This document shows positions 1-63,012 of a stretch of 63,012 bases of DNA, in pieces. The position numbers and the translations under genes are program-made. Numbering within the stretch: position 1 is the stretch's first letter; every line of letters starts with the position of its first letter. The notes beneath the pieces were generated by a model. It was not told the origin of the DNA and did no database searches. It worked only from the letters and a program-made list of their open reading frames with translations. This DNA comes from Eubacteriales bacterium (lineage in GTDB: Bacteria > Bacillota > Clostridia > Oscillospirales > CAG-272), in the NCBI GenBank assembly GCA_045613205.1, contig JAZLAO010000143.1, forward strand, positions 1 through 63,012. Direction: 5' to 3'.

Positions 1-55
1 GGTTTTTAGTGCTATAATTAGGTAAAATCGAATGAAAGTAAAGGAATGATCGACT

Positions 56-868
56 TTGATTTACCAAAAAATCTTTACAGAAGAGAAGCCGTATCATATA
101 ATGATAGGCAGTCTTTCAAAATTCCCCGAGCATCGACACGCGGATTTTGAGCTTAATTTTTGTATAGATGGTGAGTTTGACATCGTAATGGAGAAAAAGA
201 CATATCACGTTGAGGCGGGCTGCACAACGTTTATTCCGTCAATGTGCTCTCACGCTATTCCGCCTCAGCACTGTGACAGAAACGTCGTCACGCTTATTGT
301 AGGAATGTCACTGTTGAAAAAGGATTTTGCCGAGCTTTCAAGATTTTTTGACAAACCAAAAGTATATGACTTAAAAACTCCGGAAAATCTGAAAATTCTC
401 GAGCTTTTTTCAGAGTGTGTAGACTCTCTTTGTGCAGAAGAGCCGACAGACGAGCTTTTAATAACCGGAAATATATATAAAATTCTATCCTATATGCTTA
501 AAAATTTCACGTCCAGGGAGAAAAAGGACGTGAGTGACGGAGATTTTCGTAAGGTTGAAAACATCGAAAAAGCTCTTGAACTTATATACTATAACTACAA
601 GGAGCCGATTACCGTTGAATACGCTGCAACCCTCACGGGATACAGTAAAAGTAACTTCTGTAAGATTTTTAAAAAGGTTGTAGGCGAAAGCTTTCATCAG
701 GCTCTTAATCGTCAACGGGTAAATAATGCCGCAGGGTTGCTTTATGTGTCTAATATGCCTATTGCCGAAATCTCCGCAGAGGTCGGATTTGGTGAAACTA
801 AAGCGTTTTGCAGAGTATTCAAAAGTGTATATGGGGTGACTCCCGGAGAATATAGAAAAAGAAAATAA
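56..868 (+). CDS. AraC family transcriptional regulator (N-terminal cupin + C-terminal double HTH)
   Basis: H-R-H-x-D-F-E cupin motif; C-terminal AraC signature 'IAEISAEVGFGETKAFCRVFKSVYGVTPGEYRK'; TTG start. Confidence 0.92.
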   Translation: MIYQKIFTEEKPYHIMIGSLSKFPEHRHADFELNFCIDGEFDIVMEKKTYHVEAGCTTFIPSMCSHAIPPQHCDRNVVTLIVGMSLLKKDFAELSRFFDKPKVYDLKTPENLKILELFSECVDSLCAEEPTDELLITGNIYKILSYMLKNFTSREKKDVSDGDFRKVENIEKALELIYYNYKEPITVEYAATLTGYSKSNFCKIFKKVVGESFHQALNRQRVNNAAGLLYVSNMPIAEISAEVGFGETKAFCRVFKSVYGVTPGEYRKRK

Positions 869-942
869 GCGGCTGTCACGCAAATTTGACCAGTCGCTTA
901 TCAAACTAATAGGGTAGCTCAAAGTAAAACCTGAGCTACCCT
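866..942. terminator. Two hairpins between convergent araC-like and kdgK genes (bidirectional terminator region)
   Basis: taagcggctgtca/tgaccagtcgctta (866-900) and perfect AGGGTAGCTCA/TGAGCTACCCT (911-942). Confidence 0.7.
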
Positions 943-961
943 GTTAAATTATATATTAATC

Positions 962-1987
962 TTATCTCTGGATTCTTCCAGAGCCGTCGCCGCCTGCGAG
1001 CTTTTCAACCTCTGCAAGAGTAACCATGTTGTAGTCACCCTCGATGGAGTGCTTAAGAGCAGATGCAGCAACCGCAAACTCAACTGCAGCCTGGCTTGAC
1101 TTTCCGTTAAGGAGAGAGTAGATAAGACCGCCGCCGAAGGAGTCACCGCCGCCTACACGGTCGATGATGTGGAGGTCGTACTTCTTGGAGAAGCAGTATT
1201 CGTCAGCCTTAACGTCGTAGAGCATTGCTGACCAGCCGTTATCAAACGCGGAGCGGCTCTCACGAAGGGTGATAGCAACGTACTCAAATCCGAACTTGTC
1301 AGCGAGCTGCTTTGCAACAGACTTGTAACCGTCGTGGTTAAGCTTGCCGCCGTAGATGTCGGTAGCCTCAGCCTCGATACCGAATACGTCCTTTGCATCC
1401 TCCTCGTTTGAGATGCAAACGTCAACGTACTGACAAAGCTCAGTCATAGCAGCGCGAGCTTCATCTCTTGTCCAAAGCTTACCACGGTAGTTAAGGTCGC
1501 AGGAAATCTTAACGCCCTTAGCCTTTGCAGCCTTGCAAGCGTCCTTGCAGATTTCAACAACGTTTGCTCCAAGTGCGGGAGTGATACCTGTGAAGTGGAA
1601 CCAATCTGCGCCCTCGAAAATGCTATCCCAGTCAAAGTCATCGCGCGATGCCTTTGCAATAGCGGAGTTAGCACGGTCGTAAACACATACGGAGCCTCTC
1701 TGAGAAGCGCCCTTTTCATTAAAGTAGATACCTACTCTGTCGCCGCCGCGAACGATTTTAGAGGTGTCAACGCCATATCTGCGAAGGCTGTTAACAGCAC
1801 ACTGACCGATGGAGTGGGTGGGGAGCTTGGTAACGTAGGAAACGTCTACTCCGTAGTTTGCAAGAGATACGGAAACGTTAGCCTCACCGCCGCCGAAGGT
1901 AAACTCAACGTGGTCGCACTGAACGAATCTTTCGTAGTTGTAGGGCTGGAGGCGAAGCATAATCTCGCCGAAAGTAATAACTTTCAT
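962..1987 (-). CDS. kdgK: 2-dehydro-3-deoxygluconokinase (PfkB family sugar kinase)
   Basis: MKVITFGEIMLRL, GGGEANV, DLNYRGKLW, DRVGGGDSF PfkB/KdgK motifs; start moved to ATG 1987 with RBS. Confidence 0.88.
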   Translation of the reverse strand: MKVITFGEIMLRLQPYNYERFVQCDHVEFTFGGGEANVSVSLANYGVDVSYVTKLPTHSIGQCAVNSLRRYGVDTSKIVRGGDRVGIYFNEKGASQRGSVCVYDRANSAIAKASRDDFDWDSIFEGADWFHFTGITPALGANVVEICKDACKAAKAKGVKISCDLNYRGKLWTRDEARAAMTELCQYVDVCISNEEDAKDVFGIEAEATDIYGGKLNHDGYKSVAKQLADKFGFEYVAITLRESRSAFDNGWSAMLYDVKADEYCFSKKYDLHIIDRVGGGDSFGGGLIYSLLNGKSSQAAVEFAVAASALKHSIEGDYNMVTLAEVEKLAGGDGSGRIQR

Positions 1988-2027
1988 CGTTTTTATTCCT
2001 TTCAAGAATATAATTTTTGTCGCATAT

Positions 2028-2056
2028 ATTATAACACAGTAGAATTTAAAAATCAA
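2028..2056 (-). promoter_or_regulatory. sigmaA promoter of kdgK
   Basis: TTGATT-17-TATAAT on minus strand. Confidence 0.7.
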
Positions 2057-2121
2057 GACTCAAATAGCAAAAATATAAAAGGGACTGTCAGAGCGCGCGA
2101 TGCGTCGTAACAGTCCTTTTT

Positions 2122-2361
2122 TTATGCTTTAATTTCAGCTATGCAAGCTGCACAGATTTTCTTTCCTTTAAACGTAGCAAGGTCCAATCCTCCGCCGCAG
2201 AGGAGGCAAGCATTTTCAAATTTTTTGAGTATAATTTTATCATCCTCAACATAGATTTCAATAGGGTCGGAGCTGCTTATATTCATTTTGGTACGCATTT
2301 CCTTCGGGATAACAATGCGTCCAAGTTCGTCAACGTTACGTACAATACCTGTAGATTTCAA
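2122..2361 (-). CDS. abrB: AbrB/SpoVT family transition-state regulator
   Basis: MKSTGIVRNVDELGRIVIPKEMR...IEIYVEDDKIILKK; C-terminal CLLCG..C. Confidence 0.88.
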   Translation of the reverse strand: MKSTGIVRNVDELGRIVIPKEMRTKMNISSSDPIEIYVEDDKIILKKFENACLLCGGGLDLATFKGKKICAACIAEIKA

Positions 2362-2476
2362 TTCAGTGTTACCTTTCTTAATTAATAAATTGTTAGGGTT
2401 TAAAAATAGAAAGCGTGTGGCAAAAACGCAGTACCAAGACGGATTTTACTGAAGTCACAGTACTGGATTGCTACGT

Positions 2477-2541
2477 ATTATGTAGAAATTTCCTTCGACA
2501 TAATGATACTTAATTTTACCACAACCGGCTTTAAAAGTCAA
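2477..2541 (-). promoter_or_regulatory. abrB sigmaA promoter with downstream Spo0A (0A) box(es)
   Basis: Minus strand TTGACT(2541-2536)-17-TGgTAAAAT(2518-2513); perfect TGTCGAA at 2500-2494 and inverted TGTAGAA at 2481-2487. Confidence 0.75.
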
Positions 2542-2593
2542 GGCAAATGCCTTGTGAGATATGACAATTTTTTTATATTTTTGAGGACATTTT

Positions 2594-3478
2594 TTGACAA
2601 AAAAGGATTATAAACAAAAAATGGAAAAAATATTGAATTATCTGCCGCGAAGGATAGGCGAGGAAATTATGAGGCTATCCTCCTCGCGCGGAGTTGGAAT
2701 TTCGGGAATATCCGAAATACGTTTGCGTGCTTTCGGAAGAAACTCGATAATAATATCGGGAGAGCGTATCTTCCTCTCTGTGCCGTCCTCTTTTGAGGAG
2801 GTTATGCGCACCTTTTCGCTTTTGTGTGAGGGCGCTGTATATGCTCACAGAGACGGTATAAGAGAGGGATATATTTCGCTTCCGCATGGAATTCGTGTCG
2901 GTGTATGCGGAACGGCAAGATATGATGCCGGCTCACTCGTCGGAATAAGTGAAATAAGCTCGCTTGTTTTCAGGATACCGACAGGCGTTTTTTCGGGAAT
3001 CGGACCTCTTTATGAGGCTTATAAAAAATGTGACAAAGGAATGCTGATTTATTCCCCGCCCGGTGTAGGAAAAACTACCGCGCTTCGCGTTCTTACCTCG
3101 CTTGTCGGGGGCGGTCGCTGTCCTGAGCAGGTTGCGGTGATTGACGAGCGGTGCGAATTTGTTGTCGAGGACTATAAGAATTCCTCGGTTGATATACTTC
3201 GTGGGTACAAGCGTGCGGAGGGAATGGAGATTGCGCTTCGCACTTTGTCGCCAAGCGTCATAGTTGTGGATGAGGTGGGAAGAAAAAAGGAGGTAGACGC
3301 TATGCTGGACTCCTTAAATTCCGGTGTGAAAATTGTTGCCTCGGCTCATGCAGGCAGCTACGAGGAATTAGAGAAGAGATCTGCGCTTCTGCCGTTTATT
3401 GAAAGCGATGTGTTTGACGTTTTTGTCGGTATAGTCTTGAAGGACGGATACCGACATATCACCGTGAAAAGAAAATAA
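2594..3478 (+). CDS. spoIIIAA: Stage III sporulation protein AA (ATPase)
   Basis: EIRLR, GYISLPHGIRVGVCG, Walker A SPPGVGKTT, VIDER, ALRTLSPSVIVVDEVG; first of 8-gene operon. Confidence 0.92.
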   Translation: MTKKDYKQKMEKILNYLPRRIGEEIMRLSSSRGVGISGISEIRLRAFGRNSIIISGERIFLSVPSSFEEVMRTFSLLCEGAVYAHRDGIREGYISLPHGIRVGVCGTARYDAGSLVGISEISSLVFRIPTGVFSGIGPLYEAYKKCDKGMLIYSPPGVGKTTALRVLTSLVGGGRCPEQVAVIDERCEFVVEDYKNSSVDILRGYKRAEGMEIALRTLSPSVIVVDEVGRKKEVDAMLDSLNSGVKIVASAHAGSYEELEKRSALLPFIESDVFDVFVGIVLKDGYRHITVKRK

Positions 3479-3960
3479 TGAAATACGTAGGAATTTTACT
3501 TATACTCGTTGCAGCGTGTGCTATCTCACGCGAATTTTCAAAGCAAATGGCGAAAAGAACGGGAGAGTGCAAAGATTTTTTGGCATTTATTGCATACATG
3601 AGAATTCAGGTCGGCTGTTTTCTGAGACCTGTAAAAGAGCTTGGCGAAGGCTTTTCTTCACCCGCGCTTGAAAACGCGGGATTTATGGATTCGCTTGCAA
3701 ATTCCGATTGCATTTTTGATGCGTATAAAAAATGCGAGGCTAACCTATCGCTTTCGAGTCAAGAAAAAGAGGTGCTTGAAACTCTTTTTTCTTCATTCGG
3801 CGAGGGATACCTTGACGATGGGATAAAGCTTATTGATGCTTCTTATTCGGCAATGGAAAAGCTGTACTCTAAGCTTTGCGAGGAAAAAGCAAAAAACACA
3901 AGGCTCGTCACTGCGCTTTCCGTAACGGCGGCACTTGGCATTATTATTTTTGTAATATAG
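3478..3960 (+). CDS. spoIIIAB: Stage III sporulation protein AB
   Basis: Position, N- and C-terminal TM helices, size. Confidence 0.8.
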   Translation: MKYVGILLILVAACAISREFSKQMAKRTGECKDFLAFIAYMRIQVGCFLRPVKELGEGFSSPALENAGFMDSLANSDCIFDAYKKCEANLSLSSQEKEVLETLFSSFGEGYLDDGIKLIDASYSAMEKLYSKLCEEKAKNTRLVTALSVTAALGIIIFVI

Positions 3961-4031
3961 AAAAACAGATTAATGAGTATTACGGCAAAAATCAGTGAGC
4001 TTTGCCACATTAAGCCCGGAGGATGTTGTGA

Positions 4032-4226
4032 ATGGATATTTCACTTATACTTAAAATTGCAGGGGTTGGAATAATAGTTACTGTTATTTGCCAGATGCTT
4101 TCCAAAGCAGGCAGGGACGAGCAGGCTACCTACGTTTCAATTGCAGGTATAATAGTGGCGCTTATGCTTCTTGTAGGTGAGCTCGGCGAGCTTTTTGAAA
4201 CGGTAAAGGATGTGTTCGGAATTTGA
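4032..4226 (+). CDS. spoIIIAC: Stage III sporulation protein AC
   Basis: MDISLILKIAGVGIIVTVICQMLSKAGRDEQATYVSIAG. Confidence 0.92.
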   Translation: MDISLILKIAGVGIIVTVICQMLSKAGRDEQATYVSIAGIIVALMLLVGELGELFETVKDVFGI

Positions 4227-4603
4227 TTTTAAGGCTTATTGGTACAGCTCTTATACTTACAGTTTCCGCCTTTCTTCTGAAAAGCTTCGGATGGCGAGGC
4301 GCTCCGGTTTTTACCGCTGTTGCCTTGATTTTGTTTATATCCGAGTCTGAGGGGGAGCTTGAATACATATTTTCGTCAATAAAAAAGATAGGAAACGAGT
4401 CCGGAATTGACGACGCACTTTCTGCTGCTATAAAGGTGCTCGGTATCGGATATCTTTTTGGAATATGCGCAGATATTTGCCGCGAGCTTTCAGAGGCCGG
4501 AATCGCAAAAGCCGTAGAGGTCGTGGGGCGTGTCGAAATAATAACTGTAGTTATTCCGTATTTCCAAGAAATAATAAAGGTTGGAATAGGACTTGTAAAA
4601 TGA
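4223..4603 (+). CDS. spoIIIAD: Stage III sporulation protein AD
   Basis: KVLGIGYLFGICADICRELSEAGIAKAVEVVGRVEI. Confidence 0.9.
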   Translation: MILRLIGTALILTVSAFLLKSFGWRGAPVFTAVALILFISESEGELEYIFSSIKKIGNESGIDDALSAAIKVLGIGYLFGICADICRELSEAGIAKAVEVVGRVEIITVVIPYFQEIIKVGIGLVK

Positions 4604-5691
4604 AAGTGAAAAAATTCGTTATACTCTTTGCCGTTCTCTTTTTTCTTCTCGGTTATCCCGTCTTTGCAGCAGAGGATGCATCAGAAAAATATTGGCAGGA
4701 TTATCTTGACACGGTACCTGACGCAAGTGTATCTTCCGACCCGTCCGACGTTGTCATGGGGGTAGGTGTGGAATCGCTTATCTCAGAATTTATGTCTGCG
4801 CTGGATAACGGTATAGGTGAAGCGGGCTCGTTTCTTTTATTGCTTCTCGGTGTCGCTCTGCTTATTGCGGCTTCGGAATCGGTGACGCCCATAGAAAACA
4901 GCCGTATTTCGAAAAATTCAGCAGCGGCAATTTCGGTAATATCGTCAGTTCTGATATTTGAAAGGATAGGAAGTCTTTGCTATTCGGTGAGAGACAGCAT
5001 TAATTCTCTTTCAGCCTTCTTTTCCGGGATAATTCCCATACTGACCGGTATACTCAGTGCCGGAGGAAATATAAATTCTGCAACCGCGCAAGCTTTTAAT
5101 ATGAACGTGACATTGGGTGCGGTTTCCTACATAACGACCTCGGTGCTTGTCCCGCTTGTTTTTGCTCTTTTTGCACTTGCACTTGCGGCAAGCACCGATG
5201 GCGGAGCAATATCGTCTGTTGCAAAGGGCATAAAGAATATATTTATGTGGGTTGTTGGAATAGGCACGGCAATTATAATAGGTGCTGTATCTATGCAATC
5301 GGTGATAACAGGGGCGCAGGACAGCGCCTATCTGCGCGCGGCAAAATATGCGGCTACTGGAATGATACCCGTAGTCGGTTCTACTGTTTCGGGAGCACTT
5401 TCAACCCTTGCAGGCGGTCTTTCCTACGTTAAAAGCGTAGTCGGAATTTCGTCGGTGATGGTTATAGTTACGCTGGCGATTTCCCCTCTGATAACAATGC
5501 TTTTATACAGGTTTTCCTTTTCCATAGCGATGACCTTGCTTGGATTCATGGGTTCGCAGGGGGGCGTGCGAAGTTTTTCTGCCTTTCGTTCGTCACTTGA
5601 TGCCTTGATTTCGGTATATTCAATATCCGCTGTCGTTTACATATCCGAGGTTGTGGTTTTTATGAAAAGCGGGGTGAGCGTATTTGGGTGA
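4600..5691 (+). CDS. spoIIIAE: Stage III sporulation protein AE
   Basis: Polytopic membrane protein with AAKYAATGMIPVVGSTVS motif; ATG 4600 overlaps spoIIIAD stop. Confidence 0.9.
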   Translation: MKVKKFVILFAVLFFLLGYPVFAAEDASEKYWQDYLDTVPDASVSSDPSDVVMGVGVESLISEFMSALDNGIGEAGSFLLLLLGVALLIAASESVTPIENSRISKNSAAAISVISSVLIFERIGSLCYSVRDSINSLSAFFSGIIPILTGILSAGGNINSATAQAFNMNVTLGAVSYITTSVLVPLVFALFALALAASTDGGAISSVAKGIKNIFMWVVGIGTAIIIGAVSMQSVITGAQDSAYLRAAKYAATGMIPVVGSTVSGALSTLAGGLSYVKSVVGISSVMVIVTLAISPLITMLLYRFSFSIAMTLLGFMGSQGGVRSFSAFRSSLDALISVYSISAVVYISEVVVFMKSGVSVFG

Positions 5692-6154
5692 ATATCTCGG
5701 CTCGGTAGTTGTTATGTCTGCAATTTTAGGCTTGATTTCATATGTTTCATATCCAAGCGGCTCTGAAAAAACAGTAAAATTCGCTGCATCCGTACTGCTT
5801 TTATATACGGCGCTTACGCCTGTCCTCGGATTCGCGACAAAAATCACAAGCGGTGATACTGACGGCTTTTTTGACGGTATAGACATTGAAAACATCGAGA
5901 CCGACGACGAATACCTTAAGGTTGCCGAGGCGGCCTTTAAGGAGGGGGTTTTCGAGCTGCTGGCATCTGAATTTTCTGTTGATAAGGAAAACGCTGAGGT
6001 TTTCGTTATTGATTTCGATTTTAGAAATATGAGAGCGAAAAAAATAAAGATTTTGCTTTTTGGAAACGGAGCTGTTGCCGATTTTCGAAGAATAGAAGAA
6101 TATATTACCGAGTCGGGACTCGGAGAATGTGAGGTGAACGTTAGGATTGGATAG
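5684..6154 (+). CDS. spoIIIAF: Stage III sporulation protein AF
   Basis: Two N-terminal TMs (KTVKFAASVLLL..LTPV), operon position. Confidence 0.8.
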   Translation: MGEYLGSVVVMSAILGLISYVSYPSGSEKTVKFAASVLLLYTALTPVLGFATKITSGDTDGFFDGIDIENIETDDEYLKVAEAAFKEGVFELLASEFSVDKENAEVFVIDFDFRNMRAKKIKILLFGNGAVADFRRIEEYITESGLGECEVNVRIG

Positions 6155-6572
6155 CACTTTTTTGAAGAGGATGGGAAAGAACAAAAAAATCCTTGCGGTA
6201 GCTTTGATTGCGGCTTTCGGGATTTTGCTTATCCTTGCATCTTCTCACGGTGAAAAAGAAGCTTCGCACACACAGACGGAGAAAATCAGTCTTGAAGAGT
6301 ATAAGAGTGATATGGAAAACGAGATATCAGCGCTGTGCTCCTCTGTATCCGGAGTCGGAAAATGCCGTGTGTTTATAACCTTTGAAAGAGGAGAAGAAAC
6401 CGTGTATAAGGGCTCTTCAGTAGTAGAAACAAGACCGCCGAAGGTCAAGGGTGTTATGATTGCCTGCCGCGGTGCGGAAAGCGACGGAGTAAGAAATCAG
6501 CTGACCGATATGATGACGGCTCTGTTTGATATTGGGTCTAACAGAGTGGCAATTTTGAAATTAAATTCTTGA
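6147..6572 (+). CDS. spoIIIAG: Stage III sporulation protein AG
   Basis: LCSSVSGVGKCRVFIT, PKVKGVMIACRGA, ALFDIGSNRVAI. Confidence 0.88.
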   Translation: MDSTFLKRMGKNKKILAVALIAAFGILLILASSHGEKEASHTQTEKISLEEYKSDMENEISALCSSVSGVGKCRVFITFERGEETVYKGSSVVETRPPKVKGVMIACRGAESDGVRNQLTDMMTALFDIGSNRVAILKLNS

Positions 6573-6577
6573 TTGCG

Positions 6578-6607
6578 GTAATATCGGGCAAATCGGTCTC
6601 ATAGGAT
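6578..6607 (+). promoter_or_regulatory. Possible internal sigmaE-type promoter for spoIIIAH
   Basis: GTAATAT-15-CATAGGAT resembles sigmaE consensus (ATA..-14/15-CATAnnnT). Confidence 0.4.
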
Positions 6608-6642
6608 ATATCAAGTAACGAAAGTAAGGAGAGGTGCATAAA

Positions 6643-7203
6643 ATGCAAAACGAAAAAGTAAAGAAATTTTTTAAATCAAAGTCAGCGCGTAGTGCTGTAA
6701 TTATCGTGGCGGTATTGCTCATAGGTCTTGCCGTTTATCTTAATTACAGATGGTTCTACGACCCAATCAGCTCCCTTGGATACGGTGACAACAATATGGA
6801 TAACAACCTCGATTCGAGCCAGACAACAGGCGGGGAAACAAGCGAAAACGAGAGCGAAAACAATTATTTTACGTCTACTGTTCTTACCCGCAAACAGTCG
6901 AGAGACGAGGCTATTGACGTACTGAAGCTTGTTACGGAAAATGAAGATGCAACCGAGAGCGCTAAGGCGGAAGCAGCACAGAAAATATCGCAGATAGCCG
7001 TTGATATTCAAAACGAGGCAAATATTGAATCTCTTGTGAAGGCTAAAGGATTTGAGGAGTGTGTAGCAGTAATTTCCGACGATTCGGTAAGCGTTATCGT
7101 AAAAGCGGAAACTCTTCAGGCAAATCAGGCTGCACAGATTCTTGCAATAGTTTACGAAACTACCGGAATTTCCCCGGAAAATATCAGCATAATCAACAAG
7201 TAA
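6643..7203 (+). CDS. spoIIIAH: Stage III sporulation protein AH
   Basis: N-terminal TM; R.Q.RDEAIDVL, EANIESLVKAKGFEECVAVI, ILAIVYETTGISPENISII. Confidence 0.9.
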   Translation: MQNEKVKKFFKSKSARSAVIIVAVLLIGLAVYLNYRWFYDPISSLGYGDNNMDNNLDSSQTTGGETSENESENNYFTSTVLTRKQSRDEAIDVLKLVTENEDATESAKAEAAQKISQIAVDIQNEANIESLVKAKGFEECVAVISDDSVSVIVKAETLQANQAAQILAIVYETTGISPENISIINK

Positions 7204-7224
7204 TAACACCGAGTATGAGAAAGA

Positions 7225-7268
7225 AAAATGCAGACCGTCCAATTTTTGCGGCGGTCTCTATTTTTTTT
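7225..7268 (+). terminator. Intrinsic terminator after spoIIIA operon
   Basis: agaccg...cggtct stem followed by T-run. Confidence 0.6.
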
Positions 7269-7278
7269 GATGTTTTTG

Positions 7279-7307
7279 TTGACAGTGTGAGCGTTATATG
7301 ATAAAAT
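7279..7307 (+). promoter_or_regulatory. sigmaA promoter of asd
   Basis: TTGACA-17-TAAAAT with extended TG. Confidence 0.8.
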
Positions 7308-7346
7308 AATATGTATCAAATATTAAATATATAATGGAGAAAAACA

Positions 7347-8426
7347 ATGAAAAAATTAAAAGTAGGCATTATCGGTGCAACAGGTATGGTAGGTCAGAGA
7401 TTTGTTCTTCTGCTTCAGGACCATCCTTTCTTTGAAATATCAGCTCTTATAGCAGGTCCTCGCTCTGCGGGACAGAAATACTCCGATGCAGTATCAGGAA
7501 GATGGAAAATGACCGTTCCCTGTCCTGATTCAGTAAAGGAAATGGTGGTTATATCCTCCGACGAGGTGGAGAAGGTTGGCGAAATTTGCGACTTTGTTTT
7601 CTGCGCGGTTAATATGTCCAAGGACGAAACCCGTGCGCTTGAAGAAAGATATGCAAAGGCGGAAATACCGGTCGTATCAAATAACTCCGCACACAGATGG
7701 ACACCCGACGTTCCAATGGTTATTCCGGAAATCAACGACGCTCACCTTGAGGTTATTGCGGCACAAAGAAAGCGCCTCGGAACCAAGCGCGGATTTATAG
7801 CGGTTAAGCCTAACTGTTCGATTCAGTCATACGTAGGAGCGCTTACTCCTCTCAAAAAGTACGGAATCAAGGAAATTGTAGCAACAACCTATCAGGCAAT
7901 AAGCGGTGCGGGCAAAACCTTTAACGAATGGCCCGAAATGATAGATAACCTTATCCCCTTTATAGGCGGAGAAGAGGAAAAGAGCGAAAAAGAGCCTCTT
8001 CGCGTATGGGGAACTGTTGAAAACGGTGAGATAGTTCCGGCAACCTCGCCTATCATAACAACCCAGTGTCTTCGTGTTCCGGTAAGCGACGGTCATATGG
8101 CGGCAGTTTTCGTAAAGTTCGAGAACAAGCCCACCAAGGAACAGATTCTTGAGGATTGGAAAAACTTTTCCGGCAAACCGCAGAGCCTGGGACTCCCCTT
8201 AGCTCCGGAGCAGTTCATAACCTATTTTGAGGAAGATAACCGTCCTCAGACTAAACTGGACCGCGATCTTTACGGCGGAATGGGTGTTTCGGTAGGCAGA
8301 CTCCGCGAGGATTCGGTTTACGATTATAAATTCGTCGGACTTTCTCATAACACTCTTCGCGGAGCGGCAGGAGGTGCCGTTCTTATCGCTGAGCTGCTTT
8401 GCAAGGAAGGATTTTTTGACAAATAA
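7347..8426 (+). CDS. asd: Aspartate-semialdehyde dehydrogenase
   Basis: GIIGATGMVGQ, catalytic KPNCS, TYQAISGAG, CLRVPVSDGH, SHNTLRGAAGG. Confidence 0.96.
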   Translation: MKKLKVGIIGATGMVGQRFVLLLQDHPFFEISALIAGPRSAGQKYSDAVSGRWKMTVPCPDSVKEMVVISSDEVEKVGEICDFVFCAVNMSKDETRALEERYAKAEIPVVSNNSAHRWTPDVPMVIPEINDAHLEVIAAQRKRLGTKRGFIAVKPNCSIQSYVGALTPLKKYGIKEIVATTYQAISGAGKTFNEWPEMIDNLIPFIGGEEEKSEKEPLRVWGTVENGEIVPATSPIITTQCLRVPVSDGHMAAVFVKFENKPTKEQILEDWKNFSGKPQSLGLPLAPEQFITYFEEDNRPQTKLDRDLYGGMGVSVGRLREDSVYDYKFVGLSHNTLRGAAGGAVLIAELLCKEGFFDK

Positions 8427-8568
8427 TCAGCTCGCTCTGTGCGTCAGCCAGCCAATTTCTTAAAGAAAAATCGTGTTTTGTAATATAAAATGCGAAAATT
8501 TGGTGATTTTTAATAAATCGCTCAAGTAAAATTTGGCGTTTATAAGCCCGATAAAGAGTGACGCCCTA

Positions 8569-8597
8569 TTGACTTTTTGTCAAAAAGTATATATAAT
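8569..8597 (+). promoter_or_regulatory. sigmaA promoter of lipoprotein cluster with overlapping palindrome
   Basis: TTGACT-17-TATAAT; ACTTTTTG-T-CAAAAAGT palindrome at 8572-8588. Confidence 0.65.
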
Positions 8598-8643
8598 AAT
8601 TATAATAAGTTTATATGCAACGAAAGGCAAAATGGGTACTAAA

Positions 8644-9294
8644 ATGAAAAAAATTATATCATTGCTTCTCGCTACCGTCTGTTTGTTTGCTCTTTTTTCG
8701 TGTGGCGATTCTTCGGTAGAGGATTTCACGAGAATTGTTTCGTCATCCGAACCTACGAAAATTATTACAAATACGTCTTACGATAACGGTAGTGACGTTT
8801 TGAGGGGTTCTTATGAAACGCAAATTTACGGCGCGGATTTTATGATGGCCTACAACTATGAGGATTATGTAACACCTGCTCCCGGAGTAGATCCGGACGA
8901 ATACATAGCTAAGCACGAGGGCAAGGTTTACTATCATGACGGTCTCTATTCTACTGACGAGGGAAAAACCTGGACAACCGGCACTCCGAGTGAAACTGCC
9001 AGACAGGTTAAGTTTGACCTTGGCGCAGCAGATATTGCGGATTACACCTTAAGTGAGGACGGTAAGACCTTGAGCTTCACCGTATCTGCCGAGGACGCAG
9101 AAAAGATTCTTGGAGTCAAGTTGAGTGCGACTGAGGACGGCGTTGAAATTAAGGTTGTTCACGACGGAAACAATCTCAGACAGATTCGCGTTTCTTATTC
9201 TACTGAAAACGCAACGATTGTAACGCTTGAAACGTCTTACTCTTACAGTGAGGTAACGTCTCCTTTTGCTAACGGTGACGCTGCTACGAAATAA
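8644..9294 (+). CDS. Uncharacterised lipoprotein, paralog 1
   Basis: MKKIISLLLATVCLFALFSC lipobox; beta-rich body. Confidence 0.8.
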   Translation: MKKIISLLLATVCLFALFSCGDSSVEDFTRIVSSSEPTKIITNTSYDNGSDVLRGSYETQIYGADFMMAYNYEDYVTPAPGVDPDEYIAKHEGKVYYHDGLYSTDEGKTWTTGTPSETARQVKFDLGAADIADYTLSEDGKTLSFTVSAEDAEKILGVKLSATEDGVEIKVVHDGNNLRQIRVSYSTENATIVTLETSYSYSEVTSPFANGDAATK

Positions 9295-9323
9295 GAGAAA
9301 CTTGAAAGAAAGGCGTGAATGAA

Positions 9324-10001
9324 ATGAAGAAGATTATATCTACCGTTCTTGTACTTGCTTGTGTATTTACCTTTTTCTCTTGCGGAGGAAATGGGTCTAC
9401 CAAAGCAGCTCTTAAAGACATAAATGATATGTACAATGCTATCTCACCTTCGATGGTAGAAACCGAAACCACCAGAAACTTCGGAAACTACTCTCTTGTA
9501 AATAAGGGAACCTTGAAAGTTGGAACTGCCGGCGCTGCTAAAGTTGCCGTTTATGAGTATTCCAATCAGCAGCTTCGCGATATTGAGAGCGGTTCGGGCT
9601 CGGAAATTCTTGATTTTATCGAGACTGTGACGGGTATCAAAGAGTATCACGAGGAACTCGGTTATCGTGAGAATGGCGGAAAATGGGACGAAGAAGGTGA
9701 GGATTTCACCCCTGAAACAGGTGCAATTGCATTGAATCTTACCGAAGATACCGTACAGGATTTCAAGTACGACGAAGAGAACAAGACTTACAGCTTTAGC
9801 GTCCTTGCAGCTGATACGGAAGCTGTGTTTGGAAAAGAAATAGAATCTGACGTTGCGGTAACGATTACTCGAACCGCGGCTGACATCGTTGGTCTTACGC
9901 TTTCCTACACAGTTCAGTCAAAGAGTAAAGATCATCCTGAAATACAGATTACGGTAAAGGCGTCATATTCCTATGACACCCAGACTATCACTATCAACTG
10001 A
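9324..10001 (+). CDS. Uncharacterised lipoprotein, paralog 2
   Basis: MKKIISTVLVLACVFTFFSC lipobox; C-terminal similarity to neighbours. Confidence 0.8.
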   Translation: MKKIISTVLVLACVFTFFSCGGNGSTKAALKDINDMYNAISPSMVETETTRNFGNYSLVNKGTLKVGTAGAAKVAVYEYSNQQLRDIESGSGSEILDFIETVTGIKEYHEELGYRENGGKWDEEGEDFTPETGAIALNLTEDTVQDFKYDEENKTYSFSVLAADTEAVFGKEIESDVAVTITRTAADIVGLTLSYTVQSKSKDHPEIQITVKASYSYDTQTITIN

Positions 10002-10024
10002 TTTTTGCAGGAGGAACCTTTGAA

Positions 10025-10615
10025 ATGACTAAAAAGAGAATAATTACTGCAATATTGCTTGTTTGCATGCTCTTCAGTGCCTGCCTCCTCGTGTCCTGCG
10101 GTGGAGATGAAAAGAGTGAAGATTTCACGGCAGCAATATCTGCTACCAAGCCTTCCAAGGTTGAAGGCACTATTAAGATGTATACTGAGTACGGTCCTCT
10201 CACAGCAACTTACACTGCCGACATCGCAGAGGATAACTCATTCGTACTTAATTATGCTTATGACAAAATCAACGACATTGCAACCGGAGATGCCGGGGAT
10301 GTGACCGACAAGATTGAAGGAACTGTTACTTATAAGGACGGTACTTATTCGGATACCTCCCTTGCGGCTAAGGTGCCCGCTGATGCCGTTGCAGCAGAAA
10401 TAAATCTTGGCGAGGATATTGATTACACATTAAGTGAAGACGGAAACGTTCTGGTAGCAACTATAAAAGCAGCTGATACTAAATCGGTTCTCGGTGTAGA
10501 GTATGCAGCCGACGTTACTATGGTTCTCACCAAAGCAAACGACAAGATAGTTTCACTTTCACTCACTTACACACTTACAGAGGGTAAGGTTGAGGTTGTT
10601 TGCAGCTACAAATAA
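10025..10615 (+). CDS. Uncharacterised lipoprotein, paralog 3
   Basis: ...ACLLVSC lipobox; shares EDFT..IS..P.K and YTLSEDG with paralog 1. Confidence 0.8.
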   Translation: MTKKRIITAILLVCMLFSACLLVSCGGDEKSEDFTAAISATKPSKVEGTIKMYTEYGPLTATYTADIAEDNSFVLNYAYDKINDIATGDAGDVTDKIEGTVTYKDGTYSDTSLAAKVPADAVAAEINLGEDIDYTLSEDGNVLVATIKAADTKSVLGVEYAADVTMVLTKANDKIVSLSLTYTLTEGKVEVVCSYK

Positions 10616-10624
10616 TCAAAAAAT

Positions 10625-10653
10625 AAGGGCTGATTCGTTAGGAATCAGCCCTT
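10625..10653 (+). terminator. Terminator hairpin after lipoprotein cluster
   Basis: AAGGGCTGATTC-gttag-GAATCAGCCCTT perfect inverted repeat. Confidence 0.7.
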
Positions 10654-10764
10654 GCTATATACAGCGTTCAAATCTTCTCGGGCTTAATATAACCTTAAAA
10701 CGAAATTTTCGTTTGTTTGAAAATTCACTTTAATAAAATGACAACAAAAAACTTGAAAAAACAC

Positions 10765-10793
10765 TTGACTTTTGAATTTATGTGTGATATAAT
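10765..10793 (+). promoter_or_regulatory. sigmaA promoter of tRNA gene
   Basis: TTGACT-17-TATAAT with extended TG. Confidence 0.8.
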
Positions 10794-10852
10794 AGTCAAG
10801 CGAGATTTTGAGGGGCGTAATCTTAAGTCCTTCAAACCACAAAGCATAATAT

Positions 10853-10929
10853 GGACCATTAGCTCAGTTGGTTAGAGCTACCGGCTCATAACCGGTCGGT
10901 CCTAGGTTCGAGTCCTAGATGGTCCACCA
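10853..10929 (+). tRNA. tRNA with CAT anticodon, most likely tRNA-Ile2 (lysidine-modified)
   Basis: Full cloverleaf GGACCAT..ACCGG-CTCATAA-CCGGT..GGTTCGAGTCC..ATGGTCC-ACCA, encoded CCA; G1-C72 pair and no GGG/CCC anticodon stem (not initiator); resembles Firmicute Ile2 rather than elongator Met. Confidence 0.9.
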
Positions 10930-10972
10930 ACAAAAAGAGGTAACCCTTGCGGTTGCCTCTTTTTGTTGGTGG
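10924..10972 (+). terminator. Long hairpin terminator at tRNA 3' end
   Basis: ccaccaacaaaaagaggtaacc-cttgc-ggttgcctctttttgttggtgg. Confidence 0.75.
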
Positions 10973-11171
10973 CTTATCAAGGCTCAAATTTAAAACCACC
11001 GGTTTGAGCCGGAGGCTACATAATCAAGCGCGAGCGAGTCTGTGCTCGCACAAGCGAGCCGTGCGCAGATTGCTCCGCGAGCGCAAATCTTTGATTTGCG
11101 TAGGCGCATAGCGCCCAAGAACTTGCGTTCTTGCAGCTCGCAAGGAGTATAACCGGTCGGTCCTAGGTTCG
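10967..11171. repeat. tRNA-derived palindromic element: degenerate antisense tRNA copy, stacked hairpins, 23-bp sense tRNA fragment
   Basis: 10967-~11017 aligns with reverse complement of the tRNA; 11149-11171 is identical to tRNA 10888-10910. Confidence 0.7.
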
Positions 11172-11289
11172 CATTCCCGCCACAGAGCGCGTCAAGCTTG
11201 CTTGTAAGCGGCAAGAATAGGAATATTTACGCCCTGTGTCAAAATTATGCGAGCAAAATACCACGACTCTGGGTGATGCAAATAAGAAT

Positions 11290-11330
11290 AAAAAGGCGGT
11301 CATTTCAACTGACCGTCTTTTTTTATTTGC
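11290..11330 (-). terminator. Terminator hairpin
   Basis: aataaaaaggcggtca-tttcaac-tgaccgtctttttttatt. Confidence 0.65.
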
Positions 11331-11349
11331 CTTGGTGATGATGTTATTA

Positions 11350-11718
11350 TTACCCCTTAATACGTTTATACTCGATACAAGTATATTCTGTTCCGCAATC
11401 CTCGCAGGTATGCGTAACTTGATGAATCTCACATAATACGCCATCAATTGTTTCATCGGGAAGACGAATATCTTCACTAACCTTTGTTTTGTTTTGAGTG
11501 GGACACTTGATACAAGCGTTCGCTTCCATCTTTTTTGCTTTTACGTAAAAAGTGAAAAAAGTGACAACGGCCGGAATCATTCCAATCATTAAAAAGACAA
11601 GCGTTAATAGGTCGTTTATAAATATCATAATTATAGAGATAATTGCTCCTACTACAAAGGGAATTCCCCCAAACATATAAAACTTTTTCATCAGTTCGGC
11701 TACTTCTTTTTTCTTCAT
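11350..11718 (-). CDS. Small membrane protein, 2 TM + C-terminal CxxC...CxxC zinc-ribbon-like domain
   Basis: Two hydrophobic helices, CIKC and HTCEDC; ATG 11718 with AAGGA RBS. Confidence 0.65.
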   Translation of the reverse strand: MKKKEVAELMKKFYMFGGIPFVVGAIISIIMIFINDLLTLVFLMIGMIPAVVTFFTFYVKAKKMEANACIKCPTQNKTKVSEDIRLPDETIDGVLCEIHQVTHTCEDCGTEYTCIEYKRIKG

Positions 11719-11758
11719 ATCCTTACAATCCTTTCTTCGTTTGCACCAAGACATTATA

Positions 11759-11809
11759 ATTATACTCTATATATCGACAATTGTCAATATAAAGATAATA
11801 AAATATAAT
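11759..11809. promoter_or_regulatory. Back-to-back divergent sigmaA promoters sharing a 22-bp palindrome
   Basis: Minus TTGACA-17-TATAAT; plus TTGTCA(11781)-17-TATAAT(11804); TATATCGACAATTGTCAATATA 11770-11791. Confidence 0.65.
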
Positions 11810-11848
11810 TTTATTTGAGACGTCTGAAAGGTAAAGGAGAGTAAAATT

Positions 11849-12052
11849 ATGATTTCTTATGAACCGTTTTATAAAACGCTGAAAGCTAAAGGTATAACGT
11901 CATATAAGCTTATAAATGAATTTAACGTTAGCAGAAGCTTGCTTGATAGGCTAAAGCATAACAAACCCATTACTACCGTTACTATAAATGATTTATGCAC
12001 TTATCTTGATTGCGATGTAAAAGACATACTTGAGTATACCAAGGATGTATAA
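11849..12052 (+). CDS. Cro/C1-type (XRE) HTH regulator
   Basis: MISYEPFYKTLKAKGITSYKL...TTVTINDLCTYLDCDVKDILEY. Confidence 0.88.
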   Translation: MISYEPFYKTLKAKGITSYKLINEFNVSRSLLDRLKHNKPITTVTINDLCTYLDCDVKDILEYTKDV

Positions 12053-12059
12053 TAAAAAG

Positions 12060-12087
12060 CGCGCCAAGATTAATATACTTGGCGCAT
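12060..12087. terminator. Hairpin between convergent genes
   Basis: gcgccaag-attaatata-cttggcgc. Confidence 0.55.
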
Positions 12088-12166
12088 TCTTCGTTTAAAG
12101 GTGTCGCTCAAAAAATATCGATTTTCATAAATCTTTAGGTTGTAGTATTTTTATATGGTGGCAGCT

Positions 12167-12604
12167 TTACCACACTTCTTTAGCTAATCTAATTCTTTCC
12201 TCAAGCTCTATAACGAACGCATCCTCATTTTTCACGCTCACTGTCGTTACGTCATAAAAATTATACTTTATATCCACGTGGTCATATACATTTTTTAAAG
12301 AAAGCAAAGAGTAAGAATAAAATCTTCTTTGTTTTTCAACCGAGCGTATTTTATCATATGGAATCGATTTTTTCAGAAAGAACCCATATTTTATAAAAAG
12401 CTCGTTTTCGCGAAGCTCGGCATAACCGAATAGAGAAGATGCAAAGAAATAGTTAACGAAGAGGAAAATCGGCAGGGTGATAAATAAAACCTGCGGTTCC
12501 ATAATCGACGGTATAATTAATATTGATATACATAAAAGATTTGTTGGGATAAAAATACTCCAGAAGAGCCTATCCGTTTTTGGTTTGTACATTTTGATAT
12601 TCAT
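12167..12604 (-). CDS. Membrane protein with bacterial PH domain
   Basis: 2 TMs then ELFIKYGFFLKKSIPYDKIRSVE PH-like strand pattern; own TTTACA-17-TATAAT promoter. Confidence 0.7.
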   Translation of the reverse strand: MNIKMYKPKTDRLFWSIFIPTNLLCISILIIPSIMEPQVLFITLPIFLFVNYFFASSLFGYAELRENELFIKYGFFLKKSIPYDKIRSVEKQRRFYSYSLLSLKNVYDHVDIKYNFYDVTTVSVKNEDAFVIELEERIRLAKEVW

Positions 12605-12720
12605 GGAAGCACCTTTTCAGCTTTGATATTAAAATTATATCAAAAAAGCAAGAACTTGTAAAGATTGGATGTTAAGTTTTTAGGGTAAACTTCCATGAAT
12701 GTCCGATTTTAATTATGCTT

Positions 12721-14112
12721 TCAATTACCTGCTTGTTCTCCGTAGTTTGTTTGTGTTAAAAGCAGATTCAAAAGGGTAGAGAACTGCTTCAAGTGTGCCA
12801 TGGGGCGACCGGGGAAATAGGTTTCTATGTAATCAAGATAGTCGTTGGGAGTGTTCATTAACATACCGATAAGATAAGTTTCTCCGTATCCGTCATACTC
12901 TTTGTAAGGACCGGGAATTTCCCAGTTTGTCGCTTCAAAGTAGAGATATTTGATACCTGCATTTTTGAATGGAGAGTGGTCAGACCAATCACCTGTGGAA
13001 GGAGAAGCATAATCAGGGGACTCGTATCCGGGTGCAGGAGAATCCCACGTCCAAGGATTAGATTTAAAAGAGAGACCTGCGGCAGCGGCAATTGCCATTG
13101 CGTTGTCGTATGCATCGGTTTCGGTAACGGTTTTGCTTTCGTCATTCTGGACACCGCCGTAAAGATAACAGTAGTCACCGCAGACGAGTGAATCCATATT
13201 AATCATATAAAGAGTGTTTTCTTTCTCTTCCTCGGTCATAGCATCTACATATGCTTTGGAGCCATACAAACCGTATTCTTCAGCAGTAAAGAAGACAAAT
13301 TTTATGGTGTATTCCGTTTCTACGCCAAACAAATGCTGCGCCGTAGTTAAAGCCAAAGCTACGCTCGAACCGTTGTCACCGCTGCCGTTGCCGTCGTAAT
13401 GCGCTCCGACAATGATCGTTTTGTCACTTTTTCCTGCTTTAGTTGCAATGATGTTGGGAGTATGGAGCTTGAGCTGTACGTATGCACCGGTATCGCCCTC
13501 CGCAACAACGTATTTTCTTCCTTCTTTATTATACGTTTCAGCACTTACATCGATAGAATCTACTGATGGAAACTGTTTTTCATAAGCTTCCTTAGAATCC
13601 TGCTTAGCAACGTACCGTGACATATACGTATCTTGTTTAACTATATCTTCGTTTTCCTTATATCCGGCTTCCATTAAGTTAAAGATGATCCATTTTTGCG
13701 CAAGCTTGAATTTATCACCGGAAAGGCAATCGCGGTTTTTGAGCACCTTATCGATATAAACGAGCTTTTCGTAGGATTCTTCCGCATAGTCGCTATCTAA
13801 GGGACCTTGGTTAGAGGTAGGAATAAGCGCCTCGGTCAAATTCTCCACCTGCTCGGCAGATGCAAGCTTGTCAATGAGTGATTTAATCTCGGCAATTGCC
13901 GCTGCATCGTTGAGCGCGGTGATTTGTTTTTCGAGCTCTGCAATTTGCTCAGCGGTAGAAAGAGTAGATACTGTTTTTTCCAAATTGGCAATATCGTCAC
14001 TTTTGGAGCAGCTTGTCAGTGCAAAAGATGAAGATAGAAGCAAAGAGAAAGAAAGAACACCTACTGCGGCTTTCTTTGTAATGGTGAGTAAAGTTTTTTT
14101 CGTGGGTTTCAT
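12721..14112 (-). CDS. M28 family zinc aminopeptidase, lipoprotein (Iap-like)
   Basis: Lipobox ALTSC; VGAHYD, GSGDNGSS, TAEEYGLYGS, NMDSL, SDH motifs. Confidence 0.88.
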   Translation of the reverse strand: MKPTKKTLLTITKKAAVGVLSFSLLLSSSFALTSCSKSDDIANLEKTVSTLSTAEQIAELEKQITALNDAAAIAEIKSLIDKLASAEQVENLTEALIPTSNQGPLDSDYAEESYEKLVYIDKVLKNRDCLSGDKFKLAQKWIIFNLMEAGYKENEDIVKQDTYMSRYVAKQDSKEAYEKQFPSVDSIDVSAETYNKEGRKYVVAEGDTGAYVQLKLHTPNIIATKAGKSDKTIIVGAHYDGNGSGDNGSSVALALTTAQHLFGVETEYTIKFVFFTAEEYGLYGSKAYVDAMTEEEKENTLYMINMDSLVCGDYCYLYGGVQNDESKTVTETDAYDNAMAIAAAAGLSFKSNPWTWDSPAPGYESPDYASPSTGDWSDHSPFKNAGIKYLYFEATNWEIPGPYKEYDGYGETYLIGMLMNTPNDYLDYIETYFPGRPMAHLKQFSTLLNLLLTQTNYGEQAGN

Positions 14113-14142
14113 TTGTGTGTCTCCTTTTTGATTTATGCATCC

Positions 14143-14171
14143 ATTATACTCGCTCCCATGAATATTGTCAA
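14143..14171 (-). promoter_or_regulatory. sigmaA promoter of M28 peptidase
   Basis: TTGACA-17-TATAAT. Confidence 0.8.
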
Positions 14172-14432
14172 GCGATTTTTGCATTTTTTCTCATTTTTGT
14201 TGAATGTTTATTCATAAATGCAGGGAAAAAATTGAAAATTTGGTTATTTTGCAATCTAAAAATGAATTTTTATTCATTGAAATCTGTTTTATGCTTCTTG
14301 AAACGGATTCTCTTACGGCTAACAGAAAAAAGAGATAACATTTCGGAAAAAACCCGATTTGTTATCTCTTTTTGGTTATGTCAAAATTCGACAGCCTCTT
14401 GTTATATTTATGCTGTGTAAAGCTGTCGGTTT

Positions 14433-15395
14433 TCAGACTGTGGCGAAATGTATTTCAATATCACCGGTTGAGGTTTTGACAGTGAGCGTCCTTGGCGAGC
14501 CCTTGTGGCTTGCGATGTTAGAATCACCTGTGCGGGTGGTTACGAAGGTTTCGTAATCTTCGCTTTTTCCTGTAAGGCGAAGCTCGACGTCGCCCGTGTC
14601 GGTTTCTATTGCAACGGTTTTTGCGTCTACTGCAGCATCTTCTCCGTCAACGTCGCCGGTGTCAGCCTCACATTTTAATGTTTCACATACAATAGCGCCA
14701 ACGAAGGTGATATCACCCGTGTCGGTTGTTATATCAATATTTTGTGATACTGTGCTGTCAGCAATGGATACGTCGCCCGTGTCTGTTTCTATAGTAAGTG
14801 AAGACGCATTGATTTTGCCGAGATTTACGTCCCCCGTATCTGTTTCCAAGGAAGCTGTTCCCGAAACGGTGAGGGCTGAATTTTTAGTTTTTACGTCACC
14901 TGTATCAGTTTCGATTGAAAGAGCTGTCAGCGTGGCATCACCCTCAATTACAACGTCACCGGTGTCTGTTTCAATCAGTAAATTAAGCACTCTGTCTTTT
15001 GGAATAATAACGTCTACACGCGGGGTGTTGAAATTCCATAAAAATAGGCTATTTCTGTAGCTGATTTTCTCGACGGCTGAAATTGTGCCTTCCGCTTCCG
15101 TGAGAGCGGTTGAGCTAAGCTTATCCCCGTTTTTGTTTGTTTTTTCAGGATAGGTTATTGAGATTTTCTCGGCTTGCTCATCAAACTTCAGGTACACGTC
15201 CGAGCTTTCGAACTTCAGATTTAATTTACTTGCGGTGCGACCGTCGCTTTCGTTAAAGGTTGTGTAGTTGTTTTTTATTCCGGACATTTTTTCAAAATTG
15301 AAGCCGGAAGCCGCAAATGCTACGGTAAAGGTAACACCGCCTATAAGAAGCAAAACAAGTGCAAGAATTGATAATTTCTTAAAGAGTTTCATCAT
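14433..15395 (-). CDS. DUF4097-type beta-strand repeat protein
   Basis: N-terminal TM/signal; many ETDTGDV repeats; downstream of PadR-DUF1700. Confidence 0.85.
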   Translation of the reverse strand: MMKLFKKLSILALVLLLIGGVTFTVAFAASGFNFEKMSGIKNNYTTFNESDGRTASKLNLKFESSDVYLKFDEQAEKISITYPEKTNKNGDKLSSTALTEAEGTISAVEKISYRNSLFLWNFNTPRVDVIIPKDRVLNLLIETDTGDVVIEGDATLTALSIETDTGDVKTKNSALTVSGTASLETDTGDVNLGKINASSLTIETDTGDVSIADSTVSQNIDITTDTGDITFVGAIVCETLKCEADTGDVDGEDAAVDAKTVAIETDTGDVELRLTGKSEDYETFVTTRTGDSNIASHKGSPRTLTVKTSTGDIEIHFATV

Positions 15396-16033
15396 TTTTG
15401 TTTTCTCCTTTTTAAAAAGTATCTAAACAGTCTAATGAAGGCAAAAGCAAAGTATTTCGTAATAACGTAAAAGATTTCGAAGAGGATAATTCCGATTCCG
15501 ACCATTGCTAATGCGCATCCGAGTGTGGCAAAAACACCGGGGACTGTGTAGCCCAAGAAAAACGCAAAGGGTGATGCAACCGTTAAAGCTGCACCGCTTA
15601 CTGCTATTGCCAATCCCGAAGCTGTAAGTGCCGCAAGCGCAGCAAATGCCGAAATAAGCACTGCCGCAAGAGGAATAGCAAAAAGGACAATAAGGAAAAA
15701 CCAGCCGACAACAGATGCTACGGTAATTTTTCCGCGGAAGCGAGGGGTGGGGATTTTGAACTTTGCAGGAGCTTCCGATTTATTCGCTTCAGCGGAAGGC
15801 TCTGCAGCTTCCGCCCCTTTAGAGTCTTTTTCCTCCGTGCTGTTTTCCATAAGTATCTTCGCTGCCGCAAGCATGGGCTCACCGAAGTTTTTGATTATCT
15901 CTTCGTCTGACAGTCCCGCTTCGCGCTTATCTGCATATATTTCGCGGTAATAACCGATTATCTCGTCTTTTTCATTTTTGGGAAGGCTGCCTATGCATTT
16001 CTCAAATTCACTTTCCCACTGTACGTATGTCAT
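15392..16033 (-). CDS. DUF1700 family membrane protein
   Basis: EKDEIIGYYREIYADKREAGLSDEEIIKNFGEP..AAKI then TM helices. Confidence 0.85.
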   Translation of the reverse strand: MTYVQWESEFEKCIGSLPKNEKDEIIGYYREIYADKREAGLSDEEIIKNFGEPMLAAAKILMENSTEEKDSKGAEAAEPSAEANKSEAPAKFKIPTPRFRGKITVASVVGWFFLIVLFAIPLAAVLISAFAALAALTASGLAIAVSGAALTVASPFAFFLGYTVPGVFATLGCALAMVGIGIILFEIFYVITKYFAFAFIRLFRYFLKRRKQK

Positions 16034-16066
16034 AACAGATTCCTTTCTATATAATAATGTTGAGAA

Positions 16067-16381
16067 TTAAATTTCTCCGTCGCGCGTTATAAAATCGCTT
16101 ATCTTTTGGAATTCATTCATATCGGCTATGAATTCGGCAATTTTTGCGCGGCCCTTCGGAGTTATGCGGAAATACTTTCGAAGCCGTCCGTTAAACTCTT
16201 CGCTGTACGTAGTGACGGCACCGCACCCTTCGAGTCTTCTTAAAATCGGGTATAGGGTGGATTCCGATATCTTTATATATGGGTCGAGAACTGAGATTAT
16301 TTTATATCCGTAAGACTCTTCGTCGCGTATTGCCGAAAGAACGCATACTTCAAGGAGTCCTTTTTTCATTTGAGCGTCCAT
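16067..16381 (-). CDS. PadR family transcriptional regulator
   Basis: MDAQMKKGLLEVCVL, SYGY, SESTLYPILRRLE, RKYFRIT. Confidence 0.92.
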   Translation of the reverse strand: MDAQMKKGLLEVCVLSAIRDEESYGYKIISVLDPYIKISESTLYPILRRLEGCGAVTTYSEEFNGRLRKYFRITPKGRAKIAEFIADMNEFQKISDFITRDGEI

Positions 16382-16403
16382 AATATACCCCCTTTCACAT
16401 AAT

Positions 16404-16432
16404 ATTATACAATACATAGTATTGTTTGTCAA
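16404..16432 (-). promoter_or_regulatory. padR operon promoter with 7-3-7 operator in spacer
   Basis: TTGACA-17-TATAAT; ACAATAC-ata-GTATTGT 16409-16425. Confidence 0.7.
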
Positions 16433-16500
16433 TATATTTTTCTATAAAAGTGATATTTTTGTAAAAATACAAAAAAATTCAACTTATTTTTACATAATTA

Positions 16501-16529
16501 TTGACAAGTCGCTTTAGATGTGATAAAAT
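16501..16529 (+). promoter_or_regulatory. sigmaA promoter
   Basis: TTGACA-17-TAAAAT with extended TG. Confidence 0.75.
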
Positions 16530-16585
16530 GAATATGTATAAATATATTTATTTAAAAATATTTAATATATATAAGGAGAAAGAAA

Positions 16586-16810
16586 ATGCCCGAGATTAAG
16601 TATGAGGTGATAAACACCATAGGAATCGTTAGCGAGGGTAAGAACGGCTGGAATAAGGAGCTTAACCTCATTAAATGGAATGACAGAGAACCTGTATACG
16701 ATATTCGCACGTGGTCACCCGATCATGAGAAAATCGGCAAGGGCGTTACCGTTACCGCAGAGGAAGCAAAGGTTCTTCGCGATATGCTTAACAGCCTCGA
16801 TCTTGGCTAA
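16586..16810 (+). CDS. YdbC/PC4-like ssDNA-binding protein
   Basis: GWNKELNLIKWN...YDIRTWSPDHEKIGKGVT. Confidence 0.88.
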   Translation: MPEIKYEVINTIGIVSEGKNGWNKELNLIKWNDREPVYDIRTWSPDHEKIGKGVTVTAEEAKVLRDMLNSLDLG

Positions 16811-16820
16811 TAACTACATA

Positions 16821-16932
16821 AAAAACACCCTATTATGCACGATGCAAATAGGGTGTTTTTTATGCCCGAAGGGTATATTAATGATAAACAATAAATATTA
16901 TTGAAGCTTTTCACCTTTTGCTGAAAAGCTTC
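16821..16932. terminator. Two hairpins between convergent genes
   Basis: aaaaacaccctatt..aatagggtgttttt and tgaagcttttca..tgaaaagcttca. Confidence 0.65.
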
Positions 16933-16972
16933 AATTTTTTAACCGTCAACCGTGGGCAGTTTTGCTGCCGTA

Positions 16973-18844
16973 TTAATCATCACCGCTTTCAGCAGCTTTT
17001 AGGATAAGAGCACTGATTGCGCCGGTGGCACGGCTGGCCTCCTCTGCTCTGAACTTTTCATCGGCAAGAATATCAAGATATTTTTTGGACCGAGTATTCG
17101 CTCCGATGAGCATGGGTGAAAAAAGGCTTTCCAGCTTTTTATTTAAGAATCTGTCGCCAAGTCTTCGCTCCAGCATTTTAACGGCAAAGGCGAGCTTTGG
17201 ATTTGTTGTGTAGATTCCTTCTACGAGAGGCTCTGCTATTTTATCGTTTGGAATCTCGGTCATTCGCATAAGCAGTCTTCCGTCCTCGCCAAATGAAAAC
17301 TTCATCTTTCTAGAGTTTGGCATCTCGGGGAAAATTATATCTACCTTATAGGTTTTATGTTTATCCTCGTTTTCCTCAAACTCGCCCAAAGCGCGAATGA
17401 TGTATTTTTCACCGTTTACATTCAGAATCGAGGTTTCGTACCTGTAAATTCCAACTTCAAATCGGTAATCCACGCCCCCCTCTCTCGATGTGAGGAAAAG
17501 CCTCTCACCGTCGCGCTCAAAGGTTATCGCCTCTATTCCGCCCGTGTAGTTGTTTTGCATTGCTCTGATAAATAGAGGAAGTATACCGTGGTTGTTTTGC
17601 GCGAAGGTATAAGCTCCAAGAATCTTATTCCAGCTATGGTCGAAAGGCATTTTGTTTTTAAGCCCTATTTTGTAAAGCAGACCGCGTTTTGTCTCTTTGG
17701 GGGTGGTATATCTTCGAGATGTGAAAAATTCTTTTTCCTTCTTTCTTAAGCGCGCGAGGGCTCTTGTGTCGTAGGTGTCTGATGATATTTTTTCACCGAG
17801 ATATCTCTGGATTATTTCAATTACAGCGCTTTTTTGGAAAAGCTCGTTGTTTTCACAGTTTACTACGACTACGAGATTATTACGCGGGCAAACCCAGACG
17901 TTTTGTCCCAGCATACCGTTGAAGAGAAATTCGTCATTGTGACGGTGTACCCAAATCTGATAACCGTAGTTGAAATCTCCTGTGGTTTCGGGGGAGCGCA
18001 TTTGTGTCGAAGTGCTTTTCTGAACCCAAGCTTTAGGCAGAATCCTTTTACCCTCAAAAACACCGCCTGAGAGCATCATAACTCCAATCTTCGCCCAGCT
18101 TTCCGCTGAAAGATGCACCCCCCAGCCGCCTTTTTCGATTCCCTCCGGGCCAATCTCCCAGAATACGTTGCTGATACCTAAAGGACGGAATATTCTGTCT
18201 TCAAGAAAACTTGTGAGCGACATTCCGCTTATTCGGACTACAATACGGCCGAGGATGTAGGAATTCATACTGTTATATGCAAAATTTTCACCCGGAGCGA
18301 AAGATAGACGCGACTCGAAGAATGCTTTCGTCCACTCGCTCTCAGTCACCGAGCCTGCTTCGGAAAAAGGAACGCCCGTGCTCATTGCAAGCAGGTGATG
18401 GACGGTCATGTTTTCAAATCTACGGTCTACGTAGCGGTATTCCGGGAAAATATCTGCGACTCTCGTGTCAAGCGAGAGCTTTTTTTCGCTTATAAGAAAT
18501 CCTATAGCCATACCGGTGAGGGATTTAGACATAGAGTGCGAAAGATGGCGGATATTTACGTCATAGCCGGGGGCGGAGCATTCCGAAATAACCTCGTTGC
18601 CCTTTAAAATCATAATGTTGTGTAGATTTGCGCGAGGATTTTCCTCAAGCGCTGTAAGCATTTCGTATATACGCTTCGAGGATATGCCGCAACGCTCAGG
18701 CGATGTACGCCGAAAATATTTAGCTTCAAATTTTGATACTTCGGTTTTAGAAGGTGAGTAGGGAACCACGGCGGGATTTTTTTTATTTGTGAAGGCAAGA
18801 CCTATTATAAGCTCAAGTGCCCTGTTTTTCCATTTAGATGCCAT
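16973..18844 (-). CDS. Serine hydrolase, beta-lactamase/class C-like fold with C-terminal extension
   Basis: SxxK (SMSK), FAYNS, HLLAMSTG, YGYQIW, GMLGQ; no signal peptide. Confidence 0.85.
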   Translation of the reverse strand: MASKWKNRALELIIGLAFTNKKNPAVVPYSPSKTEVSKFEAKYFRRTSPERCGISSKRIYEMLTALEENPRANLHNIMILKGNEVISECSAPGYDVNIRHLSHSMSKSLTGMAIGFLISEKKLSLDTRVADIFPEYRYVDRRFENMTVHHLLAMSTGVPFSEAGSVTESEWTKAFFESRLSFAPGENFAYNSMNSYILGRIVVRISGMSLTSFLEDRIFRPLGISNVFWEIGPEGIEKGGWGVHLSAESWAKIGVMMLSGGVFEGKRILPKAWVQKSTSTQMRSPETTGDFNYGYQIWVHRHNDEFLFNGMLGQNVWVCPRNNLVVVVNCENNELFQKSAVIEIIQRYLGEKISSDTYDTRALARLRKKEKEFFTSRRYTTPKETKRGLLYKIGLKNKMPFDHSWNKILGAYTFAQNNHGILPLFIRAMQNNYTGGIEAITFERDGERLFLTSREGGVDYRFEVGIYRYETSILNVNGEKYIIRALGEFEENEDKHKTYKVDIIFPEMPNSRKMKFSFGEDGRLLMRMTEIPNDKIAEPLVEGIYTTNPKLAFAVKMLERRLGDRFLNKKLESLFSPMLIGANTRSKKYLDILADEKFRAEEASRATGAISALILKAAESGDD

Positions 18845-18879
18845 CGTTTAATTTCCTTAGTTTACTACTTATTATTGTA

Positions 18880-19791
18880 TTACAATAGGGCGGAAAAATT
18901 CAACAAATCACCGATAAAACCAAAAGCCGTACCGCAAAGAACTAAAATCGCTGTTATCAATAGGTTTTCTTTAGGATTTTTGTTTACCTTATATAGTATA
19001 AGAAGTCCGACGCCCGCACCCGAAAAGAGACCTGAAAGCATAGTTCCGACGGTGACAATTCCCTCTATACACAGGTTTGTCAGAGTCACAGATACGGCAC
19101 AGTTCGGAATTAGACCGATAACAGATGCTATAACGTGGCTGATTATAGGTCTGTCGTACATAATTTTGGAAATATTTTCGCTTCCGACGAATAAAACGAG
19201 TGCGTTTATCGCAAAAGTTATTATAAGAATAAATCCGCCGATTGTTAGGGTATGGTGCAGCGCGGATAAGAAAATACCGCGTTCGCAGTGACAGCCCTCT
19301 TCCTCGCATATTCCGTCAATGTCTATCGACCTTCTTTGGCGGTGCGAAAGCTTTAATACGAGGTCTACGATAAAGCCGACTAGTATTCCGACCGCAGTTT
19401 TATATCCTAAAATCGCAAGTATTGCGGGTGCGGAAATTTTACCGGATATAAGTATAGGAAGCATCTCATCCGAGGTTGAAAGAAAGATTGCTATTAAGGT
19501 TCCAAGGGTTATAACGCGACCCGTGTAAAAATTAGAGCCGGCTGCAGAGAAGCCGCATTGCGGAGCCGCGCCGAGAAGTCCACCGACAAGCGGTCCGAAA
19601 GAGCCCGAACGCTCAAGCAGCCCCTTTGTTTTTGCCGATGCCTTGTGCTCTATAAATTCCATAATCAGATATGTTATGAAAAGGAATGCAACAATTTTGA
19701 GAGTGTCAAGAATTCCGTGCAGCAATACCTCTTCGTACACCCGACTCCATATGTCCGTATGCTCGCTGTGAGCATGAAGTAAAGTCGTCAT
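18880..19791 (-). CDS. Putative divalent-metal permease (10-TM heavy-metal/Mn exporter-like family)
   Basis: GAAPQCGFS, TLGTLIAIFLSTSDEMLP, GLIPNCAVS; His/Cys-rich N-terminus and loop. Confidence 0.75.
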   Translation of the reverse strand: MTTLLHAHSEHTDIWSRVYEEVLLHGILDTLKIVAFLFITYLIMEFIEHKASAKTKGLLERSGSFGPLVGGLLGAAPQCGFSAAGSNFYTGRVITLGTLIAIFLSTSDEMLPILISGKISAPAILAILGYKTAVGILVGFIVDLVLKLSHRQRRSIDIDGICEEEGCHCERGIFLSALHHTLTIGGFILIITFAINALVLFVGSENISKIMYDRPIISHVIASVIGLIPNCAVSVTLTNLCIEGIVTVGTMLSGLFSGAGVGLLILYKVNKNPKENLLITAILVLCGTAFGFIGDLLNFSALL

Positions 19792-20192
19792 TTTGCACCT
19801 CTTCCGTTATAGAGACAGCCTTCGCATTTTCCGAAAATCATAGCTCCGCCGTCAAGCATAAAGCCTTCTGATTTTAAAATTCTTCGTTCCAGAATGTGTG
19901 AGGTTACGTCGTCAAGGTGGATAAGTTTTCCGCATTCCTTGCATTTTAGATGAAGATGCTCGGAGCAGGAAAGCGAGCCGATATACTGATACGTAATACG
20001 GCGTGTTTTGACATCGGAGATACGGTGAACAGCTCCGTCTTCAACCAGTCTTGCTATGAGTCGGTACACGGTGCTTTTTCCGCGCTCGTCATCAAGAATA
20101 TTTTTGCAAATCTCTTCAGCTGTGTAGGCTTCGTTTGGATGGCTTGAAAGAAAGTCAATAAGCCTTGTCCTTTTTTCAGTGTTGTAAATCAT
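19788..20192 (-). CDS. Fur family transcriptional regulator
   Basis: STVYRLI..L.EDG, HLHLKCKECGK, FGKCEGC; ATGA-coupled to permease. Confidence 0.9.
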   Translation of the reverse strand: MIYNTEKRTRLIDFLSSHPNEAYTAEEICKNILDDERGKSTVYRLIARLVEDGAVHRISDVKTRRITYQYIGSLSCSEHLHLKCKECGKLIHLDDVTSHILERRILKSEGFMLDGGAMIFGKCEGCLYNGRGAK

Positions 20193-20215
20193 ATACTATC
20201 CTTACTTTTTAAAAA

Positions 20216-20269
20216 TGAGAATTACTCTCAATTCTTATATATAATACAACTTTTATAAGCAAATGTCAA
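20216..20269 (-). promoter_or_regulatory. Fur-operon promoter with Fur-like box just downstream
   Basis: TTGACA-17-TATTAT; 7-1-7 TGAGAAT-T-ACTCTCA at 20216-20230. Confidence 0.7.
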
Positions 20270-20296
20270 TAGCAAGAATATGCATATTCAAATTTG

Positions 20297-20323
20297 TTAG
20301 CACTCTTGCGACTCAAGTGCCAA
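20297..20323 (+). promoter_or_regulatory. CIRCE element (HrcA operator) upstream of clpB
   Basis: TTAGCACTC-N9-AAGTGCCAA, 2 mismatches to TTAGCACTC-N9-GAGTGCTAA. Confidence 0.8.
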
Positions 20324-20422
20324 TGTTTACATAAAATACATTAATTATACTTTGTTTGTTCATGATTTGGTAGTAAACTATAAGCAGATAAAAGAGAAGT
20401 GTGTTAAAAGGAGGAGCAAAAT

Positions 20423-23029
20423 ATGAACTTTGAAAAATTTACTTCAAAAAGCATACAGACACTCGAGGCGGCAAAAGCCGCAGCGGATGAAAGAGGAAAT
20501 CAGGAAATTGCCAACCTGCATTTTTTGTTTGCGCTTCTTTCTGACGAGGGTGGTTTAATCCCTGAGCTTGTGCGAGCTCTTGGAAAAAACGAAAAGGAGC
20601 TTCTCACAGGCGTAAAAGCCGAGTTAGATGCGCTTCCGCGGGTTTCGGGCGGAGGATATTCTTCTGACAGAGTCTATCTTTCTCGCGAAGCGGAGAAGAT
20701 GCTTAAGGATTCCGACAGATTACGCAGTGAGCTGTCCGACGAATATATTTCGGTAGAGCATATTATGCTTGCCCTTATAGAATCAAGAGATGAAAAAATA
20801 TCTGCGATATTCAGAAAATACGGAATAAGTAAAAATGAATTTCTGACTGCGCTGAAGAAAGTAAGAGGTAATGTTAAGGTGACAAATGAAAATCCCGAGG
20901 GAACGTATAACGTTCTTGAAAAATACGGTCAGGACCTTGTTGCTCTGGCGCGCGAGCATAAGCTTGACCCTGTGATAGGCCGTGACGATGAAATAAGAAA
21001 CGTAATAAGAATACTCTCGCGAAAATCAAAGAACAATCCCTGCCTTATAGGAGAGCCGGGCGTAGGAAAAACAGCAATAGCAGAGGGCTTGGCGCAGAGA
21101 ATTGTGCGCGGTGACGTCCCTGATAATCTTAAGGACAGGACTGTTTTTTCTCTTGATATGGGCGCGCTTATAGCAGGCGCAAAGTATCGCGGAGAATTTG
21201 AGGAGCGTCTTAAAGCCGTGCTTTCAGAGATAAGCTCAAGCGACGGCAAAATAATACTGTTTATAGATGAGCTTCACACGATAGTAGGAGCGGGAAAGAC
21301 CGACGGAGCTATGGACGCGGGTAATATACTCAAGCCGATGCTTGCAAGGGGAGAGCTTCATTGTATAGGAGCAACCACACTCAACGAGTACCGAAAGTAT
21401 ATAGAGAAGGATGCCGCGCTTGAGAGGCGTTTTCAGCCGGTCCTCGTTCCCGAGCCTACCGTCGCTGACACGATAGCTATACTTCGCGGACTTCGCGAGC
21501 GTTACGAGGTATATCACGGGGTGAAGATTCACGACAGCTCGCTCATTGCCGCGGCAACCCTTTCAAACAGATATATATCGGACAGATTTCTGCCTGACAA
21601 AGCAATCGACCTCGTCGATGAGGCTTGCGCGCTTATAAAGACCGAAATGAATTCTATGCCCACAGAGATGGACGAAATATCGAGAAAGATAATGCAGCTT
21701 GAAATAGAGGAAGCCGCACTGAAAAAGGAGAAGGATAAGCTCTCACGCGACAGACTTTCAAAAATAAAAGAAGAGCTTTCGGAAATGCGTGATAAGTTCA
21801 GCGAAATGAAGGTAAGGTGGGAAAACGAAAAGGAAACTATAGGAAAGGCAAGCAGTATCCGTGAGGAAATAGAGCGTGTGGGCGCTGAGATTGAGCGCGC
21901 TGAAAACGAATACAATCTTTCCCGTGCCGCAGAGCTTAAATACGGAAAGCTGCCGGGCCTCAAAGCCGAGCTTGAAGCGGCGGAAAAGGCGGAAGCCTCA
22001 AGAGGCGCAGGCTCGCTTCTAAGGAACTCTGTTAATGAAGAAGAAATAGCGAAAATCGTCGCACGGTGGACGGGTATTCCCATATCCAAGCTTATGGAGG
22101 GAGAACGGGAAAAGCTTCTCGGAATGGAAGATATAATTCACAAACGCGTAATAGGACAGGACGAGGGAGTAACCAAGGTTTGCAATGCTATTTTACGCTC
22201 CCGTGCCGGAATACGCGACCCCAAGCGCCCTATCGGCTCGTTTATGTTTCTCGGCCCCACGGGAGTCGGAAAAACCGAGCTTGCAAAGGCTCTTGCCGCA
22301 TCTCTGTTTGACGACGAAAAGAATATCGTCAGAATAGATATGTCGGAATATATGGAAAAATACAGCGTCTCAAGGCTTATTGGAGCTCCTCCCGGATACG
22401 TTGGATATGACGAGGGAGGCCAGCTTACCGAAGCGGTAAGGAGGAAGCCTTATGCAGTAGTGCTGTTTGACGAGGTCGAAAAGGCGCACCCCGACGTATT
22501 TAATATTTTACTTCAGGTGCTTGATGACGGACGTATAACCGACAGCCAGGGCAGAACGGTCGATTTTAAAAACACTATTATAATAATGACCTCTAATCTC
22601 GGTTCGGATATCATACTTGACGGAATCCGTGACGGTGAAATTTCGGAAGAGGCGCGCAGTATGATTGATTCTCTTCTGAAACGCTCGTTCAGACCGGAGT
22701 TCTTAAACCGACTTGACGAAATAATCTATTTCAAGCCGCTGACGAAGGAAAATATCACTGCTATCGTCGACATCGCAATAGCTTCGCTCTCAGCGCGCCT
22801 GGCTGATAAGCGCATAGAGATACTCGTAACCGATTCGGCACGCGACTATATTATAGAGTCAGCGTATGACCCGATATACGGAGCGAGACCCTTGAAAAGA
22901 TTTCTTTCTTCTAATATAGAAACGCTTATCGCAAAGAAGCTTATCGGTGAGGACGTGGCTCCGGATTCGCGCATCACGATAGATTATGACGGAGCGGCAT
23001 TAAGCGCAATGACGGCTGATGCTGTCTGA
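20423..23029 (+). CDS. clpB: ATP-dependent chaperone ClpB
   Basis: Two AAA modules ([16 protein letters not shown]), coiled-coil middle domain with ELKYG, no IGF/ClpP-binding loop. Confidence 0.96.
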
Positions 23030-23055
23030 ATTTGACTATCCCTTTATCAAACTTT

Positions 23056-23095
23056 AGGGGCTGTCTCAAATTTGCATTTGAGACAGCCCCTTTTG
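23056..23095. terminator. Bidirectional terminator
   Basis: AGGGGCTGTCTCAAA-tttgca-TTTGAGACAGCCCCT. Confidence 0.8.
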
Positions 23096-23115
23096 GCTTG
23101 AATTTTGAATTTAAA

Positions 23116-26100
23116 TTAACCAATAGGAATGAGGGGAGAGTCTTCCTCTTTATATCCGTAGGGGCTCTCCGCACCGCAGTGCTCACAGCTGTCGCCAACG
23201 TAGTGGTGACCTGTAGCAGGAACAACCTCCTGCTCTTTGATAGTTTCACCGCAAGCCTCGCAGTGCTTACCCTCGGTAAGACCTGTTTCGGTACAGGTAG
23301 GCGCTACTGCCTCGTCGGTTACGACGTTGGTATGAGCTGCGGGAACTGTTTCTTGTGTCACTATAACCTCACCGCAAGCCTCGCAGTGCTTACCCTCGGT
23401 AAGACCAGTTTCGGTACAGGTAGGCGCTACTGCCTCGTCGGTTACGACGTTGGTATGAGCTGCGGGAACTATTTCTTGTGTCACTGTAACCTCACCGCAA
23501 ACGGAGCAGTGCTTACCCTCGGTAAGACCAGTTTCGGTGCAGGTAGGCTCTACTGCCTCGTCTGTAACCTCGGTGTGACCTGTTGCATCAACAACAGTCT
23601 GCTTAACGGTAACTTCGCCGCAAACCGAGCAGTGCTTACCCTCGGTAAGACCTGTTTCGGTACAGGTAGGTGCTACTGCCTCGTCTGTAACCTCGGTGTG
23701 ACCTTTTGCATCAATCAGTATTGTTTCTCTTGAAAGCTCCTCACCGCAGGAACAGTAAACTACACTATCGTAAGAACCGTTCTCCGTACAGGTAGCTTCT
23801 GTTAGGTTTTCCTCTACAGTATTGAGGGGGGCGTGTTCGTGCACATCAGTACCGCATATCCAGTACTTGTAGAGGTTTGCCCTAAGAGCTGTTGCATTAC
23901 CTTCCTTGTCGTTATTATCAAGGGTAAGCTCTGTTCCGCTCGTTGCGTCGAGGCTGTCTGCCAAGAACCAATCGTACGGATTTTCAAAGGTTGCGCTTAC
24001 AAGGCCTGAGCAGTATCTGAAAGCTCCCGTGCCGATCCTTGTTACGCTTTTGGGAATTGTTATACTCGTAATGGATGAAGATTTAAATGCTTCATTGTCA
24101 ATTAATTTTACGGGAAGCCCGTTGTACTCGTCAGCGATAACTACTTCGGTTGCCGTGCCGTTGTATCCTACAACCTTCGCATAGGTTCCGTCCTCGGACA
24201 CCTCGTACTTAAGTCCAATAGAAATTGCGGTATCATTAAAGAAGGTTGATGCGACCTTTGCGGCATCAAGGTAGCTGTAATAGTTGTAACCCTGAGTATT
24301 GTTAACGACGGTTATACTCGTAGGAGGGGTTATAATATTGCGGTTTTCTTTGCCGCCGTTGTATCTGAAGGCGTAGTCTACGTAATCGCCTGCCTTTTCC
24401 ACAATCTCCGAATGAAGAATACCTTGGATGTTCGTCAGCTCCATTTCGTATTTCAGAATTTCTTCTTCGCCGTTACCGTCTTCTTCGGTATCTTCTATGA
24501 CATTGCCGTCGCTGTCAACCTTTGCTCCGGCACCGGGTATGACTACGCCGTCACCGTTGACGTCAAAGTGGAAACTGTTATCAACGTATCCGTCTAGGTC
24601 TTTGTCAACAATAGAATATTTTTTGTAGCTGGCCGGAATTTCGGTTTCTATTTCTTCTGTATCCGTATCTTCAAACGCAGACATCGGGATTCCATGCTCG
24701 GGGTCTAGGGTGTATATTCCGACCTTGCCGTCGCCGTTAACGTCAAACTTGGTGCTGTCATCAACGTATCCGTCATTGTCGGCGTCAACAACGGGATATT
24801 TTTTGTAGCCGGATACAATTTCGGTAATTATTTCGGTGATGCCGTCCTTTTCAAATTGCGACATAGGAAGTACGTAAGTCGACGTTTTCGTAAATTCTAC
24901 TTTTATACTGTTGTGATGTAATGATCCGCTTATTTTTCCATCGTTCCACGGCAGCTTCTCGCTTCCGTCCATTATTCCGTCACCGTTTTTATCACCAATC
25001 ATCATTTTATAGATTGATAGAGTGTTTGCTGTTTCTTCAAGATGAAGATTGGGTTCACTGACAAAGTTATGTCCGTACATATTTATCTGATCAACCGTTT
25101 CAGCGGTAACTACATCGCCGTTCTCGCGTTTTAGAAGGTCGTTTCCTGTAATTTCCTTTGTACCGAGCGTTTTATAATAGGTTAAGCCGTCAATAAGAAC
25201 GTCGGGGAACTGACACTTGTATCCAAAATCCCAGTTAGTAAATTGAGAGGAAACTATTTTTTGAGTTCCCGAGGAATACAAGGCAGCAACGTTCTTTAAG
25301 GTCAAGGTGCCGTTCCAGGTGTATCCGTAGTCGCTTCTAAGGCTCATAAGAGTACCGCTGCTGTGTATGTTGGAGTTTTCAACGGTGAAGTCGCCCCAGC
25401 CGCCAATTGCGATAAGCTGAACGTCGCTGTTGATTATTTTTCCGTTACAAAGGCCCTTGTGAGCGTCAAGACGCGCAATTCTTGAATTAACGTAAGCGAA
25501 ATTCTTTAGGTTGTTTCCGCCCATCGTACCCCAGCAAGGCTGAAGGAAATTCGAGTTTAGAGGTGACAAAGACAGCTGAGTATTGTTTGAAATTTCAGCG
25601 TCAGCGAAATAGGTATCGGGGTTAACGTAGAAATTCGTCTGCTCGCAGGTATCGAATACACAGTTGTTTACCATGTATATGCTTATTTCATAGGATGATC
25701 TGCCCGAGGCATAGAGTCTTCTTCCCTGAAGCTTGCAGTTATAGAATGTAACGTCGCTTGTATTTGTTGCACAGAAAAATCCCGAGTAGGTTGCCCCGTT
25801 CATCTGTACTTGCTTCTTGACTCCGTTTTCTTCCGTTATTTGAAGCTTGTGCTCACCGATTATGTTGTGATTGAGGTTTTCGACTCTTGTGTTCGGGCGC
25901 TGAACGTCAAATCCGCGGCCTATTTGTATTCTGTCTTCAATTCTTCCTTGCGTGATAAACTCCGGTACGATAGTGGTTATATTTCCGCCGCTTATCGTGA
26001 TCTTGGGAATATCGATATTGTAAACCGTGAGGCTATCAAGATTAGAGTAGGTGAATATCGGAGGTGTCGTAGGATCAAGGTTGCCTTTTTCGTCGATAAC

Positions 26101-29100
26101 GATAAGCTCCTGCATTGCCTCGCCCTCAAGGTTTCCGCTGCCTCTGTATGCTCCCTGACGTCTGAAGACCTTATGCTCTGAGTTCAGCGTAACTATCATC
26201 GCGCGATAGCCGAGAGTAAGATCGATTTTTTTGGTTGTGGGGGTAAGATTAACTGCTTGACTCGCTATAGCCTCAAGCGTTGCTTCGTCGGTTATAGTTG
26301 ATGCTTCAAGATGTGATTTAACGACGAATACGTCCTCACCGCTGGATTTTTGCAGCTCGGAGTCGTCAAGGATAAAGCGTGCGTTCCCCCAGTTGACGTT
26401 CGTTTCTATAACGATTTGATTGTGGGGCGTTTTGTTAACAGTTTTTATGTCAGCAGTATTTATATAGTAAATAGCGGAGTTGTCTGCACAAACCGTGTGT
26501 CTTTTGCTTGCGTTAGCAAAGTCGTGTGTCTCTATTAAAGCGTAGAGCGCGGTTTCGAGAACACCGCTTTCTTTGATTTTATCAAGAACTGTATGCTCTC
26601 CGCTGCAACAAACGTCGTCATTGTACCATTGGTTTATATCTGTCGTAATTTCTTTTTCTTCAAGTAAAGACATATCGACTGTAGGTACGCCAAAGTCGGA
26701 ATAATAAATCTTATCGGTATAGTAGCTGTCAGTAAAGGTCGAGCCGAAATCAAAGCTCTTGTTAAGGGTTGCGATATTCTTGTTTATAAAGTTTGCCATT
26801 CCGTTTTCAATAAAGGATTTGAATGAGCAGTTTATAACAAGGCTCTTACCGTTAACTCTTACCTCAAAGTCGTAATCGTGGGTAGGCTCAGTGAGGTTTA
26901 CATAGATGCCGTTCTTTCCGGCGGGTGTGTGTCTCAGTATATCAAGTCTTTTACCGGTCTTCGTAAGGATTGCATCCTTGAGTGCCTTTGCGACACCGTA
27001 TTCCTCAAGGTCTGCAACTATTACGTAGTTTTCGGAGTTTACCTCTTCACCGGCTATGCTGATATTTACAGTGGGAGTATCCGGAGTTGAGGTGTCCTTA
27101 ATATAGGCGCGGGCAGCTTCGGAGTATGCCCATATCGCACCGTTAAGGGCAACGAGAGTATCATTAGCGTCTTGCTTTGCGAAGAGATAGTTTGCAAGTG
27201 AGTAAGAATAGTCGGCATCTCCGTCACCGTTAATGTCTGCGGTTATCCTTTCGCAAAGGTCAGCGGCTCTGAGATAGAGAACGTAGGCAGAACCTCCGGA
27301 AACGTCTACGGTTTTTTCAACTCTCTTGAGATTCTCAGTATAGGAGAAGGTTACGTTACCACCGGCATTATCCGTAAAGTAGAATACAAAGCCAACCTGC
27401 TTTCCCGGTGAGAGTGTTGCACCGCTGAAATAAGGTGCTTCCGAATTTTCTTTAATCTGTGTGTCGTTCTTATTATTCGAAGCAATATCTAAAAGAGATT
27501 GCGTGTCAACGTCTTTGTAAGGAAGCACCTTGTTGTCTACATAGGCAAAATAGTTCATCGTTGCCTTTATGTAGGTTCTGGTAGCTCTGACTAGGTCCTT
27601 TGCTGAATCCGTAAAGTTTGCCGCTTCTACTTTGTCGGCATAGTCGAATATTGAGAATTCGAGCTCCTTGGTTACGGTTTCGCCAAATGCGCCCTTCATT
27701 TCGATAACCAGTCTGTATTCCGAGTCACCCTCGGTAGCAAGGATATCCTGGCTGACTACGTAATGCTCAACACCCGAAATGACTTGTGTTTTGCTTTCGT
27801 CAAACGTAACGTCTGCGAGCCGAGTGCCGTCTGCGCTTTCAATCCATTTGCCGGTTATCGTATCTGAATCGCCTGCGGTCTTGGGAATGTAAAGGTTAAA
27901 GGTGAAGCTCGAGTGCAAGAAAACGTTCGCTTGAACGGTGAACTTGATAATAGGAGTGAGCGTGTAGGTGCAGTCGCCTGACTCCTTTGTGGTGGTTATT
28001 TTCGGGAGGTAATCGTAGGTATAAACGTCGGATGAAGGCGCAGAGAACGCGTGCGCCGGGTACACGTCTGAATTCACCCATTTTTCCGTTGTTGCATTGC
28101 CGTCTACAACCCATGTGATATCTACGCAGTCGCTGCTATTCGTCAGCGTGTATAAAACCGGGATTTGTTTTTCGCTGATCTCGGTAATATCCCAGAATCC
28201 CGACCATTTTGCAGAGAAAGAAATTATATTTTCCAGAACGCTGGTTCTTGCCAGTACTGCTGAGTTATTGTTTTCATAGCTTTCGGTGGGCAGTGTACTG
28301 AATTTACAGTCTATGTATTCGGGCTCGCCTTTTTTGAGAGTGTGTATAGTGCTGCCGATAAGAGTACAGCCCTCAAGCTTAACGTGCGAGGCTTTCGTAT
28401 GATGCTCTTCATCGTAATCCGATTCATAGACACCCGACAGAACTGTTCCATCTGTATAAAGTGTACAGTTAGTCATTTCTACGTCGCCGTCGGCAGGGGA
28501 TGCGTAATAGTTACTTCCTACTATCTTCTCATTTCGTGCAAAGTTTAAAACAGCTCCGTTGACCGTTGAAATAAAACGCGCGCCGTTTGCAGATATATCG
28601 GTGCCGGTAGATACGTCGATCATTGCACCGGAAAGCGCCGAAACGCTGTAATGAGTACCTCCGCCTACGTAGAACGAGGAGCTTGCGGCAGGTGCTGAGG
28701 TGCTATCTCTTTCGCCTGAAAAGAGTCTGGGAGCGTAGGTTTCAATATTATCGCCGTCGCAGTATACGTTGAAAATCTTTTCTGCCGAAGCAAGCGCACC
28801 GCTTTCATCAAGGGTGTGTGAAAGAACCGGTACGTTGTCGTTATTAACATTTTTGCCGTCAGGATTTCCGTCATTAACGTCTCCGAGGTATATATGAGCG
28901 TTTTTGACTCCGCCTTTTCTCATACCGAAGATCGGAGCGAATTTGCCCCTTTCAGTGTTGGCATCATCTTCCATGGTGTGGATTGCATGGATAGACGCTA
29001 CGTTTTCGTTATCGGATGAATATACGTAGAAGTTAGTGTTGGATTCTGCATTCAGTGAAACATAGTTGCCGCCGGCAGAACCACCGCCGGCAGTGGTTTT

Positions 29101-30468
29101 CCTTATGTGCAGTGAAAGCTGGTAGCCGTTAAGGTCGAGATATACGTTGCCCTCGCCTATGGATGTGCTAGCGGACATAACCACACTGACGTCGGAGAGA
29201 AGCTTTATAGCGCTGCCGTTCTTCATGTCATCGAGAGTTGTCAGAAATTTATCATTTGACACGAGCGTATAAGCGTCTTTGCCGGAATCGAAATAGAGGA
29301 ATTTTCCCGAAGCCTCCGCCTCTTTCGAGCTCTTTTCCGGATCAGTGGTGTTATTCTCTGCATAGTAGTTAAGCTCAAGATTGTCAAACGCGAACGAGTA
29401 TTTGTCGTACATTTTTTCGCCCGGGATTCCGGCTTGCGTGTTATCTTTATAAAACTCCATCTTCAACTGATAGAATACGTTATATTTAGCAGCGTTCGTA
29501 ACAGTAGCTCCATCTCTTGTGAAAGAGGACCAGCTGCTGAGAGTTTGCGCATATTCACCGTTGACGTAAAGCTTGGGAGTAATAACTGACTCGACAACGT
29601 CGTTATAGGTTTCGCCTTCGCTTACTTCAAAAACGAATGAGATATGGTCAAAAACGCCGATTTCACCTGAAAGCTTGGCATTTCCCAAATACCAACCGTC
29701 ACTCTTCTTTGTAACGGAAACACCGGCAGCTGCGTTCTGTTTCCAATAAGTATTGCTGCTGGAAGAGAGCAGATTCTTATTATTGCCCGATGCGTCTACT
29801 TCGTTCAGGTTTGAATCGTCCTGCAATGAAGACTGGAATACAGGAGTAAGTTTAAGATCTGTGGGATATGCAAGTGTTTTTGCCTCTAAAACAGCTTTTA
29901 TTTCCTCGTCTGTGAAGTTTTTAGCCGCAAGCTCAGCTTTGATTACGTCGTCGCTGGAAGCCGTTTTGTATACGGTCGTTCCCTCGTATACATAGGTGTA
30001 CGCCCATGCGTCAGCACCGAAATCGAAGTCGAGGGTTATGGACTTAAAATTCGAAACATCGGCTGCAGAGCTGTAATTGGAGTATGCTCTCCATCTTATC
30101 GTTGCTTCGCGCTTAATCTGGGCTGCGATTTCATTTTCTAATAAAGAAGAATAGAATGCGCTCGGATTGTCAAGTGCACCTGCGGTATAGTGTATCCGCG
30201 CGTAAGTGTTTCCTTTCCCGTCAGATACGTGTGAAATAGTAATAAATTCACTTTTTTTACTGTTCTCCGAGCCAAAGAGCAGACCTGAATTTGAAGATGC
30301 AAGGTATTCAGTCAGACCGTTAGGTCCTACCGTGCAATCGTCGATTACCGATTCTGCTATAGCCAGTGTTTTGCCTGCGTTTTCCGCTGACGCAAAAAGC
30401 ACTGCTATTGCGCTGAAAAGAAGACAAACAGACAGTAAAACTGCAAGTAGTTTAGAGCGTTTAGACAT
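23116..30468 (-). CDS. Giant secreted multidomain protein: signal peptide, unknown N-terminal domains, beta-helix core homologous to 54345-63012 array, DxDxDG repeats, BspA-type LRR, Cys/His repeats
   Basis: [28 protein letters not shown]; shared motifs RLDAH, LRSDYG.TW.G, NWDFGY; [21 protein letters not shown]; [14 protein letters not shown] repeats. Confidence 0.8.
23200..23850 (-). repeat. Four ~123-nt (41-aa) tandem Cys/His repeats plus one degenerate copy
   Basis: accgcaagcctcgcagtgcttaccctcggtaag recurs at 23248 and 23371 (period 123); unit [24 protein letters not shown]. Confidence 0.9.
24540..24840 (-). repeat. Two 180-nt (60-aa) repeats with DxDxDG calcium-binding-like motifs
   Basis: [24 protein letters not shown] / [24 protein letters not shown]; ttttgtagc at 24621 and 24801. 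Confidence 0.75.
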
Positions 30469-30502
30469 AATATTTCTCCTAAATATAAAATATATCAAAT
30501 CT

Positions 30503-30531
30503 ATTATATCATGCAAATTGTTTGGTGTCAA
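30503..30531 (-). promoter_or_regulatory. sigmaA promoter of giant gene
   Basis: TTGACA-17-TATAAT with extended TG. Confidence 0.8.
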
Positions 30532-30576
30532 GAAAAAAATGGAAGCTAAGACGCATTACGTTTAAAAAGCTGTTTC

Positions 30577-30611
30577 AAAAAAATGAGAGCAGCCCAATTT
30601 GAGCTGCCCTC
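30577..30611 (-). terminator. Terminator closing the phage-like operon
   Basis: Minus strand GAGGGCAGCTC-aaatt-GGGCTGCTCTC followed by ATTTTTTT. Confidence 0.7.
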
Positions 30612-30664
30612 CGGCAAAAAGAAATACCCTTTTGTCTTTTTAATGTTGTATTGAAAATGCTTGG

Positions 30665-31489
30665 CTAAACAGTTTTTAAGAATGCATCGAGGAGTCTTGT
30701 TTTGGTTTCAAGCCATAGCGTGATTCTGTGCTTTTTATAATTATATCGCGAGACGTAGCCCTTGAATCCGATGAGCAGGAGCGAGGAAAGCTTGAATATT
30801 CCGTCTAAAATCACGCCTATCGAGAGATTGTCCTTCGTCGTCAGGATTACTGAAACCGTGACTGTCATACAGACCGTCGTCGGCAAAAGCTTCAGCACCA
30901 TAAACGCAAATCTGAATTTTTCGGGGTTCGAAAGCTCGCTTCTTTCCTTTGATTGCTCATGTGAGAGCAGGGCTTTCGGTGTCAAGGATATTGCGCGGAA
31001 TTTATCTGCTCGGCGAAATACACGCAATGCCTTTTTGGTTTGCTTTTTGCCTTGCCTGTAGGCTTCGTATTCGTCGGTTCCGTACCCGTATCCGATAAGA
31101 AAGCTTTCGCGCCTGTATTTGAGCTCGTCGGCAGAGTAGCTTTGAGAAAATTTTCTTAGTGCCGAGATTTTATCTCCGCCTATCTCTTTGCAAAGCTCGT
31201 TGTATTTGCCGAGAGCTACCTTGTATTCCTCGCACCGCTCGCCCGCGTTTTCGCCCGCCTCGGTCATTGAAAAATACATCAGATATGAGGAAATCAGCAT
31301 AATTAGCAGAGTCGTAGTAAAGCTTTCGGTGCTGAAATCTGCCATTTTTATGTCGGTGAAAAGTACCAGAGCTGAAACTATAAGAGTGATAGAGGCAACT
31401 ATGCGCCCCACGTTGTTGATAAGCAGCGCGGTGCCTCGCCTCATAATTTCTCCCGATTCGAGAAGTGAAAGCTCGAACTTATCCTTCAT
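30665..31489 (-). CDS. Membrane protein, ~4 TM with cytoplasmic helical loop
   Basis: Two N-terminal and two C-terminal hydrophobic helices. Confidence 0.7.
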   Translation of the reverse strand: MKDKFELSLLESGEIMRRGTALLINNVGRIVASITLIVSALVLFTDIKMADFSTESFTTTLLIMLISSYLMYFSMTEAGENAGERCEEYKVALGKYNELCKEIGGDKISALRKFSQSYSADELKYRRESFLIGYGYGTDEYEAYRQGKKQTKKALRVFRRADKFRAISLTPKALLSHEQSKERSELSNPEKFRFAFMVLKLLPTTVCMTVTVSVILTTKDNLSIGVILDGIFKLSSLLLIGFKGYVSRYNYKKHRITLWLETKTRLLDAFLKTV

Positions 31490-31859
31490 TTTTCCACTCT
31501 CCCACCCTCTTATATCTCTCTGCTAGCTTGAATAACATAGCACCGAGGAGGTTAGATATGAATCCAACGAAGCAAATTACCTTCATTTCCTCTGCAATTT
31601 CCGATAGCATGAAGAAGATAACAAATGCGAAAAACCACATGAGATAAGCAGCGGGTGATTTCAATGCTTGCTTTACAAGCTTTATTACGGGAACTGCTGC
31701 CATAAGTATGAGCGTGAGGGAAAAACCTGAGATTACTGCCGTCGCGCCTCTGTTTGTCCATATCGGAAAATAAAAAGCTATAGAAGATAAGACCGGCAGA
31801 ACAGACAGTAGAAGTCCGACAGCGTAAAGCAAATAAAACTTACGCTTAGGCTTATTCAT
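31479..31859 (-). CDS. Small polytopic membrane protein (4 TM; holin-like topology possible)
   Basis: Basic N-terminus then four hydrophobic helices; GGAGG RBS before ATG 31859. Confidence 0.65.
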   Translation of the reverse strand: MNKPKRKFYLLYAVGLLLSVLPVLSSIAFYFPIWTNRGATAVISGFSLTLILMAAVPVIKLVKQALKSPAAYLMWFFAFVIFFMLSEIAEEMKVICFVGFISNLLGAMLFKLAERYKRVGEWKNEG

Positions 31860-32433
31860 CGGACTTTTCCTCCGTGTCAAGAAGCCTTTTCTTCATTGCG
31901 GATATTTTTTCTCCTACAGCCTCCTTCTGAAACAGAGGAATAGAGCTTGACATAAAGATGTCGTAAAGCATATCTATCTGCGATTCCAGAATTATTTTCA
32001 TATCCTCAGCACTTTTTTTATCCTCTATCGCCTCGCTGAGCCTTTTTTCAACGCAGTCAAGCTTTTCCGAGAGAGAGGAAAGACACTTTTCGGTGTCAGT
32101 GAGCTTGTCCTTTGCCTCGGTTAGCGTTTTTACCGACGCTTCGCTTGCTTTGTCGGCTTCTTCCTGCAGTTTAGTTACTGTAGCACCGAGCGTGTTAAGC
32201 CCGCCTTTTATGAGGGGAACAATTCCCGAACGGTATGTGAATGCGAGGAAAAGGGAAGCGCAGAAAGCAAGAGCCGAAAGTATTTTGTCGGAGTGCTGTA
32301 AAATCAAAGAATAAACATCTGCAAAGACGTTTGATTCCGCTGAGGCTTCCTGTCCATCGCTCGCAAGGACGCTGACCGACAGAAGCGAAAATATAAGAAA
32401 TACTGTTAGTGTAACTGTTAAAACTTTTTTCAT
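31852..32433 (-). CDS. Membrane-anchored coiled-coil protein
   Basis: Signal-like N-terminus, second TM, heptad-rich C-terminal half. Confidence 0.7.
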   Translation of the reverse strand: MKKVLTVTLTVFLIFSLLSVSVLASDGQEASAESNVFADVYSLILQHSDKILSALAFCASLFLAFTYRSGIVPLIKGGLNTLGATVTKLQEEADKASEASVKTLTEAKDKLTDTEKCLSSLSEKLDCVEKRLSEAIEDKKSAEDMKIILESQIDMLYDIFMSSSIPLFQKEAVGEKISAMKKRLLDTEEKSDE

Positions 32434-32449
32434 CTGATTATTCCTTTCT

Positions 32450-32845
32450 TCAAAAAGTGATTTTTCTTTCTGTTTTGTTTTCTAATTCCCCGAGTGCTTT
32501 TTCAATGGCGTCCATACGGTGAAGAATAGCATCGACGGTAATCGACAGTCTTCTCACATAATCCGAATCGGGCGCTTTTTGAATAACAGCACCGTGCTTG
32601 AATATGAATCCTTCGATTTTGTGCATACCCCCACCCGTGTAAAGCTTTGGCGCAATTTCTCCTTCAGGAAGACGCGCTGATATAATTCGGCAGACACCGC
32701 CGCAAATATCGAATACCGAGTTTGAAATCAGAAGCTTTCCGTCAACGGGTTCTTCAAATTCAAATGTAATTTCTTCACCGGGATGATTGGAAATTTCCGA
32801 GATTTCATATCGCCCGAGAATCTTTTTGTAAAAAATAGTAGTCAT
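32450..32845 (-). CDS. Hypothetical protein (beta-rich N-term, short coiled coil C-term)
   Basis: ORF with GGAGG RBS in operon. Confidence 0.6.
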   Translation of the reverse strand: MTTIFYKKILGRYEISEISNHPGEEITFEFEEPVDGKLLISNSVFDICGGVCRIISARLPEGEIAPKLYTGGGMHKIEGFIFKHGAVIQKAPDSDYVRRLSITVDAILHRMDAIEKALGELENKTERKITF

Positions 32846-32854
32846 TTTACCTCC

Positions 32855-33241
32855 TTAGAGCGAAAGCTTGAGCTTATCGGCTATCTTGTCGACGTCAGCT
32901 CTCAGCTTGATTAAGTATTCAGCGAGGTTTCCGTTAGGTGCTGCAAGATATGTCAAAAGGTTTCCGTTTAAGACGTCGGAGAAAAAATCGGCAAGGGTTT
33001 GTGTATCGAAAAGTCCTGTCTTTATTGTATCTGTTACGCTTCCGCCTTCTTCTCCGCGAATATCCAATATAAGCTCGTTGTATTTTTCCACAAGGAAAAG
33101 CGGAAGACTGTCAAAAGCTTCTTTCAGCTCGGTTGCGGTATATCCCTTTCCGCCGAAGGCGGCGGGGGCGGTCGGTCTTGTCGGCAGAGAAGCGACCTTT
33201 TTGTCGTTTATATCTCCGTCTGTGATTATCTTTGATTTCAT
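32855..33241 (-). CDS. Hypothetical protein, possible tail-fibre anchor domain
   Basis: SLPTRPT..TATELKEAFD motif; position after tail hub. Confidence 0.5.
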   Translation of the reverse strand: MKSKIITDGDINDKKVASLPTRPTAPAAFGGKGYTATELKEAFDSLPLFLVEKYNELILDIRGEEGGSVTDTIKTGLFDTQTLADFFSDVLNGNLLTYLAAPNGNLAEYLIKLRADVDKIADKLKLSL

Positions 33242-33253
33242 AGTTATCCTTTC

Positions 33254-35980
33254 TTAATTCTTTATTTTTCCTTTTACTGTGAACCGGTATATGATAGAGT
33301 AGATTCCAAAAGGAGAGGAATATTTTTCGGAATAGAACGCCACGTTTTTCTCAAGCCACCCTTTTTCTCTTTCTTTGAGCGCGAGTGTTGCATACTCAAG
33401 ATTTGCAAACGAGAGATTTTCAAAATCAAATTCAGCGAAGTTAAGAGCCGAGTCGGGAAGCTTTGCAACCTCTGTATATCCGCGTTTGTCCGTTCCCACC
33501 TCGCAGTTTATTTCGCTGCCTCCTATGCACCTTACCTTTACTACTAAGGAGTGCTTTACAGTGTTCTTCGTAAAGTTGGGTATTCCGCCGTTGTCTGATA
33601 CGGTTTTTAATGCATATCTCGGTGCGTGACCGTCGAAATTGTAAAAATAGGGATGGATTTCGTTACCGTAAAAATTTTTGTATTCCTCTTCGTTGAAGTC
33701 TGACTGTCCCTTGAGAAAATCAGGAGCTACGCCTCTTTTATCGTTGTTAAATAAACAGAGGTCACCGCTTTCCGTTCCAAAGAACAGCAGGTTGCTTTCG
33801 GTTGCAAACACGCAGCAAGCAGGTGAGAAAACACCGCCGCGCAGTTCGCCGTCGGTATACGCTGCGTATTTAGTTCCGTTTTCATTCGTGTAGTATACGG
33901 CTTTATTATTTTGGTTCATCGTCAGATAAACGGTAGTGGCAACCTCTTGATTAGTCTTCGTCGGATGGACGGAATATCCATCTTCCGCGTGCTCTGCATA
34001 CCTGAAGATTTTTGTCGCTTCACGGTATGTTCCGATTCCCGAAAGGTAATACCACTCGTATTCGCTCTTTCCCTCCGCGTTCGTATATATATCTCTCGAA
34101 TCGGCAAGATATAAATGTTCACCGGCCTGCAGAACGAGATATCCGCACCACTTTGTCATAGTGGCATTTTCAAGGTCTTCACGCAGAAGCCGCGGATTTA
34201 CGTTGCTTGAGCGTACGGCAATGCTTCTGTCTAGATTTATAATTTTCTTGTCCAGAGCCGTAACTCCGAGCGGGGATAGGAACAATGGGTCGTCAAAAAA
34301 TGATATTGACTCTCCTACAGCGCTTATTCCGCTGTGTATATATGACACGGGGTATATCTTTGGTAAAATATTAACTCCGGTTTCTTTGGGCGTGTGGTAA
34401 TATATACTTCCGCCGCCGTCATCGCCCGACTTAAATACAGCGAGAGAATCTCCTGTTGCAAGCAAAGATTTAACCGTGTAGTTTCCCGTTCCGTCATTAA
34501 AATAATTTAGAATTCCGAAATAGGTAGGGTTGTTTCTGCCGGTGTTATCACGCGAGGAATAAAAAACGGTGTTCGGCAGCTCCGGGTTGCCCGAAAGAAA
34601 CACTCTGCCGTCAAAGCATTCGCATACAGTACAGCCCACTATGGCACTTCTTCCGCTTATTGTGCCTCCGTTTTCTGCAATAAAATTCGTTCCGACAGAG
34701 TTTGTCGTGAATTTTGAGCTGTTTGAAGTACCTAAAATTTCGACTTCCTTTCCGTCAAGCGAGCTTCTGTCAAGTGAGGTTATGGTAACAGCGGTATAGA
34801 GCGAGTCCACGGTTTTTGTGTTGAACGAAACCGTAACACCGTCAAGCGTTACTCTCTCTATAGCTTTTGCCGGGCTGAAAATCGGAATTTCAATAACGAG
34901 AGTGTTAAAGGCCACGTCGCAGTTGACGGTGTAACTGCTTAAATCTGTTTCGGTTTCTATTTTTGCAAATTCGCTTTCGCTTCCTTCGTAATCAAGAACG
35001 GTGAGGGAAGAACAGTTTTGGAAAACGTTTTTTTCGATTTTTTTAAGCGAGGCACCAAGCTGAACCTTTGTAAGCGACGTGCATCCGAAAAACGCCTCGC
35101 TGTCTATAAGCTCAATACCGGAACGGCACATAATACGCGTAAGCAGGGGACAGTGTCCGAAAGCATATCTTCCTATCTTTTTTACCGTATCAGGAAGCGT
35201 TACGGCAGAAATTCTCTGATTTGAATAAAATGCATAACTCGATATTTCTGTTACTTTATAGCTTGTGCCGTTTATTTTTGTATACGCGGGCACGTAGATA
35301 ACGCCACCGACATCGGACTGAATTCCCGAAACGCCGACCGTCCCATCTTCTTCCGACAGAATTTTATATATCAACCCCTCGGTTCCGAGGGCTAAATCGC
35401 CCGCTGAAGTGACAACGTATTTTTCATAAAATTTTTCCGTAAGAAGATTGCGTTGCTCGTATTCAACACCGTTGTAGAAAGTAGTGGGAATGTACGGAGC
35501 CGAGTAAGAGCCGTCGCTTATCGTAGAAACGGTGTTATTTTTATCTATTTTGACTATGCTGCGCCCATCCAGGATATATAGGCTGCCGTTAAATGTGAAT
35601 CCGCTGCTTTTTGTGTCCTTTACCGTCAGAATGGGATTTAGAGTCGTTGCGGATTCCTTATTTGAATCTAGGAAACGGTATAAATGCGAGCCTGCGTGTA
35701 CGACGTAATACAGATTGCCGTTTGCGACCTTGTGCGTATATATGGAGTGTATCTTTTCTCCGAATCCCAGAAGCTTTCTGTATCCGGGTACGCTTTCGAT
35801 AATTCCGTCACCGTCTCCCGCGTAGTCCTTATACATGTTTTCGAGATGGGAAAATCTGTATCGCTTTGCCATGCTGTCGAGTGTGGAAAAATCGACACCG
35901 CGCATGCCCGAATAGCTAACCGTATACTCAGCGCTTTTTGAAACTTTGTTTTTGTTTGTTGTTGCCATAACTATGCCCAC
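33254..35980 (-). CDS. Podovirus-type tail hub/nozzle protein (P22 gp10 / T7 gp12-like) with inserted BspA-type LRR domain
   Basis: N-terminal YSGMRGVDFS, beta-propeller-like repeats, position after adaptor; LRR cassette ~34920-35400; start may be ATG 35968. Confidence 0.6.
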   Translation of the reverse strand: MGIVMATTNKNKVSKSAEYTVSYSGMRGVDFSTLDSMAKRYRFSHLENMYKDYAGDGDGIIESVPGYRKLLGFGEKIHSIYTHKVANGNLYYVVHAGSHLYRFLDSNKESATTLNPILTVKDTKSSGFTFNGSLYILDGRSIVKIDKNNTVSTISDGSYSAPYIPTTFYNGVEYEQRNLLTEKFYEKYVVTSAGDLALGTEGLIYKILSEEDGTVGVSGIQSDVGGVIYVPAYTKINGTSYKVTEISSYAFYSNQRISAVTLPDTVKKIGRYAFGHCPLLTRIMCRSGIELIDSEAFFGCTSLTKVQLGASLKKIEKNVFQNCSSLTVLDYEGSESEFAKIETETDLSSYTVNCDVAFNTLVIEIPIFSPAKAIERVTLDGVTVSFNTKTVDSLYTAVTITSLDRSSLDGKEVEILGTSNSSKFTTNSVGTNFIAENGGTISGRSAIVGCTVCECFDGRVFLSGNPELPNTVFYSSRDNTGRNNPTYFGILNYFNDGTGNYTVKSLLATGDSLAVFKSGDDGGGSIYYHTPKETGVNILPKIYPVSYIHSGISAVGESISFFDDPLFLSPLGVTALDKKIINLDRSIAVRSSNVNPRLLREDLENATMTKWCGYLVLQAGEHLYLADSRDIYTNAEGKSEYEWYYLSGIGTYREATKIFRYAEHAEDGYSVHPTKTNQEVATTVYLTMNQNNKAVYYTNENGTKYAAYTDGELRGGVFSPACCVFATESNLLFFGTESGDLCLFNNDKRGVAPDFLKGQSDFNEEEYKNFYGNEIHPYFYNFDGHAPRYALKTVSDNGGIPNFTKNTVKHSLVVKVRCIGGSEINCEVGTDKRGYTEVAKLPDSALNFAEFDFENLSFANLEYATLALKEREKGWLEKNVAFYSEKYSSPFGIYSIIYRFTVKGKIKN

Positions 35981-36807
35981 CCGTCAGTTACGTGATATGA
36001 GTTGTCTATATGGCTTCGGTCGTAATACTTGACGGCTGACATAGCCTCTCTGTAAAGCGACATGTAGTATTGCGATTTTTCCGGATCGTCGTCAAGCCAT
36101 ACGTAAGATGCGGCAAGCAACGGCAGAAGATGTTCGCATCCGTCGGGAACAAAAATATCGTCATCGGGGTTTCCAAACAGCTTTTTCGGAGCTTTTTTGT
36201 AAACCAGGTTGATTTTTCCTGAATATCCGTCAGGGATTCTCATAATTCCTCCTCTTACTTCCGCATTCGCGATAGAAATTCCGTGCTCGTCAGTCGGTGC
36301 TGAAACGAATGAGAGAAAATCCGGAGCAAAATCGCGTATCGTGTATTCGCTATATTCCGAAAGTGTGGGTATATCTTCGGGTGAGTCTCCGTATATCTCG
36401 TCAAAGAGCGCGAAGTCGTATACTGAAAAGGAGTATTCGCCAACGAAATCGATTCTTCCTTCTCCGTGCAGAAAACCTCGGTGAAGAGCAGAATTTTGTG
36501 AAAATTCAAAGATTTCTTCCTTTTCTCCCTCGCAAATCTTGTATTTTCCTCTTCCGCAGGTTTTGAATGAGTAGGCGCGTGCCTTGTAGGAGAAGCTGTC
36601 GGTTTCACCGCCCTTATGTGAGAAATCACCGATTTTTGCTGTCGTAGAGACGGCAGGCTTGAAAATACATATCCTTTCATACGTAGGACGTTCGGTGTAA
36701 ATCAGCATAAGTGCGCGGTTGACAGCGGTTAGCATTCTCTCATCGGAATCGATTTCGGTTTCGAATCCTAGGGCTGCAATTTCTGTGCATAAATCTTTGT
36801 AGGTCAT
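35971..36807 (-). CDS. Head-to-tail adaptor-like protein
   Basis: Follows capsid; N-terminal helical MTYKDLCTEIAALG and C-terminal HLLPLLAASYVWLDDDPEKSQYYMSLY. Confidence 0.55.
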   Translation of the reverse strand: MTYKDLCTEIAALGFETEIDSDERMLTAVNRALMLIYTERPTYERICIFKPAVSTTAKIGDFSHKGGETDSFSYKARAYSFKTCGRGKYKICEGEKEEIFEFSQNSALHRGFLHGEGRIDFVGEYSFSVYDFALFDEIYGDSPEDIPTLSEYSEYTIRDFAPDFLSFVSAPTDEHGISIANAEVRGGIMRIPDGYSGKINLVYKKAPKKLFGNPDDDIFVPDGCEHLLPLLAASYVWLDDDPEKSQYYMSLYREAMSAVKYYDRSHIDNSYHVTDGWA

Positions 36808-36835
36808 TTTTTCTCCTTCCATAGATATTGGTAAA

Positions 36836-36875
36836 GAAAGGCGGAGCCGTATGATTCGGTATATCCGCCTTCCCT
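36836..36875 (-). terminator. Hairpin between capsid and tail genes
   Basis: Minus strand AAGGCGGA...TCCGCCTT followed by TCTTT. Confidence 0.55.
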
Positions 36876-36906
36876 CAAAAACTAATTAAATTGCAGTTTC
36901 AAGATA

Positions 36907-37962
36907 TCAAAGCTGGGTAGCGCCTGATATTGCGGTAGCGGAATCAACCGCAAGCATAATATGCTTGTAGGTGCCGAATCCAACACCGAAACGGCATCTT
37001 CCGTTCCATATGTAGTTGCCGGTATGGTTGTCTATCCAGCTTGAGACAGTGAGCGGAACGCGATTGAAGAACATATTGCCGGAAAGATTTTTATTAGCTT
37101 CGCTTGACATAATCATAACTCTGTCCTCCTTAGGCTGCCAGTTGGGAAGTATAACGACATTCCAGTTTCCAAAATGGAGGTTTATATCGTTATATCCGTT
37201 GCCGAGCGCACCCTCCGAGCCGCAAACCTTTTTTGCAATGGTTTCTGCGACAGGTCTGTTGCCGGGCAATACGAGAGTATCCGCGGTATAACCGAGGGGT
37301 TCTCCGTTTTCGTCCTTCATGTTTCTAAGCTTTACCGAAAGCTCGCCGAGAGCCTCTTCAAAAGCGGCAGTGGAGCTTACTCTCGCATCAGATGCACCGC
37401 TTGCAAAAATATCTCCCCAGAAAAAGTTTGACTGCGTTCCCTGCGAATTTGCGCCCCAGTTATGAGCGTCAGAGAAAAGTGGCGCACCGTCAGCAGTAGT
37501 AAGGTCGAGAGTTGCTTTTGCAAAAACGCTTGAGGGAGATGTTCCGTTAATAAGTGCATGCTCGCATATCTTGTTTATCGTTTTGTAGTAGGAGCGTGTA
37601 AAGTTCTCGGCTCTGCGCTTGGCATCGGCAGCAACACCAAAGTTTGCATCCTCCATCATTTCAGCTGTGATGGTAAACTCCTTCATAAACTGTATGTGCT
37701 CAATAAATTTGCGGTAGGTCTCCTCAATAGAATCGTTTTCAGCGCCGGCACCTTCCGTGACTGCCTGGAAAACGTCAAATTCGTTCTGGCCTATTATTGT
37801 CTCACCAAATCTTCCGCTTTTTTCTACGTTATAAAGCCAGGAGCATATTCCGCCCTTCTTGGTGAGAAGATCACTCTCATGCTCTATTATCATTTTGATG
37901 GGTGTTTCGAGCTTTCCTATTGCACCGTTCTGTGTTCCTGTTGATTTAGAATAAATTATCAT
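36907..37962 (-). CDS. Major capsid protein (HK97-fold, Mu gpT-like)
   Basis: 351 aa, HIQFMKEFTITAEMMED, PLGYTADTLVLP, FFNRVPLTV..Y.W.GR.RFG pattern; position. Confidence 0.7.
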   Translation of the reverse strand: MIIYSKSTGTQNGAIGKLETPIKMIIEHESDLLTKKGGICSWLYNVEKSGRFGETIIGQNEFDVFQAVTEGAGAENDSIEETYRKFIEHIQFMKEFTITAEMMEDANFGVAADAKRRAENFTRSYYKTINKICEHALINGTSPSSVFAKATLDLTTADGAPLFSDAHNWGANSQGTQSNFFWGDIFASGASDARVSSTAAFEEALGELSVKLRNMKDENGEPLGYTADTLVLPGNRPVAETIAKKVCGSEGALGNGYNDINLHFGNWNVVILPNWQPKEDRVMIMSSEANKNLSGNMFFNRVPLTVSSWIDNHTGNYIWNGRCRFGVGFGTYKHIMLAVDSATAISGATQL

Positions 37963-37980
37963 TTTTATCTCCTTTCAAAT

Positions 37981-38394
37981 TTACCATTTAAGAGCTACGA
38001 GTACTTTTTTTCTTGTGGCGGCTTCATCTTTCGAAATAAGCTTTGCGTCACTGCCATCTTCAGCTTCAACACCGGAAAGACTGTCTTCAGAGTCCAAATG
38101 GGCAATAATAGTGTCGCCCACATTTACGGCAGTGTAATCTTTGTATATGTCTGTTTCGAATATCATTCCTTCGGTAACAAAATAGCCTAGCAACTTAGTT
38201 TTTCCGCTGTTTTCAGGTACGCTTTCAAGAGGGATGAATTTAAGGTCGTCCTCATTGGTGGGATAGTTTTCTACTTTGCCTTGTGAAAAGAAGTAAAAGC
38301 TACCGGCGGTATATTGGTTTTTACCGTCTATATGGACATATGTTGGTTCCGGAACGTTAGTTCTCGCTCCGATAATTTTTATAAGTTTAAACAT
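37981..38394 (-). CDS. Putative capsid decoration/minor head protein
   Basis: 137-aa beta-rich ORF between scaffold-like and capsid genes. Confidence 0.45.
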   Translation of the reverse strand: MFKLIKIIGARTNVPEPTYVHIDGKNQYTAGSFYFFSQGKVENYPTNEDDLKFIPLESVPENSGKTKLLGYFVTEGMIFETDIYKDYTAVNVGDTIIAHLDSEDSLSGVEAEDGSDAKLISKDEAATRKKVLVALKW

Positions 38395-38409
38395 AAATAT
38401 TTCCTTTCT

Positions 38410-38889
38410 TTATTTTGTAACACGCTTATAAAGCTTTCTGATTTCTGCGTCGGAGACACCGACAAAAATTTCTCGAGCCGCTGAAAGCTCGGATTCCGAC
38501 ATGGAGCCGTTTTGCGCGGCGGAAACGGTACGTGTAGCAACGAGGTGTGAGCGGTTATCCTTTTTTTGCCGTTTAGCCGTAGCAAGATAGGCTTCAACCG
38601 GAGTGAGTCCGAGGTCGCGCAGAGCAGCATAACGCAGGGGGTCGTTAAGTTCGGTGATGTCCGTAAGAGAAGATAATTCTCCGAACTCTTCCCTTAGAAC
38701 ACGCAAGTCTTCTTCGACAACAGCTGCGTAATCGATATCGCTGTTAGCGTTATGCTCGAGCTCTTCGTTTTGGGGAACGTCCTCGGTTTGCATCCTATCC
38801 GTGTCAATTTCCGGAGGTTCGATTGCCAAGGCGGCACTGGTGTCTTGTAAATTTTTATTTACATTTTCAATATCTTTGGTATCAGTCAT
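38410..38889 (-). CDS. Putative scaffolding protein
   Basis: Acidic disordered N-terminus, helical C-terminus, position before capsid. Confidence 0.5.
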   Translation of the reverse strand: MTDTKDIENVNKNLQDTSAALAIEPPEIDTDRMQTEDVPQNEELEHNANSDIDYAAVVEEDLRVLREEFGELSSLTDITELNDPLRYAALRDLGLTPVEAYLATAKRQKKDNRSHLVATRTVSAAQNGSMSESELSAAREIFVGVSDAEIRKLYKRVTK

Positions 38890-39023
38890 TTCTTAGTGCC
38901 TCCGCGCAGGTCACCGTTCCCTGTGATTTTGGAAGAGGCGGGCTCCTTTTTATTCGAGCCACGGGGTGCATCTATTTTCGTAGGGTTGTAGGTTCCGTAG
39001 GGAGAGTATTCTTTGTTTTTCAT
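38886..39023 (-). CDS. 45-aa basic small protein (not in ORF track)
   Basis: MKNKEYSPYGTYNPTKIDAPRGSNKKEPASSKITGNGDLRGGTKK*; AAAGGA RBS; TGA overlaps next ATG (ATGA). Confidence 0.7.
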   Translation of the reverse strand: MKNKEYSPYGTYNPTKIDAPRGSNKKEPASSKITGNGDLRGGTKK

Positions 39024-39070
39024 ATCTTTTTCCTTTCTGTTTATTTATCGGCATTGCCGCTTTCGGCAGC

Positions 39071-39769
39071 TCACTTGTTTTTGAGATATTCAATATAGTC
39101 GGAGCTGTAATAGTTTTGTCGGTTTATTTTGTCTGCATATTCTGCAAGCTCTTCTGCTTCGCTTTCAGAAAGTCCAAGAGCCAAGGAATATTCGAGCGCC
39201 TGGGTTCTGCCGAAATTTTGACCTATTATAGTTTTGAGTGCGTTCTCTCGGGTTTTGCGTCTCACGCTGTCGCTTGCGTTTTTTGCCGCAAGCTCTGCCG
39301 AGCTTTCCGAAAGACCTTGTTCAAGTGCGAATTTGTAAGCCTTTTCGTAGTCCAATATACCTGCATCAGCGATAGCGCTTACTACGTTTTCATAGTTTGA
39401 CTTTTCCTCTTTTGCAAGTGCCGTGAGGTATTCCGAGTAACCCTTTCGGTTTTTGAGCTCGTTTTCGGCATACTTGTTTCTTGCGCTTTCCTTTCGCTTC
39501 TGCATTTCCGAATAGGCTTTGCCGTTAAGATAATCCGAGTATCCGCTTGCAGTAAGTCCGAGGCTGGAAAGACTTTCTGCAAGGGCTCCGTACTCACTTT
39601 TCGACGTCTTATAATCGCTCGTTATGTCGCGGATGGAATCGGCGTATATTTTCTCCGATTTTATTCCGTTTTCACTGAGCCAACGGCGATAATCTTCTTC
39701 GCTTGTTGTATGCTTTTTGTTTTGCACGTAGGATTTTACAAAATCCTGAAGAGTTGGGGCTTTTGTCAT
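39071..39769 (-). CDS. Helical hypothetical protein, candidate internal/ejection protein
   Basis: YGALAESLSSLGLTASGYSDY motif; ATGA-coupled to portal. Confidence 0.55.
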   Translation of the reverse strand: MTKAPTLQDFVKSYVQNKKHTTSEEDYRRWLSENGIKSEKIYADSIRDITSDYKTSKSEYGALAESLSSLGLTASGYSDYLNGKAYSEMQKRKESARNKYAENELKNRKGYSEYLTALAKEEKSNYENVVSAIADAGILDYEKAYKFALEQGLSESSAELAAKNASDSVRRKTRENALKTIIGQNFGRTQALEYSLALGLSESEAEELAEYADKINRQNYYSSDYIEYLKNK

Positions 39770-41577
39770 TCGAACACCTCCGTCATAGATTTTTCAGCCA
39801 TAGTTTGCTCTTCTTCGGCTGCAAGGGTGAAATATTCTACGTTTTCTCTTGCGTAGGGGTAATGAGCTCTTTCCTGACATTGCCAATAGCGAAGAAGCGT
39901 TACGCTTTTTGATGGGTCACCGAGAGTTCCCGCTTTGAGATTTTCGAGATTTCTCTCCCACAGCGCCTCGCGCTGATATTCAGCGCCGCCGTTCAGGTCT
40001 ACCGAGAAAAGATAAGCGTCGTCATAGTAATATTCACCGGAAGTTATGTCGTACTCAATAAAATCGTATCTGTTAAACTCCGAATTGTGCACACGGCCGT
40101 AAGCATCGCGGAAGCTGAGGGAGCGCGGCTCGTCAGCGAACGCCAGATATTGCTCGAATACGAGTCTGTCTATTTTGGCGTAGGCGGTGTGTTTCATTTT
40201 CTTTTTTGATTCAAGTCTGCCGGATGCTTGGGAAATTTTGAGCTGCCTTGCGTATCCCGATTCCGGGGTGTATGCGTCAAGTCCCTGAAGCGCATCAGAT
40301 ATACCGAGTATTCTTTTTGAGTGCTCGTAAAGTCTTTCCGCTTCTGCTATATCCTGGGAGATATCTGGGGTCGTGTCAACTTTTCCATACTGTGAAGCGC
40401 TTTCACCGGGCTTCATTTTAATTACTTGTCCAAAAACAGAATTGTTTAGAGAAATGCTCGCATCCTCCGGGACTATGGGCGTTATTCCGGCCCTTAGTAG
40501 CTTTTGAAGAATTCTTGACTCGATTTTGTTTATCGCCTGCTGCTCGGGACGTATGTACTCGCAGTCGGATTGACCGAAAAGAGAGTCACCGAACGAGGTG
40601 TTTTTGCGGATGACTATGGGGAAGGATTTTGGGGTGTAGTACGGGATTTCGGTATCCTTCATAATAAATTCATTATTTCGCCTTACAAGCCGTCCGTCCT
40701 CAATTTCCGGGGAAGCCGGAAGAATTTTCGTTCCGTCCCGCAAAAGAATTTCAGAAGAAACCCTCTCAAAAATTTCGTCCTTGTCTACAAGCTTCTTTTT
40801 GCTGCATCTGCAAACATCTTCTTCATTTCCGCAGGCAGCACACACTTTTATTTTGCGCCTGTAATATTTTGGCATGTCAAACAGTGTGAGCGAACCCGAG
40901 AAAATGAATTTTCCTATTTCACCGTCCTCGTCCTTGTAGAAGGTTACTATAATCACCGCTGTGTCGGTATCAGTGCTTTCACTGTCGTTGATTTCGTATT
41001 CCGCAAGTTCAAGCTCCTCCGAGGTGATACCGTAGCGCCGTGTAAGCTCTCCGCGGGTTGTTCTCAGCTTCAAGAAGCAATATTCCATATCTTCTATTGC
41101 GGATATGTCGGGCTGGGGGATGAAATTCATAGGAGAAATGCAATAAAGTCGCACGCCTCCCACCTCTTTTCCAAGCTTTAATGAATTGTCCCACTCAACG
41201 TACCATACGCTGCCGCCGAAAATGTAAGTATATCGTTCATCAATATCGTTCATCTCTTCATAAGGCAGCTTGTCACGCACGGAATAAAGCAGCCGTTCTA
41301 TCGCAAGAGCATTTCTGCTCCTTTTTTCGCTGTAGCAGGCAGCGTCTACCTTGGGGTGAGGAATGTCGGAGGAAACCTGACTCTCAACTATTTCGTAGGT
41401 AATGTTACGTACGGTAACTGCTCTTTCCGAAGAGCCGTCTATATCCTCTGAGCCTCTATACTGCTTCATATGTCTTTCATAAAGAGATTCGGCTTCGGAG
41501 TTTGAGTTTTTTGCGTTTTCATAAAGTGCTGCAAAAAATTCAAGCCTTGCTTCCTTGTTTGTGTTTTCAGTTTTCAA
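39766..41577 (-). CDS. Portal protein (P22-like, long)
   Basis: 603 aa directly after terminase; NITYEIVESQV, GGSVWYVEWD, SLFGQSD, KRILGISDALQG. Confidence 0.75.
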   Translation of the reverse strand: MKTENTNKEARLEFFAALYENAKNSNSEAESLYERHMKQYRGSEDIDGSSERAVTVRNITYEIVESQVSSDIPHPKVDAACYSEKRSRNALAIERLLYSVRDKLPYEEMNDIDERYTYIFGGSVWYVEWDNSLKLGKEVGGVRLYCISPMNFIPQPDISAIEDMEYCFLKLRTTRGELTRRYGITSEELELAEYEINDSESTDTDTAVIIVTFYKDEDGEIGKFIFSGSLTLFDMPKYYRRKIKVCAACGNEEDVCRCSKKKLVDKDEIFERVSSEILLRDGTKILPASPEIEDGRLVRRNNEFIMKDTEIPYYTPKSFPIVIRKNTSFGDSLFGQSDCEYIRPEQQAINKIESRILQKLLRAGITPIVPEDASISLNNSVFGQVIKMKPGESASQYGKVDTTPDISQDIAEAERLYEHSKRILGISDALQGLDAYTPESGYARQLKISQASGRLESKKKMKHTAYAKIDRLVFEQYLAFADEPRSLSFRDAYGRVHNSEFNRYDFIEYDITSGEYYYDDAYLFSVDLNGGAEYQREALWERNLENLKAGTLGDPSKSVTLLRYWQCQERAHYPYARENVEYFTLAAEEEQTMAEKSMTEVFE

Positions 41578-42944
41578 ATTGGTTCTCCGTATTTACGTTT
41601 TAAATAAAGTTTTTCGTCATCGCTGGCAGCGTTAAAATCTTCCCACATATCCCTTGTCCATGCAGTACGCCTTACGTGTCCGTCTTCTTTTACGGGACGG
41701 GCGTGAAAAATAGCAAATCCGCGCAATGCATCGGGGGCGTGAGTTATTGCGTGAGGTTCGTTAGAACAGTCAGTTGGACGTATTTTGTCTACGGTAAGTG
41801 CAGGAAGGCATTTTATGAACTCGGTGCAAACAGAGAATATTTGAAGTTTTGCCCCCGCTCCCGTGTCCTGTAAAAGCTCTTTTATGGCAAGCCACCCGGT
41901 TTCTCTGTCATTCGACGTTTTTGTAAAATTCACACCGTATTCCGAAAAAAGAGAGGCTTTAGTGCGTCCTGTTTCCTGACTGCGACTCCAAAGGTCAGGC
42001 GGTGCAAGGGTGGCATAAATATCCTCACCCTTTGGAGTCCTTGCCAAAATTGCCGCGCAGGATGCGCTTATCGGAAGGTCGGAGGCACAGAATTCCCGAT
42101 ACACGTAAGCTCGGCTGTCGGGACTTACGGCAATCCAAAGACATACGAGTCTGTCCAGACCGTAGTCAATAGTCCTGTATTTTCTCCAGTTGCTTGGTAT
42201 TTCGAACGCCTCACAAACGTGCTTTTCGCGTGAAAACTCTGAAAAATACTGTCCTTCAAAGATGTTCCAATCACCGTAAAGCAGGGCTTTTTTCTCTCTT
42301 TCGGGCAGAGCCAGAAGCCTGTTTTTGTAATCGGGGTCGCCGTTTTTTAAAAAACTGTTGTCGTCAAGGAGCGAGGGAATGAAAATTCTTGTCATACCGT
42401 CTTTTCCTCGAAAGGAGCGTCCCGGATTTCCGGAATCTATAAAGCGCGCCTTAACCCAGCTGTGACCGATTCCTCCGGGATTCGTTGATGATTTAATTTG
42501 TTTGGGATAACTGTTCGCTCCTCTGACTCGAGAGATAAGATATACGTATTGGGCTTCGGTGAAGTGCGTAAGCTCGTCAAATCTTATAACGTCGTATTCT
42601 GCACTTTGATATTGATAGACGTCGTTTTCTGTTGCGCAATAGCCGAAGTCTATTACCGAGCCGTTTTTAAACCTGCCGGTGTGCGATGATGAGTTGAAAG
42701 TATAGATTTGTCTTGGGAATAGTGCAAGGGAAGTTCGTATAAGAGATTTTTCGAGCTCTGCAAAGGTTCTTCTCAATACCAGCTGCTTTGAGGCAGGGTA
42801 GGTCAGGGCGAAAAGCAGCGCGTCCACCATTTGACCGTATGATTTGCCGCCTCCCGCCGCTCCGCCAAAGAGAACCTCGGATTCCGATGCGTCGATAAAA
42901 AGCTTTTGCTTTTCTGTAACTGAGAGATTAAGCTTCACCGGCAC
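41574..42944 (-). CDS. Terminase large subunit
   Basis: Walker A GGAAGGGKS, Walker B IRFDELTHF, STNP, nuclease TIDYG and HAPDALR. Confidence 0.92.
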   Translation of the reverse strand: MPVKLNLSVTEKQKLFIDASESEVLFGGAAGGGKSYGQMVDALLFALTYPASKQLVLRRTFAELEKSLIRTSLALFPRQIYTFNSSSHTGRFKNGSVIDFGYCATENDVYQYQSAEYDVIRFDELTHFTEAQYVYLISRVRGANSYPKQIKSSTNPGGIGHSWVKARFIDSGNPGRSFRGKDGMTRIFIPSLLDDNSFLKNGDPDYKNRLLALPEREKKALLYGDWNIFEGQYFSEFSREKHVCEAFEIPSNWRKYRTIDYGLDRLVCLWIAVSPDSRAYVYREFCASDLPISASCAAILARTPKGEDIYATLAPPDLWSRSQETGRTKASLFSEYGVNFTKTSNDRETGWLAIKELLQDTGAGAKLQIFSVCTEFIKCLPALTVDKIRPTDCSNEPHAITHAPDALRGFAIFHARPVKEDGHVRRTAWTRDMWEDFNAASDDEKLYLKRKYGEPI

Positions 42945-43284
42945 CGTTCGCTATCACCTCGAGAGTGACGTTAAGCTCACCGTCTTCCTTTTCCTTTTCT
43001 TTTTCACCCATTCCGTATTCCGCACTCAGAAGAAACTTTGAAAACGATGAGTCATATCGCCGTGTCAACGCTCCGTCTATAAGGTAATCCCTCCTAATTT
43101 CGCTGCATTCGCGATAGGCTCGTTCAAATTCGCTGTGCTTTCTGAAACATGCGATTTCTTCTAGGGTTGCTCCGATGCTTCTTGCAAATTTCTCAAAGCT
43201 CGGTGCACCCGGTTCGGAATAGGTGATAAAAAAAGTGTAGAGCTGACGCGGTAAATTCTCTGTGTATTTGATTTTTTTCTTCAC
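42928..43284 (-). CDS. Terminase small subunit
   Basis: 118-aa helical protein overlapping terL start; GTG start with GGAGG RBS. Confidence 0.65.
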   Translation of the reverse strand: MKKKIKYTENLPRQLYTFFITYSEPGAPSFEKFARSIGATLEEIACFRKHSEFERAYRECSEIRRDYLIDGALTRRYDSSFSKFLLSAEYGMGEKEKEKEDGELNVTLEVIANGAGEA

Positions 43285-43547
43285 ACCGCATATCCTCCGT
43301 ATTCATTTGGTCTATACTTTCATTCGCCTGTTTTGCCGCTGTGCTATTTTCGCTGAAGGGCGGTGAGGTATTATCCGGAATTGACCTCTCGTCCCTGCGG
43401 CAATTTCATTTTAGCACGCTTTCTGCTTCAAGTAAGTATAGTGCGGTTACAAAAAACACTGGTGAATTTCGTTCTTGCTTTGTGCATTTTGCACAATAAA
43501 CGCGTCGGGTTTTTCAAAAGGCGAAGTAAATATTTTATTAAATACCC

Positions 43548-43576
43548 TTGCGCTACGCGCACAAATATGTTATAAT
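43548..43576 (+). promoter_or_regulatory. sigmaA promoter
   Basis: TTGCGC-17-TATAAT with extended TG. Confidence 0.65.
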
Positions 43577-43636
43577 ATATTAAAATTAACTGAAATTTTG
43601 CCGAAACTGAACGCTAATCAATAAACGGAGAAAAAA

Positions 43637-45256
43637 ATGCAAGAAAAATTCATAAGCCTACTGTATCCTTCCGAAGAGTCGAGAAAATATCACTCGGATA
43701 TAGACAATCTGCCTGATATATCAGAGGACGTGTGTGATGAGCTCGGGCTTAACGAAATATTTAATTTAAAAAATTGTTCACTGACCGATTTTTTTACGAC
43801 CGATGCCGATGTGATACTATACCGTCAGGCAACGGTGAGAGATATGCTTGAAATACCCGAGATTAAGGAAACTCTTGCAAAGGCTCACCCGGTTCTCGAC
43901 GATATCCAGGAGCTGCGCCGCCTTGATAGCGAAGCCACGTCGTCTGCAGATTCATACCTTTACAGCATAACCGAAATAGAGCTTTACGTTTCGTGCATTG
44001 ATATTCTGCGCTCGGGACTTTTGCCCGTGCGTAACAAAATGAAGAGCGAGGCTTTTATAAGGCTTGCCGATTTTATAGCCGAGCTTACCTCTTCGGAATA
44101 TTACAAGGAGCTTAATGAGAAGCTTGAAAAGCTGGCTGCAAGAGTGCACGAGGTTAAGAGTATAACGGTCGGAGTGAATCTCGATAATCAGCTACGCCCC
44201 TCTTCTGCCGGGGTAATATCCATAAATTCCGAGCCCTTCAAGTCGGGAAAAGTGCTGGATAAAATATTGCGTCTTTCATTTAAGAATGATGCCTTTACTT
44301 GTATTGCAGAACTTTTGCCTTTCGGAAAGGGACAGAGTGATAATAAGAAAGAAGCTCTTATCGGAGCTTTTAACGGAGCTATTGAAGAGGTCTTACGCGC
44401 ATCTGTCAAGGGTTGGCGCGCGATAGTTGGCGAGTACGTGCTTGATAACACGGACTTTCTTTTGAAAATGCTGCCTGAAATAGAATTTGTGAGCCGTGCG
44501 ACAGAGCTTATAAAGCAGCTTGAAAATCATCCGGGTTGCAGCGTATGTATGCCGGATGTAAGACCTATCGGGGAGAAGACTTTTAATGCAGAGGGGCTCT
44601 ATAATCCCAGAGTTGCTTTGGCTATCGACGAAAGAATAGTCACGAATGATTTTTGCTTTGACGATGACGCAAGGATATATGTATTGACAGGTCCTAACCG
44701 CGGTGGAAAATCGGTTATAACCGTAGCGGTCGGTGCAACGCAGGCTTTTATGCAGCTTGGCCTGCCCGTTCCTGCCCTTAAGGCTCAAATATCTCCCGTT
44801 AACGGAATATTTACTCATTTTCCCGAGGGCGCAGACGATACAATAGATAAGGGAAGACTTGGCGAGGAGTGCGCACGTCTTAAAGAAATATTTGATTCCG
44901 TAACGGCTGACAGTATGATACTTCTTGACGAATCGCTTTCGTCTACGGGCGCGTATGAGGCGTCATATATTGCTTCGGAAATACTTACGGGATTCGCTGC
45001 AATGAGATTGCGCGGTATATTTTCTACACATTTACACGAGCTCGCTTCAAGCGTTCCTGAAATAAATGAGCGTTCTCTTTTTCACGGCGGAGTGAAAATA
45101 GATACTCTCGTTGCCGGCATGGAAGAGGGAGAACGTTCCTTCAAAATACACAGAATGAAGCCCGACGGAAAATCCTATGCCAGAGATATTGCTGACAAAT
45201 ACGGACTTTCTTTTGATAATCTTATGGCAAGAGCGGAGGAGAAAAGGAAAAAATGA
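43637..45256 (+). CDS. Short MutS-family protein (ATPase domain V, no mismatch-recognition domain)
   Basis: LTGPNRGGKS, IFTHF, ILLDESLSST, STHLHEL, GKSYA..IA. Confidence 0.85.
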   Translation: MQEKFISLLYPSEESRKYHSDIDNLPDISEDVCDELGLNEIFNLKNCSLTDFFTTDADVILYRQATVRDMLEIPEIKETLAKAHPVLDDIQELRRLDSEATSSADSYLYSITEIELYVSCIDILRSGLLPVRNKMKSEAFIRLADFIAELTSSEYYKELNEKLEKLAARVHEVKSITVGVNLDNQLRPSSAGVISINSEPFKSGKVLDKILRLSFKNDAFTCIAELLPFGKGQSDNKKEALIGAFNGAIEEVLRASVKGWRAIVGEYVLDNTDFLLKMLPEIEFVSRATELIKQLENHPGCSVCMPDVRPIGEKTFNAEGLYNPRVALAIDERIVTNDFCFDDDARIYVLTGPNRGGKSVITVAVGATQAFMQLGLPVPALKAQISPVNGIFTHFPEGADDTIDKGRLGEECARLKEIFDSVTADSMILLDESLSSTGAYEASYIASEILTGFAAMRLRGIFSTHLHELASSVPEINERSLFHGGVKIDTLVAGMEEGERSFKIHRMKPDGKSYARDIADKYGLSFDNLMARAEEKRKK

Positions 45257-46092
45257 GCGTAATCATCGGAATTGACGTGGGTGGGAGCACGACTAAAATA
45301 GTCGGTTTTCGTCTTGACGGAGAAGAGCGTAAGCTCATTGCACCGCAGTTTGTTCGTGCAAATGACCCGGTTACCTCAACCTACGGTGCTTTCGGTAAAT
45401 TTACCGACGAAAACAGAATTTCAATAAAGGAAATTGATAAGATAATGATGACCGGTGTCGGCTCGTCATTTGTAAAAAGAGACCTTTACGGTCTTGATTG
45501 CCAGAGAGTTCCCGAATTTAATGCGATAGGCTGCGGCGGACTGTATATTTCGGGCCTAAAAAATGCCCTCGTGGTCAGCATGGGCACGGGAACAGCTATA
45601 GTTCACGCGACGGAAAACGAAATGCGCTATCTTGGCGGAACCGGTGTGGGCGGCGGAACTCTCGTAGGACTTTCGAAGCTTCTTCTGTCTGCTGAAACTA
45701 TAGCTCATATAGAGGAATACGCAGATGGCGGCGATCTTGCAAATATAGACCTTCGCATAAAGGATATAACGGCAGGCTCAAAGGCAAGTGTTCTTTCAGA
45801 AGACCTAACGGCTTCGAATTTCGGAAACGTTTCGGATATTGCTTCCAAAAACGACGTTGCACTCGGCATTTTGAATATGGTGTACGAAACGATAGGAATG
45901 GTATCTATATTTGCTGCAAGGAGTGCGGGTGTTGACAACGTTGTCTGGACGGGAAACTTAACGCGACTTGCTTTTTGCAAAGAAAAAGCAGATTTCTTTA
46001 ACAGTCTTAAATCTACTTACGGGGTGAACTTTCTGATGCCTGAGCGTTCAGAGTATGCAACTGTGATAGGAACGGCATTGCACGGCCTTTGA
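45253..46092 (+). CDS. Type II pantothenate kinase-like (ASKHA) protein
   Basis: GIDVGGSTTK, MTGVGS, VSMGTGT, GGTGVGGGTL, TASNFG. Confidence 0.8.
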   Translation: MSVIIGIDVGGSTTKIVGFRLDGEERKLIAPQFVRANDPVTSTYGAFGKFTDENRISIKEIDKIMMTGVGSSFVKRDLYGLDCQRVPEFNAIGCGGLYISGLKNALVVSMGTGTAIVHATENEMRYLGGTGVGGGTLVGLSKLLLSAETIAHIEEYADGGDLANIDLRIKDITAGSKASVLSEDLTASNFGNVSDIASKNDVALGILNMVYETIGMVSIFAARSAGVDNVVWTGNLTRLAFCKEKADFFNSLKSTYGVNFLMPERSEYATVIGTALHGL

Positions 46093-46135
46093 GAACCTTG
46101 ACAAATATCCCAAAAAAAGAAAGGGGACTTGTTCT

Positions 46136-46552
46136 GTGAACATTCTTCGTTTTATGATTCCCAAAAGCTCGGTTGAGTATATAAGCACTCAAAGCACAGT
46201 GCGACAGGCGCTTGAAAAAATGCGATACCATCACTACGTTGCAATACCGGTGCTGAATGACGAGGGAATTTACGTAGGAACACTGCGTAATGACGATATT
46301 TTTAAGTATTTCTTAGATAATGGCAAGTTTGATTCGCGCGCAGCCGAGCGGGACAGCGTAATGAGTATTCTGGATAGGGACTATTCAAAACCGATGTATC
46401 ATAACGCTTCGGTTAATGAGCTCATAGAAAACGTCAAGGAGCATAATTTTGTGCCGGTGGTCGATGACCGCGGTTGTTTCATAGGAATGATTTTAAGACG
46501 AGACGTGCTTAATTTTCTTCTGAAATATTACGAATCCGCAAAGGATGAATAA
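46136..46552 (+). CDS. CBS domain protein
   Basis: Tandem CBS motifs IPVLNDEGIYVGTL, VPVVDDRGCFIGMILRRDVL. Confidence 0.88.
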   Translation: MNILRFMIPKSSVEYISTQSTVRQALEKMRYHHYVAIPVLNDEGIYVGTLRNDDIFKYFLDNGKFDSRAAERDSVMSILDRDYSKPMYHNASVNELIENVKEHNFVPVVDDRGCFIGMILRRDVLNFLLKYYESAKDE

Positions 46553-46580
46553 AAAGGATTTTTAAAAAGGAGGGGTGGTT

Positions 46581-48659
46581 ATGGCTGAGAAAATTAATAA
46601 TTTCATCACGGACGAAGCTATGGATAACGGTGAACCCCAGCCTCTCGCTGCCCCGAATGAAAATGAACTTATAAACGGTGATGTGACCGACAAAAAGCAT
46701 GAGTGCTGCAGCTCTGAATCGGAGGAGTTTATAAAGCGTGAAAGGGAGAGCTTTAATTCCCGTTATACCGAAATTATGCAGCTTGTCGGTAAGGTGGGAA
46801 GCATTGGCAAAACGTCAGATCACGATTCGGCAGAGAATCTTTCCTCTGGTTCTATAATCTTAAGTATAACTGCGGACAAATCGGATAAGGGAGAGAAAAA
46901 TCGGGAAAATTCAAAAAAAAGCAGCATCACCGTTCCGATAAACACGGTGCACTGCGTCACTGCTCCGAGTGATTTAAAAGAGTTGATTTTTGACACGCAT
47001 TCAGACTCTAAATCTAATGAATTGGGCAGAGATTTTTCGTACGGTGATTTTCAAAATTTAAACGAAGGAAATTCGAACGGCTCTGACGAATACGCTTTTT
47101 CGCTGAAAAGTGATACAAACTTACCGGACGAGCGCAATCCATCGCTTTACGGTTCCGGGGAAGAATTCTCCGATTCGGATAAAGAGCGGGATGCATTTGA
47201 TGAGCACAATCATGGCTATAAATACGATTCGCTGGATATTTTTGCAAGAGCAGAGCTGTCTAAGGGAATTAATTCTTTTTACAGACGACAGAGTGCTCTT
47301 TTGCGTCAGATATCTAAGCTCGAAGACCGTCAAAAAAATGCTGACAGTGAGGGAAACATATCTCTTATCGTCGAAAAAATCGCTGTTTTGAAGGAGCTAT
47401 GTGAGCTTACTATAGAAATTCTCGGTTCTTGTGTGTATCTTGAAGCAAGAGGAAAAGGCGCAAGATTCAAGCGTATCCTCAAGACCAATATCGATAAATA
47501 TAACGCGCTGTGCGACGAGTATGAGGGCGCGTCCGGGCGCGCTGTTGAGCATCTTGATTACGGAATTATAGATGACGTTATGGCGGGTAAAATATCCCGT
47601 CCGATTTCCAACGTGTACTATTACGGAAGCGAAGATGACGCAGTATACGACCGTCACGACGAAGAATACGACAGAATGCGCAGAATCGAAGAAGAGGAAG
47701 AGGCGGCATCCAGAGAGTACAAAAGATATCTTGACGGAGGAACCCAGCTTAACCTTTCGGATTCCGAAAGAATTGCACTTGCAAAAAGAAAGAATGAGAA
47801 GCTAAGCGCAATTAAGCGCGCAACCGAACGCGACGTCTTGCTCGCGGAGCTGAGAAGCGAGTATGCTCTCAGTGAGCTTGAAGCTCGTAGAGATATTCTG
47901 GTTCGCTCTTACGGACTGGATAAACGGAAAATGGTGAAATCTCTAAGAACGGTAGAGCGCAAAATAGAAAAAATCAACAGAAACACGCAAAAAGCCATAA
48001 AAATCGAAAGAGAGAACAACTCGCGGTATTATCTGCTTTGTATGCTTGACCCGGCAGACGAGAAGCTCAAAAACGGTGCAAGGCGAGAGCGGCTTGATGC
48101 TCTTCGCGCAAGGCTTAACGTTTTGCTTTCCGAAAGAGAGAGTGTAAACGACCGCCTTATCGCGCTTTACGGAGGCTCTGATAGAACTCTTAAGAGAACG
48201 AAGGTTTCTCGCAAGGCGGCTAAAATCCGCAGAAGAAGCGCGACGGCGATGTATAACGCTCAGCGAAAACTGGCAAAGAAAATCGATAAATACAGAGTTC
48301 CGACGGATATGAAGGAGCGCGCGTACGATCTGCTTAACAAGAAGACGCAGGCTGCGGCAACTGCAGATGAGTGTATATATAAGCTCAAAAAATTAAGACC
48401 TGTAGGAAGAGCGAAAAGAGAGCTTATTCTTGAGATAAAAAGGGCGAGGACTACTATAAGGCGGCTTGACAGAGAGATACGTTATATGCTCAGAAAGCTG
48501 AAGAGAAACCAGGAGCGCTACGAGGATAACAAAGAGTGGGCATCCGTTCTTGCCTTCGTTTTCGTTATCGTTGCTATCGGTGTTGTGCTTTGGGTGCTTT
48601 TCGGACAGAATGTAACAGAGTACTTTGCAAAACTTGCAGGACAGCTTGGAGGTGCATAG
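46581..48659 (+). CDS. Large hypothetical coiled-coil protein with C-terminal TM anchor
   Basis: Acidic N-half, basic heptad C-half, C-terminal hydrophobic helix; strong RBS. Confidence 0.7.
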   Translation: MAEKINNFITDEAMDNGEPQPLAAPNENELINGDVTDKKHECCSSESEEFIKRERESFNSRYTEIMQLVGKVGSIGKTSDHDSAENLSSGSIILSITADKSDKGEKNRENSKKSSITVPINTVHCVTAPSDLKELIFDTHSDSKSNELGRDFSYGDFQNLNEGNSNGSDEYAFSLKSDTNLPDERNPSLYGSGEEFSDSDKERDAFDEHNHGYKYDSLDIFARAELSKGINSFYRRQSALLRQISKLEDRQKNADSEGNISLIVEKIAVLKELCELTIEILGSCVYLEARGKGARFKRILKTNIDKYNALCDEYEGASGRAVEHLDYGIIDDVMAGKISRPISNVYYYGSEDDAVYDRHDEEYDRMRRIEEEEEAASREYKRYLDGGTQLNLSDSERIALAKRKNEKLSAIKRATERDVLLAELRSEYALSELEARRDILVRSYGLDKRKMVKSLRTVERKIEKINRNTQKAIKIERENNSRYYLLCMLDPADEKLKNGARRERLDALRARLNVLLSERESVNDRLIALYGGSDRTLKRTKVSRKAAKIRRRSATAMYNAQRKLAKKIDKYRVPTDMKERAYDLLNKKTQAAATADECIYKLKKLRPVGRAKRELILEIKRARTTIRRLDREIRYMLRKLKRNQERYEDNKEWASVLAFVFVIVAIGVVLWVLFGQNVTEYFAKLAGQLGGA

Positions 48660-48660
48660 C

Positions 48661-48894
48661 ATGAAAATTTTTAAGCAAAAGAAAAACAATCACCGCATCG
48701 AAGGGATGAGCTCGCAGGAAAAAGCCAACATGATAAAAAGATTGGAGAGCGAAAGAAAGAAAATCAATTCCGAAATTGAGGGCATACTCAAAAGCTATTC
48801 GAAAGAGAGCGGAAACCGTGCTTTGAGGCAAAAAAAGCTTGGTTTCGGCAGAGCAGACGATGTTTTTATCTCCTACGGGGAGCAGAATTTTTGA
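48661..48894 (+). CDS. Small basic hypothetical protein
   Basis: GGAGG RBS, ATG immediately after upstream stop. Confidence 0.55.
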   Translation: MKIFKQKKNNHRIEGMSSQEKANMIKRLESERKKINSEIEGILKSYSKESGNRALRQKKLGFGRADDVFISYGEQNF

Positions 48895-48942
48895 TGAGAC
48901 GCAAATATTTGCATATGTTTTAGGTAAAATTTGCAAAAACTA

Positions 48943-49017
48943 TTGATTTTTTTAAAAATATATGTTATAATCGTTACGATGAATATGAAAGGTGGAGAGT
49001 GACTGAGAGGTCACTCT
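48943..49017 (+). promoter_or_regulatory. rimP-nusA operon promoter and leader hairpin
   Basis: TTGATT-17-TATAAT; AGAGTGAC-tgagag-GTCACTCT hairpin at 48996-49017 followed by T-rich tract. Confidence 0.7.
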
Positions 49018-49058
49018 TCATTTGTTGTATGAAGAAAAATGAAAAGGAGTAGCCACGT

Positions 49059-49517
49059 ATGAAAAAAAGCATTAAGGATACGGTCAGAGATATCATAGAA
49101 CCGACTGTAACAGACCTTGGTTACAGAATATGGGATATTACGTATTCGAAAATCGGAGCAGATTATCATCTTGAGATAACTATCGACTCGGATAGCGGAA
49201 TAAATATCGAGGACTGCGAAAAGGTGCACAGGGCAATCGACCCTATACTAGACGAGGTAGACCCCATTGAAAATTTCTACTATCTTGAGGTTTCCTCACC
49301 AGGTATAGAGCGAGAGCTTAGGACCGACGAGCATATCTCACTGTCGATAGGTCAGAAGGTGGAAGCAAAGCTTTTTGTACAAAAAGACGGAAAGAAAAGC
49401 TTTACGGGAATTCTCACCGAGTTTGACGGAAATTCGATTGTGTTTGACTGCGCAGGTGAGACGGTGGCTATTCCCAAAAATGAAGTTGCAAAAATCACTA
49501 CGGTTTATTTTGAATAA
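49059..49517 (+). CDS. rimP: Ribosome maturation factor RimP
   Basis: GINIEDCEKV, YYLEVSSPGIEREL. Confidence 0.95.
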   Translation: MKKSIKDTVRDIIEPTVTDLGYRIWDITYSKIGADYHLEITIDSDSGINIEDCEKVHRAIDPILDEVDPIENFYYLEVSSPGIERELRTDEHISLSIGQKVEAKLFVQKDGKKSFTGILTEFDGNSIVFDCAGETVAIPKNEVAKITTVYFE

Positions 49518-49560
49518 AGAAAGGACAGTAATTCAATAATTACGAAGGTAAAGAGAAAAA

Positions 49561-50592
49561 ATGAACAAGGAATTCTTTGAAGCCCTCGACCTTATCGAAA
49601 AGGAGAAGGGAATACCTAAGGAGTATATGATTGTAAAAATCGAGGCAGCGCTTGCGAATGCTTGTCGCAAGGAGGTCGGTCAGTCAACTATAGTAAGAGT
49701 AAACCTCGACCCCGTAAAGCAGGATTTAAAGGTTTATCAGCAAAGGCAGGTAGTAGCTGACGGAGAAGTGGAAGACCCCAAGTGTCAGATATCTCTTTCT
49801 GAAGCAAAAGCATTAAGCCGCCGCAATAAGCTTGGAGGCATGGTTGAAACCGAGCTTAAAACCAAGACCTTCCGCCGCATCTCCGCTACCACAGGAAAGC
49901 AGATGATAATTCAGGCAATACGCGATGCCGAAAGAGAAAGACAGACGAGAGAATATGAGGAAAAGAAGGAAGAGATAATCACAGCGATAGTGGATAAGGT
50001 AGATACTGCGTCGGGAAATCTTATTCTCGATACCGGAACAGGCTATGCGACGCTTCTTAAGGCAGAACAGATTCCCGGTGAAATTCACGATGTCGGAGAC
50101 AGAATCAAGGTCTTCATTTCCGAGGTTAAATCGGGTGAGATGAGAGGCCCTCTCGTAACACTTTCAAGAGTACATCCTAATTTTGTAAAACGCCTTTTCG
50201 AGCTTGAGATTCCCGAAATTCAGGACGGAACGATAGTTATAAAGGGTATTTCCCGCGAAGCAGGAAGCCGCACGAAGATAGCGGTTGAATCGAGAGACGA
50301 AAACGTTGACGCTATCGGTTCATGTATAGGTAAGAACGGAATGAGAATTTCCTCAATACTTAACGAGCTTGGAAATGAAAAGGTTGATATTATCAAGTAT
50401 AGTGACAATCTTCCCGAATATGTTGCCGAGGCTCTTTCTCCTGCAAAGGTAATTTCGGTTGAGATGGAAGAAGAGCGTTTTTGCAGAGTTACCGTTTCTC
50501 CCGATCAGCTTTCGCTTGCTATCGGTAAAGAGGGACAGAACGCAAAGCTCGTGGCAAGACTTACGGGCTGCAAGATAGATATAAAAGCATAA
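49561..50592 (+). CDS. nusA: Transcription termination factor NusA
   Basis: S1+KH domains, REAGSRTKIAV, GSCIGKNG, LSLAIGKEGQN. Confidence 0.96.
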   Translation: MNKEFFEALDLIEKEKGIPKEYMIVKIEAALANACRKEVGQSTIVRVNLDPVKQDLKVYQQRQVVADGEVEDPKCQISLSEAKALSRRNKLGGMVETELKTKTFRRISATTGKQMIIQAIRDAERERQTREYEEKKEEIITAIVDKVDTASGNLILDTGTGYATLLKAEQIPGEIHDVGDRIKVFISEVKSGEMRGPLVTLSRVHPNFVKRLFELEIPEIQDGTIVIKGISREAGSRTKIAVESRDENVDAIGSCIGKNGMRISSILNELGNEKVDIIKYSDNLPEYVAEALSPAKVISVEMEEERFCRVTVSPDQLSLAIGKEGQNAKLVARLTGCKIDIKA

Positions 50593-50596
50593 CGAA

Positions 50597-50881
50597 ATGG
50601 CGAAAAACAGTATGACGGAAAGAAAACAACCGGTAAGACGTTGCACGGGCTGCGGAGAGCACTTTCTCAAAACAGAGCTTATAAGAGTTTTGAGAACGCC
50701 GGATGGCGAGATTGTTCTCGACGTCACAGGAAAGAAATCGGGCAGAGGAGCGTATATATGTAAGAACGTTTCCTGCTTAAAAAAAGCACGCAAGGCAAAG
50801 AGACTGGAATCGTCGCTCGAATGTTCTATACCGGATGAGGTTTATAGCAAACTGGAAGAGGAACTTACGGTTGGAAAATAA
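50597..50881 (+). CDS. ylxR: YlxR family nucleoid/RNA-binding protein
   Basis: PVRRCTGC, KKSGRGAYIC. Confidence 0.9.
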   Translation: MAKNSMTERKQPVRRCTGCGEHFLKTELIRVLRTPDGEIVLDVTGKKSGRGAYICKNVSCLKKARKAKRLESSLECSIPDEVYSKLEEELTVGK

Positions 50882-51191
50882 AAACAAACAGCGTCTTTGC
50901 GGAATGATAGGATTCGCAATGCGCGCGGGTAAGCTTGTAATAGGAACAGAGCTTATATGCCGCGCGATGCCAAAGGGAAATATAAAACTCGTCGCTGTTG
51001 CAAGTGATGCATCGGCGGCAACAAAAAAGAAGCTTTTTGCAAAGAGCGGTTTTTACAGTATTTCGGCAATCGAGGTGGACATAGATACGGACAGCCTCGG
51101 TGAGATGCTCGGAAAAAGCTATTCGCCCGCTGCTATAGCGGTTACGGACGACGGTTTTGCCGCAGAGATAAAAAAAGCGGCCGAGGTATAG
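50871..51191 (+). CDS. ylxQ: L7Ae/YlxQ family RNA-binding protein
   Basis: GMIGFAMRAGKLVIG, VASDAS..TKKK, LGEMLGK; TTG start inferred. Confidence 0.85.
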   Translation: MENKNKQRLCGMIGFAMRAGKLVIGTELICRAMPKGNIKLVAVASDASAATKKKLFAKSGFYSISAIEVDIDTDSLGEMLGKSYSPAAIAVTDDGFAAEIKKAAEV

Positions 51192-51239
51192 TGCCCGTAT
51201 TAAATTGACGAAAGGAAGTTTTCGCATCAGCGAAAATCG

Positions 51240-54095
51240 GTGACTTATATGGCTCAAATTAAGATTTCACAAGTATCAAAGGACTTCAATCTGAAATCCA
51301 AGGATGTAGCAGATATATTCAAGGATTTAGGATTTGAAAAGAAAAACAGCGGAGCTGTTATAGAGGCAGAGGAATTTGAACTCTTCCTGGTTCATATGAC
51401 CGCAAAGCACCAGATAAAGAATCTGGATGCATATACATCAGGAAGCGTGACTATTTCTTCGGTTTCCGAAAAGCCTGTCAAAAAAACAGAGGAATCCGAA
51501 CAGAAGATAATAATGAAAGAAGAGAAGGCGGAGTTGAAGACAGAGGTAAAGGCAGCACCCGAGATTAAGGCTGTACCCGAAAAGAAGCCGCCCGTCAAGC
51601 CCGAGGCTCACACGGAGAAGCCACGAGAACAAAGACCTCGCGAGCAGAAGCCCATGATGCACCGGGAAAGCAACGGTCAGCCTCGGCAGAACAGCCAGAC
51701 CTATTATGCACCAAAGCCTGCATATCAGAGATATACCGACCGTCCCAGCGAGGATCCGTTCGCAAAGCGCCGCGAGAATATGAATCGTGCCGCAGACGGA
51801 AAACGCCAGGTTCAGCAAGGCCAAAGACCTGTGCAGATGCAGCCTAAAGCGCCTCTTCAGCAGACAAAGCCCGCTTCACCGGCAAATATGCAGAATAAAC
51901 CTCTCGCTCAGGCGGACAGACCTGCACAGCAAGCACAGCTTGATAAGCAGCAGAAGCTTGCAAAGCAGATGGCAGAGGTGAAAAAGCAGCCTCAGGCTCA
52001 GCCCAAGAAAGAGGAAAAAAAGCAGCCTAAACAACAGTTTAAGACGATTACTCCCACTATTGATATGAGCAACGTGAAGGGCGGAGTAAACATTAACACC
52101 GATTATAAAGCTGAGGTACCAAAAACACGCGTTGTAGATATGAGAACTTCGGACGTAAACCTTTCGAAGTATGACGAGCGTTATAATGAGCAGTTCTATG
52201 CAATCGCAAACGGAACCGATACCAAGGCTCAGAAGCAGAAGCTTAAAAAGCAGGACAACCGCGGTCAGAATGTGAAGAGCGCGAAGGACAAGGAAAAGGC
52301 TGCACGCGAAAAGATGAAGAAGCTGGAGGCAGAAAGAGCAAGAAACAAGCAGCTTGAAATTACTGTGCCTGATGAAATAACGGTAAGCGAGCTTTCGTCA
52401 AGGCTTAAGAAGACTTCGGGCGAGGTTATTAAAAAGCTCATGATGATGGGCGAAATGAAGGGGCTTAACGACGTTGTTGATTACGCAACAGCTGAACTTA
52501 TTGCAGACGAATTTGGTGCAAAGGTTACCAAAGAGGTTGTAGTAACGATAGAAGAAAAGCTCTTTACTGAGGCAGAAGATAGCGAAGGCGACCTTGAAGA
52601 GCGCGCTCCCGTAGTTTGCGTTATGGGTCACGTTGACCACGGTAAAACTTCAATCCTTGACGCAATAAGACACACAAACGTGACACGGGGTGAGGCCGGA
52701 GGCATTACTCAGGCAATCGGTGCTTACAGAGTTAAGGCTAACGGAAAGGATATAACCTTCCTTGATACCCCCGGACACGAAGCTTTTACCGCAATGCGTA
52801 TGCGCGGCGCAAAGTCTACAGACATTGCAATCCTCGTAGTTGCAGCGGATGACGGAGTTATGCCCCAGACAGTTGAGGCTATAAATCACGCAAAGGCGGC
52901 AGGAATTGATATCATAGTAGCCATAAACAAAATGGATAAGCCGCAGGCTAATCCCGATAACGTTCTTAACCAGCTTACTCAGTACGAGCTCGTTCCCGAG
53001 GCATGGGGCGGTGACGTTATATGCGTACCCGTGTCAGCTCTTACAGGCATGGGAATTGACGATTTGCTTGAAAACGTACTGCTTGTAGCTGAGGTGAAGG
53101 AGCTTCGCGCTAATCCTAACCGCAGAGCAAGGGGCCTTGTTATCGAGTCGAAGCTTGATCGCGGCAGAGGTCCTGTTGCAACCGTTCTTGTTCAGAACGG
53201 AACTCTTCATCAGGGTGACTACGTAATCGTAGGTAACGCAGTCGGAAGAGTGCGCGCAATGATAGACGATAAGGGTAAAAATATAAAATCGGCAGGTCCT
53301 TCCATCCCGGTTGAGATAGTAGGTCTTGACGACGTTCCTCAGGCGGGTGACGAGCTTAACGCCGTTGAAGATGAAAGAATGGCAAGAACTCTTGCCGAGC
53401 AGCGCCGTGAAAAACAGCGTCAGGAAATTCTCGCTGCAAATGCAAGAATTAATCTTGATGACCTCTTTAATCAGATTGCAGAGGGCGTGCAGACTCTCAA
53501 TATCATAGTAAAGGCAGACGTTGCAGGTTCTGCCGAGGCTGTTAAGGCTTCTCTTATCAAGCTTTCCAATGATGAGGTTAAGGTTAACGTAATCCACAGC
53601 GCAGTCGGCGGTATTACCGAAAGCGATGTTATGCTTGCTGCTGCGTCAAACGCAATAATCGTAGGATTCAGCGTTCGTCCTGACAAAAATGCTATTGACT
53701 CGGCTGAGAGAAACGGAGTTGATATCCGTACTCACCGTATCATTTATGAGATAATCGACGAGGTAGAGGCGGCAATGAAGGGTATGCTTGCTCCTACATT
53801 CAAGGAAGTAATACTCGGTCACGCAGAGGTGCGTCAGACCATACGTGTTCCCAACGTCGGAACGATTGCAGGCTCTTATATCCGCGACGGAAAAATTACC
53901 CGTCAGTCTGAGATACGTATAGTGCGTGACGGTATCGTTATTTTTGAAGATAAAATATCCTCTCTCCGCAGATTTAAGGACGACGTGCGTGAGGTGAACG
54001 AGGGATACGAGTGCGGTGTCGGCCTTGAGAAGTTTAACGACATCAAGGAGGGCGATATACTCGAAGCCTTCATTATGGAAGAGGTAGAAAAGTAA
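51240..54095 (+). CDS. infB: Translation initiation factor IF-2
   Basis: [32 protein letters not shown]; start may be ATG 51249. Confidence 0.97.
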
Positions 54096-54128
54096 TTTCA
54101 CTTTCTTTTAGCGAGGCTTAATAGTTAT

Positions 54129-54171
54129 GAGAGTAGTTTGAGTTTGAATTCAGACTACTCTCTTTTTTTTT
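54129..54171 (+). terminator. Terminator after infB
   Basis: GAGAGTAGTTTGA...TCAGACTACTCTC + T9. Confidence 0.8.
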
Positions 54172-54241
54172 GCACAAAATGACGATTATTTTACAAGTTG
54201 ACGGGAATAAAATATTTTCGCAATATATTTTTAAAAATATA

Positions 54242-54270
54242 TTGTATATTCCGCTGAAATGTGTTATTCT
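54242..54270 (+). promoter_or_regulatory. Likely promoter of beta-helix array
   Basis: TTGTAT-17-TATTCT with extended TG. Confidence 0.5.
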
Positions 54271-54344
54271 AATAGAAAGGACGGATATTTCTCTTTCTTT
54301 ATGTGCATTTTTTGCAAAAAAAGGAAACTTGGAGGATAAAGGTT

Positions 54345-56492
54345 ATGGCTTTTGAATACAAGGGAATCAAAATTAATCGCGATTACGTTGTTTATGAGGA
54401 TTTTGGCGCGGTAGGCGACGGAAAAGCAGAGGATTTCGGAGCGATTTATAAAACGCACGAGTATGCTAACGCACACGGACTTACAGTAAAGGGAACACCC
54501 GGAAAAACCTATTACATAAAGGATACTACTCTCGGTACGGAAGAGGTGCAGGTTGCTAAAATCAAGACCAACGTTGATTGGTGCGGCGCTAATTTTGTAA
54601 TTGACGATACCGAGCTTACCGTAATGCGAGATTATCCTTGCAGAAAAATGGCACTAGAGTCTATTTTCGAGGTTGTTCCCGATGATGAGCATATGCCGTT
54701 CAGACTTGATGACCCTACTCTTCTTTCGCGGATTGCAGAGCAGGGCTTGAATCAGCAGACAAAGAGAATAGACCTTGGGCTTGACTTTGACGGACCTGTT
54801 ATGATAATTCCTTACAACTCGGCACATTGCGTGTTCAGGCGCCGCGGAACAGGGCAGTTTAACGGCTCTCCGATGCACGAGATTATCGTCGTTGAGGCGG
54901 ACGGAAGCATCAGCGAGGAAACTCCCATAATGTTCAGCTATAAATCCATCGATTATATGGACGTATACAAGCTTGACCCGACGTCTGCCATATCAATAAA
55001 AAACGGAGTATTTACCACCCTTGAATCTAGAGTTAACCACTATCTTCCGAAGGCAGACGGAACGCTTGAGTATATATATCACGGTTATATCGTCAGAAAT
55101 CTGCACGTTATGCGTTCCTACACGACGGTTGAAAATATAGAGCACAGGGTGAGCGGCGGATTCACTCTTCTTGACAGAGCGGAGAGAAATCTTGAGGGAG
55201 CAATGTACCACGGATTTTTCGTGGCGGACGATGCAAACCACGTTACCTTTAAAAATTGTATAATTCCCGGAAGAACCTCCCCGGGTCCCGGCGGCGGACA
55301 CTCATCCTACGGCTTCAAGGCTAATCACGTCAATAAGATAGTTCTCGACGGATGCTTCCAGCCTAACTTCTGGATATCCATTGATCCCGAAACCTACGAA
55401 ATAAAGAATGCAACCGTTTATGACGAAAATGCTATCGGAAGAGCAAGAAAGGCATCCAAGGATGCCGTTGCGGCGATGGGATCGGCTGACGTAAACGGAA
55501 TAAAGAGAAGACTTTGCTGGGGACTTGGCGGAACAAACTTCTGTAAGAATATGGAGTATATCAATTCCACGGTTACCCGTTTTGATGCTCACGCGGGTCT
55601 TTATAACGGAAAAATAATCAACTGTAACATAAGCGGAATTGAGCTTACGGGTGTCGGTGAGCTTTCGCTTGAAAAGTGCAATTGGTATCAGTATTCAATA
55701 AATAACCCTATTCTTCTTCTGCGTGGAGATTACGGCTGTCACTGGAGTGGAGATATAAGCATAAAAGACGTCAACGCTTATATGCTCAACAAAGAAAAAG
55801 TTTACATAGCATCACACAGCTTCATTAACTGGTATTTCGGATACACCTGCGCAATACCCAGCGTTTCGGTCGATAACGTCAAATTCTTCGACCAAAAGAC
55901 AGAAGAAGCGCTTGCACCGGGATTTGAGGCGCATTACTTTAAATTCACCGAAGCCTCGGAAAAGATGCACCTTGATGAAACCGACGTGCCTGCAATATTC
56001 TCGGTAAACGATTTTGACGGTGACGGATATATCGACGAGCCCCGTTTTATTTCAGACGTGGACGGCACGTTCTATCCCGAGCGCGACCTTGACGGAGACG
56101 GCAGAGTAGGAAACACGTCACTTAAATACGATGACTATATGAATAAGTCCGAATTTATTTTAGGCGGTCTTGCAAGGCCGTCGCATTACCTCGGCGCTAC
56201 TCACCCGACCTGCACGGTGAATCTCAATAAGATACGCCCTCCCAAATACTTTAAGGTTGTAAATAACACAAACGAAAACGGAGAGGCTGTCGGTAAGTAT
56301 TACGTCAAAAACACTGTCGGTATAAGTGACGGCGGCTGGCACAGAGATGCAAGCTCACCCGATACCATGGGCGGATTTTTCGGTAACACGAAATTTATAT
56401 ACGGAAGCGGTGAGGACGACTATGCTCTCGGAACTGCTGAAAACGCCGCTGTAGGAGAGGGATTCGTTTTTACGAGCGAATACGATATTTAA
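54345..56492 (+). CDS. Right-handed beta-helix (pectin-lyase-like) protein, paralog 1
   Basis: YVVYEDFGAVGDGKAEDFGAI..HEYAN N-terminal motif; beta-helix periodicity; no signal peptide. Confidence 0.75.
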   Translation: MAFEYKGIKINRDYVVYEDFGAVGDGKAEDFGAIYKTHEYANAHGLTVKGTPGKTYYIKDTTLGTEEVQVAKIKTNVDWCGANFVIDDTELTVMRDYPCRKMALESIFEVVPDDEHMPFRLDDPTLLSRIAEQGLNQQTKRIDLGLDFDGPVMIIPYNSAHCVFRRRGTGQFNGSPMHEIIVVEADGSISEETPIMFSYKSIDYMDVYKLDPTSAISIKNGVFTTLESRVNHYLPKADGTLEYIYHGYIVRNLHVMRSYTTVENIEHRVSGGFTLLDRAERNLEGAMYHGFFVADDANHVTFKNCIIPGRTSPGPGGGHSSYGFKANHVNKIVLDGCFQPNFWISIDPETYEIKNATVYDENAIGRARKASKDAVAAMGSADVNGIKRRLCWGLGGTNFCKNMEYINSTVTRFDAHAGLYNGKIINCNISGIELTGVGELSLEKCNWYQYSINNPILLLRGDYGCHWSGDISIKDVNAYMLNKEKVYIASHSFINWYFGYTCAIPSVSVDNVKFFDQKTEEALAPGFEAHYFKFTEASEKMHLDETDVPAIFSVNDFDGDGYIDEPRFISDVDGTFYPERDLDGDGRVGNTSLKYDDYMNKSEFILGGLARPSHYLGATHPTCTVNLNKIRPPKYFKVVNNTNENGEAVGKYYVKNTVGISDGGWHRDASSPDTMGGFFGNTKFIYGSGEDDYALGTAENAAVGEGFVFTSEYDI

Positions 56493-56529
56493 TTTCAGAC
56501 GATTAAAGGTATATTACAAGGAATGAATT

Positions 56530-58689
56530 ATGAATTCTGCTATAAAAGAACTCAAACTAGACCGTGACTACGTAACCTACGAGGACTTCGGCGCTGTAGG
56601 CGACGGAAAAACAGAGGATTTCGGAGCGATTTACAAGACTCACGAATATGCAAACGAGCATGGACTTACCGTAAAGGCGACAGCCGGCAAAACCTATTAC
56701 ATAAAGGATACGAAGCTTGGCACTGATACGGTTCACGTAGCGAAGATAAAGACAAACGTTGATTGGCGCGGTGCTCATTTCATAATCGATAATACCAATT
56801 TAACGGTAATGAAGGATTATCCCGAGGAAAGAGCAATAGCAATGCAGCCGATTTTCTTGGTTGTCCCCGAAAAAGAGCACGAGATGTTCAAGATAGAGAA
56901 TTCCGAGGTTCTTGAAAGAATAGCCAAGGCGGGACTCAATCAGAAAACGAAGAAGATTGATATCGGTGTCGATTGGGACGGTCCTGTGATGATAGTTCCT
57001 TACACTTCCTCGCATAAGGCGTTCAAACGACGCGGAACAACTCAGTTCGACGGCTCGGAAATGCACGAGATCATCCTCATTGATAAAGACGGTAACGTAA
57101 GCCCCGAAACACCTATAATGTTCAGCTACGCGACCGTTGACAAATTAGAAGTTTATAAGCTTGATCCGAGCTGTGCGCTGACTGTCGAAAACGGTGTGTT
57201 CACCACGCTTGAATCAAGAGTCAATCACTATATTCCCAAAAGCGACGGAACCCGCGCGTACATTTATCACGGTTATATAAACAGAGGAATAAAGGTTATC
57301 CGTTCATACACGACGGTTAAGAATATTGAGCACATAGTAACCGGCGGTTTCACTCTTCTTGACAGAGCAGAGAGAAATCTTGAGGGGGCTATGTACCACG
57401 GCTTCATATCTGTGGCTGATTCTAACCATGTCACATTAAAAGATTGTATACTTCCCGGAAGAACCTCCCCGGGACCGGGCGGCGGACACTCATCCTACGG
57501 CTTCAACGCATACGGTGTTAATAAAATAGTTCTCGACGGCTGTATTCAGCCGAACTTCTGGGTAACGATAGACCCCGAAACCTACGAAATTAAAAATGCA
57601 ACGGTTTATGATAAAAATGCCGTCGGATGCGCCGTCAAGGGTGCTGAGGACGTCTACGAGGGCATGAGCACGGTTGACGTAAACGGAGAAAAGAGAAAGC
57701 TTTGCTGGGGCTTTGGCGGAACTCATTATTGCAAGAACATGGAGTATATCAACTCAACGCTCACCCGTTTTGATGCGCACTCGGGTCTTTACAACGGAAA
57801 AATTATCAACTGCAATATAACCGGAATTATGCTCACCGGATACGGTGATATGCTTGTCGAGGGCAGTAACTGGTATCAGTACGGAATGACGATTCCGATG
57901 CTTTATCTCAGAGGTGATTACGGGCATCATTGGCGCGGTGACATTACTGTTAAAAATACGAGAGCTCATCTTATGAACACCGAAAAGTTTTATCTCGTTA
58001 ATCATTCTTTTAATAATTGGTATTACGGATATACCACCTCCATTCCGAATATTACCGTTGATAATCTTCGCTTTTTTGATTCCTCAAACGGCGAGGCGGT
58101 AAAACCCGGATTTGAAGCGAAATTTTTCAAATTTACCACGCAATCCTCAAGAATGCATCTTGACGATGCAAAGGTGCCGTCTATTTTCGGTGTTGTCGAT
58201 AAGGACGGTGACGGATATATAGACGAGCCCCGCTTCATATCAGATGTGGACGGAAGCTTTTACCCCGAGCGTGACCTTGACGGTGACGGAAGAGTGGGCA
58301 ATACATCGCTCAAATACGACGATTACGTGAACGGCTCGGTCTTTATCAGCGGCGGACTTGCAAGATCGGCTTACTTTAAGGGAGCCACCCACCCAACCTG
58401 CACGGCGAACCTTAACAAGATAAGACCGCCTAAGTATTTTAAGGTTTTGAACAATAAAACCGAGGATGGCGAAATAATTGCAAAATACGTCGTTAAGGAT
58501 ACCTCGGGTGAGGGTATTTCCGACGGTGACTGGTACCGCTATGCCGAAGCTTTCGACACTATGGGCGGTTTCTTTGGCAGAACTGAGTTCATATACGGTG
58601 AGGGCGATGGAGAACGCTTTGTGGGCACGGAAAACAAAAACGGTATTTGCGATACCTTCGTATTTGTCGGAGAATACGATGTAGAATAA
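56530..58689 (+). CDS. Right-handed beta-helix protein, paralog 2
   Basis: Collinear with paralog 1 over full length. Confidence 0.75.
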   Translation: MNSAIKELKLDRDYVTYEDFGAVGDGKTEDFGAIYKTHEYANEHGLTVKATAGKTYYIKDTKLGTDTVHVAKIKTNVDWRGAHFIIDNTNLTVMKDYPEERAIAMQPIFLVVPEKEHEMFKIENSEVLERIAKAGLNQKTKKIDIGVDWDGPVMIVPYTSSHKAFKRRGTTQFDGSEMHEIILIDKDGNVSPETPIMFSYATVDKLEVYKLDPSCALTVENGVFTTLESRVNHYIPKSDGTRAYIYHGYINRGIKVIRSYTTVKNIEHIVTGGFTLLDRAERNLEGAMYHGFISVADSNHVTLKDCILPGRTSPGPGGGHSSYGFNAYGVNKIVLDGCIQPNFWVTIDPETYEIKNATVYDKNAVGCAVKGAEDVYEGMSTVDVNGEKRKLCWGFGGTHYCKNMEYINSTLTRFDAHSGLYNGKIINCNITGIMLTGYGDMLVEGSNWYQYGMTIPMLYLRGDYGHHWRGDITVKNTRAHLMNTEKFYLVNHSFNNWYYGYTTSIPNITVDNLRFFDSSNGEAVKPGFEAKFFKFTTQSSRMHLDDAKVPSIFGVVDKDGDGYIDEPRFISDVDGSFYPERDLDGDGRVGNTSLKYDDYVNGSVFISGGLARSAYFKGATHPTCTANLNKIRPPKYFKVLNNKTEDGEIIAKYVVKDTSGEGISDGDWYRYAEAFDTMGGFFGRTEFIYGEGDGERFVGTENKNGICDTFVFVGEYDVE

Positions 58690-58723
58690 AACATAAAAAG
58701 TATGGGGCTTAAGGAGAAACGTT

Positions 58724-60877
58724 ATGGAAAACAACATCAAGCTTGACCGCGATTACGTTACCTACGAGGACTTTGGAGCTGTAGGAGACGGCAAAACCGA
58801 GGACTTTGCTGCAATTTGCAAGACTCATGAGTATGCAAACGAGCACAAACTCGCAGTAAAGGGAACTCCGGGAAAAACCTACTACATAAGAGATACGAAA
58901 TTTGGAACTGATAAGGTACATACCGCAATAATAAAAACGAACGTTGACTGGTGCGGAGCGCATTTCATAATCGACGACACTAACCTCACGGCTATGAATG
59001 ATTATCCCGAGGAAAGAGAAATGGCTATTGCCGACTTGTTTGCGGTTGAACCCGACGATGAGCACCGTATGTTCAAAATAGAGGATCCCGAGCATCTTGC
59101 GAGGATAGCCGCGCAGGGTTTAAATCAGAAAACGAAGAAAATTGACCTCGGTATAGATTGGGACGGTCCCGTTATGATAATTCCGTATAATTCTGCGCAC
59201 GGAGTCTTCAGACGTCGGGGAATGTCGGCATTTCGTGGCAGCGCTATGCACGAAATTATCGTTGTTGAGGCTGACGGCAGTATAAGCGAGGAAACTCCCA
59301 TAATGTTCAGCTATGCGAATATTGATTCCATAGACGTTTATAAGCTTGACCCGAAGAGCGCTATAACTATTGAAAACGGCGTATTTACTACCCTTGAATC
59401 AAGAGTAAATCACTATCTTCCCAAGGAAGACGGAACTCTTGAATATATCTACCACGGTTACATAAGAAGAAATTTCGTGGTTCGTCGCTCTTATACCACG
59501 ATAAAGAGACTCGAGCATATCGTAACCGGAGGATATACTCTTCTTGACAGAGTGGAGCGAAATCTTGAGGGTGGAATGTACGGTGGATTTTTCGCCTCAT
59601 GGTACGCAAACCACCTTACCTACAAGGATTGCAGAATGCAGGGAAGAACTTCGCCCGGTCCCGGAAACGGACATTCATCTTACGACTTCGGCGCCAACTA
59701 TATTAACAAGATAGTTTTTGACGGATGTGTTCAGTCAAATTTCTGGGTAACAATCGATCCCGAAACCTTTGAGATAAAGAACGCGACCGAGTATGATGAG
59801 AATGCTGTCGGTCATGCGAGAAAGGTTGGCGAGAATGCTTGCTGCAGCATGGGATGGGCTGACGTTAACGGTGTTAAGAGAAGAATTTGTTGGGGTGTTG
59901 GCGGCAGTAATTTCTGCAAAAACCTTGAGTATATAAACTCAACGCTCACACGCCTTGACGCTCATCAGGGACTTTACAACGGAAAGGTCATAAACAGCAA
60001 TATAAGCTGTATGGCTATTGCGGGTTACGGTGATTTTATAGTCGAGAACACTAATTGGTATCAGTATAATATCGCGTCTCAAAGTCAGCTCATTTATCTG
60101 CGCGGCGACTACGGTTGCCATTGGTCGGGTGACGTTAAGGTTAAGAACGTAAACGGCTATATGATAAATCGCGACGAGTTTTACGTTACGCATTCCGGAT
60201 TTACCAACTGGTATTTCGGATACACTTGCGCTTTTCCTGATATTACCATTGATAATCTTAGATTTTTCGTTCAGGAAACGGGCGAGCCGTTGAAACCGGG
60301 ATACAAGGGATATCTTTTTAAGTTCGTTCCCGCCTTTACAAGCAGACATCTTGACGATGCGAAGGTTCCTTCAATTTTTGCCGTTACCGACGCGGACGGC
60401 GACGGATATATAGACGAGCCGCGTTTCATTTCGGACACGGACGGAACATTTTATCCCGCGCGCGATCTTGACGGTGACGGAAAGATAGGTAATACCTCTC
60501 TCAGCTACGACGAATATATAAACGCGCCGCCTATGATCGTCGGAGGTGTAGTCAGACCCTCGCATCTTAACGGAGCCGTTCATCCAACCTGCACGGCAAA
60601 CCTTAATAAGTCAAGACCTCCTAAATATTTTAAGGTAGTTAATAATACCGATGAAAACGGTGATACGGTTTGCAATTACGTCACAAGGGATACCTCGGTT
60701 GACGGTGTATCCGACGGCGGCTGGTATAGAGCTGTTGACACTCTTGATACGATGGGCGGTTACTTTGGCGGCACTCGGTTTATATACGGCGAGAGCGACG
60801 GAGAGAGCTTCGTAGGAACTAAGGATAAAAACGGCATTTGCGACACCTTCGTATTCACTGAGGAATACAACGTCTGA
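58724..60877 (+). CDS. Right-handed beta-helix protein, paralog 3
   Basis: Collinear with paralogs 1-2. Confidence 0.75.
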   Translation: MENNIKLDRDYVTYEDFGAVGDGKTEDFAAICKTHEYANEHKLAVKGTPGKTYYIRDTKFGTDKVHTAIIKTNVDWCGAHFIIDDTNLTAMNDYPEEREMAIADLFAVEPDDEHRMFKIEDPEHLARIAAQGLNQKTKKIDLGIDWDGPVMIIPYNSAHGVFRRRGMSAFRGSAMHEIIVVEADGSISEETPIMFSYANIDSIDVYKLDPKSAITIENGVFTTLESRVNHYLPKEDGTLEYIYHGYIRRNFVVRRSYTTIKRLEHIVTGGYTLLDRVERNLEGGMYGGFFASWYANHLTYKDCRMQGRTSPGPGNGHSSYDFGANYINKIVFDGCVQSNFWVTIDPETFEIKNATEYDENAVGHARKVGENACCSMGWADVNGVKRRICWGVGGSNFCKNLEYINSTLTRLDAHQGLYNGKVINSNISCMAIAGYGDFIVENTNWYQYNIASQSQLIYLRGDYGCHWSGDVKVKNVNGYMINRDEFYVTHSGFTNWYFGYTCAFPDITIDNLRFFVQETGEPLKPGYKGYLFKFVPAFTSRHLDDAKVPSIFAVTDADGDGYIDEPRFISDTDGTFYPARDLDGDGKIGNTSLSYDEYINAPPMIVGGVVRPSHLNGAVHPTCTANLNKSRPPKYFKVVNNTDENGDTVCNYVTRDTSVDGVSDGGWYRAVDTLDTMGGYFGGTRFIYGESDGESFVGTKDKNGICDTFVFTEEYNV

Positions 60878-60921
60878 TAAAAATATTCAAATACAAAACC
60901 ATAGAGTTAAGGAGAAATGTT

Positions 60922-63012
60922 ATGGAAAACAACATTAAGCTTGATCGAGACTACGTTACCTACGAGGACTTTGGAGCTGTAGGTGACGGCAAAACCGAGG
61001 ACTTTGGTGCAATTTGCAAGACTCACGAGTATGCAAACGAGCACAGACTTACGGTAAAGGGAACTCCCGGAAAAACCTACTACATAAAGGACACGAAGCT
61101 CGGTACCGATGAGGTTCACGTAGCGGTTATAAAAACAAACGTTGACTGGTGCGGTGCGAATTTCATTATCGACGATACCGACCTCACGGTAATGAAAAAT
61201 TATCCCGAGGAAAGAGCAATTGCGACAAAACCCATATTCAAAATTGCCGCCGAGGACGAGCATAAGCCTTTTAAGATAGAGGACAAGGAGCACCTTGCGA
61301 GAATTGCCGCTCAGGGGCTTAATCAAAAAACAAAGAAGATTGACCTCGGTATTGACTGGGACGGTCCTGTTATGATAATTCCCTCAAACTCGGCTCACGG
61401 TGTTTTCAGACGCCGCGGTACAAGCCAGTATAACGGCGCGCCTATGCGCGAGCTTATAATAGTTGATAAGGACGGAAACGTAAGCGAAGAAACGCCTATA
61501 ATGTTCAGCTATGCGAACATTGATTCCATAGACGTTTATAAGCTCGACCCAAGGACTGCCATTACTATTGAAAACGGCGTGTTCACCACACTGGAATCAA
61601 GAGTTAATCACCACATTCCTAAGGAAGACGGAACCTTCGCATACATTTATCACGGTTATATAGTCAGAGGCTTAAGTATAACCCGTTCTTACACAACGGT
61701 GAAGAACGTTCAACACATTGCAAAAGGCGGCTACACGCTTCTTGACAGAGCTGAGAGAAATCTTGAGGGCGCAATGTACTCGGCATTCTTCTCTGCGAGC
61801 TATGCCGACCACATTACCTTTAAGGATTGCAGACTTCAGGGCAGAACCTCGCCCGGTCCCGGAAACGGACATTCGTCATATGATTTCGGCGCTGCCTTCG
61901 TTAATAAGGTTGTTCTTGACGGATGCGTTCAGTCTAACTTCTGGGTAACGATAGACCCCGTAACATTTGAGATTAAGAGCGCTACCGAGTACGACGAAAA
62001 TGCGACAGGACATGCGAGAAAGGTCGGTGAGAACGCTTGCAGCGGCATGGGATGGGCTAATATAAACGGAGTTATGAGAAGACTGTGCTGGGGTATCGGC
62101 GGAAGCAACTTCTGTAAGAATATGGAGTATATCAACTCAACTCTCTCTCGTTTTGACGCTCACCAGGGACTTTACAACGGAAAGGTTATCAATTCAAACG
62201 TCAGCTGTATGGCTCTTGCGGGCTACGGTGATTTTACCATTGAGGATACGAACTGGTATCAGTACGGAAAGGACTCGCAGTGCGAGCTGTTATATCTGCG
62301 CGGTGACTACGGCTGTCATTGGTTCGGAGATATACTTGTGAAGAACGTAAATGCGCACGTTATCAACACCGAGAAGTTCTACGTCGCGAACCACGGTTTT
62401 GGAAACTGGTATTTCGGTTACACCTGTACGTTCCCGAACATTTCTATCGACAATCTCAGATTTTTCGATCAGAAAACGGGTGAGCCTATGAAACCCGGAT
62501 TTGAAGGTCATCTTTTCAAGTTCCGCGAGAAGTCGGAATGTATGCATCTTGACGATGCAAAGGTTACGTCCATATTCCCTGTAAACGATTATGACGGTGA
62601 CGGATATATCGACGAGCCGAGATTCATTTCGGACACCGACGGAACCTTCTATCCCGAGCGTGACCTTGACGGTGACGGAAGAGTTGGAAATACCTCTCTT
62701 AAGTATGACGATTACGTAAACGGTTCGGTATTCTATTCCGGAGGCTTGGCGCGTTCCAGCTATTTCAGGGGTGCTGAACATCCTACCTGTACCGCAAACC
62801 TTAATAAGATAAGACCTCCTAAGTACTTCAAGATTTTCAACAACAAAAACGAGAACGGTGAGGTCGTTTGCAACTACCTCATCAAGGATACCTCGGGCGT
62901 TTCCGACGGTGGCTGGTACAGAGATGCAGATACCCCCGACACCATGGGCGGCTTCTTCGGCGGCACCGAATTCCACTACGGTGACGGTGAGTTCTTCGTA
63001 GGAACCGAGAAC
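60922..63012 (+). CDS. Right-handed beta-helix protein, paralog 4 (runs off window; absent from ORF track)
   Basis: AAGGAG RBS, ATG 60922 MENNIKLDRDYVTYEDFGAVGDG...; segments translated by hand are open and collinear, and the frame matches the paralog C-terminus (GGTEFHYGDGEFFVGTEN) at the window end. Confidence 0.8.
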   Translation, partial: MENNIKLDRDYVTYEDFGAVGDGKTEDFGAICKTHEYANEHRLTVKGTPGKTYYIKDTKLGTDEVHVAVIKTNVDWCGANFIIDDTDLTVMKNYPEERAIATKPIFKIAAEDEHKPFKIEDKEHLARIAAQGLNQKTKKIDLGIDWDGPVMIIPSNSAHGVFRRRGTSQYNGAPMRELIIVDKDGNVSEETPIMFSYANIDSIDVYKLDPRTAITIENGVFTTLESRVNHHIPKEDGTFAYIYHGYIVRGLSITRSYTTVKNVQHIAKGGYTLLDRAERNLEGAMYSAFFSASYADHITFKDCRLQGRTSPGPGNGHSSYDFGAAFVNKVVLDGCVQSNFWVTIDPVTFEIKSATEYDENATGHARKVGENACSGMGWANINGVMRRLCWGIGGSNFCKNMEYINSTLSRFDAHQGLYNGKVINSNVSCMALAGYGDFTIEDTNWYQYGKDSQCELLYLRGDYGCHWFGDILVKNVNAHVINTEKFYVANHGFGNWYFGYTCTFPNISIDNLRFFDQKTGEPMKPGFEGHLFKFREKSECMHLDDAKVTSIFPVNDYDGDGYIDEPRFISDTDGTFYPERDLDGDGRVGNTSLKYDDYVNGSVFYSGGLARSSYFRGAEHPTCTANLNKIRPPKYFKIFNNKNENGEVVCNYLIKDTSGVSDGGWYRDADTPDTMGGFFGGTEFHYGDGEFFVGTEN

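Follow-up and report, generated by a model that had tools for sequence, protein, structure and literature searches.

Two Klebsiella capsule lyases, K64-ORF41 (PDB 8X8M) and NTUH-K2044-K1-1 ORF34 (PDB 7W1C), are among the closest described counterparts of the protein reported here, and share with it a right-handed beta-helix. K64-ORF41 is a beta-eliminating lyase that uses Tyr528, His574 and Arg628 as its catalytic residues (PMC11652154, a review). The likeness to 8X8M takes the form of a profile match that spans the catalytic coils and in which both the His and the Arg are retained, at an identity of about 12%; unlike either lyase, however, our protein is bacterial, has a signal peptide, is without a virion anchor, and carries its helix within a modular protein of 2450 aa. 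The best structural matches overall are the tail fibres of Bacillus phage CampHawk (U5PSP0) and Anoxybacillus phage A403, both predicted structures of uncharacterised virion proteins, whereas the protein described here is cellular, exported and provided with its own promoter. WceF of Pantoea stewartii is a non-phage bacterial beta-helix enzyme that resembles tailspikes and cuts extracellular polysaccharide (PMC7949094), although it is a hydrolase with a single domain architecture, and its gene belongs to a Gram-negative cluster for EPS synthesis. Finally, FpGTA of Faecalibacterium prausnitzii represents a podovirus-like operon in gut Clostridia whose receptor-binding and lysis genes lie apart from the head operon; some 125 kb separate the latter from locus II, a small operon for baseplate, fibre and lysis, and no exported beta-helix protein of 2450 aa is described there (PMC12946183).

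The window (the whole stretch of 63,012 nucleotides that was analysed) encodes on its minus strand, at 23116-30468, a protein of 2450 aa to which we refer as the giant. An array of shorter paralogues, which an earlier note on this DNA had placed 24 kb away, lies at a distance of 23.8 kb. With a probability of roughly 0.6, we propose that the giant is a Sec-exported, independently expressed modular polysaccharide depolymerase with a beta-eliminating helix core of the tailspike type, whose oligosaccharide products would feed GH88 and the KDG pathway. The features of the locus are as follows.

54303-63012, plus strand: tandem array of leaderless paralogues of about 715 aa, four in the window, the array going on with two more on another contig (C40)
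30585-30611, minus strand: intrinsic terminator ending the particle operon; 12-bp stem with 7 G-C pairs, then ATTTTTTTG; -20.3 kcal/mol
30503-30531, minus strand: the giant's own sigma-70-type promoter; TTGACA, 17 nt, TG-extended TATAAT, 12/12 matches
30385-30468, minus strand: translation start, with an export signal over aa 1-28 that is predicted to be cleaved between ASA and EN
29314-30372, minus strand: lineage-specific N-terminal cassette, aa 33-385; an insert in the alignment of giants, with no Pfam match
27064-29313, minus strand: first 750 aa (aa 386-1135) of a conserved N-terminal domain of about 870 aa
26707-27063, minus strand: alpha/beta module, aa 1136-1254, which completes this N-terminal domain and directly precedes the helix
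25024-26706, minus strand: right-handed beta-helix, candidate catalytic domain, aa 1255-1815 (about 560 aa); homologous to the array proteins
25690-25692, 25459-25461 and 25336-25338, minus strand: candidate catalytic residues Tyr1593, His1670 and Arg1711, respectively
24334-25023, minus strand: region holding five D-x-[DN]-x-DG Ca2+ loops, aa 1816-2045
24139-24333, minus strand: segment homologous to the array proteins' C-terminal domain (N-x-N...PP...NN motif), from the alignment; second stretch of the profile match, profile positions 538-633
23911-24102, minus strand: leucine-rich repeat of the BspA type (LRR_5, Pfam PF13306), which scores 35 bits where the cut-off is 27.7 (E 1.6e-8)
23149-23823, minus strand: five CxxCG Cys/His modules resembling zinc ribbons; zinc-ribbon Pfam matches weak
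23119-23148, minus strand: conserved extreme C-terminal tail, D-[STA]-P-hydrophobic-hydrophobic
23056-23091, no strand assigned: bidirectional terminator between the giant and the convergent clpB; 16-bp stem with 8 G-C pairs

The relationship between the giant and the array proteins is not in doubt. BLASTP comparison with the array protein encoded at 56530-58689 gives a single alignment of 580 columns at 32% identity (E 2e-68), and a profile built from 42 family members matches window positions 24889-26664 on the minus strand at E 2.9e-161. This similarity is far beyond chance and, judged from sequence, the two are true homologues; the six motif pairs from which the earlier note had argued for a relationship all fall inside that one alignment, so that the pairwise comparison it suggested as a check disposes of chance motifs. 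All 15 of the invariant polar residues checked in the 42-sequence alignment are retained in the giant. With an identity of just 32%, the shared part is demonstrable for the catalytic core only, and a common substrate class, as supposed in the earlier note, is a hypothesis. The array proteins begin directly at the helix cap. The helix has no Pfam or NCBIfam match, and the pectate-lyase-type families (Pectate_lyase_3, Beta_helix) do not rise above the gathering threshold.

The fold was examined in the same paralogue (56530-58689), whose AlphaFold2 model (pLDDT 93, pTM 0.92) is a right-handed beta-helix, in line with the beta-helix family named in the earlier note. In the PDB it is closest to 8x8m, the tailspike K64-ORF41 (E 2.3e-13, TM 0.47), and further matches are the tailspike depolymerases phi297 gp61, LKA1 gp49 and AP22 gp54 and the K1 capsule lyase (7w1c, E 1.6e-5). 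Among viral structures the CampHawk tail fibre comes first (E 3.7e-25, TM 0.55) and the A403 fibre also matches (E 3.5e-17, rmsd 4.2 Å over 555 columns), the two fibres giving TM values of 0.52-0.55 at 18% identity. There is also a link in sequence, in that the family profile matches 8x8m at E 9.8e-5. In this alignment the family motif R-F-D-A-H falls on chain His594 (native His574) and L-R-x-D-Y-G on chain Arg648 (native Arg628), where the native K64 numbering assumes a 20-residue N-terminal tag (chain of 1037 aa versus 1017 aa native). The corresponding residues, His417 and Arg461 in family numbering and His1670 and Arg1711 in the giant, are invariant (42/42 sequences). The alignment with 8x8m begins after Tyr528, and our choice of Tyr1593 as a putative third catalytic residue is a guess from conservation, its array equivalent Tyr323 being a tyrosine in 41 of the 42 sequences. 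The N-cap motif F-G-A-x-G-D-G-x-T-D-D is common to the family, polygalacturonases and glucanases, and Phi92 gp150 and a polygalacturonase are matched in the profile search by this motif only. The family, built from familiar parts, is cellular and distantly related to the depolymerases found as tailspikes and tail fibres in phages.

The gene starts at ATG 30468, which has an AGGAGA ribosome-binding site 7 nt upstream and yields the same length of 2450 aa that the earlier note had given. A TTG at 30531 (ORF 23116-30531) was considered as the start and rejected because it forms the -35 box of the promoter. The signal peptide that the note had reported is present at the N-terminus (called by eye and with a hydropathy rule); the signal is kept in the aligned relatives of the giant, and near-identical signals are found on four other large ORFs of this genome, two each on contigs C93 and C106. 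The note had further described the protein as surface-displayed. The signal supports export, but surface display is a conjecture: the giant has no LPXTG motif, SLH domain or lipobox, only the conserved C-terminal tail. This D-[STA]-P-hydrophobic-hydrophobic tail is present in 28 of 33 giants versus 8 of 231 other family members, and a lipoprotein of 122 aa (contig C71) ends in the same D-[STA]-P-hydrophobic tail. Together with the conserved N-terminal domain and the common signal peptide, this tail suggests that giants use an undescribed mechanism of display or sorting.

The roughly 1250 aa of N-terminal sequence in front of the helix, which the earlier note had left unassigned, indeed have no Pfam match. 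The N-terminal cassette is absent from other giants and is 33-39% identical to secreted-protein ORFs on C93, C114 and C106 (tblastn). The domain of about 870 aa that follows is kept in P0123-P0128 and in 30 of 32 representative clusters of the giant type; aa 386-1135 are modelled by AlphaFold2 as a beta-solenoid-like part, Ig-like sandwiches and helices (mean pLDDT 66.6), and this low-confidence model finds no PDB fold match below E 0.01. The alpha/beta module is weakly similar to the N-terminal extension of a lipoprotein on C113 (tblastn and genome search) and, over about 100 columns, matches locally the fold of a segment of GH138 BP0997 that is itself unassigned.

The modules behind the helix correspond to those that had been read from the sequence, namely DxDxDG repeats, an LRR and Cys/His repeats, and each can now be specified. 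Five D-x-[DN]-x-DG loops follow the helix in a region that includes two repeated modules of about 60 aa, the array proteins having one such pair; Pfam EF-hand matches to the loops fall below cut-off and there is no dockerin match, while the giant as a single query against PDB gives EF-hand-like matches to the Ca2+ loops only. The LRR is an LRR_5 above the Pfam cut-off, and the Cys/His repeats are the five CxxCG modules. Across the whole giant and six segments of it, Pfam and NCBIfam searches return LRR_5 and weak zinc-ribbon and EF-hand matches only.

The helix family comprises about 1000 clusters at 50% identity from uncultured gut and rumen Clostridia, is without a Pfam or NCBIfam model, and appears to represent an unannotated enzyme family. 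It occurs in three architectures, and this genome has all of them: the six leaderless proteins, two lipoproteins of about 1010 aa on other contigs, and the one giant. The earlier note had envisaged a two-tier system; exported and leaderless forms do coexist in the genome, but the forms number three rather than two. Co-occurrence, by which that note would have judged its proposal, is seen in the genus sample of 41 genomes, where all four genomes with a giant (G000, G211, G227 and G236) also hold several other family members. The giants form a subfamily of at least 30 clusters with a common signal peptide, the N-terminal domain of about 870 aa, the helix and the C-terminal tail. Signal peptides are the rule in giant-type (31 of 32) and lipoprotein-type clusters (48 of 49), and none is found in 34 of 36 short forms. 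A midpoint-rooted tree places the giant helix among the deepest branches and nests the leaderless forms inside the lipoprotein forms; as reconstructed in this tree, leaderless proteins are a derived state, and the giant did not arise by copying an array gene. Through this family, the tailspike lyases of phages are connected with the everyday glycan metabolism of cells. Its genes occupy about 26 kb of the 2.05 Mb of this genome.

We propose the following mechanism. The catalytic core would come from the same stock as the phage tailspike and tail-fibre depolymerases and most likely cuts a uronic-acid-containing (acidic) glycan by beta-elimination, with Tyr1593, His1670 and Arg1711 as putative catalytic residues resembling the Tyr/His/Arg set of the Klebsiella capsule lyases (K1 and K64). 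The N-terminal domain of about 870 aa, the Ca2+ loops, the LRR and the Cys/His modules may keep the enzyme off the cell and on the polymer. After uptake, the unsaturated oligosaccharides would be shortened by hydrolases of the GH88 type, possibly also by the leaderless paralogues, and would then enter the KDG pathway. Beta-eliminative cleavage of a uronate polymer is the most likely chemistry and is supported indirectly, by both the co-occurrence and the adjacency of GH88. First, GH88 is present in 15/15 family-positive genomes of the genus sample versus 13/26 family-negative ones (Fisher p = 0.001, kinship ignored). Second, a GH88 gene lies directly upstream of the giant in G236 and in the contig of P0208. 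Window positions 962-2056, from reading the ORF, presumably encode a KdgK-like kinase; KduI is absent from the genome. If the lyase reading is true, these proteins are candidates for a new polysaccharide lyase family, and the small-genome Oscillospirales would have a sizeable and unrecognised capacity for degrading polysaccharides.

An alternative that we regard as unlikely, if conceivable, is that the enzyme takes no part in foraging but remodels a glycan of the cell's own envelope or matrix (capsule, EPS or an acidic wall polymer), much as WceF acts on stewartan, with the leaderless paralogues acting on precursors or being released on lysis. All nine paralogues of the genome lie among housekeeping genes and none has a sugar-transport, uptake or CAZyme locus around it; the nearest folds are fibres of Firmicutes phages, which target cell-envelope polymers; and the strong promoter is of a constitutive type, all of which, together with the WceF precedent, would suit such a role. 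Against this, the family tracks GH88, the catabolic partner of lyases, and a GH88 gene stands beside two giants. Moreover, nine paralogues are many for a housekeeping task, and no EPS or capsule synthesis genes adjoin any of the nine copies.

It is also quite unlikely that the helix, with the same architecture and export, is a glycoside hydrolase akin to GH110, GH28 or WceF. GH110 alpha-galactosidases (E 1e-9) and GH28 (1e-5) do appear in the fold search, the N-cap motif is common to polygalacturonases and glucanases, and WceF is a cellular tailspike-like hydrolase (PMC7949094), but the hydrolases superpose poorly (TM 0.18-0.25 at an rmsd of about 20 Å), whereas the lyase-type tailspikes reach TM 0.47-0.55. 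The sole sequence match to the catalytic core is the K64 lyase, whose His and Arg are both kept in the family, and the association of the family with GH88 likewise favours a lyase.

The gene neighborhood raises another question, as the giant lies directly 3′ of the last gene (274 aa, 30665-31489) of a podovirus-like, phage-derived particle operon on the same strand, a position that the earlier note had overlooked. The same position is found in eight lineages (the window, P0123, P0128, G227, P0135, P0143, P0133 and P0139), with two giants in tandem in P0135. In phage P22 the tailspike gene gp9 is positioned after the ejection genes. That resemblance, the tailspike fold of the catalytic core and the lack of any fibre or spike gene in the operon would together suit a receptor-binding or depolymerase partner of this gene-transfer-agent-like particle, either as its tailspike or secreted in trans, where it would strip target-cell glycan so that the nearly fibre-less particles reach the wall. 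We consider this very unlikely for several reasons. First, the predicted intrinsic terminator and strong promoter separate the giant from the operon, from which it is best read as independently expressed, and among nine orthologous gaps examined most have a T-run hairpin followed by a near-consensus promoter: TTGACA-17/18-TAAAAT precedes the giants in L011, L012, L054 (both giants), L055 and L056 with 11/12 matches each, and the sites in L058 and L061 have 10/12 (TAGACT -10 box and TTGACG -35 box). Second, a Sec-type signal is incompatible with incorporation into a particle whose assembly is cytoplasmic, and no virion-anchor domain was found at the N-terminus in Pfam, PHROG-type and PDB fold searches. 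Third, the two are not co-distributed: the last operon gene is present in 32/41 genus genomes and giants in 4/41, the family does not track the operon (present in 13/15 family-positive versus 19/26 family-negative genomes; p = 0.44), and giants are unlinked from it in G211, G236 and P0208. Fourth, 11 genomes have after the operon an ORF of about 800 aa, apparently a DinG-like helicase, and in G212 the operon directly adjoins clpB at this end. Finally, the eight adjacent cases have the same housekeeping flanks and therefore count as one inherited arrangement, which is not evidence of function. The separate terminator and promoter, the export signal and the differing distributions lead us to place the giant outside the particle operon. 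A more elaborate version, in which the spike of a domesticated particle has gained a signal peptide and binding modules and acts in trans to condition neighbouring cells for docking, the signal and D-[STA]-P tail forming a lineage-specific display system, is in our view similarly improbable.

That the giant is mainly an adhesin with the helix as a non-catalytic binding scaffold is highly improbable. The LRR_5, Ig-like stalk domains, Ca2+ loops, fast-evolving sequence and a fold match to the adhesin PfbA would suit it, but all of the family's invariant polar residues, including the lyase-type His and Arg, are retained across giants and would not be expected in a mere scaffold.

Some smaller observations concern the genome and the C-terminal modules. 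GH88 is common in the genus, and this genome has three GH88 genes. Exchange of the LRR with the neighbouring nozzle protein was considered and rejected, as the similarity is generic (35% over 83 aa, E 3e-4). The Cys/His modules are similar to those in lipoproteins on C40, C8, C18 and C128, and four of them stem from a 123-bp tandem repeat present in 3.6 copies with 87% match.

The minus strand of the window carries one very long open reading frame (23116-30531), preceded by the 274-aa last gene of a podovirus-like structural gene cluster (the particle operon). Direct reading from the stop codon of this 274-aa gene gives, in order, a GC-rich hairpin with a T7 run, a promoter (TTGACA, 17 nt, TG-n-TATAAT), AGGAGA, and an ATG at 30468. 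Since the TTG at 30531 forms the -35 box of this promoter, it is ruled out as the start codon, and the product (hereafter the giant) thus starts at ATG 30468 and is 2450 aa long, the length proposed in an earlier note on this DNA. BLASTP aligns it with the array protein at 56530-58689, one of several tandem leaderless paralogues, in a single alignment of 580 columns (32% identity, E 2e-68) that contains all of the motif pairs previously noticed, and A1, a profile of 42 members of the family, matches the giant's domain at E 2.9e-161. At the level of sequence this confirms that the beta-helix relationship is real. The signal peptide, D-x-D-x-DG loops, LRR and Cys/His modules that the note had described were each found, and the giant is arranged as follows.

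Features of the giant, from N- to C-terminus
30385-30468 (-): signal peptide, near-identical to signals on other large ORFs
After the signal peptide (-): 353-aa cassette, found in this giant only among giants, and common to three other ORFs of the genome
Before the helix (-): ~870-aa N-terminal domain, conserved in giants
After the N-terminal domain (-): beta-helix, homologous to the array proteins
C-terminal of the helix (-): expanded Ca2+-loop region with D-x-D-x-DG loops
C-terminal of the Ca2+-loop region (-): short array-like segment, with homology to array-protein C-termini
C-terminal of the short array-like segment (-): LRR_5 (35 bits, cut-off 27.7)
C-terminal of LRR_5 (-): five Cys/His modules, CxxCG-type repeats
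23119-23148 (-): C-terminal tail, D-[STA]-P-hydrophobic-hydrophobic-x-[FYW], reading EDSPLIPIG here

The component parts are familiar, and the novelty lies in variations on known themes: the family itself, the way giants are built (conserved N-terminal domain and C-terminal tail), and the position after the particle operon. Counting the giant, five of the genome's large ORFs (579-2450 aa) have nearly identical signal peptides (M-x-K-x-SK-[IL]L-..-L...C[LM]LFGA...ASAE), the other four lying on contigs C93 (75415-81171, -) and C106 (11179-18518). The cassette recurs in ORFs on C93, C106 and C114, but the signal peptide of the C114 ORF (718 aa) is of another kind. A word-indexed search with the N-terminal domain finds only six other proteins, and 30 of the 32 giant-type clusters among the best 144 representatives of the family have it; its model, of modest confidence (pLDDT 66.6), combines helices and Ig-like sandwiches with a solenoid-like beta region and an alpha/beta module, and no PDB fold matches it significantly. 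The tail is carried by 28 of 33 giants versus 8 of 231 other family members, and a 122-aa lipoprotein (C71:5169-5534, -) has a similar end, DVDTPIIPWG. Such a tail could serve in sorting or attachment; LPXTG, SLH and lipobox features are all absent from the giant. A 233-aa ORF at 23032-23733 (+) was rejected as a gene, since it lies antisense to the repeats that encode the Cys/His modules.

We propose, with a probability of about 0.6, that the giant is a modular polysaccharide lyase, transcribed on its own and exported, from a tailspike-related family that lacks annotation. The shared domain has no match in Pfam or NCBIfam, and the named homologues, all from Ruminococcaceae, Oscillospiraceae or Clostridia MAGs, are uniformly "hypothetical protein". 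Exhaustive HMMER comparison with 1.84 billion cluster representatives returns 1025 clusters with E <= 1e-3, of which 273 have E <= 1e-30. Among PDB entries, an AlphaFold2 model of the paralogue 56530-58689 (pLDDT 93, pTM 0.92) matches 8x8m, the tailspike K64-ORF41, best (E 2.3e-13, TM 0.47), followed by GH110 enzymes (with poor superposition), further tailspike depolymerases (phi297 gp61, LKA1 gp49, AP22 gp54) and the K1 capsule lyase. Predicted viral structures score higher than these PDB entries, with the tail fibre of Bacillus phage CampHawk at E 3.7e-25 (TM 0.55), and that of Anoxybacillus phage A403 superposes at 4.2 Å rmsd over 555 columns. At the sequence level, too, A1 finds 8x8m (E 9.8e-5), in an alignment that places the invariant His of R-F-D-A-H on chain His594 and the invariant Arg of L-R-x-D-Y-G on chain Arg648. 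This chain has 1037 aa, 20 more than the native protein (1017 aa), and if the surplus is an N-terminal tag, the two positions are native His574 and Arg628, which a review (PMC11652154) gives, along with Tyr528, as the catalytic residues of K64-ORF41, a beta-eliminating lyase. In the giant the equivalents are His1670 and Arg1711, and all 13 further invariant polar positions checked are kept. For the catalytic Tyr the candidate, by conservation, is Tyr1593 (array Tyr323; Tyr in 41 of the 42 aligned members); the alignment with 8x8m begins after Tyr528.

The leaderless and lipoprotein paralogues would form the other tiers beside the giant. The genome encodes six leaderless members (contig C40 has two, the window four), one giant, and two lipoproteins:

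C113:34234-37257 (+): lipoprotein form, ~1010 aa, with lipobox
C87:10377-13412 (+): lipoprotein form, ~1010 aa, with lipobox

The two-tier idea of the note is thus partly right: exported and leaderless forms coexist, in three tiers rather than two, and the giant may be displayed at the surface and the forms may share a substrate class, as the note suggested. Short forms lack a signal in 48/48 and 34/36 members of two sets of the best homologues, those with a ~300-aa N-terminal extension have one in 59/62 and 48/49, usually with a lipobox Cys, and 31 of 32 giants have one. In a maximum likelihood, midpoint-rooted tree of the helix domain the deepest branches are giants, then lipoproteins, with the leaderless forms a nested derived clade, and so the giant did not arise as a recent array-gene copy. 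Provided that this rooting holds, exported genes gave rise to the leaderless ones. P0126 and P0127, both giants, group with the lipoproteins, suggesting that a domain was replaced. Both ~1010-aa lipoproteins carry a Cys-rich C-x2-C-x-D-x-D-x-DG-x-C-D-x-C directly after the lipobox Cys, a feature kept in dozens of homologues.

Support for a lyase-type metabolism comes from GH88 enzymes, which are unsaturated glucuronyl hydrolases. The genome has three GH88 genes and lacks KduI, and in the 41-genome genus sample GH88 is present in 15/15 family-positive versus 13/26 family-negative genomes (p = 0.001, uncorrected for phylogeny). GH88 lies directly upstream of giants, on the same strand, in two lineages (L061 7679-13332, the contig of P0208, and G236 C3 18110-30329); tandem giant pairs occur in G236 and L054. 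The start of the window fits uronate catabolism, as read by eye:

56-2056: AraC-type regulator ORF and a PfkB-family kinase, which we take to be KdgK-like (2-dehydro-3-deoxygluconokinase)

Against a foraging role, none of the genome's nine paralogues (0/9) is in a sugar-uptake or CAZyme locus. A credible if unlikely role for the giant is that it remodels an envelope glycan made by the organism itself, on the pattern of WceF (PMC7949094). We consider it rather improbable that the enzyme is a hydrolase instead of a lyase, with GH110 enzymes among the fold matches on one side and the K64-ORF41 residues on the other.

Upstream of the giant, the same strand encodes a large terminase, a portal, a major capsid protein, an SU10-type adaptor and a nozzle-like protein with an LRR. 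The giant occupies the position after the operon's last gene where a podovirus tailspike gene is expected, and the link to the operon was therefore tested. This arrangement is found in the window and in seven other lineages (P0123, P0128, G227, P0135 with two giants, P0143, P0133 and P0139), and all adjacent cases have the same clpB/fur/arsP/beta-lactamase flanks, indicating one inherited arrangement. Five results argue against the link, and a partner of the particle that acts in trans is improbable. First, a predicted terminator and near-consensus promoter stand between operon and giant, both here and in most of nine orthologous gaps. Second, the giant has an export signal. Third, the operon's last gene is present in 32 of 41 genus genomes and strong matches to the giant N-terminal domain in only four; 11 genomes have an ~800-aa ORF after the operon, presumably a DinG-like helicase, and one has clpB directly. 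Fourth, the giants of G211, G236 and P0208 are located away from the operon. Finally, family presence shows no association with the operon (13/15 versus 19/26, p = 0.44). A non-catalytic adhesin, in a family with the aligned His and Arg, is very improbable.

The flank beyond the operon's last gene varies within the genus (window 30665-43284, -; loci L030-L049), being the ~800-aa ORF, clpB, or a giant in one clade. The giant also changes much faster than its neighbors: between this genome and G227 (L032) its N-terminal domain is 32% identical, whereas the neighbors reach 76% (ClpB), 69% (beta-lactamase-family protein), 59% (ArsP) and 55% (last particle gene, 30665-31489, -).

Follow-up and report, generated by a model that had tools for sequence, protein, structure and literature searches.

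A podovirus-like packaging, head and tail operon kept in the chromosome across an uncultured gut Clostridia genus, a candidate viriform of the gene transfer agent kind

Is a set of phage structural genes that sits in a gut Clostridia chromosome, with nothing beside it for replication or integration, a part of a phage, a remnant of one, or a particle that now belongs to the host? The question is raised by the window analysed here, a 63,012-nt contig from a Eubacteriales bacterium, in which a sequence-only reading had recognised an intact podovirus-like packaging, head and tail operon and proposed a domesticated particle resembling a gene transfer agent (GTA). The ORF layout and the family and fold assignments bear out the operon itself, which occupies 12.6 kb of the minus strand (30665-43284). 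Its genes are co-oriented, as had been claimed, with overlapping or near-adjacent junctions; they number 15 rather than 14, the addition being a 45-aa ORF. They run in the order TerS, TerL, portal, helical protein, 45-aa ORF, scaffold, decoration-like protein, capsid, SU10-type adaptor, nozzle with an LRR domain, two small proteins and three membrane proteins (Table 1). The operon encodes a full packaging motor, a head, a short tail made of adaptor and nozzle, and three conserved membrane proteins, and nothing for replication, integration, immunity or lysis.

Table 1 Features of the operon and its flanking control elements, in window coordinates, listed in the direction of transcription.
Feature	Position	Strand	Evidence and remarks
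Operator-promoter	43408..43454	-	TTTTGTAACCGCACTATACTTACT (43454-43431; -35-like CTTACT), 17-nt spacer, -10 TAAAAT (43413-43408)
Structured 5' leader, ~120 nt, up to the RBS	43285..43401	-	MFE folds of 14 orthologous leaders
Small terminase TerS, 118 aa, N-terminally short	42928..43284	-	phrog_3064, E 8e-11
Large terminase TerL, 456 aa	41574..42944	-	phrog_979 (E 2e-47), Terminase_6N
Portal, 603 aa	39766..41577	-	phrog_156 (E 7e-24); SU10_portal 31 bits vs cut-off 30
All-helical charged protein, 232 aa, post-portal	39071..39769	-	No family match
Basic ORF, 45 aa, uncertain gene	38886..39023	-	Seen in no more than 3-4 orthologous loci
Acidic scaffold-like protein, 159 aa	38410..38889	-	Pre-capsid position; D+E 32 vs K+R 19; conserved in 18 loci
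Small decoration-like protein (putative), 137 aa	37981..38394	-	Weakly conserved, 27-54% identity, some loci
Major capsid protein (MCP), 351 aa	36907..37962	-	phrog_371, E 2e-8; 57-90% identity across the genus
Head-to-tail adaptor, 283 aa	35971..36822	-	Pfam SU10_adaptor, 29.7 bits vs cut-off 27
Tail nozzle, 908 aa, with inserted BspA-type LRR domain	33254..35980	-	AF2 fold, Foldseek, LRR_5 E 7e-21
Small post-nozzle protein, 128 aa	32855..33241	-	Conserved 3' of the nozzle gene; no family match
Small protein, 131 aa	32450..32845	-	Poorly conserved, found in 3 loci
Membrane/coiled-coil protein, 193 aa	31852..32433	-	N-terminal hydrophobic segment; conserved in 13 loci
Polytopic membrane protein, 133 aa	31479..31880	-	3-4 hydrophobic segments; 13 loci, 29-52% identity
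Membrane protein, 274 aa, last operon gene	30665..31489	-	Hydrophobic segments; conserved in 12 loci
Intrinsic terminator, operon end	30585..30611	-	12-bp stem, 7 GC pairs, then T-run

Inspection of the packaging genes showed no variation in the TerL Walker A motif (GGxxGGGKS) or in the DE and Asp residues among 13 TerL sequences of 43-83% identity, in line with the intact Walker A/B and nuclease residues reported earlier. TerS matches only positions 81-171 of the 175 positions of phrog_3064 and positions 33-104 of GP3_package, and its crown-clade orthologs are mostly 105-130 aa long, versus 167-196 aa in phage-context relatives. This shortness is at most suggestive of a missing N-terminal part: the GP3_package match lacks only ~30 model positions. 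The profile of the 232-aa helical protein matches the N-terminal part of the post-portal proteins (733-1053 aa) of phage-context relatives.

The gene previously called a tail hub does encode a tail protein, and its specific identity is that of a podovirus nozzle: the AF2 model (pLDDT 88.5) retrieves the nozzles of SU10, T7 (gp12) and P22 (gp10) in Foldseek with E values of 1e-19 to 1e-11. The LRR domain is inserted at about residues 240-350 and probably makes the nozzle a receptor binder. Portal, adaptor and nozzle are all of podovirus type and collinear, as in a P22/SU10-like module, the first two with SU10 family scores above the Pfam cut-offs and the third by its fold. The late operon of P22 has the order 3-2-1-8-5-4-10-26-14-7-20-16, that is, TerS, TerL, portal, scaffold, coat, adaptor, nozzle, needle and ejection proteins, and the window operon follows it, in agreement with these matches. 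It differs from P22 and SU10 in having no tailspike or fibre gene, the LRR domain in the nozzle standing instead, and in being without the rest of a phage genome.

By position, the 128-aa post-nozzle protein is a candidate needle, plug or fibre; its orthologs reach 616 aa in the genus loci and its profile matches viral-contig proteins of up to ~910 aa. Hydrophobic segments were found in all three terminal proteins, which had been taken for membrane proteins, and a comparison of gene order with P22-like operons argues that they are probably ejection proteins rather than a lysis cassette. Adaptor and nozzle are merely 38-53% identical between sister species, so the tail modules evolve fast or recombine.

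The surroundings of the operon are those of a host chromosome. The terminator that had been placed 3' of the operon is present, and the downstream neighbour has the promoter of its own that was attributed to it: the adjoining gene, with a perfect sigma-70 promoter, encodes a surface protein of 2471 aa, which belongs to a multicopy family of the host, and therefore lies outside the element. When all larger ORFs on the 63-kb contig were scanned with Pfam, no integrase, replication, repressor or lysin domain appeared, and a repeat search found no att-like direct repeats bracketing the operon, in both respects as the sequence-only reading had stated. No sheath, tube, tape-measure or regulator gene was found for the element. 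Its GC content (44.8%) is that of the genome (44.5%). Host genes extend for 20-23 kb on each side (ClpB, Fur and spoIIIA; MutS-like, PanK, NusA and IF2) and are syntenic with a sister species (L078 and L151); the sporulation genes spoIIIAA and spoIIIAE lie within the window. The locus has two properties of a GTA or viriform here: a phage-derived structural cluster, identified by family and fold, resides in a cellular chromosome between host genes, and neither the contig scans nor the flanks of ~25 orthologous loci revealed genes for replication, integration, excision or lysogeny control in or beside it.

TerL orthologs without stops occur in 34 of the 36 species of the genus, mostly in single copy, and the two species lacking one are represented by MAGs of 72-76% completeness. 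An independent sample gave the capsid gene in all five genus genomes (the window's genome included); outside the genus this gene is patchy, with 31 of 251 genomes and 19 of the family's 97 genera positive. The whole gene order is kept in ~25 named loci, with a permuted order in one genome (L070) and a second, divergent copy in one (G004). Conserved chromosomal synteny, put forward earlier as a check, held in part. Host orthologs directly flank the cluster in every genus locus examined, and in the crown clade its distal end adjoins a DinG-like helicase gene in 11 species. The upstream neighbour varies (an ABC-F ATPase gene in most crown species, a C100 block, or the MutS-like gene) and deep-branching species have the cluster elsewhere, with at least five chromosomal contexts in the genus, so synteny is only partly conserved. 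The same host-flanked layout recurs on contigs of up to 393 kb.

Congruence with the host tree and purifying selection, proposed as further checks, were both recovered. Of 18 splits, 10 are common to the tree of terL, portal and MCP and that of RpoB; none of 5000 label permutations gave more than 3. Values of dN/dS were 0.04-0.38 where dS could be computed, with dS saturated and the ORFs intact and free of stops. Within the crown clade, a Mantel test of pairwise protein distances against RpoB distances was not significant. Across the genus the operon has stayed intact, is under purifying selection and has diverged together with its host; vertical inheritance is observed with the caveats of the crown-clade Mantel result and the variable position, and purifying selection on the structural genes is likewise a property of GTAs and viriforms. 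The contrary outcomes named beforehand were not seen: orthologs occur outside full prophages, and in place of an assembly join the contig continues as host DNA to either side.

To the 5' side of terS lies an operator-promoter whose motif, TTTG(G/T)AA-N7-ATACTTAC followed after 16-18 nt by TATAAT, is kept in 15 orthologous loci. A 5'-terminal stem opens most of the 14 leader folds, and its sequence varies by species (GCCGC/GCGGC, GTCGG/CCGAC, GTCAG/CTGAC and others); no Rfam family matched the leader. The motif is present in 2-5 copies per genome, with only 4 strong sites genome-wide in G000, and its pattern gave 28 matches in 16 related genomes versus 3 for the reversed control. Besides the operon, the scan of the window genome found it only at DUF6291 genes, at a gene for a 1645-aa secreted protein and at an orphan site, and elsewhere in related genomes it precedes DUF6291 genes, a replisome-organiser-like family (start MAKRRMFS) and a wHTH protein gene. 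The operon lies behind a conserved operator-promoter that also serves a few unlinked phage-derived genes.

In at least four related species (G061, with two copies, G063, G076 and G084), the same operator-promoter precedes the gene for a ~180-aa MuF-barnase protein, in which a C-terminal remnant of Phage_Mu_F (E 1.3e-6, 1.4e-4 and 0.024) is fused to barnase (PF00545; E 1e-6 to 4e-9). A barstar gene (PF01337, E 3e-13) follows. No MuF-barnase gene is present in the genome of the window itself. In phage heads, cargo is attached to the portal through MuF domains, as with SPP1 gp7 and the MuF polymorphic toxins. The pairs resemble the MuF toxins of temperate phages in joining a MuF remnant to a C-terminal toxin domain, with an immunity gene next; they differ in being isolated two-gene units between host genes, in carrying the promoter of the particle operon, and in retaining only the last ~45 MuF model positions. 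The conserved operator-promoter common to scattered phage-derived genes, MuF-barnase/barstar pairs among them, is new here.

Given these pairs, the particle could be a device chiefly for killing or for delivering toxins, a PBSX or tailocin analogue that contains a head and whose packaged DNA would be incidental. The LRR nozzle would adsorb to competitors, and MuF-type RNase toxins would then be injected or the envelope merely damaged. A PBSX-like role was also left open by its describers for FpGTA, the GTA of Faecalibacterium prausnitzii (PMC12946183). We consider such a device unlikely for the window operon, which is intact in a genome that has no MuF-barnase gene; the toxin genes are accessory and not universal, and few genes are as well conserved as those for TerS and TerL, an argument for the importance of DNA packaging. 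There is also a slim chance that the operon is central to a small regulon wired into the host, with the one operator-promoter throughout, to which the MuF-remnant-barnase toxins and their barstar immunity genes also belong in several species. The particle would then be a dual-use vehicle, injecting RNase toxin and host DNA together into neighbouring cells, so that non-kin without barstar would be killed and kin would receive genes. To our knowledge, such dual delivery is not done by any described GTA.

True phage relatives of the operon exist and differ from it in content. One (L077) lies in a phage context: PcfJ, DUF3102 and a Rep protein are encoded 5' of its terS, the product of which has 167 aa. 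Another (L076) is a contig made up of small ORFs of non-host type, and its TerS is 196 aa long; neither has the shared promoter motif upstream of terS. More distant true viral contigs from IMG/VR, 25-48 kb long and with 49-53% identity in the capsid protein, have directly 5' of the scaffold gene an ORF of 2.6-2.9 kaa with no profile match, whereas in the window operon the 232-aa protein lies between portal and scaffold. The operon proteins are <35% identical to any cultured phage, and in INPHARED the portal was matched only by two faecal virome scaffolds.

Since the operon encodes no activator, it might be a helper-dependent satellite or defence element, silent until a related phage supplies a late activator, whereupon its capsids would hijack or abort the helper. 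The clade does have related true phages, infecting it or resident in it (L076, L077 and the IMG/VR contigs), and the promoter type is common to scattered phage-like genes (DUF6291, replisome-organiser-like and wHTH). We find this quite improbable: with no integrase, primase-replicase or excision function the operon is unable to spread as a satellite, it co-diverges with its host, L076 and L077 are without the motif at terS, and it encodes a full tail of its own, unlike capsid-forming PICIs.

True remnants do occur in other lineages, as in L081, where only terL and portal are left between host genes, and the window operon too consists of structural genes only. That it is a defective prophage remnant, not yet decayed and with no host function, is nevertheless very unlikely, with all 14-15 genes intact in more than 30 species, synonymous sites saturated and dN/dS far below 1, congruent trees, a conserved promoter, and no frequent frameshifts or stops seen in the orthologs. 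Least likely of all is part of an active phage or prophage with its other genes hidden by an assembly join or located elsewhere, as a MAG of 155 contigs with 3.4% contamination might allow, given the continuous contig with its syntenic host genes on each side and the recurrence of this layout on long contigs of other genomes.

Inherited intact with the chromosome across an uncultured gut Clostridia genus, the operon is thus most likely a host-owned particle of the GTA kind. We give a probability of roughly 60% to its being a domesticated, chromosomally fixed P22/SU10-like podovirus morphogenetic operon, a viriform of this kind; GTA function itself, that is, random packaging of host DNA and its transfer, we only infer from the genes. 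For such a viriform, a trans-acting activator encoded outside the operon would bind TTTG(G/T)AA-N7-ATACTTAC, overlapping the -35 of a sigma-A-type promoter, and would turn on the 15 genes, probably in a subpopulation. Portal, scaffold and capsid protein would build a small procapsid, which TerS (without the N-terminal extension of phage relatives) and TerL would fill with host DNA by a headful mechanism with no sequence preference, and adaptor, nozzle and plug would close the head. The LRR domain in each nozzle subunit would act as receptor binder, replacing separate fibres, and the three membrane proteins would travel in the particle as ejection proteins and open the recipient envelope. Release would depend on lysis functions that the host encodes at other loci; that mother-cell lysis provides it is no more than conjecture.

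The sequence-only reading knew of no well-characterised equivalent in gut Clostridia, a statement now outdated by the description of FpGTA, the nearest system known so far, for which proteomics, 40-nm particles and fragments of host DNA of 8.4-8.9 kb have been reported (Borodovich et al., Nat Commun 2026, PMC12946183). The FpGTA operon (TerS, TerL, portal, scaffold, capsid and hypothetical proteins) measures 10.5 kb and is near-ubiquitous within its genus; its TerS is without an evident DNA-binding domain, replication and integration genes are absent, and a second operon holds baseplate, fibre, RBP, holin and endolysin genes (PMC12946183). Both loci are podovirus-like, structural-genes-only chromosomal operons of gut Clostridia, widespread within a genus. 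FpGTA particles and their packaged DNA have been observed, whereas a particle made by the window operon is a prediction from its genes. Adaptor, LRR nozzle and three membrane proteins share one operon here, and a lysis locus was not found: there are no lysis genes in the operon or behind the shared motif in the window genome, and a search of the motif-linked genes gave no second operon of the FpGTA type. No Faecalibacterium record was among the best 80 of 568 TerL loci, and the family-level capsid search showed no ~3-Mb genus with many positives, which at most hints that close homology to FpGTA proteins is absent.

RcGTA of Alphaproteobacteria is likewise a host-maintained, vertically inherited head-tail cluster under purifying selection, with control encoded outside it and accessory loci under shared regulation; it differs in being siphovirus-like and unrelated in sequence, with known regulators (CtrA and GafA) and lysis genes. 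PBSX of Bacillus subtilis is also a defective phage-like element of Firmicutes, which packages host DNA and cannot propagate, but it is a myovirus-like killing particle with its own repressor, the sigma-like factor Xpf and lysis genes. Two assignments were tried and rejected: a PBSX-like defective prophage, as no contractile tail genes, regulator or lysin gene were found, and a capsid-forming PICI or satellite, as there is no integrase, AlpA-type regulator or primase-replicase and the locus has its own adaptor and nozzle.

Long-read virome work has recently shown that, where capsids mobilise DNA in gut Clostridia, they do so most often by GTA-like packaging of host DNA; such packaging is reported for several of these bacteria, with a locus identified for Faecalibacterium only (PMC12946183). 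In a different, uncultured lineage, the operon described here is a concrete candidate for such a locus and occurs genus-wide. Its parts list is complete, from motor, head and adaptor to a nozzle with its own LRR receptor binder and the probable ejection proteins, and its defined promoter motif offers a handle for tracing the regulator and accessory genes. An active operon would add an independent case of podovirus domestication and would let genes, and possibly toxins, pass between abundant bacteria of the gut and rumen.

The structural operon and terminator proposed in the sequence-only reading were both recovered, as 15 tightly packed ORFs closed by a terminator with a 12-bp stem (see table). 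Profile searches (PHROGs, Pfam) gave family identities for five of the 15 proteins, namely the two terminase subunits, the portal, the major capsid protein (MCP) and an adaptor. The 908-aa protein, previously read as a tail hub, is indeed a tail part, but by its modelled fold it is a nozzle: the model, computed from an alignment of 23 orthologs (pLDDT 88.5), matches the nozzles of cyanophage A4, SU10, T7 (gp12) and P22 (gp10) with E-values of 1e-19 to 1e-11, and an inserted BspA-type LRR domain interrupts it. The order of the operon is that of the P22 late operon (genes 3-2-1-8-5-4-10-26-14-7-20-16). The last three genes therefore stand at the position of the P22 ejection proteins, not at that of a lysis cassette, and their products had no convincing holin or spanin match (best, Rz-like, E = 0.048).

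Features of the operon, its host contig and related loci (C, contigs of the window's own MAG; L, loci in relatives)
Feature	Location	Strand	Remarks
Structural operon	window 43284-30665	-	15 ORFs
Small terminase (TerS)		-	phrog_3064; GP3_package
Large terminase (TerL)		-	phrog_979, E 2e-47
Portal		-	phrog_156; SU10_portal over Pfam cut-off
Helical 232-aa protein and 45-aa ORF	after portal		without family
Acidic scaffold-like protein and small protein	before capsid gene		without family
MCP		-	phrog_371
SU10-type adaptor		-	Pfam score over cut-off
Nozzle, 908 aa		-	modelled fold matches podovirus nozzles
Two small proteins	after nozzle		without family
Three membrane proteins	operon end		without family
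Terminator	window 30611-30585
Leader RNA	window 43285-43401	-
Motif site	window 43431-43454	-	terS promoter
Other motif sites	C120:13683, C120:25993, C38:1638	-	two before DUF6291 genes, one orphan
Divergent XRE pair	C120:27454-28031
2471-aa protein	window 23116-30531
Tandem ~720-aa paralogs	window 54303-63012		right end
spoIIIAA, spoIIIAE	window 2594-5691
rpoB	C8:13883-17524
Second N-terminal rpoB fragment	C18:20030-20614
Permuted cluster	L070:248-13890
terL, small ORF, portal	L081:9983-13184
MuF-barnase/barstar unit	L223:2818-3718		between host genes
MuF-barnase/barstar unit	L224:3023-3892		between host genes
MuF-barnase/barstar unit	L222, near 14496-15471	-	between host genes

The operon lies in host DNA. 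The window is one entire 63-kb contig of a 2.05-Mb MAG (96% complete), and Pfam scans of every larger ORF on it revealed only cellular functions outside the operon. Among them are AraC, PfkB, spoIIIAA/AE, Asd, a peptidase, PadR, a beta-lactamase-fold protein, Fur, ClpB, a MutS domain V protein, a type II pantothenate kinase, CBS, RimP, NusA and IF2. No repeats bracketing the operon were found, and its GC content equals the genome mean. The MAG also contains a second N-terminal rpoB fragment, which fits its stated contamination of 3.4%. With spoIIIAA and spoIIIAE located 25 kb from the operon, the host carries genes for endospore formation; nothing was found that ties these two genes to the operon. 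The 2471-aa ORF directly downstream was rejected as a part of the element, as it is one of a multicopy family of host surface proteins and has a perfect sigma-70 promoter of its own; its ortholog adjoins the operon in the sister species only. An LRR domain is present in this protein, a hydrophobic segment lies at its C-terminus, its central ~530 residues are common to at least four tandem paralogs in the window, and related genomes encode many copies of the family.

TerL orthologs (61–83% identity, stop-free and mostly single copy) were detected in 34 of the 36 species of the host's uncultured gut Clostridia genus, the other two species being represented by MAGs that are 72–76% complete. In a separate family-level sample, all five genomes of the genus, the window's own included, had the capsid gene, which was patchy across the family outside the genus (31 of 251 genomes, 19 of 97 genera). 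The entire gene order is kept in about 25 species (named loci, GTDB species representatives), and both operon flanks in relatives are orthologs of host genes of the window MAG. In the crown clade of the genus, the usual neighbours are an ABC-F ATPase upstream and a DinG-like helicase downstream; DinG adjoins the cluster in all five crown genomes with both on one contig (G001, G003, G007, G010 and G023) and also at six named loci. Three species have another host block upstream with the DinG side unchanged, in the window MAG and two relatives the MutS-like gene and ClpB flank the operon together with its promoter, and in the deep-branching species the cluster is found at other chromosomal positions. 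Conserved synteny, suggested earlier as a check on domestication, thus holds for the host flanks and the DinG side, which are widely shared, but not for the upstream neighbour or the deep-branching positions, which vary.

A few loci depart from this arrangement. On the 393-kb contig JAXEKG010000003.1 (L070), the genes from capsid-adaptor-nozzle through the three membrane proteins directly precede terS-terL-portal-helical, followed by host genes, a permutation that could be explained by tandem duplication with reciprocal losses or by a circular intermediate. One genome of the genus (G004) has two cluster copies (contigs C12 and C44/C26), with TerL 70% and 67% and capsid 78% and 52% identical to those of the window, a possible sign that the cluster was duplicated long ago or is now and then acquired horizontally. 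At L081, in a Clostridia MAG, terL, a small ORF and portal alone are left, with host genes on either side, which illustrates how a remnant of this family looks while decaying.

Congruence of the element and host phylogenies was evaluated using trees of RpoB (22 genomes) and terL+portal+MCP (26 genomes), with 21 genomes in common. The two trees share 10 of 18 splits, against a maximum of 3 in 5000 label permutations; congruence of this kind was one of the checks named in the sequence-only reading. Pairwise element and host distances were correlated overall (terL r = 0.82); inside the star-like crown clade the correlation was not significant (Mantel), so the topological test was used for co-divergence. 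The expected purifying selection was likewise observed, with dN/dS values of 0.04–0.38 (dS saturated) and the terminase, portal and capsid as the most constrained proteins. The adaptor and nozzle are only 38–53% identical even among sister species, indicating that the tail parts are fast-evolving or recombining.

Upstream of terS in 15 orthologs we identified the motif TTTG(G/T)AA-N7-ATACTTAC, with a -10 element (TATAAT) 16–18 nt on; ATACTTAC overlaps a weak -35, and the whole is predicted to be an operator-promoter. A position-weight scan of the window's MAG returned only four strong sites, near-identical in sequence (TTTTGTAAC(C/G)GCACTATACTTACT, then the -10 element). The two motif-linked DUF6291 paralogs are 179 and 112 aa long; one gene is followed by that of a 1645-aa secreted protein, and a divergent XRE pair is found at a distance of 1.5 kb from the other. 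Across 16 related genomes the pattern had 28 matches (2–5 per genome) versus 3 with a reversed control. Copies inside one genome are often near-identical, with two types of upstream half-site (TGGAAG and TGTAAC), and sites other than that of terS precede isolated one- or two-gene units between host genes, encoding DUF6291 proteins, a family beginning MAKRRMFS, and a Crp/HTH_36-like wHTH protein. As an activator candidate, DUF6291 gave a poor AF2 model (pLDDT 61.5) without a fold match, its PHROGs matches are of unknown function, and no literature on it was found. Besides sigma factors of the ordinary sort, a search for a small sigma-region-4/Ltr-type activator turned up YlxM and a Tn916-like fragment (C129) and nothing else. 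The leader RNAs of the window and its orthologs are 45–145 nt long, mostly with a predicted 5'-terminal stem whose sides vary by species yet remain complementary, often followed by a GAAAA stretch; the operon's 5' leader matched no Rfam family. The putative regulation through the terS motif is new in this analysis.

The same motif precedes two-gene units in four relatives (G061, twice; G063; G076; G084), consisting of a ~180-aa protein and then a barstar. In the former, the first ~60 residues align with the terminal part of Phage_Mu_F (E = 1.3e-6, 1.4e-4 and 0.024), and a barnase RNase domain makes up the C-terminus. As these pairs are apparently co-regulated with the particle operon, the particle may serve toxin delivery or act in the manner of PBSX. 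No such unit is present in the genome of the window.

Several relatives are in real mobile or viral contexts, including L077 (terL 57%; PcfJ, DUF3102 and a Rep protein ahead of the cluster; TerS 167 aa) and L076 (a 15-kb contig with small non-host ORFs; TerS 196 aa). Five IMG/VR contigs of 25–48 kb (L248, L249, L250, L254 and L252) encode capsid proteins 42–53% identical to that of the window; the scaffold-capsid-adaptor-nozzle order is the same in those at 49–53%. Immediately upstream of the scaffold gene such contigs encode a 2.6–2.9 kaa protein, whereas in the window operon only the helical protein of 232 aa stands there, after the portal; versions of 733–1053 aa occur at the post-portal position in L074, L076 and L122. 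This suggests that a large cargo protein of the virion was lost on domestication. At 62% identity or above, every IMG/VR contig is short, and the visible flanks are host DNA (e.g., L238, with the ABC-F gene). Only two of 50,697 phage records (INPHARED) matched the portal, both unverified 7–11-kb scaffolds labelled 'Bacteriophage sp.' from a Mexican faecal virome (L233, MT836833.1; L234, MT837280.1). Their distant, compact terL-portal-scaffold-adaptor-nozzle cluster is without terminal repeats, and they say nothing on autonomy.

Taken to the limit of sequence analysis, the proposal of a GTA-like domesticated particle is supported, and the operon would qualify as a gene transfer agent or viriform on every property testable in silico, i.e., viral structural genes only, host flanks, co-divergence, purifying selection, and regulation from outside the cluster. 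It is not a categorically new thing relative to the literature. The closest described system is FpGTA, the podovirus-like gene transfer agent of Faecalibacterium prausnitzii, a 10.5-kb operon near-ubiquitous in its genus, with a TerS without a DNA-binding domain (PMC12946183). FpGTA operons I and II span CP030777 2536737-2546346 and 2672270-2677176. For the window operon, the properties that would define function are random host DNA in the particles, release and delivery. No Faecalibacterium locus was among the best 80 of 568 TerL loci in a scan of genome contigs, and the matches listed in a protein profile search were close relatives only (74–89% identity). GTA-like packaging has been reported in other gut Clostridia, with loci unknown (PMC12946183), and the operon is a candidate locus for such packaging.

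Compact ~9–10-kb clusters were also seen in other Clostridia (L093, L105, L111, L115, L116 and others), with terL, a portal-sized ORF, scaffold- and capsid-sized ORFs, an adaptor and a ~600–690-aa nozzle in this order; host genes appear to flank those in L093, L105, L111 and L115. These clusters may be further domesticated elements. L115 is the cultured Agathobaculum desmolans ATCC 43058, and if its cluster is domesticated, Agathobaculum would be a tractable model.
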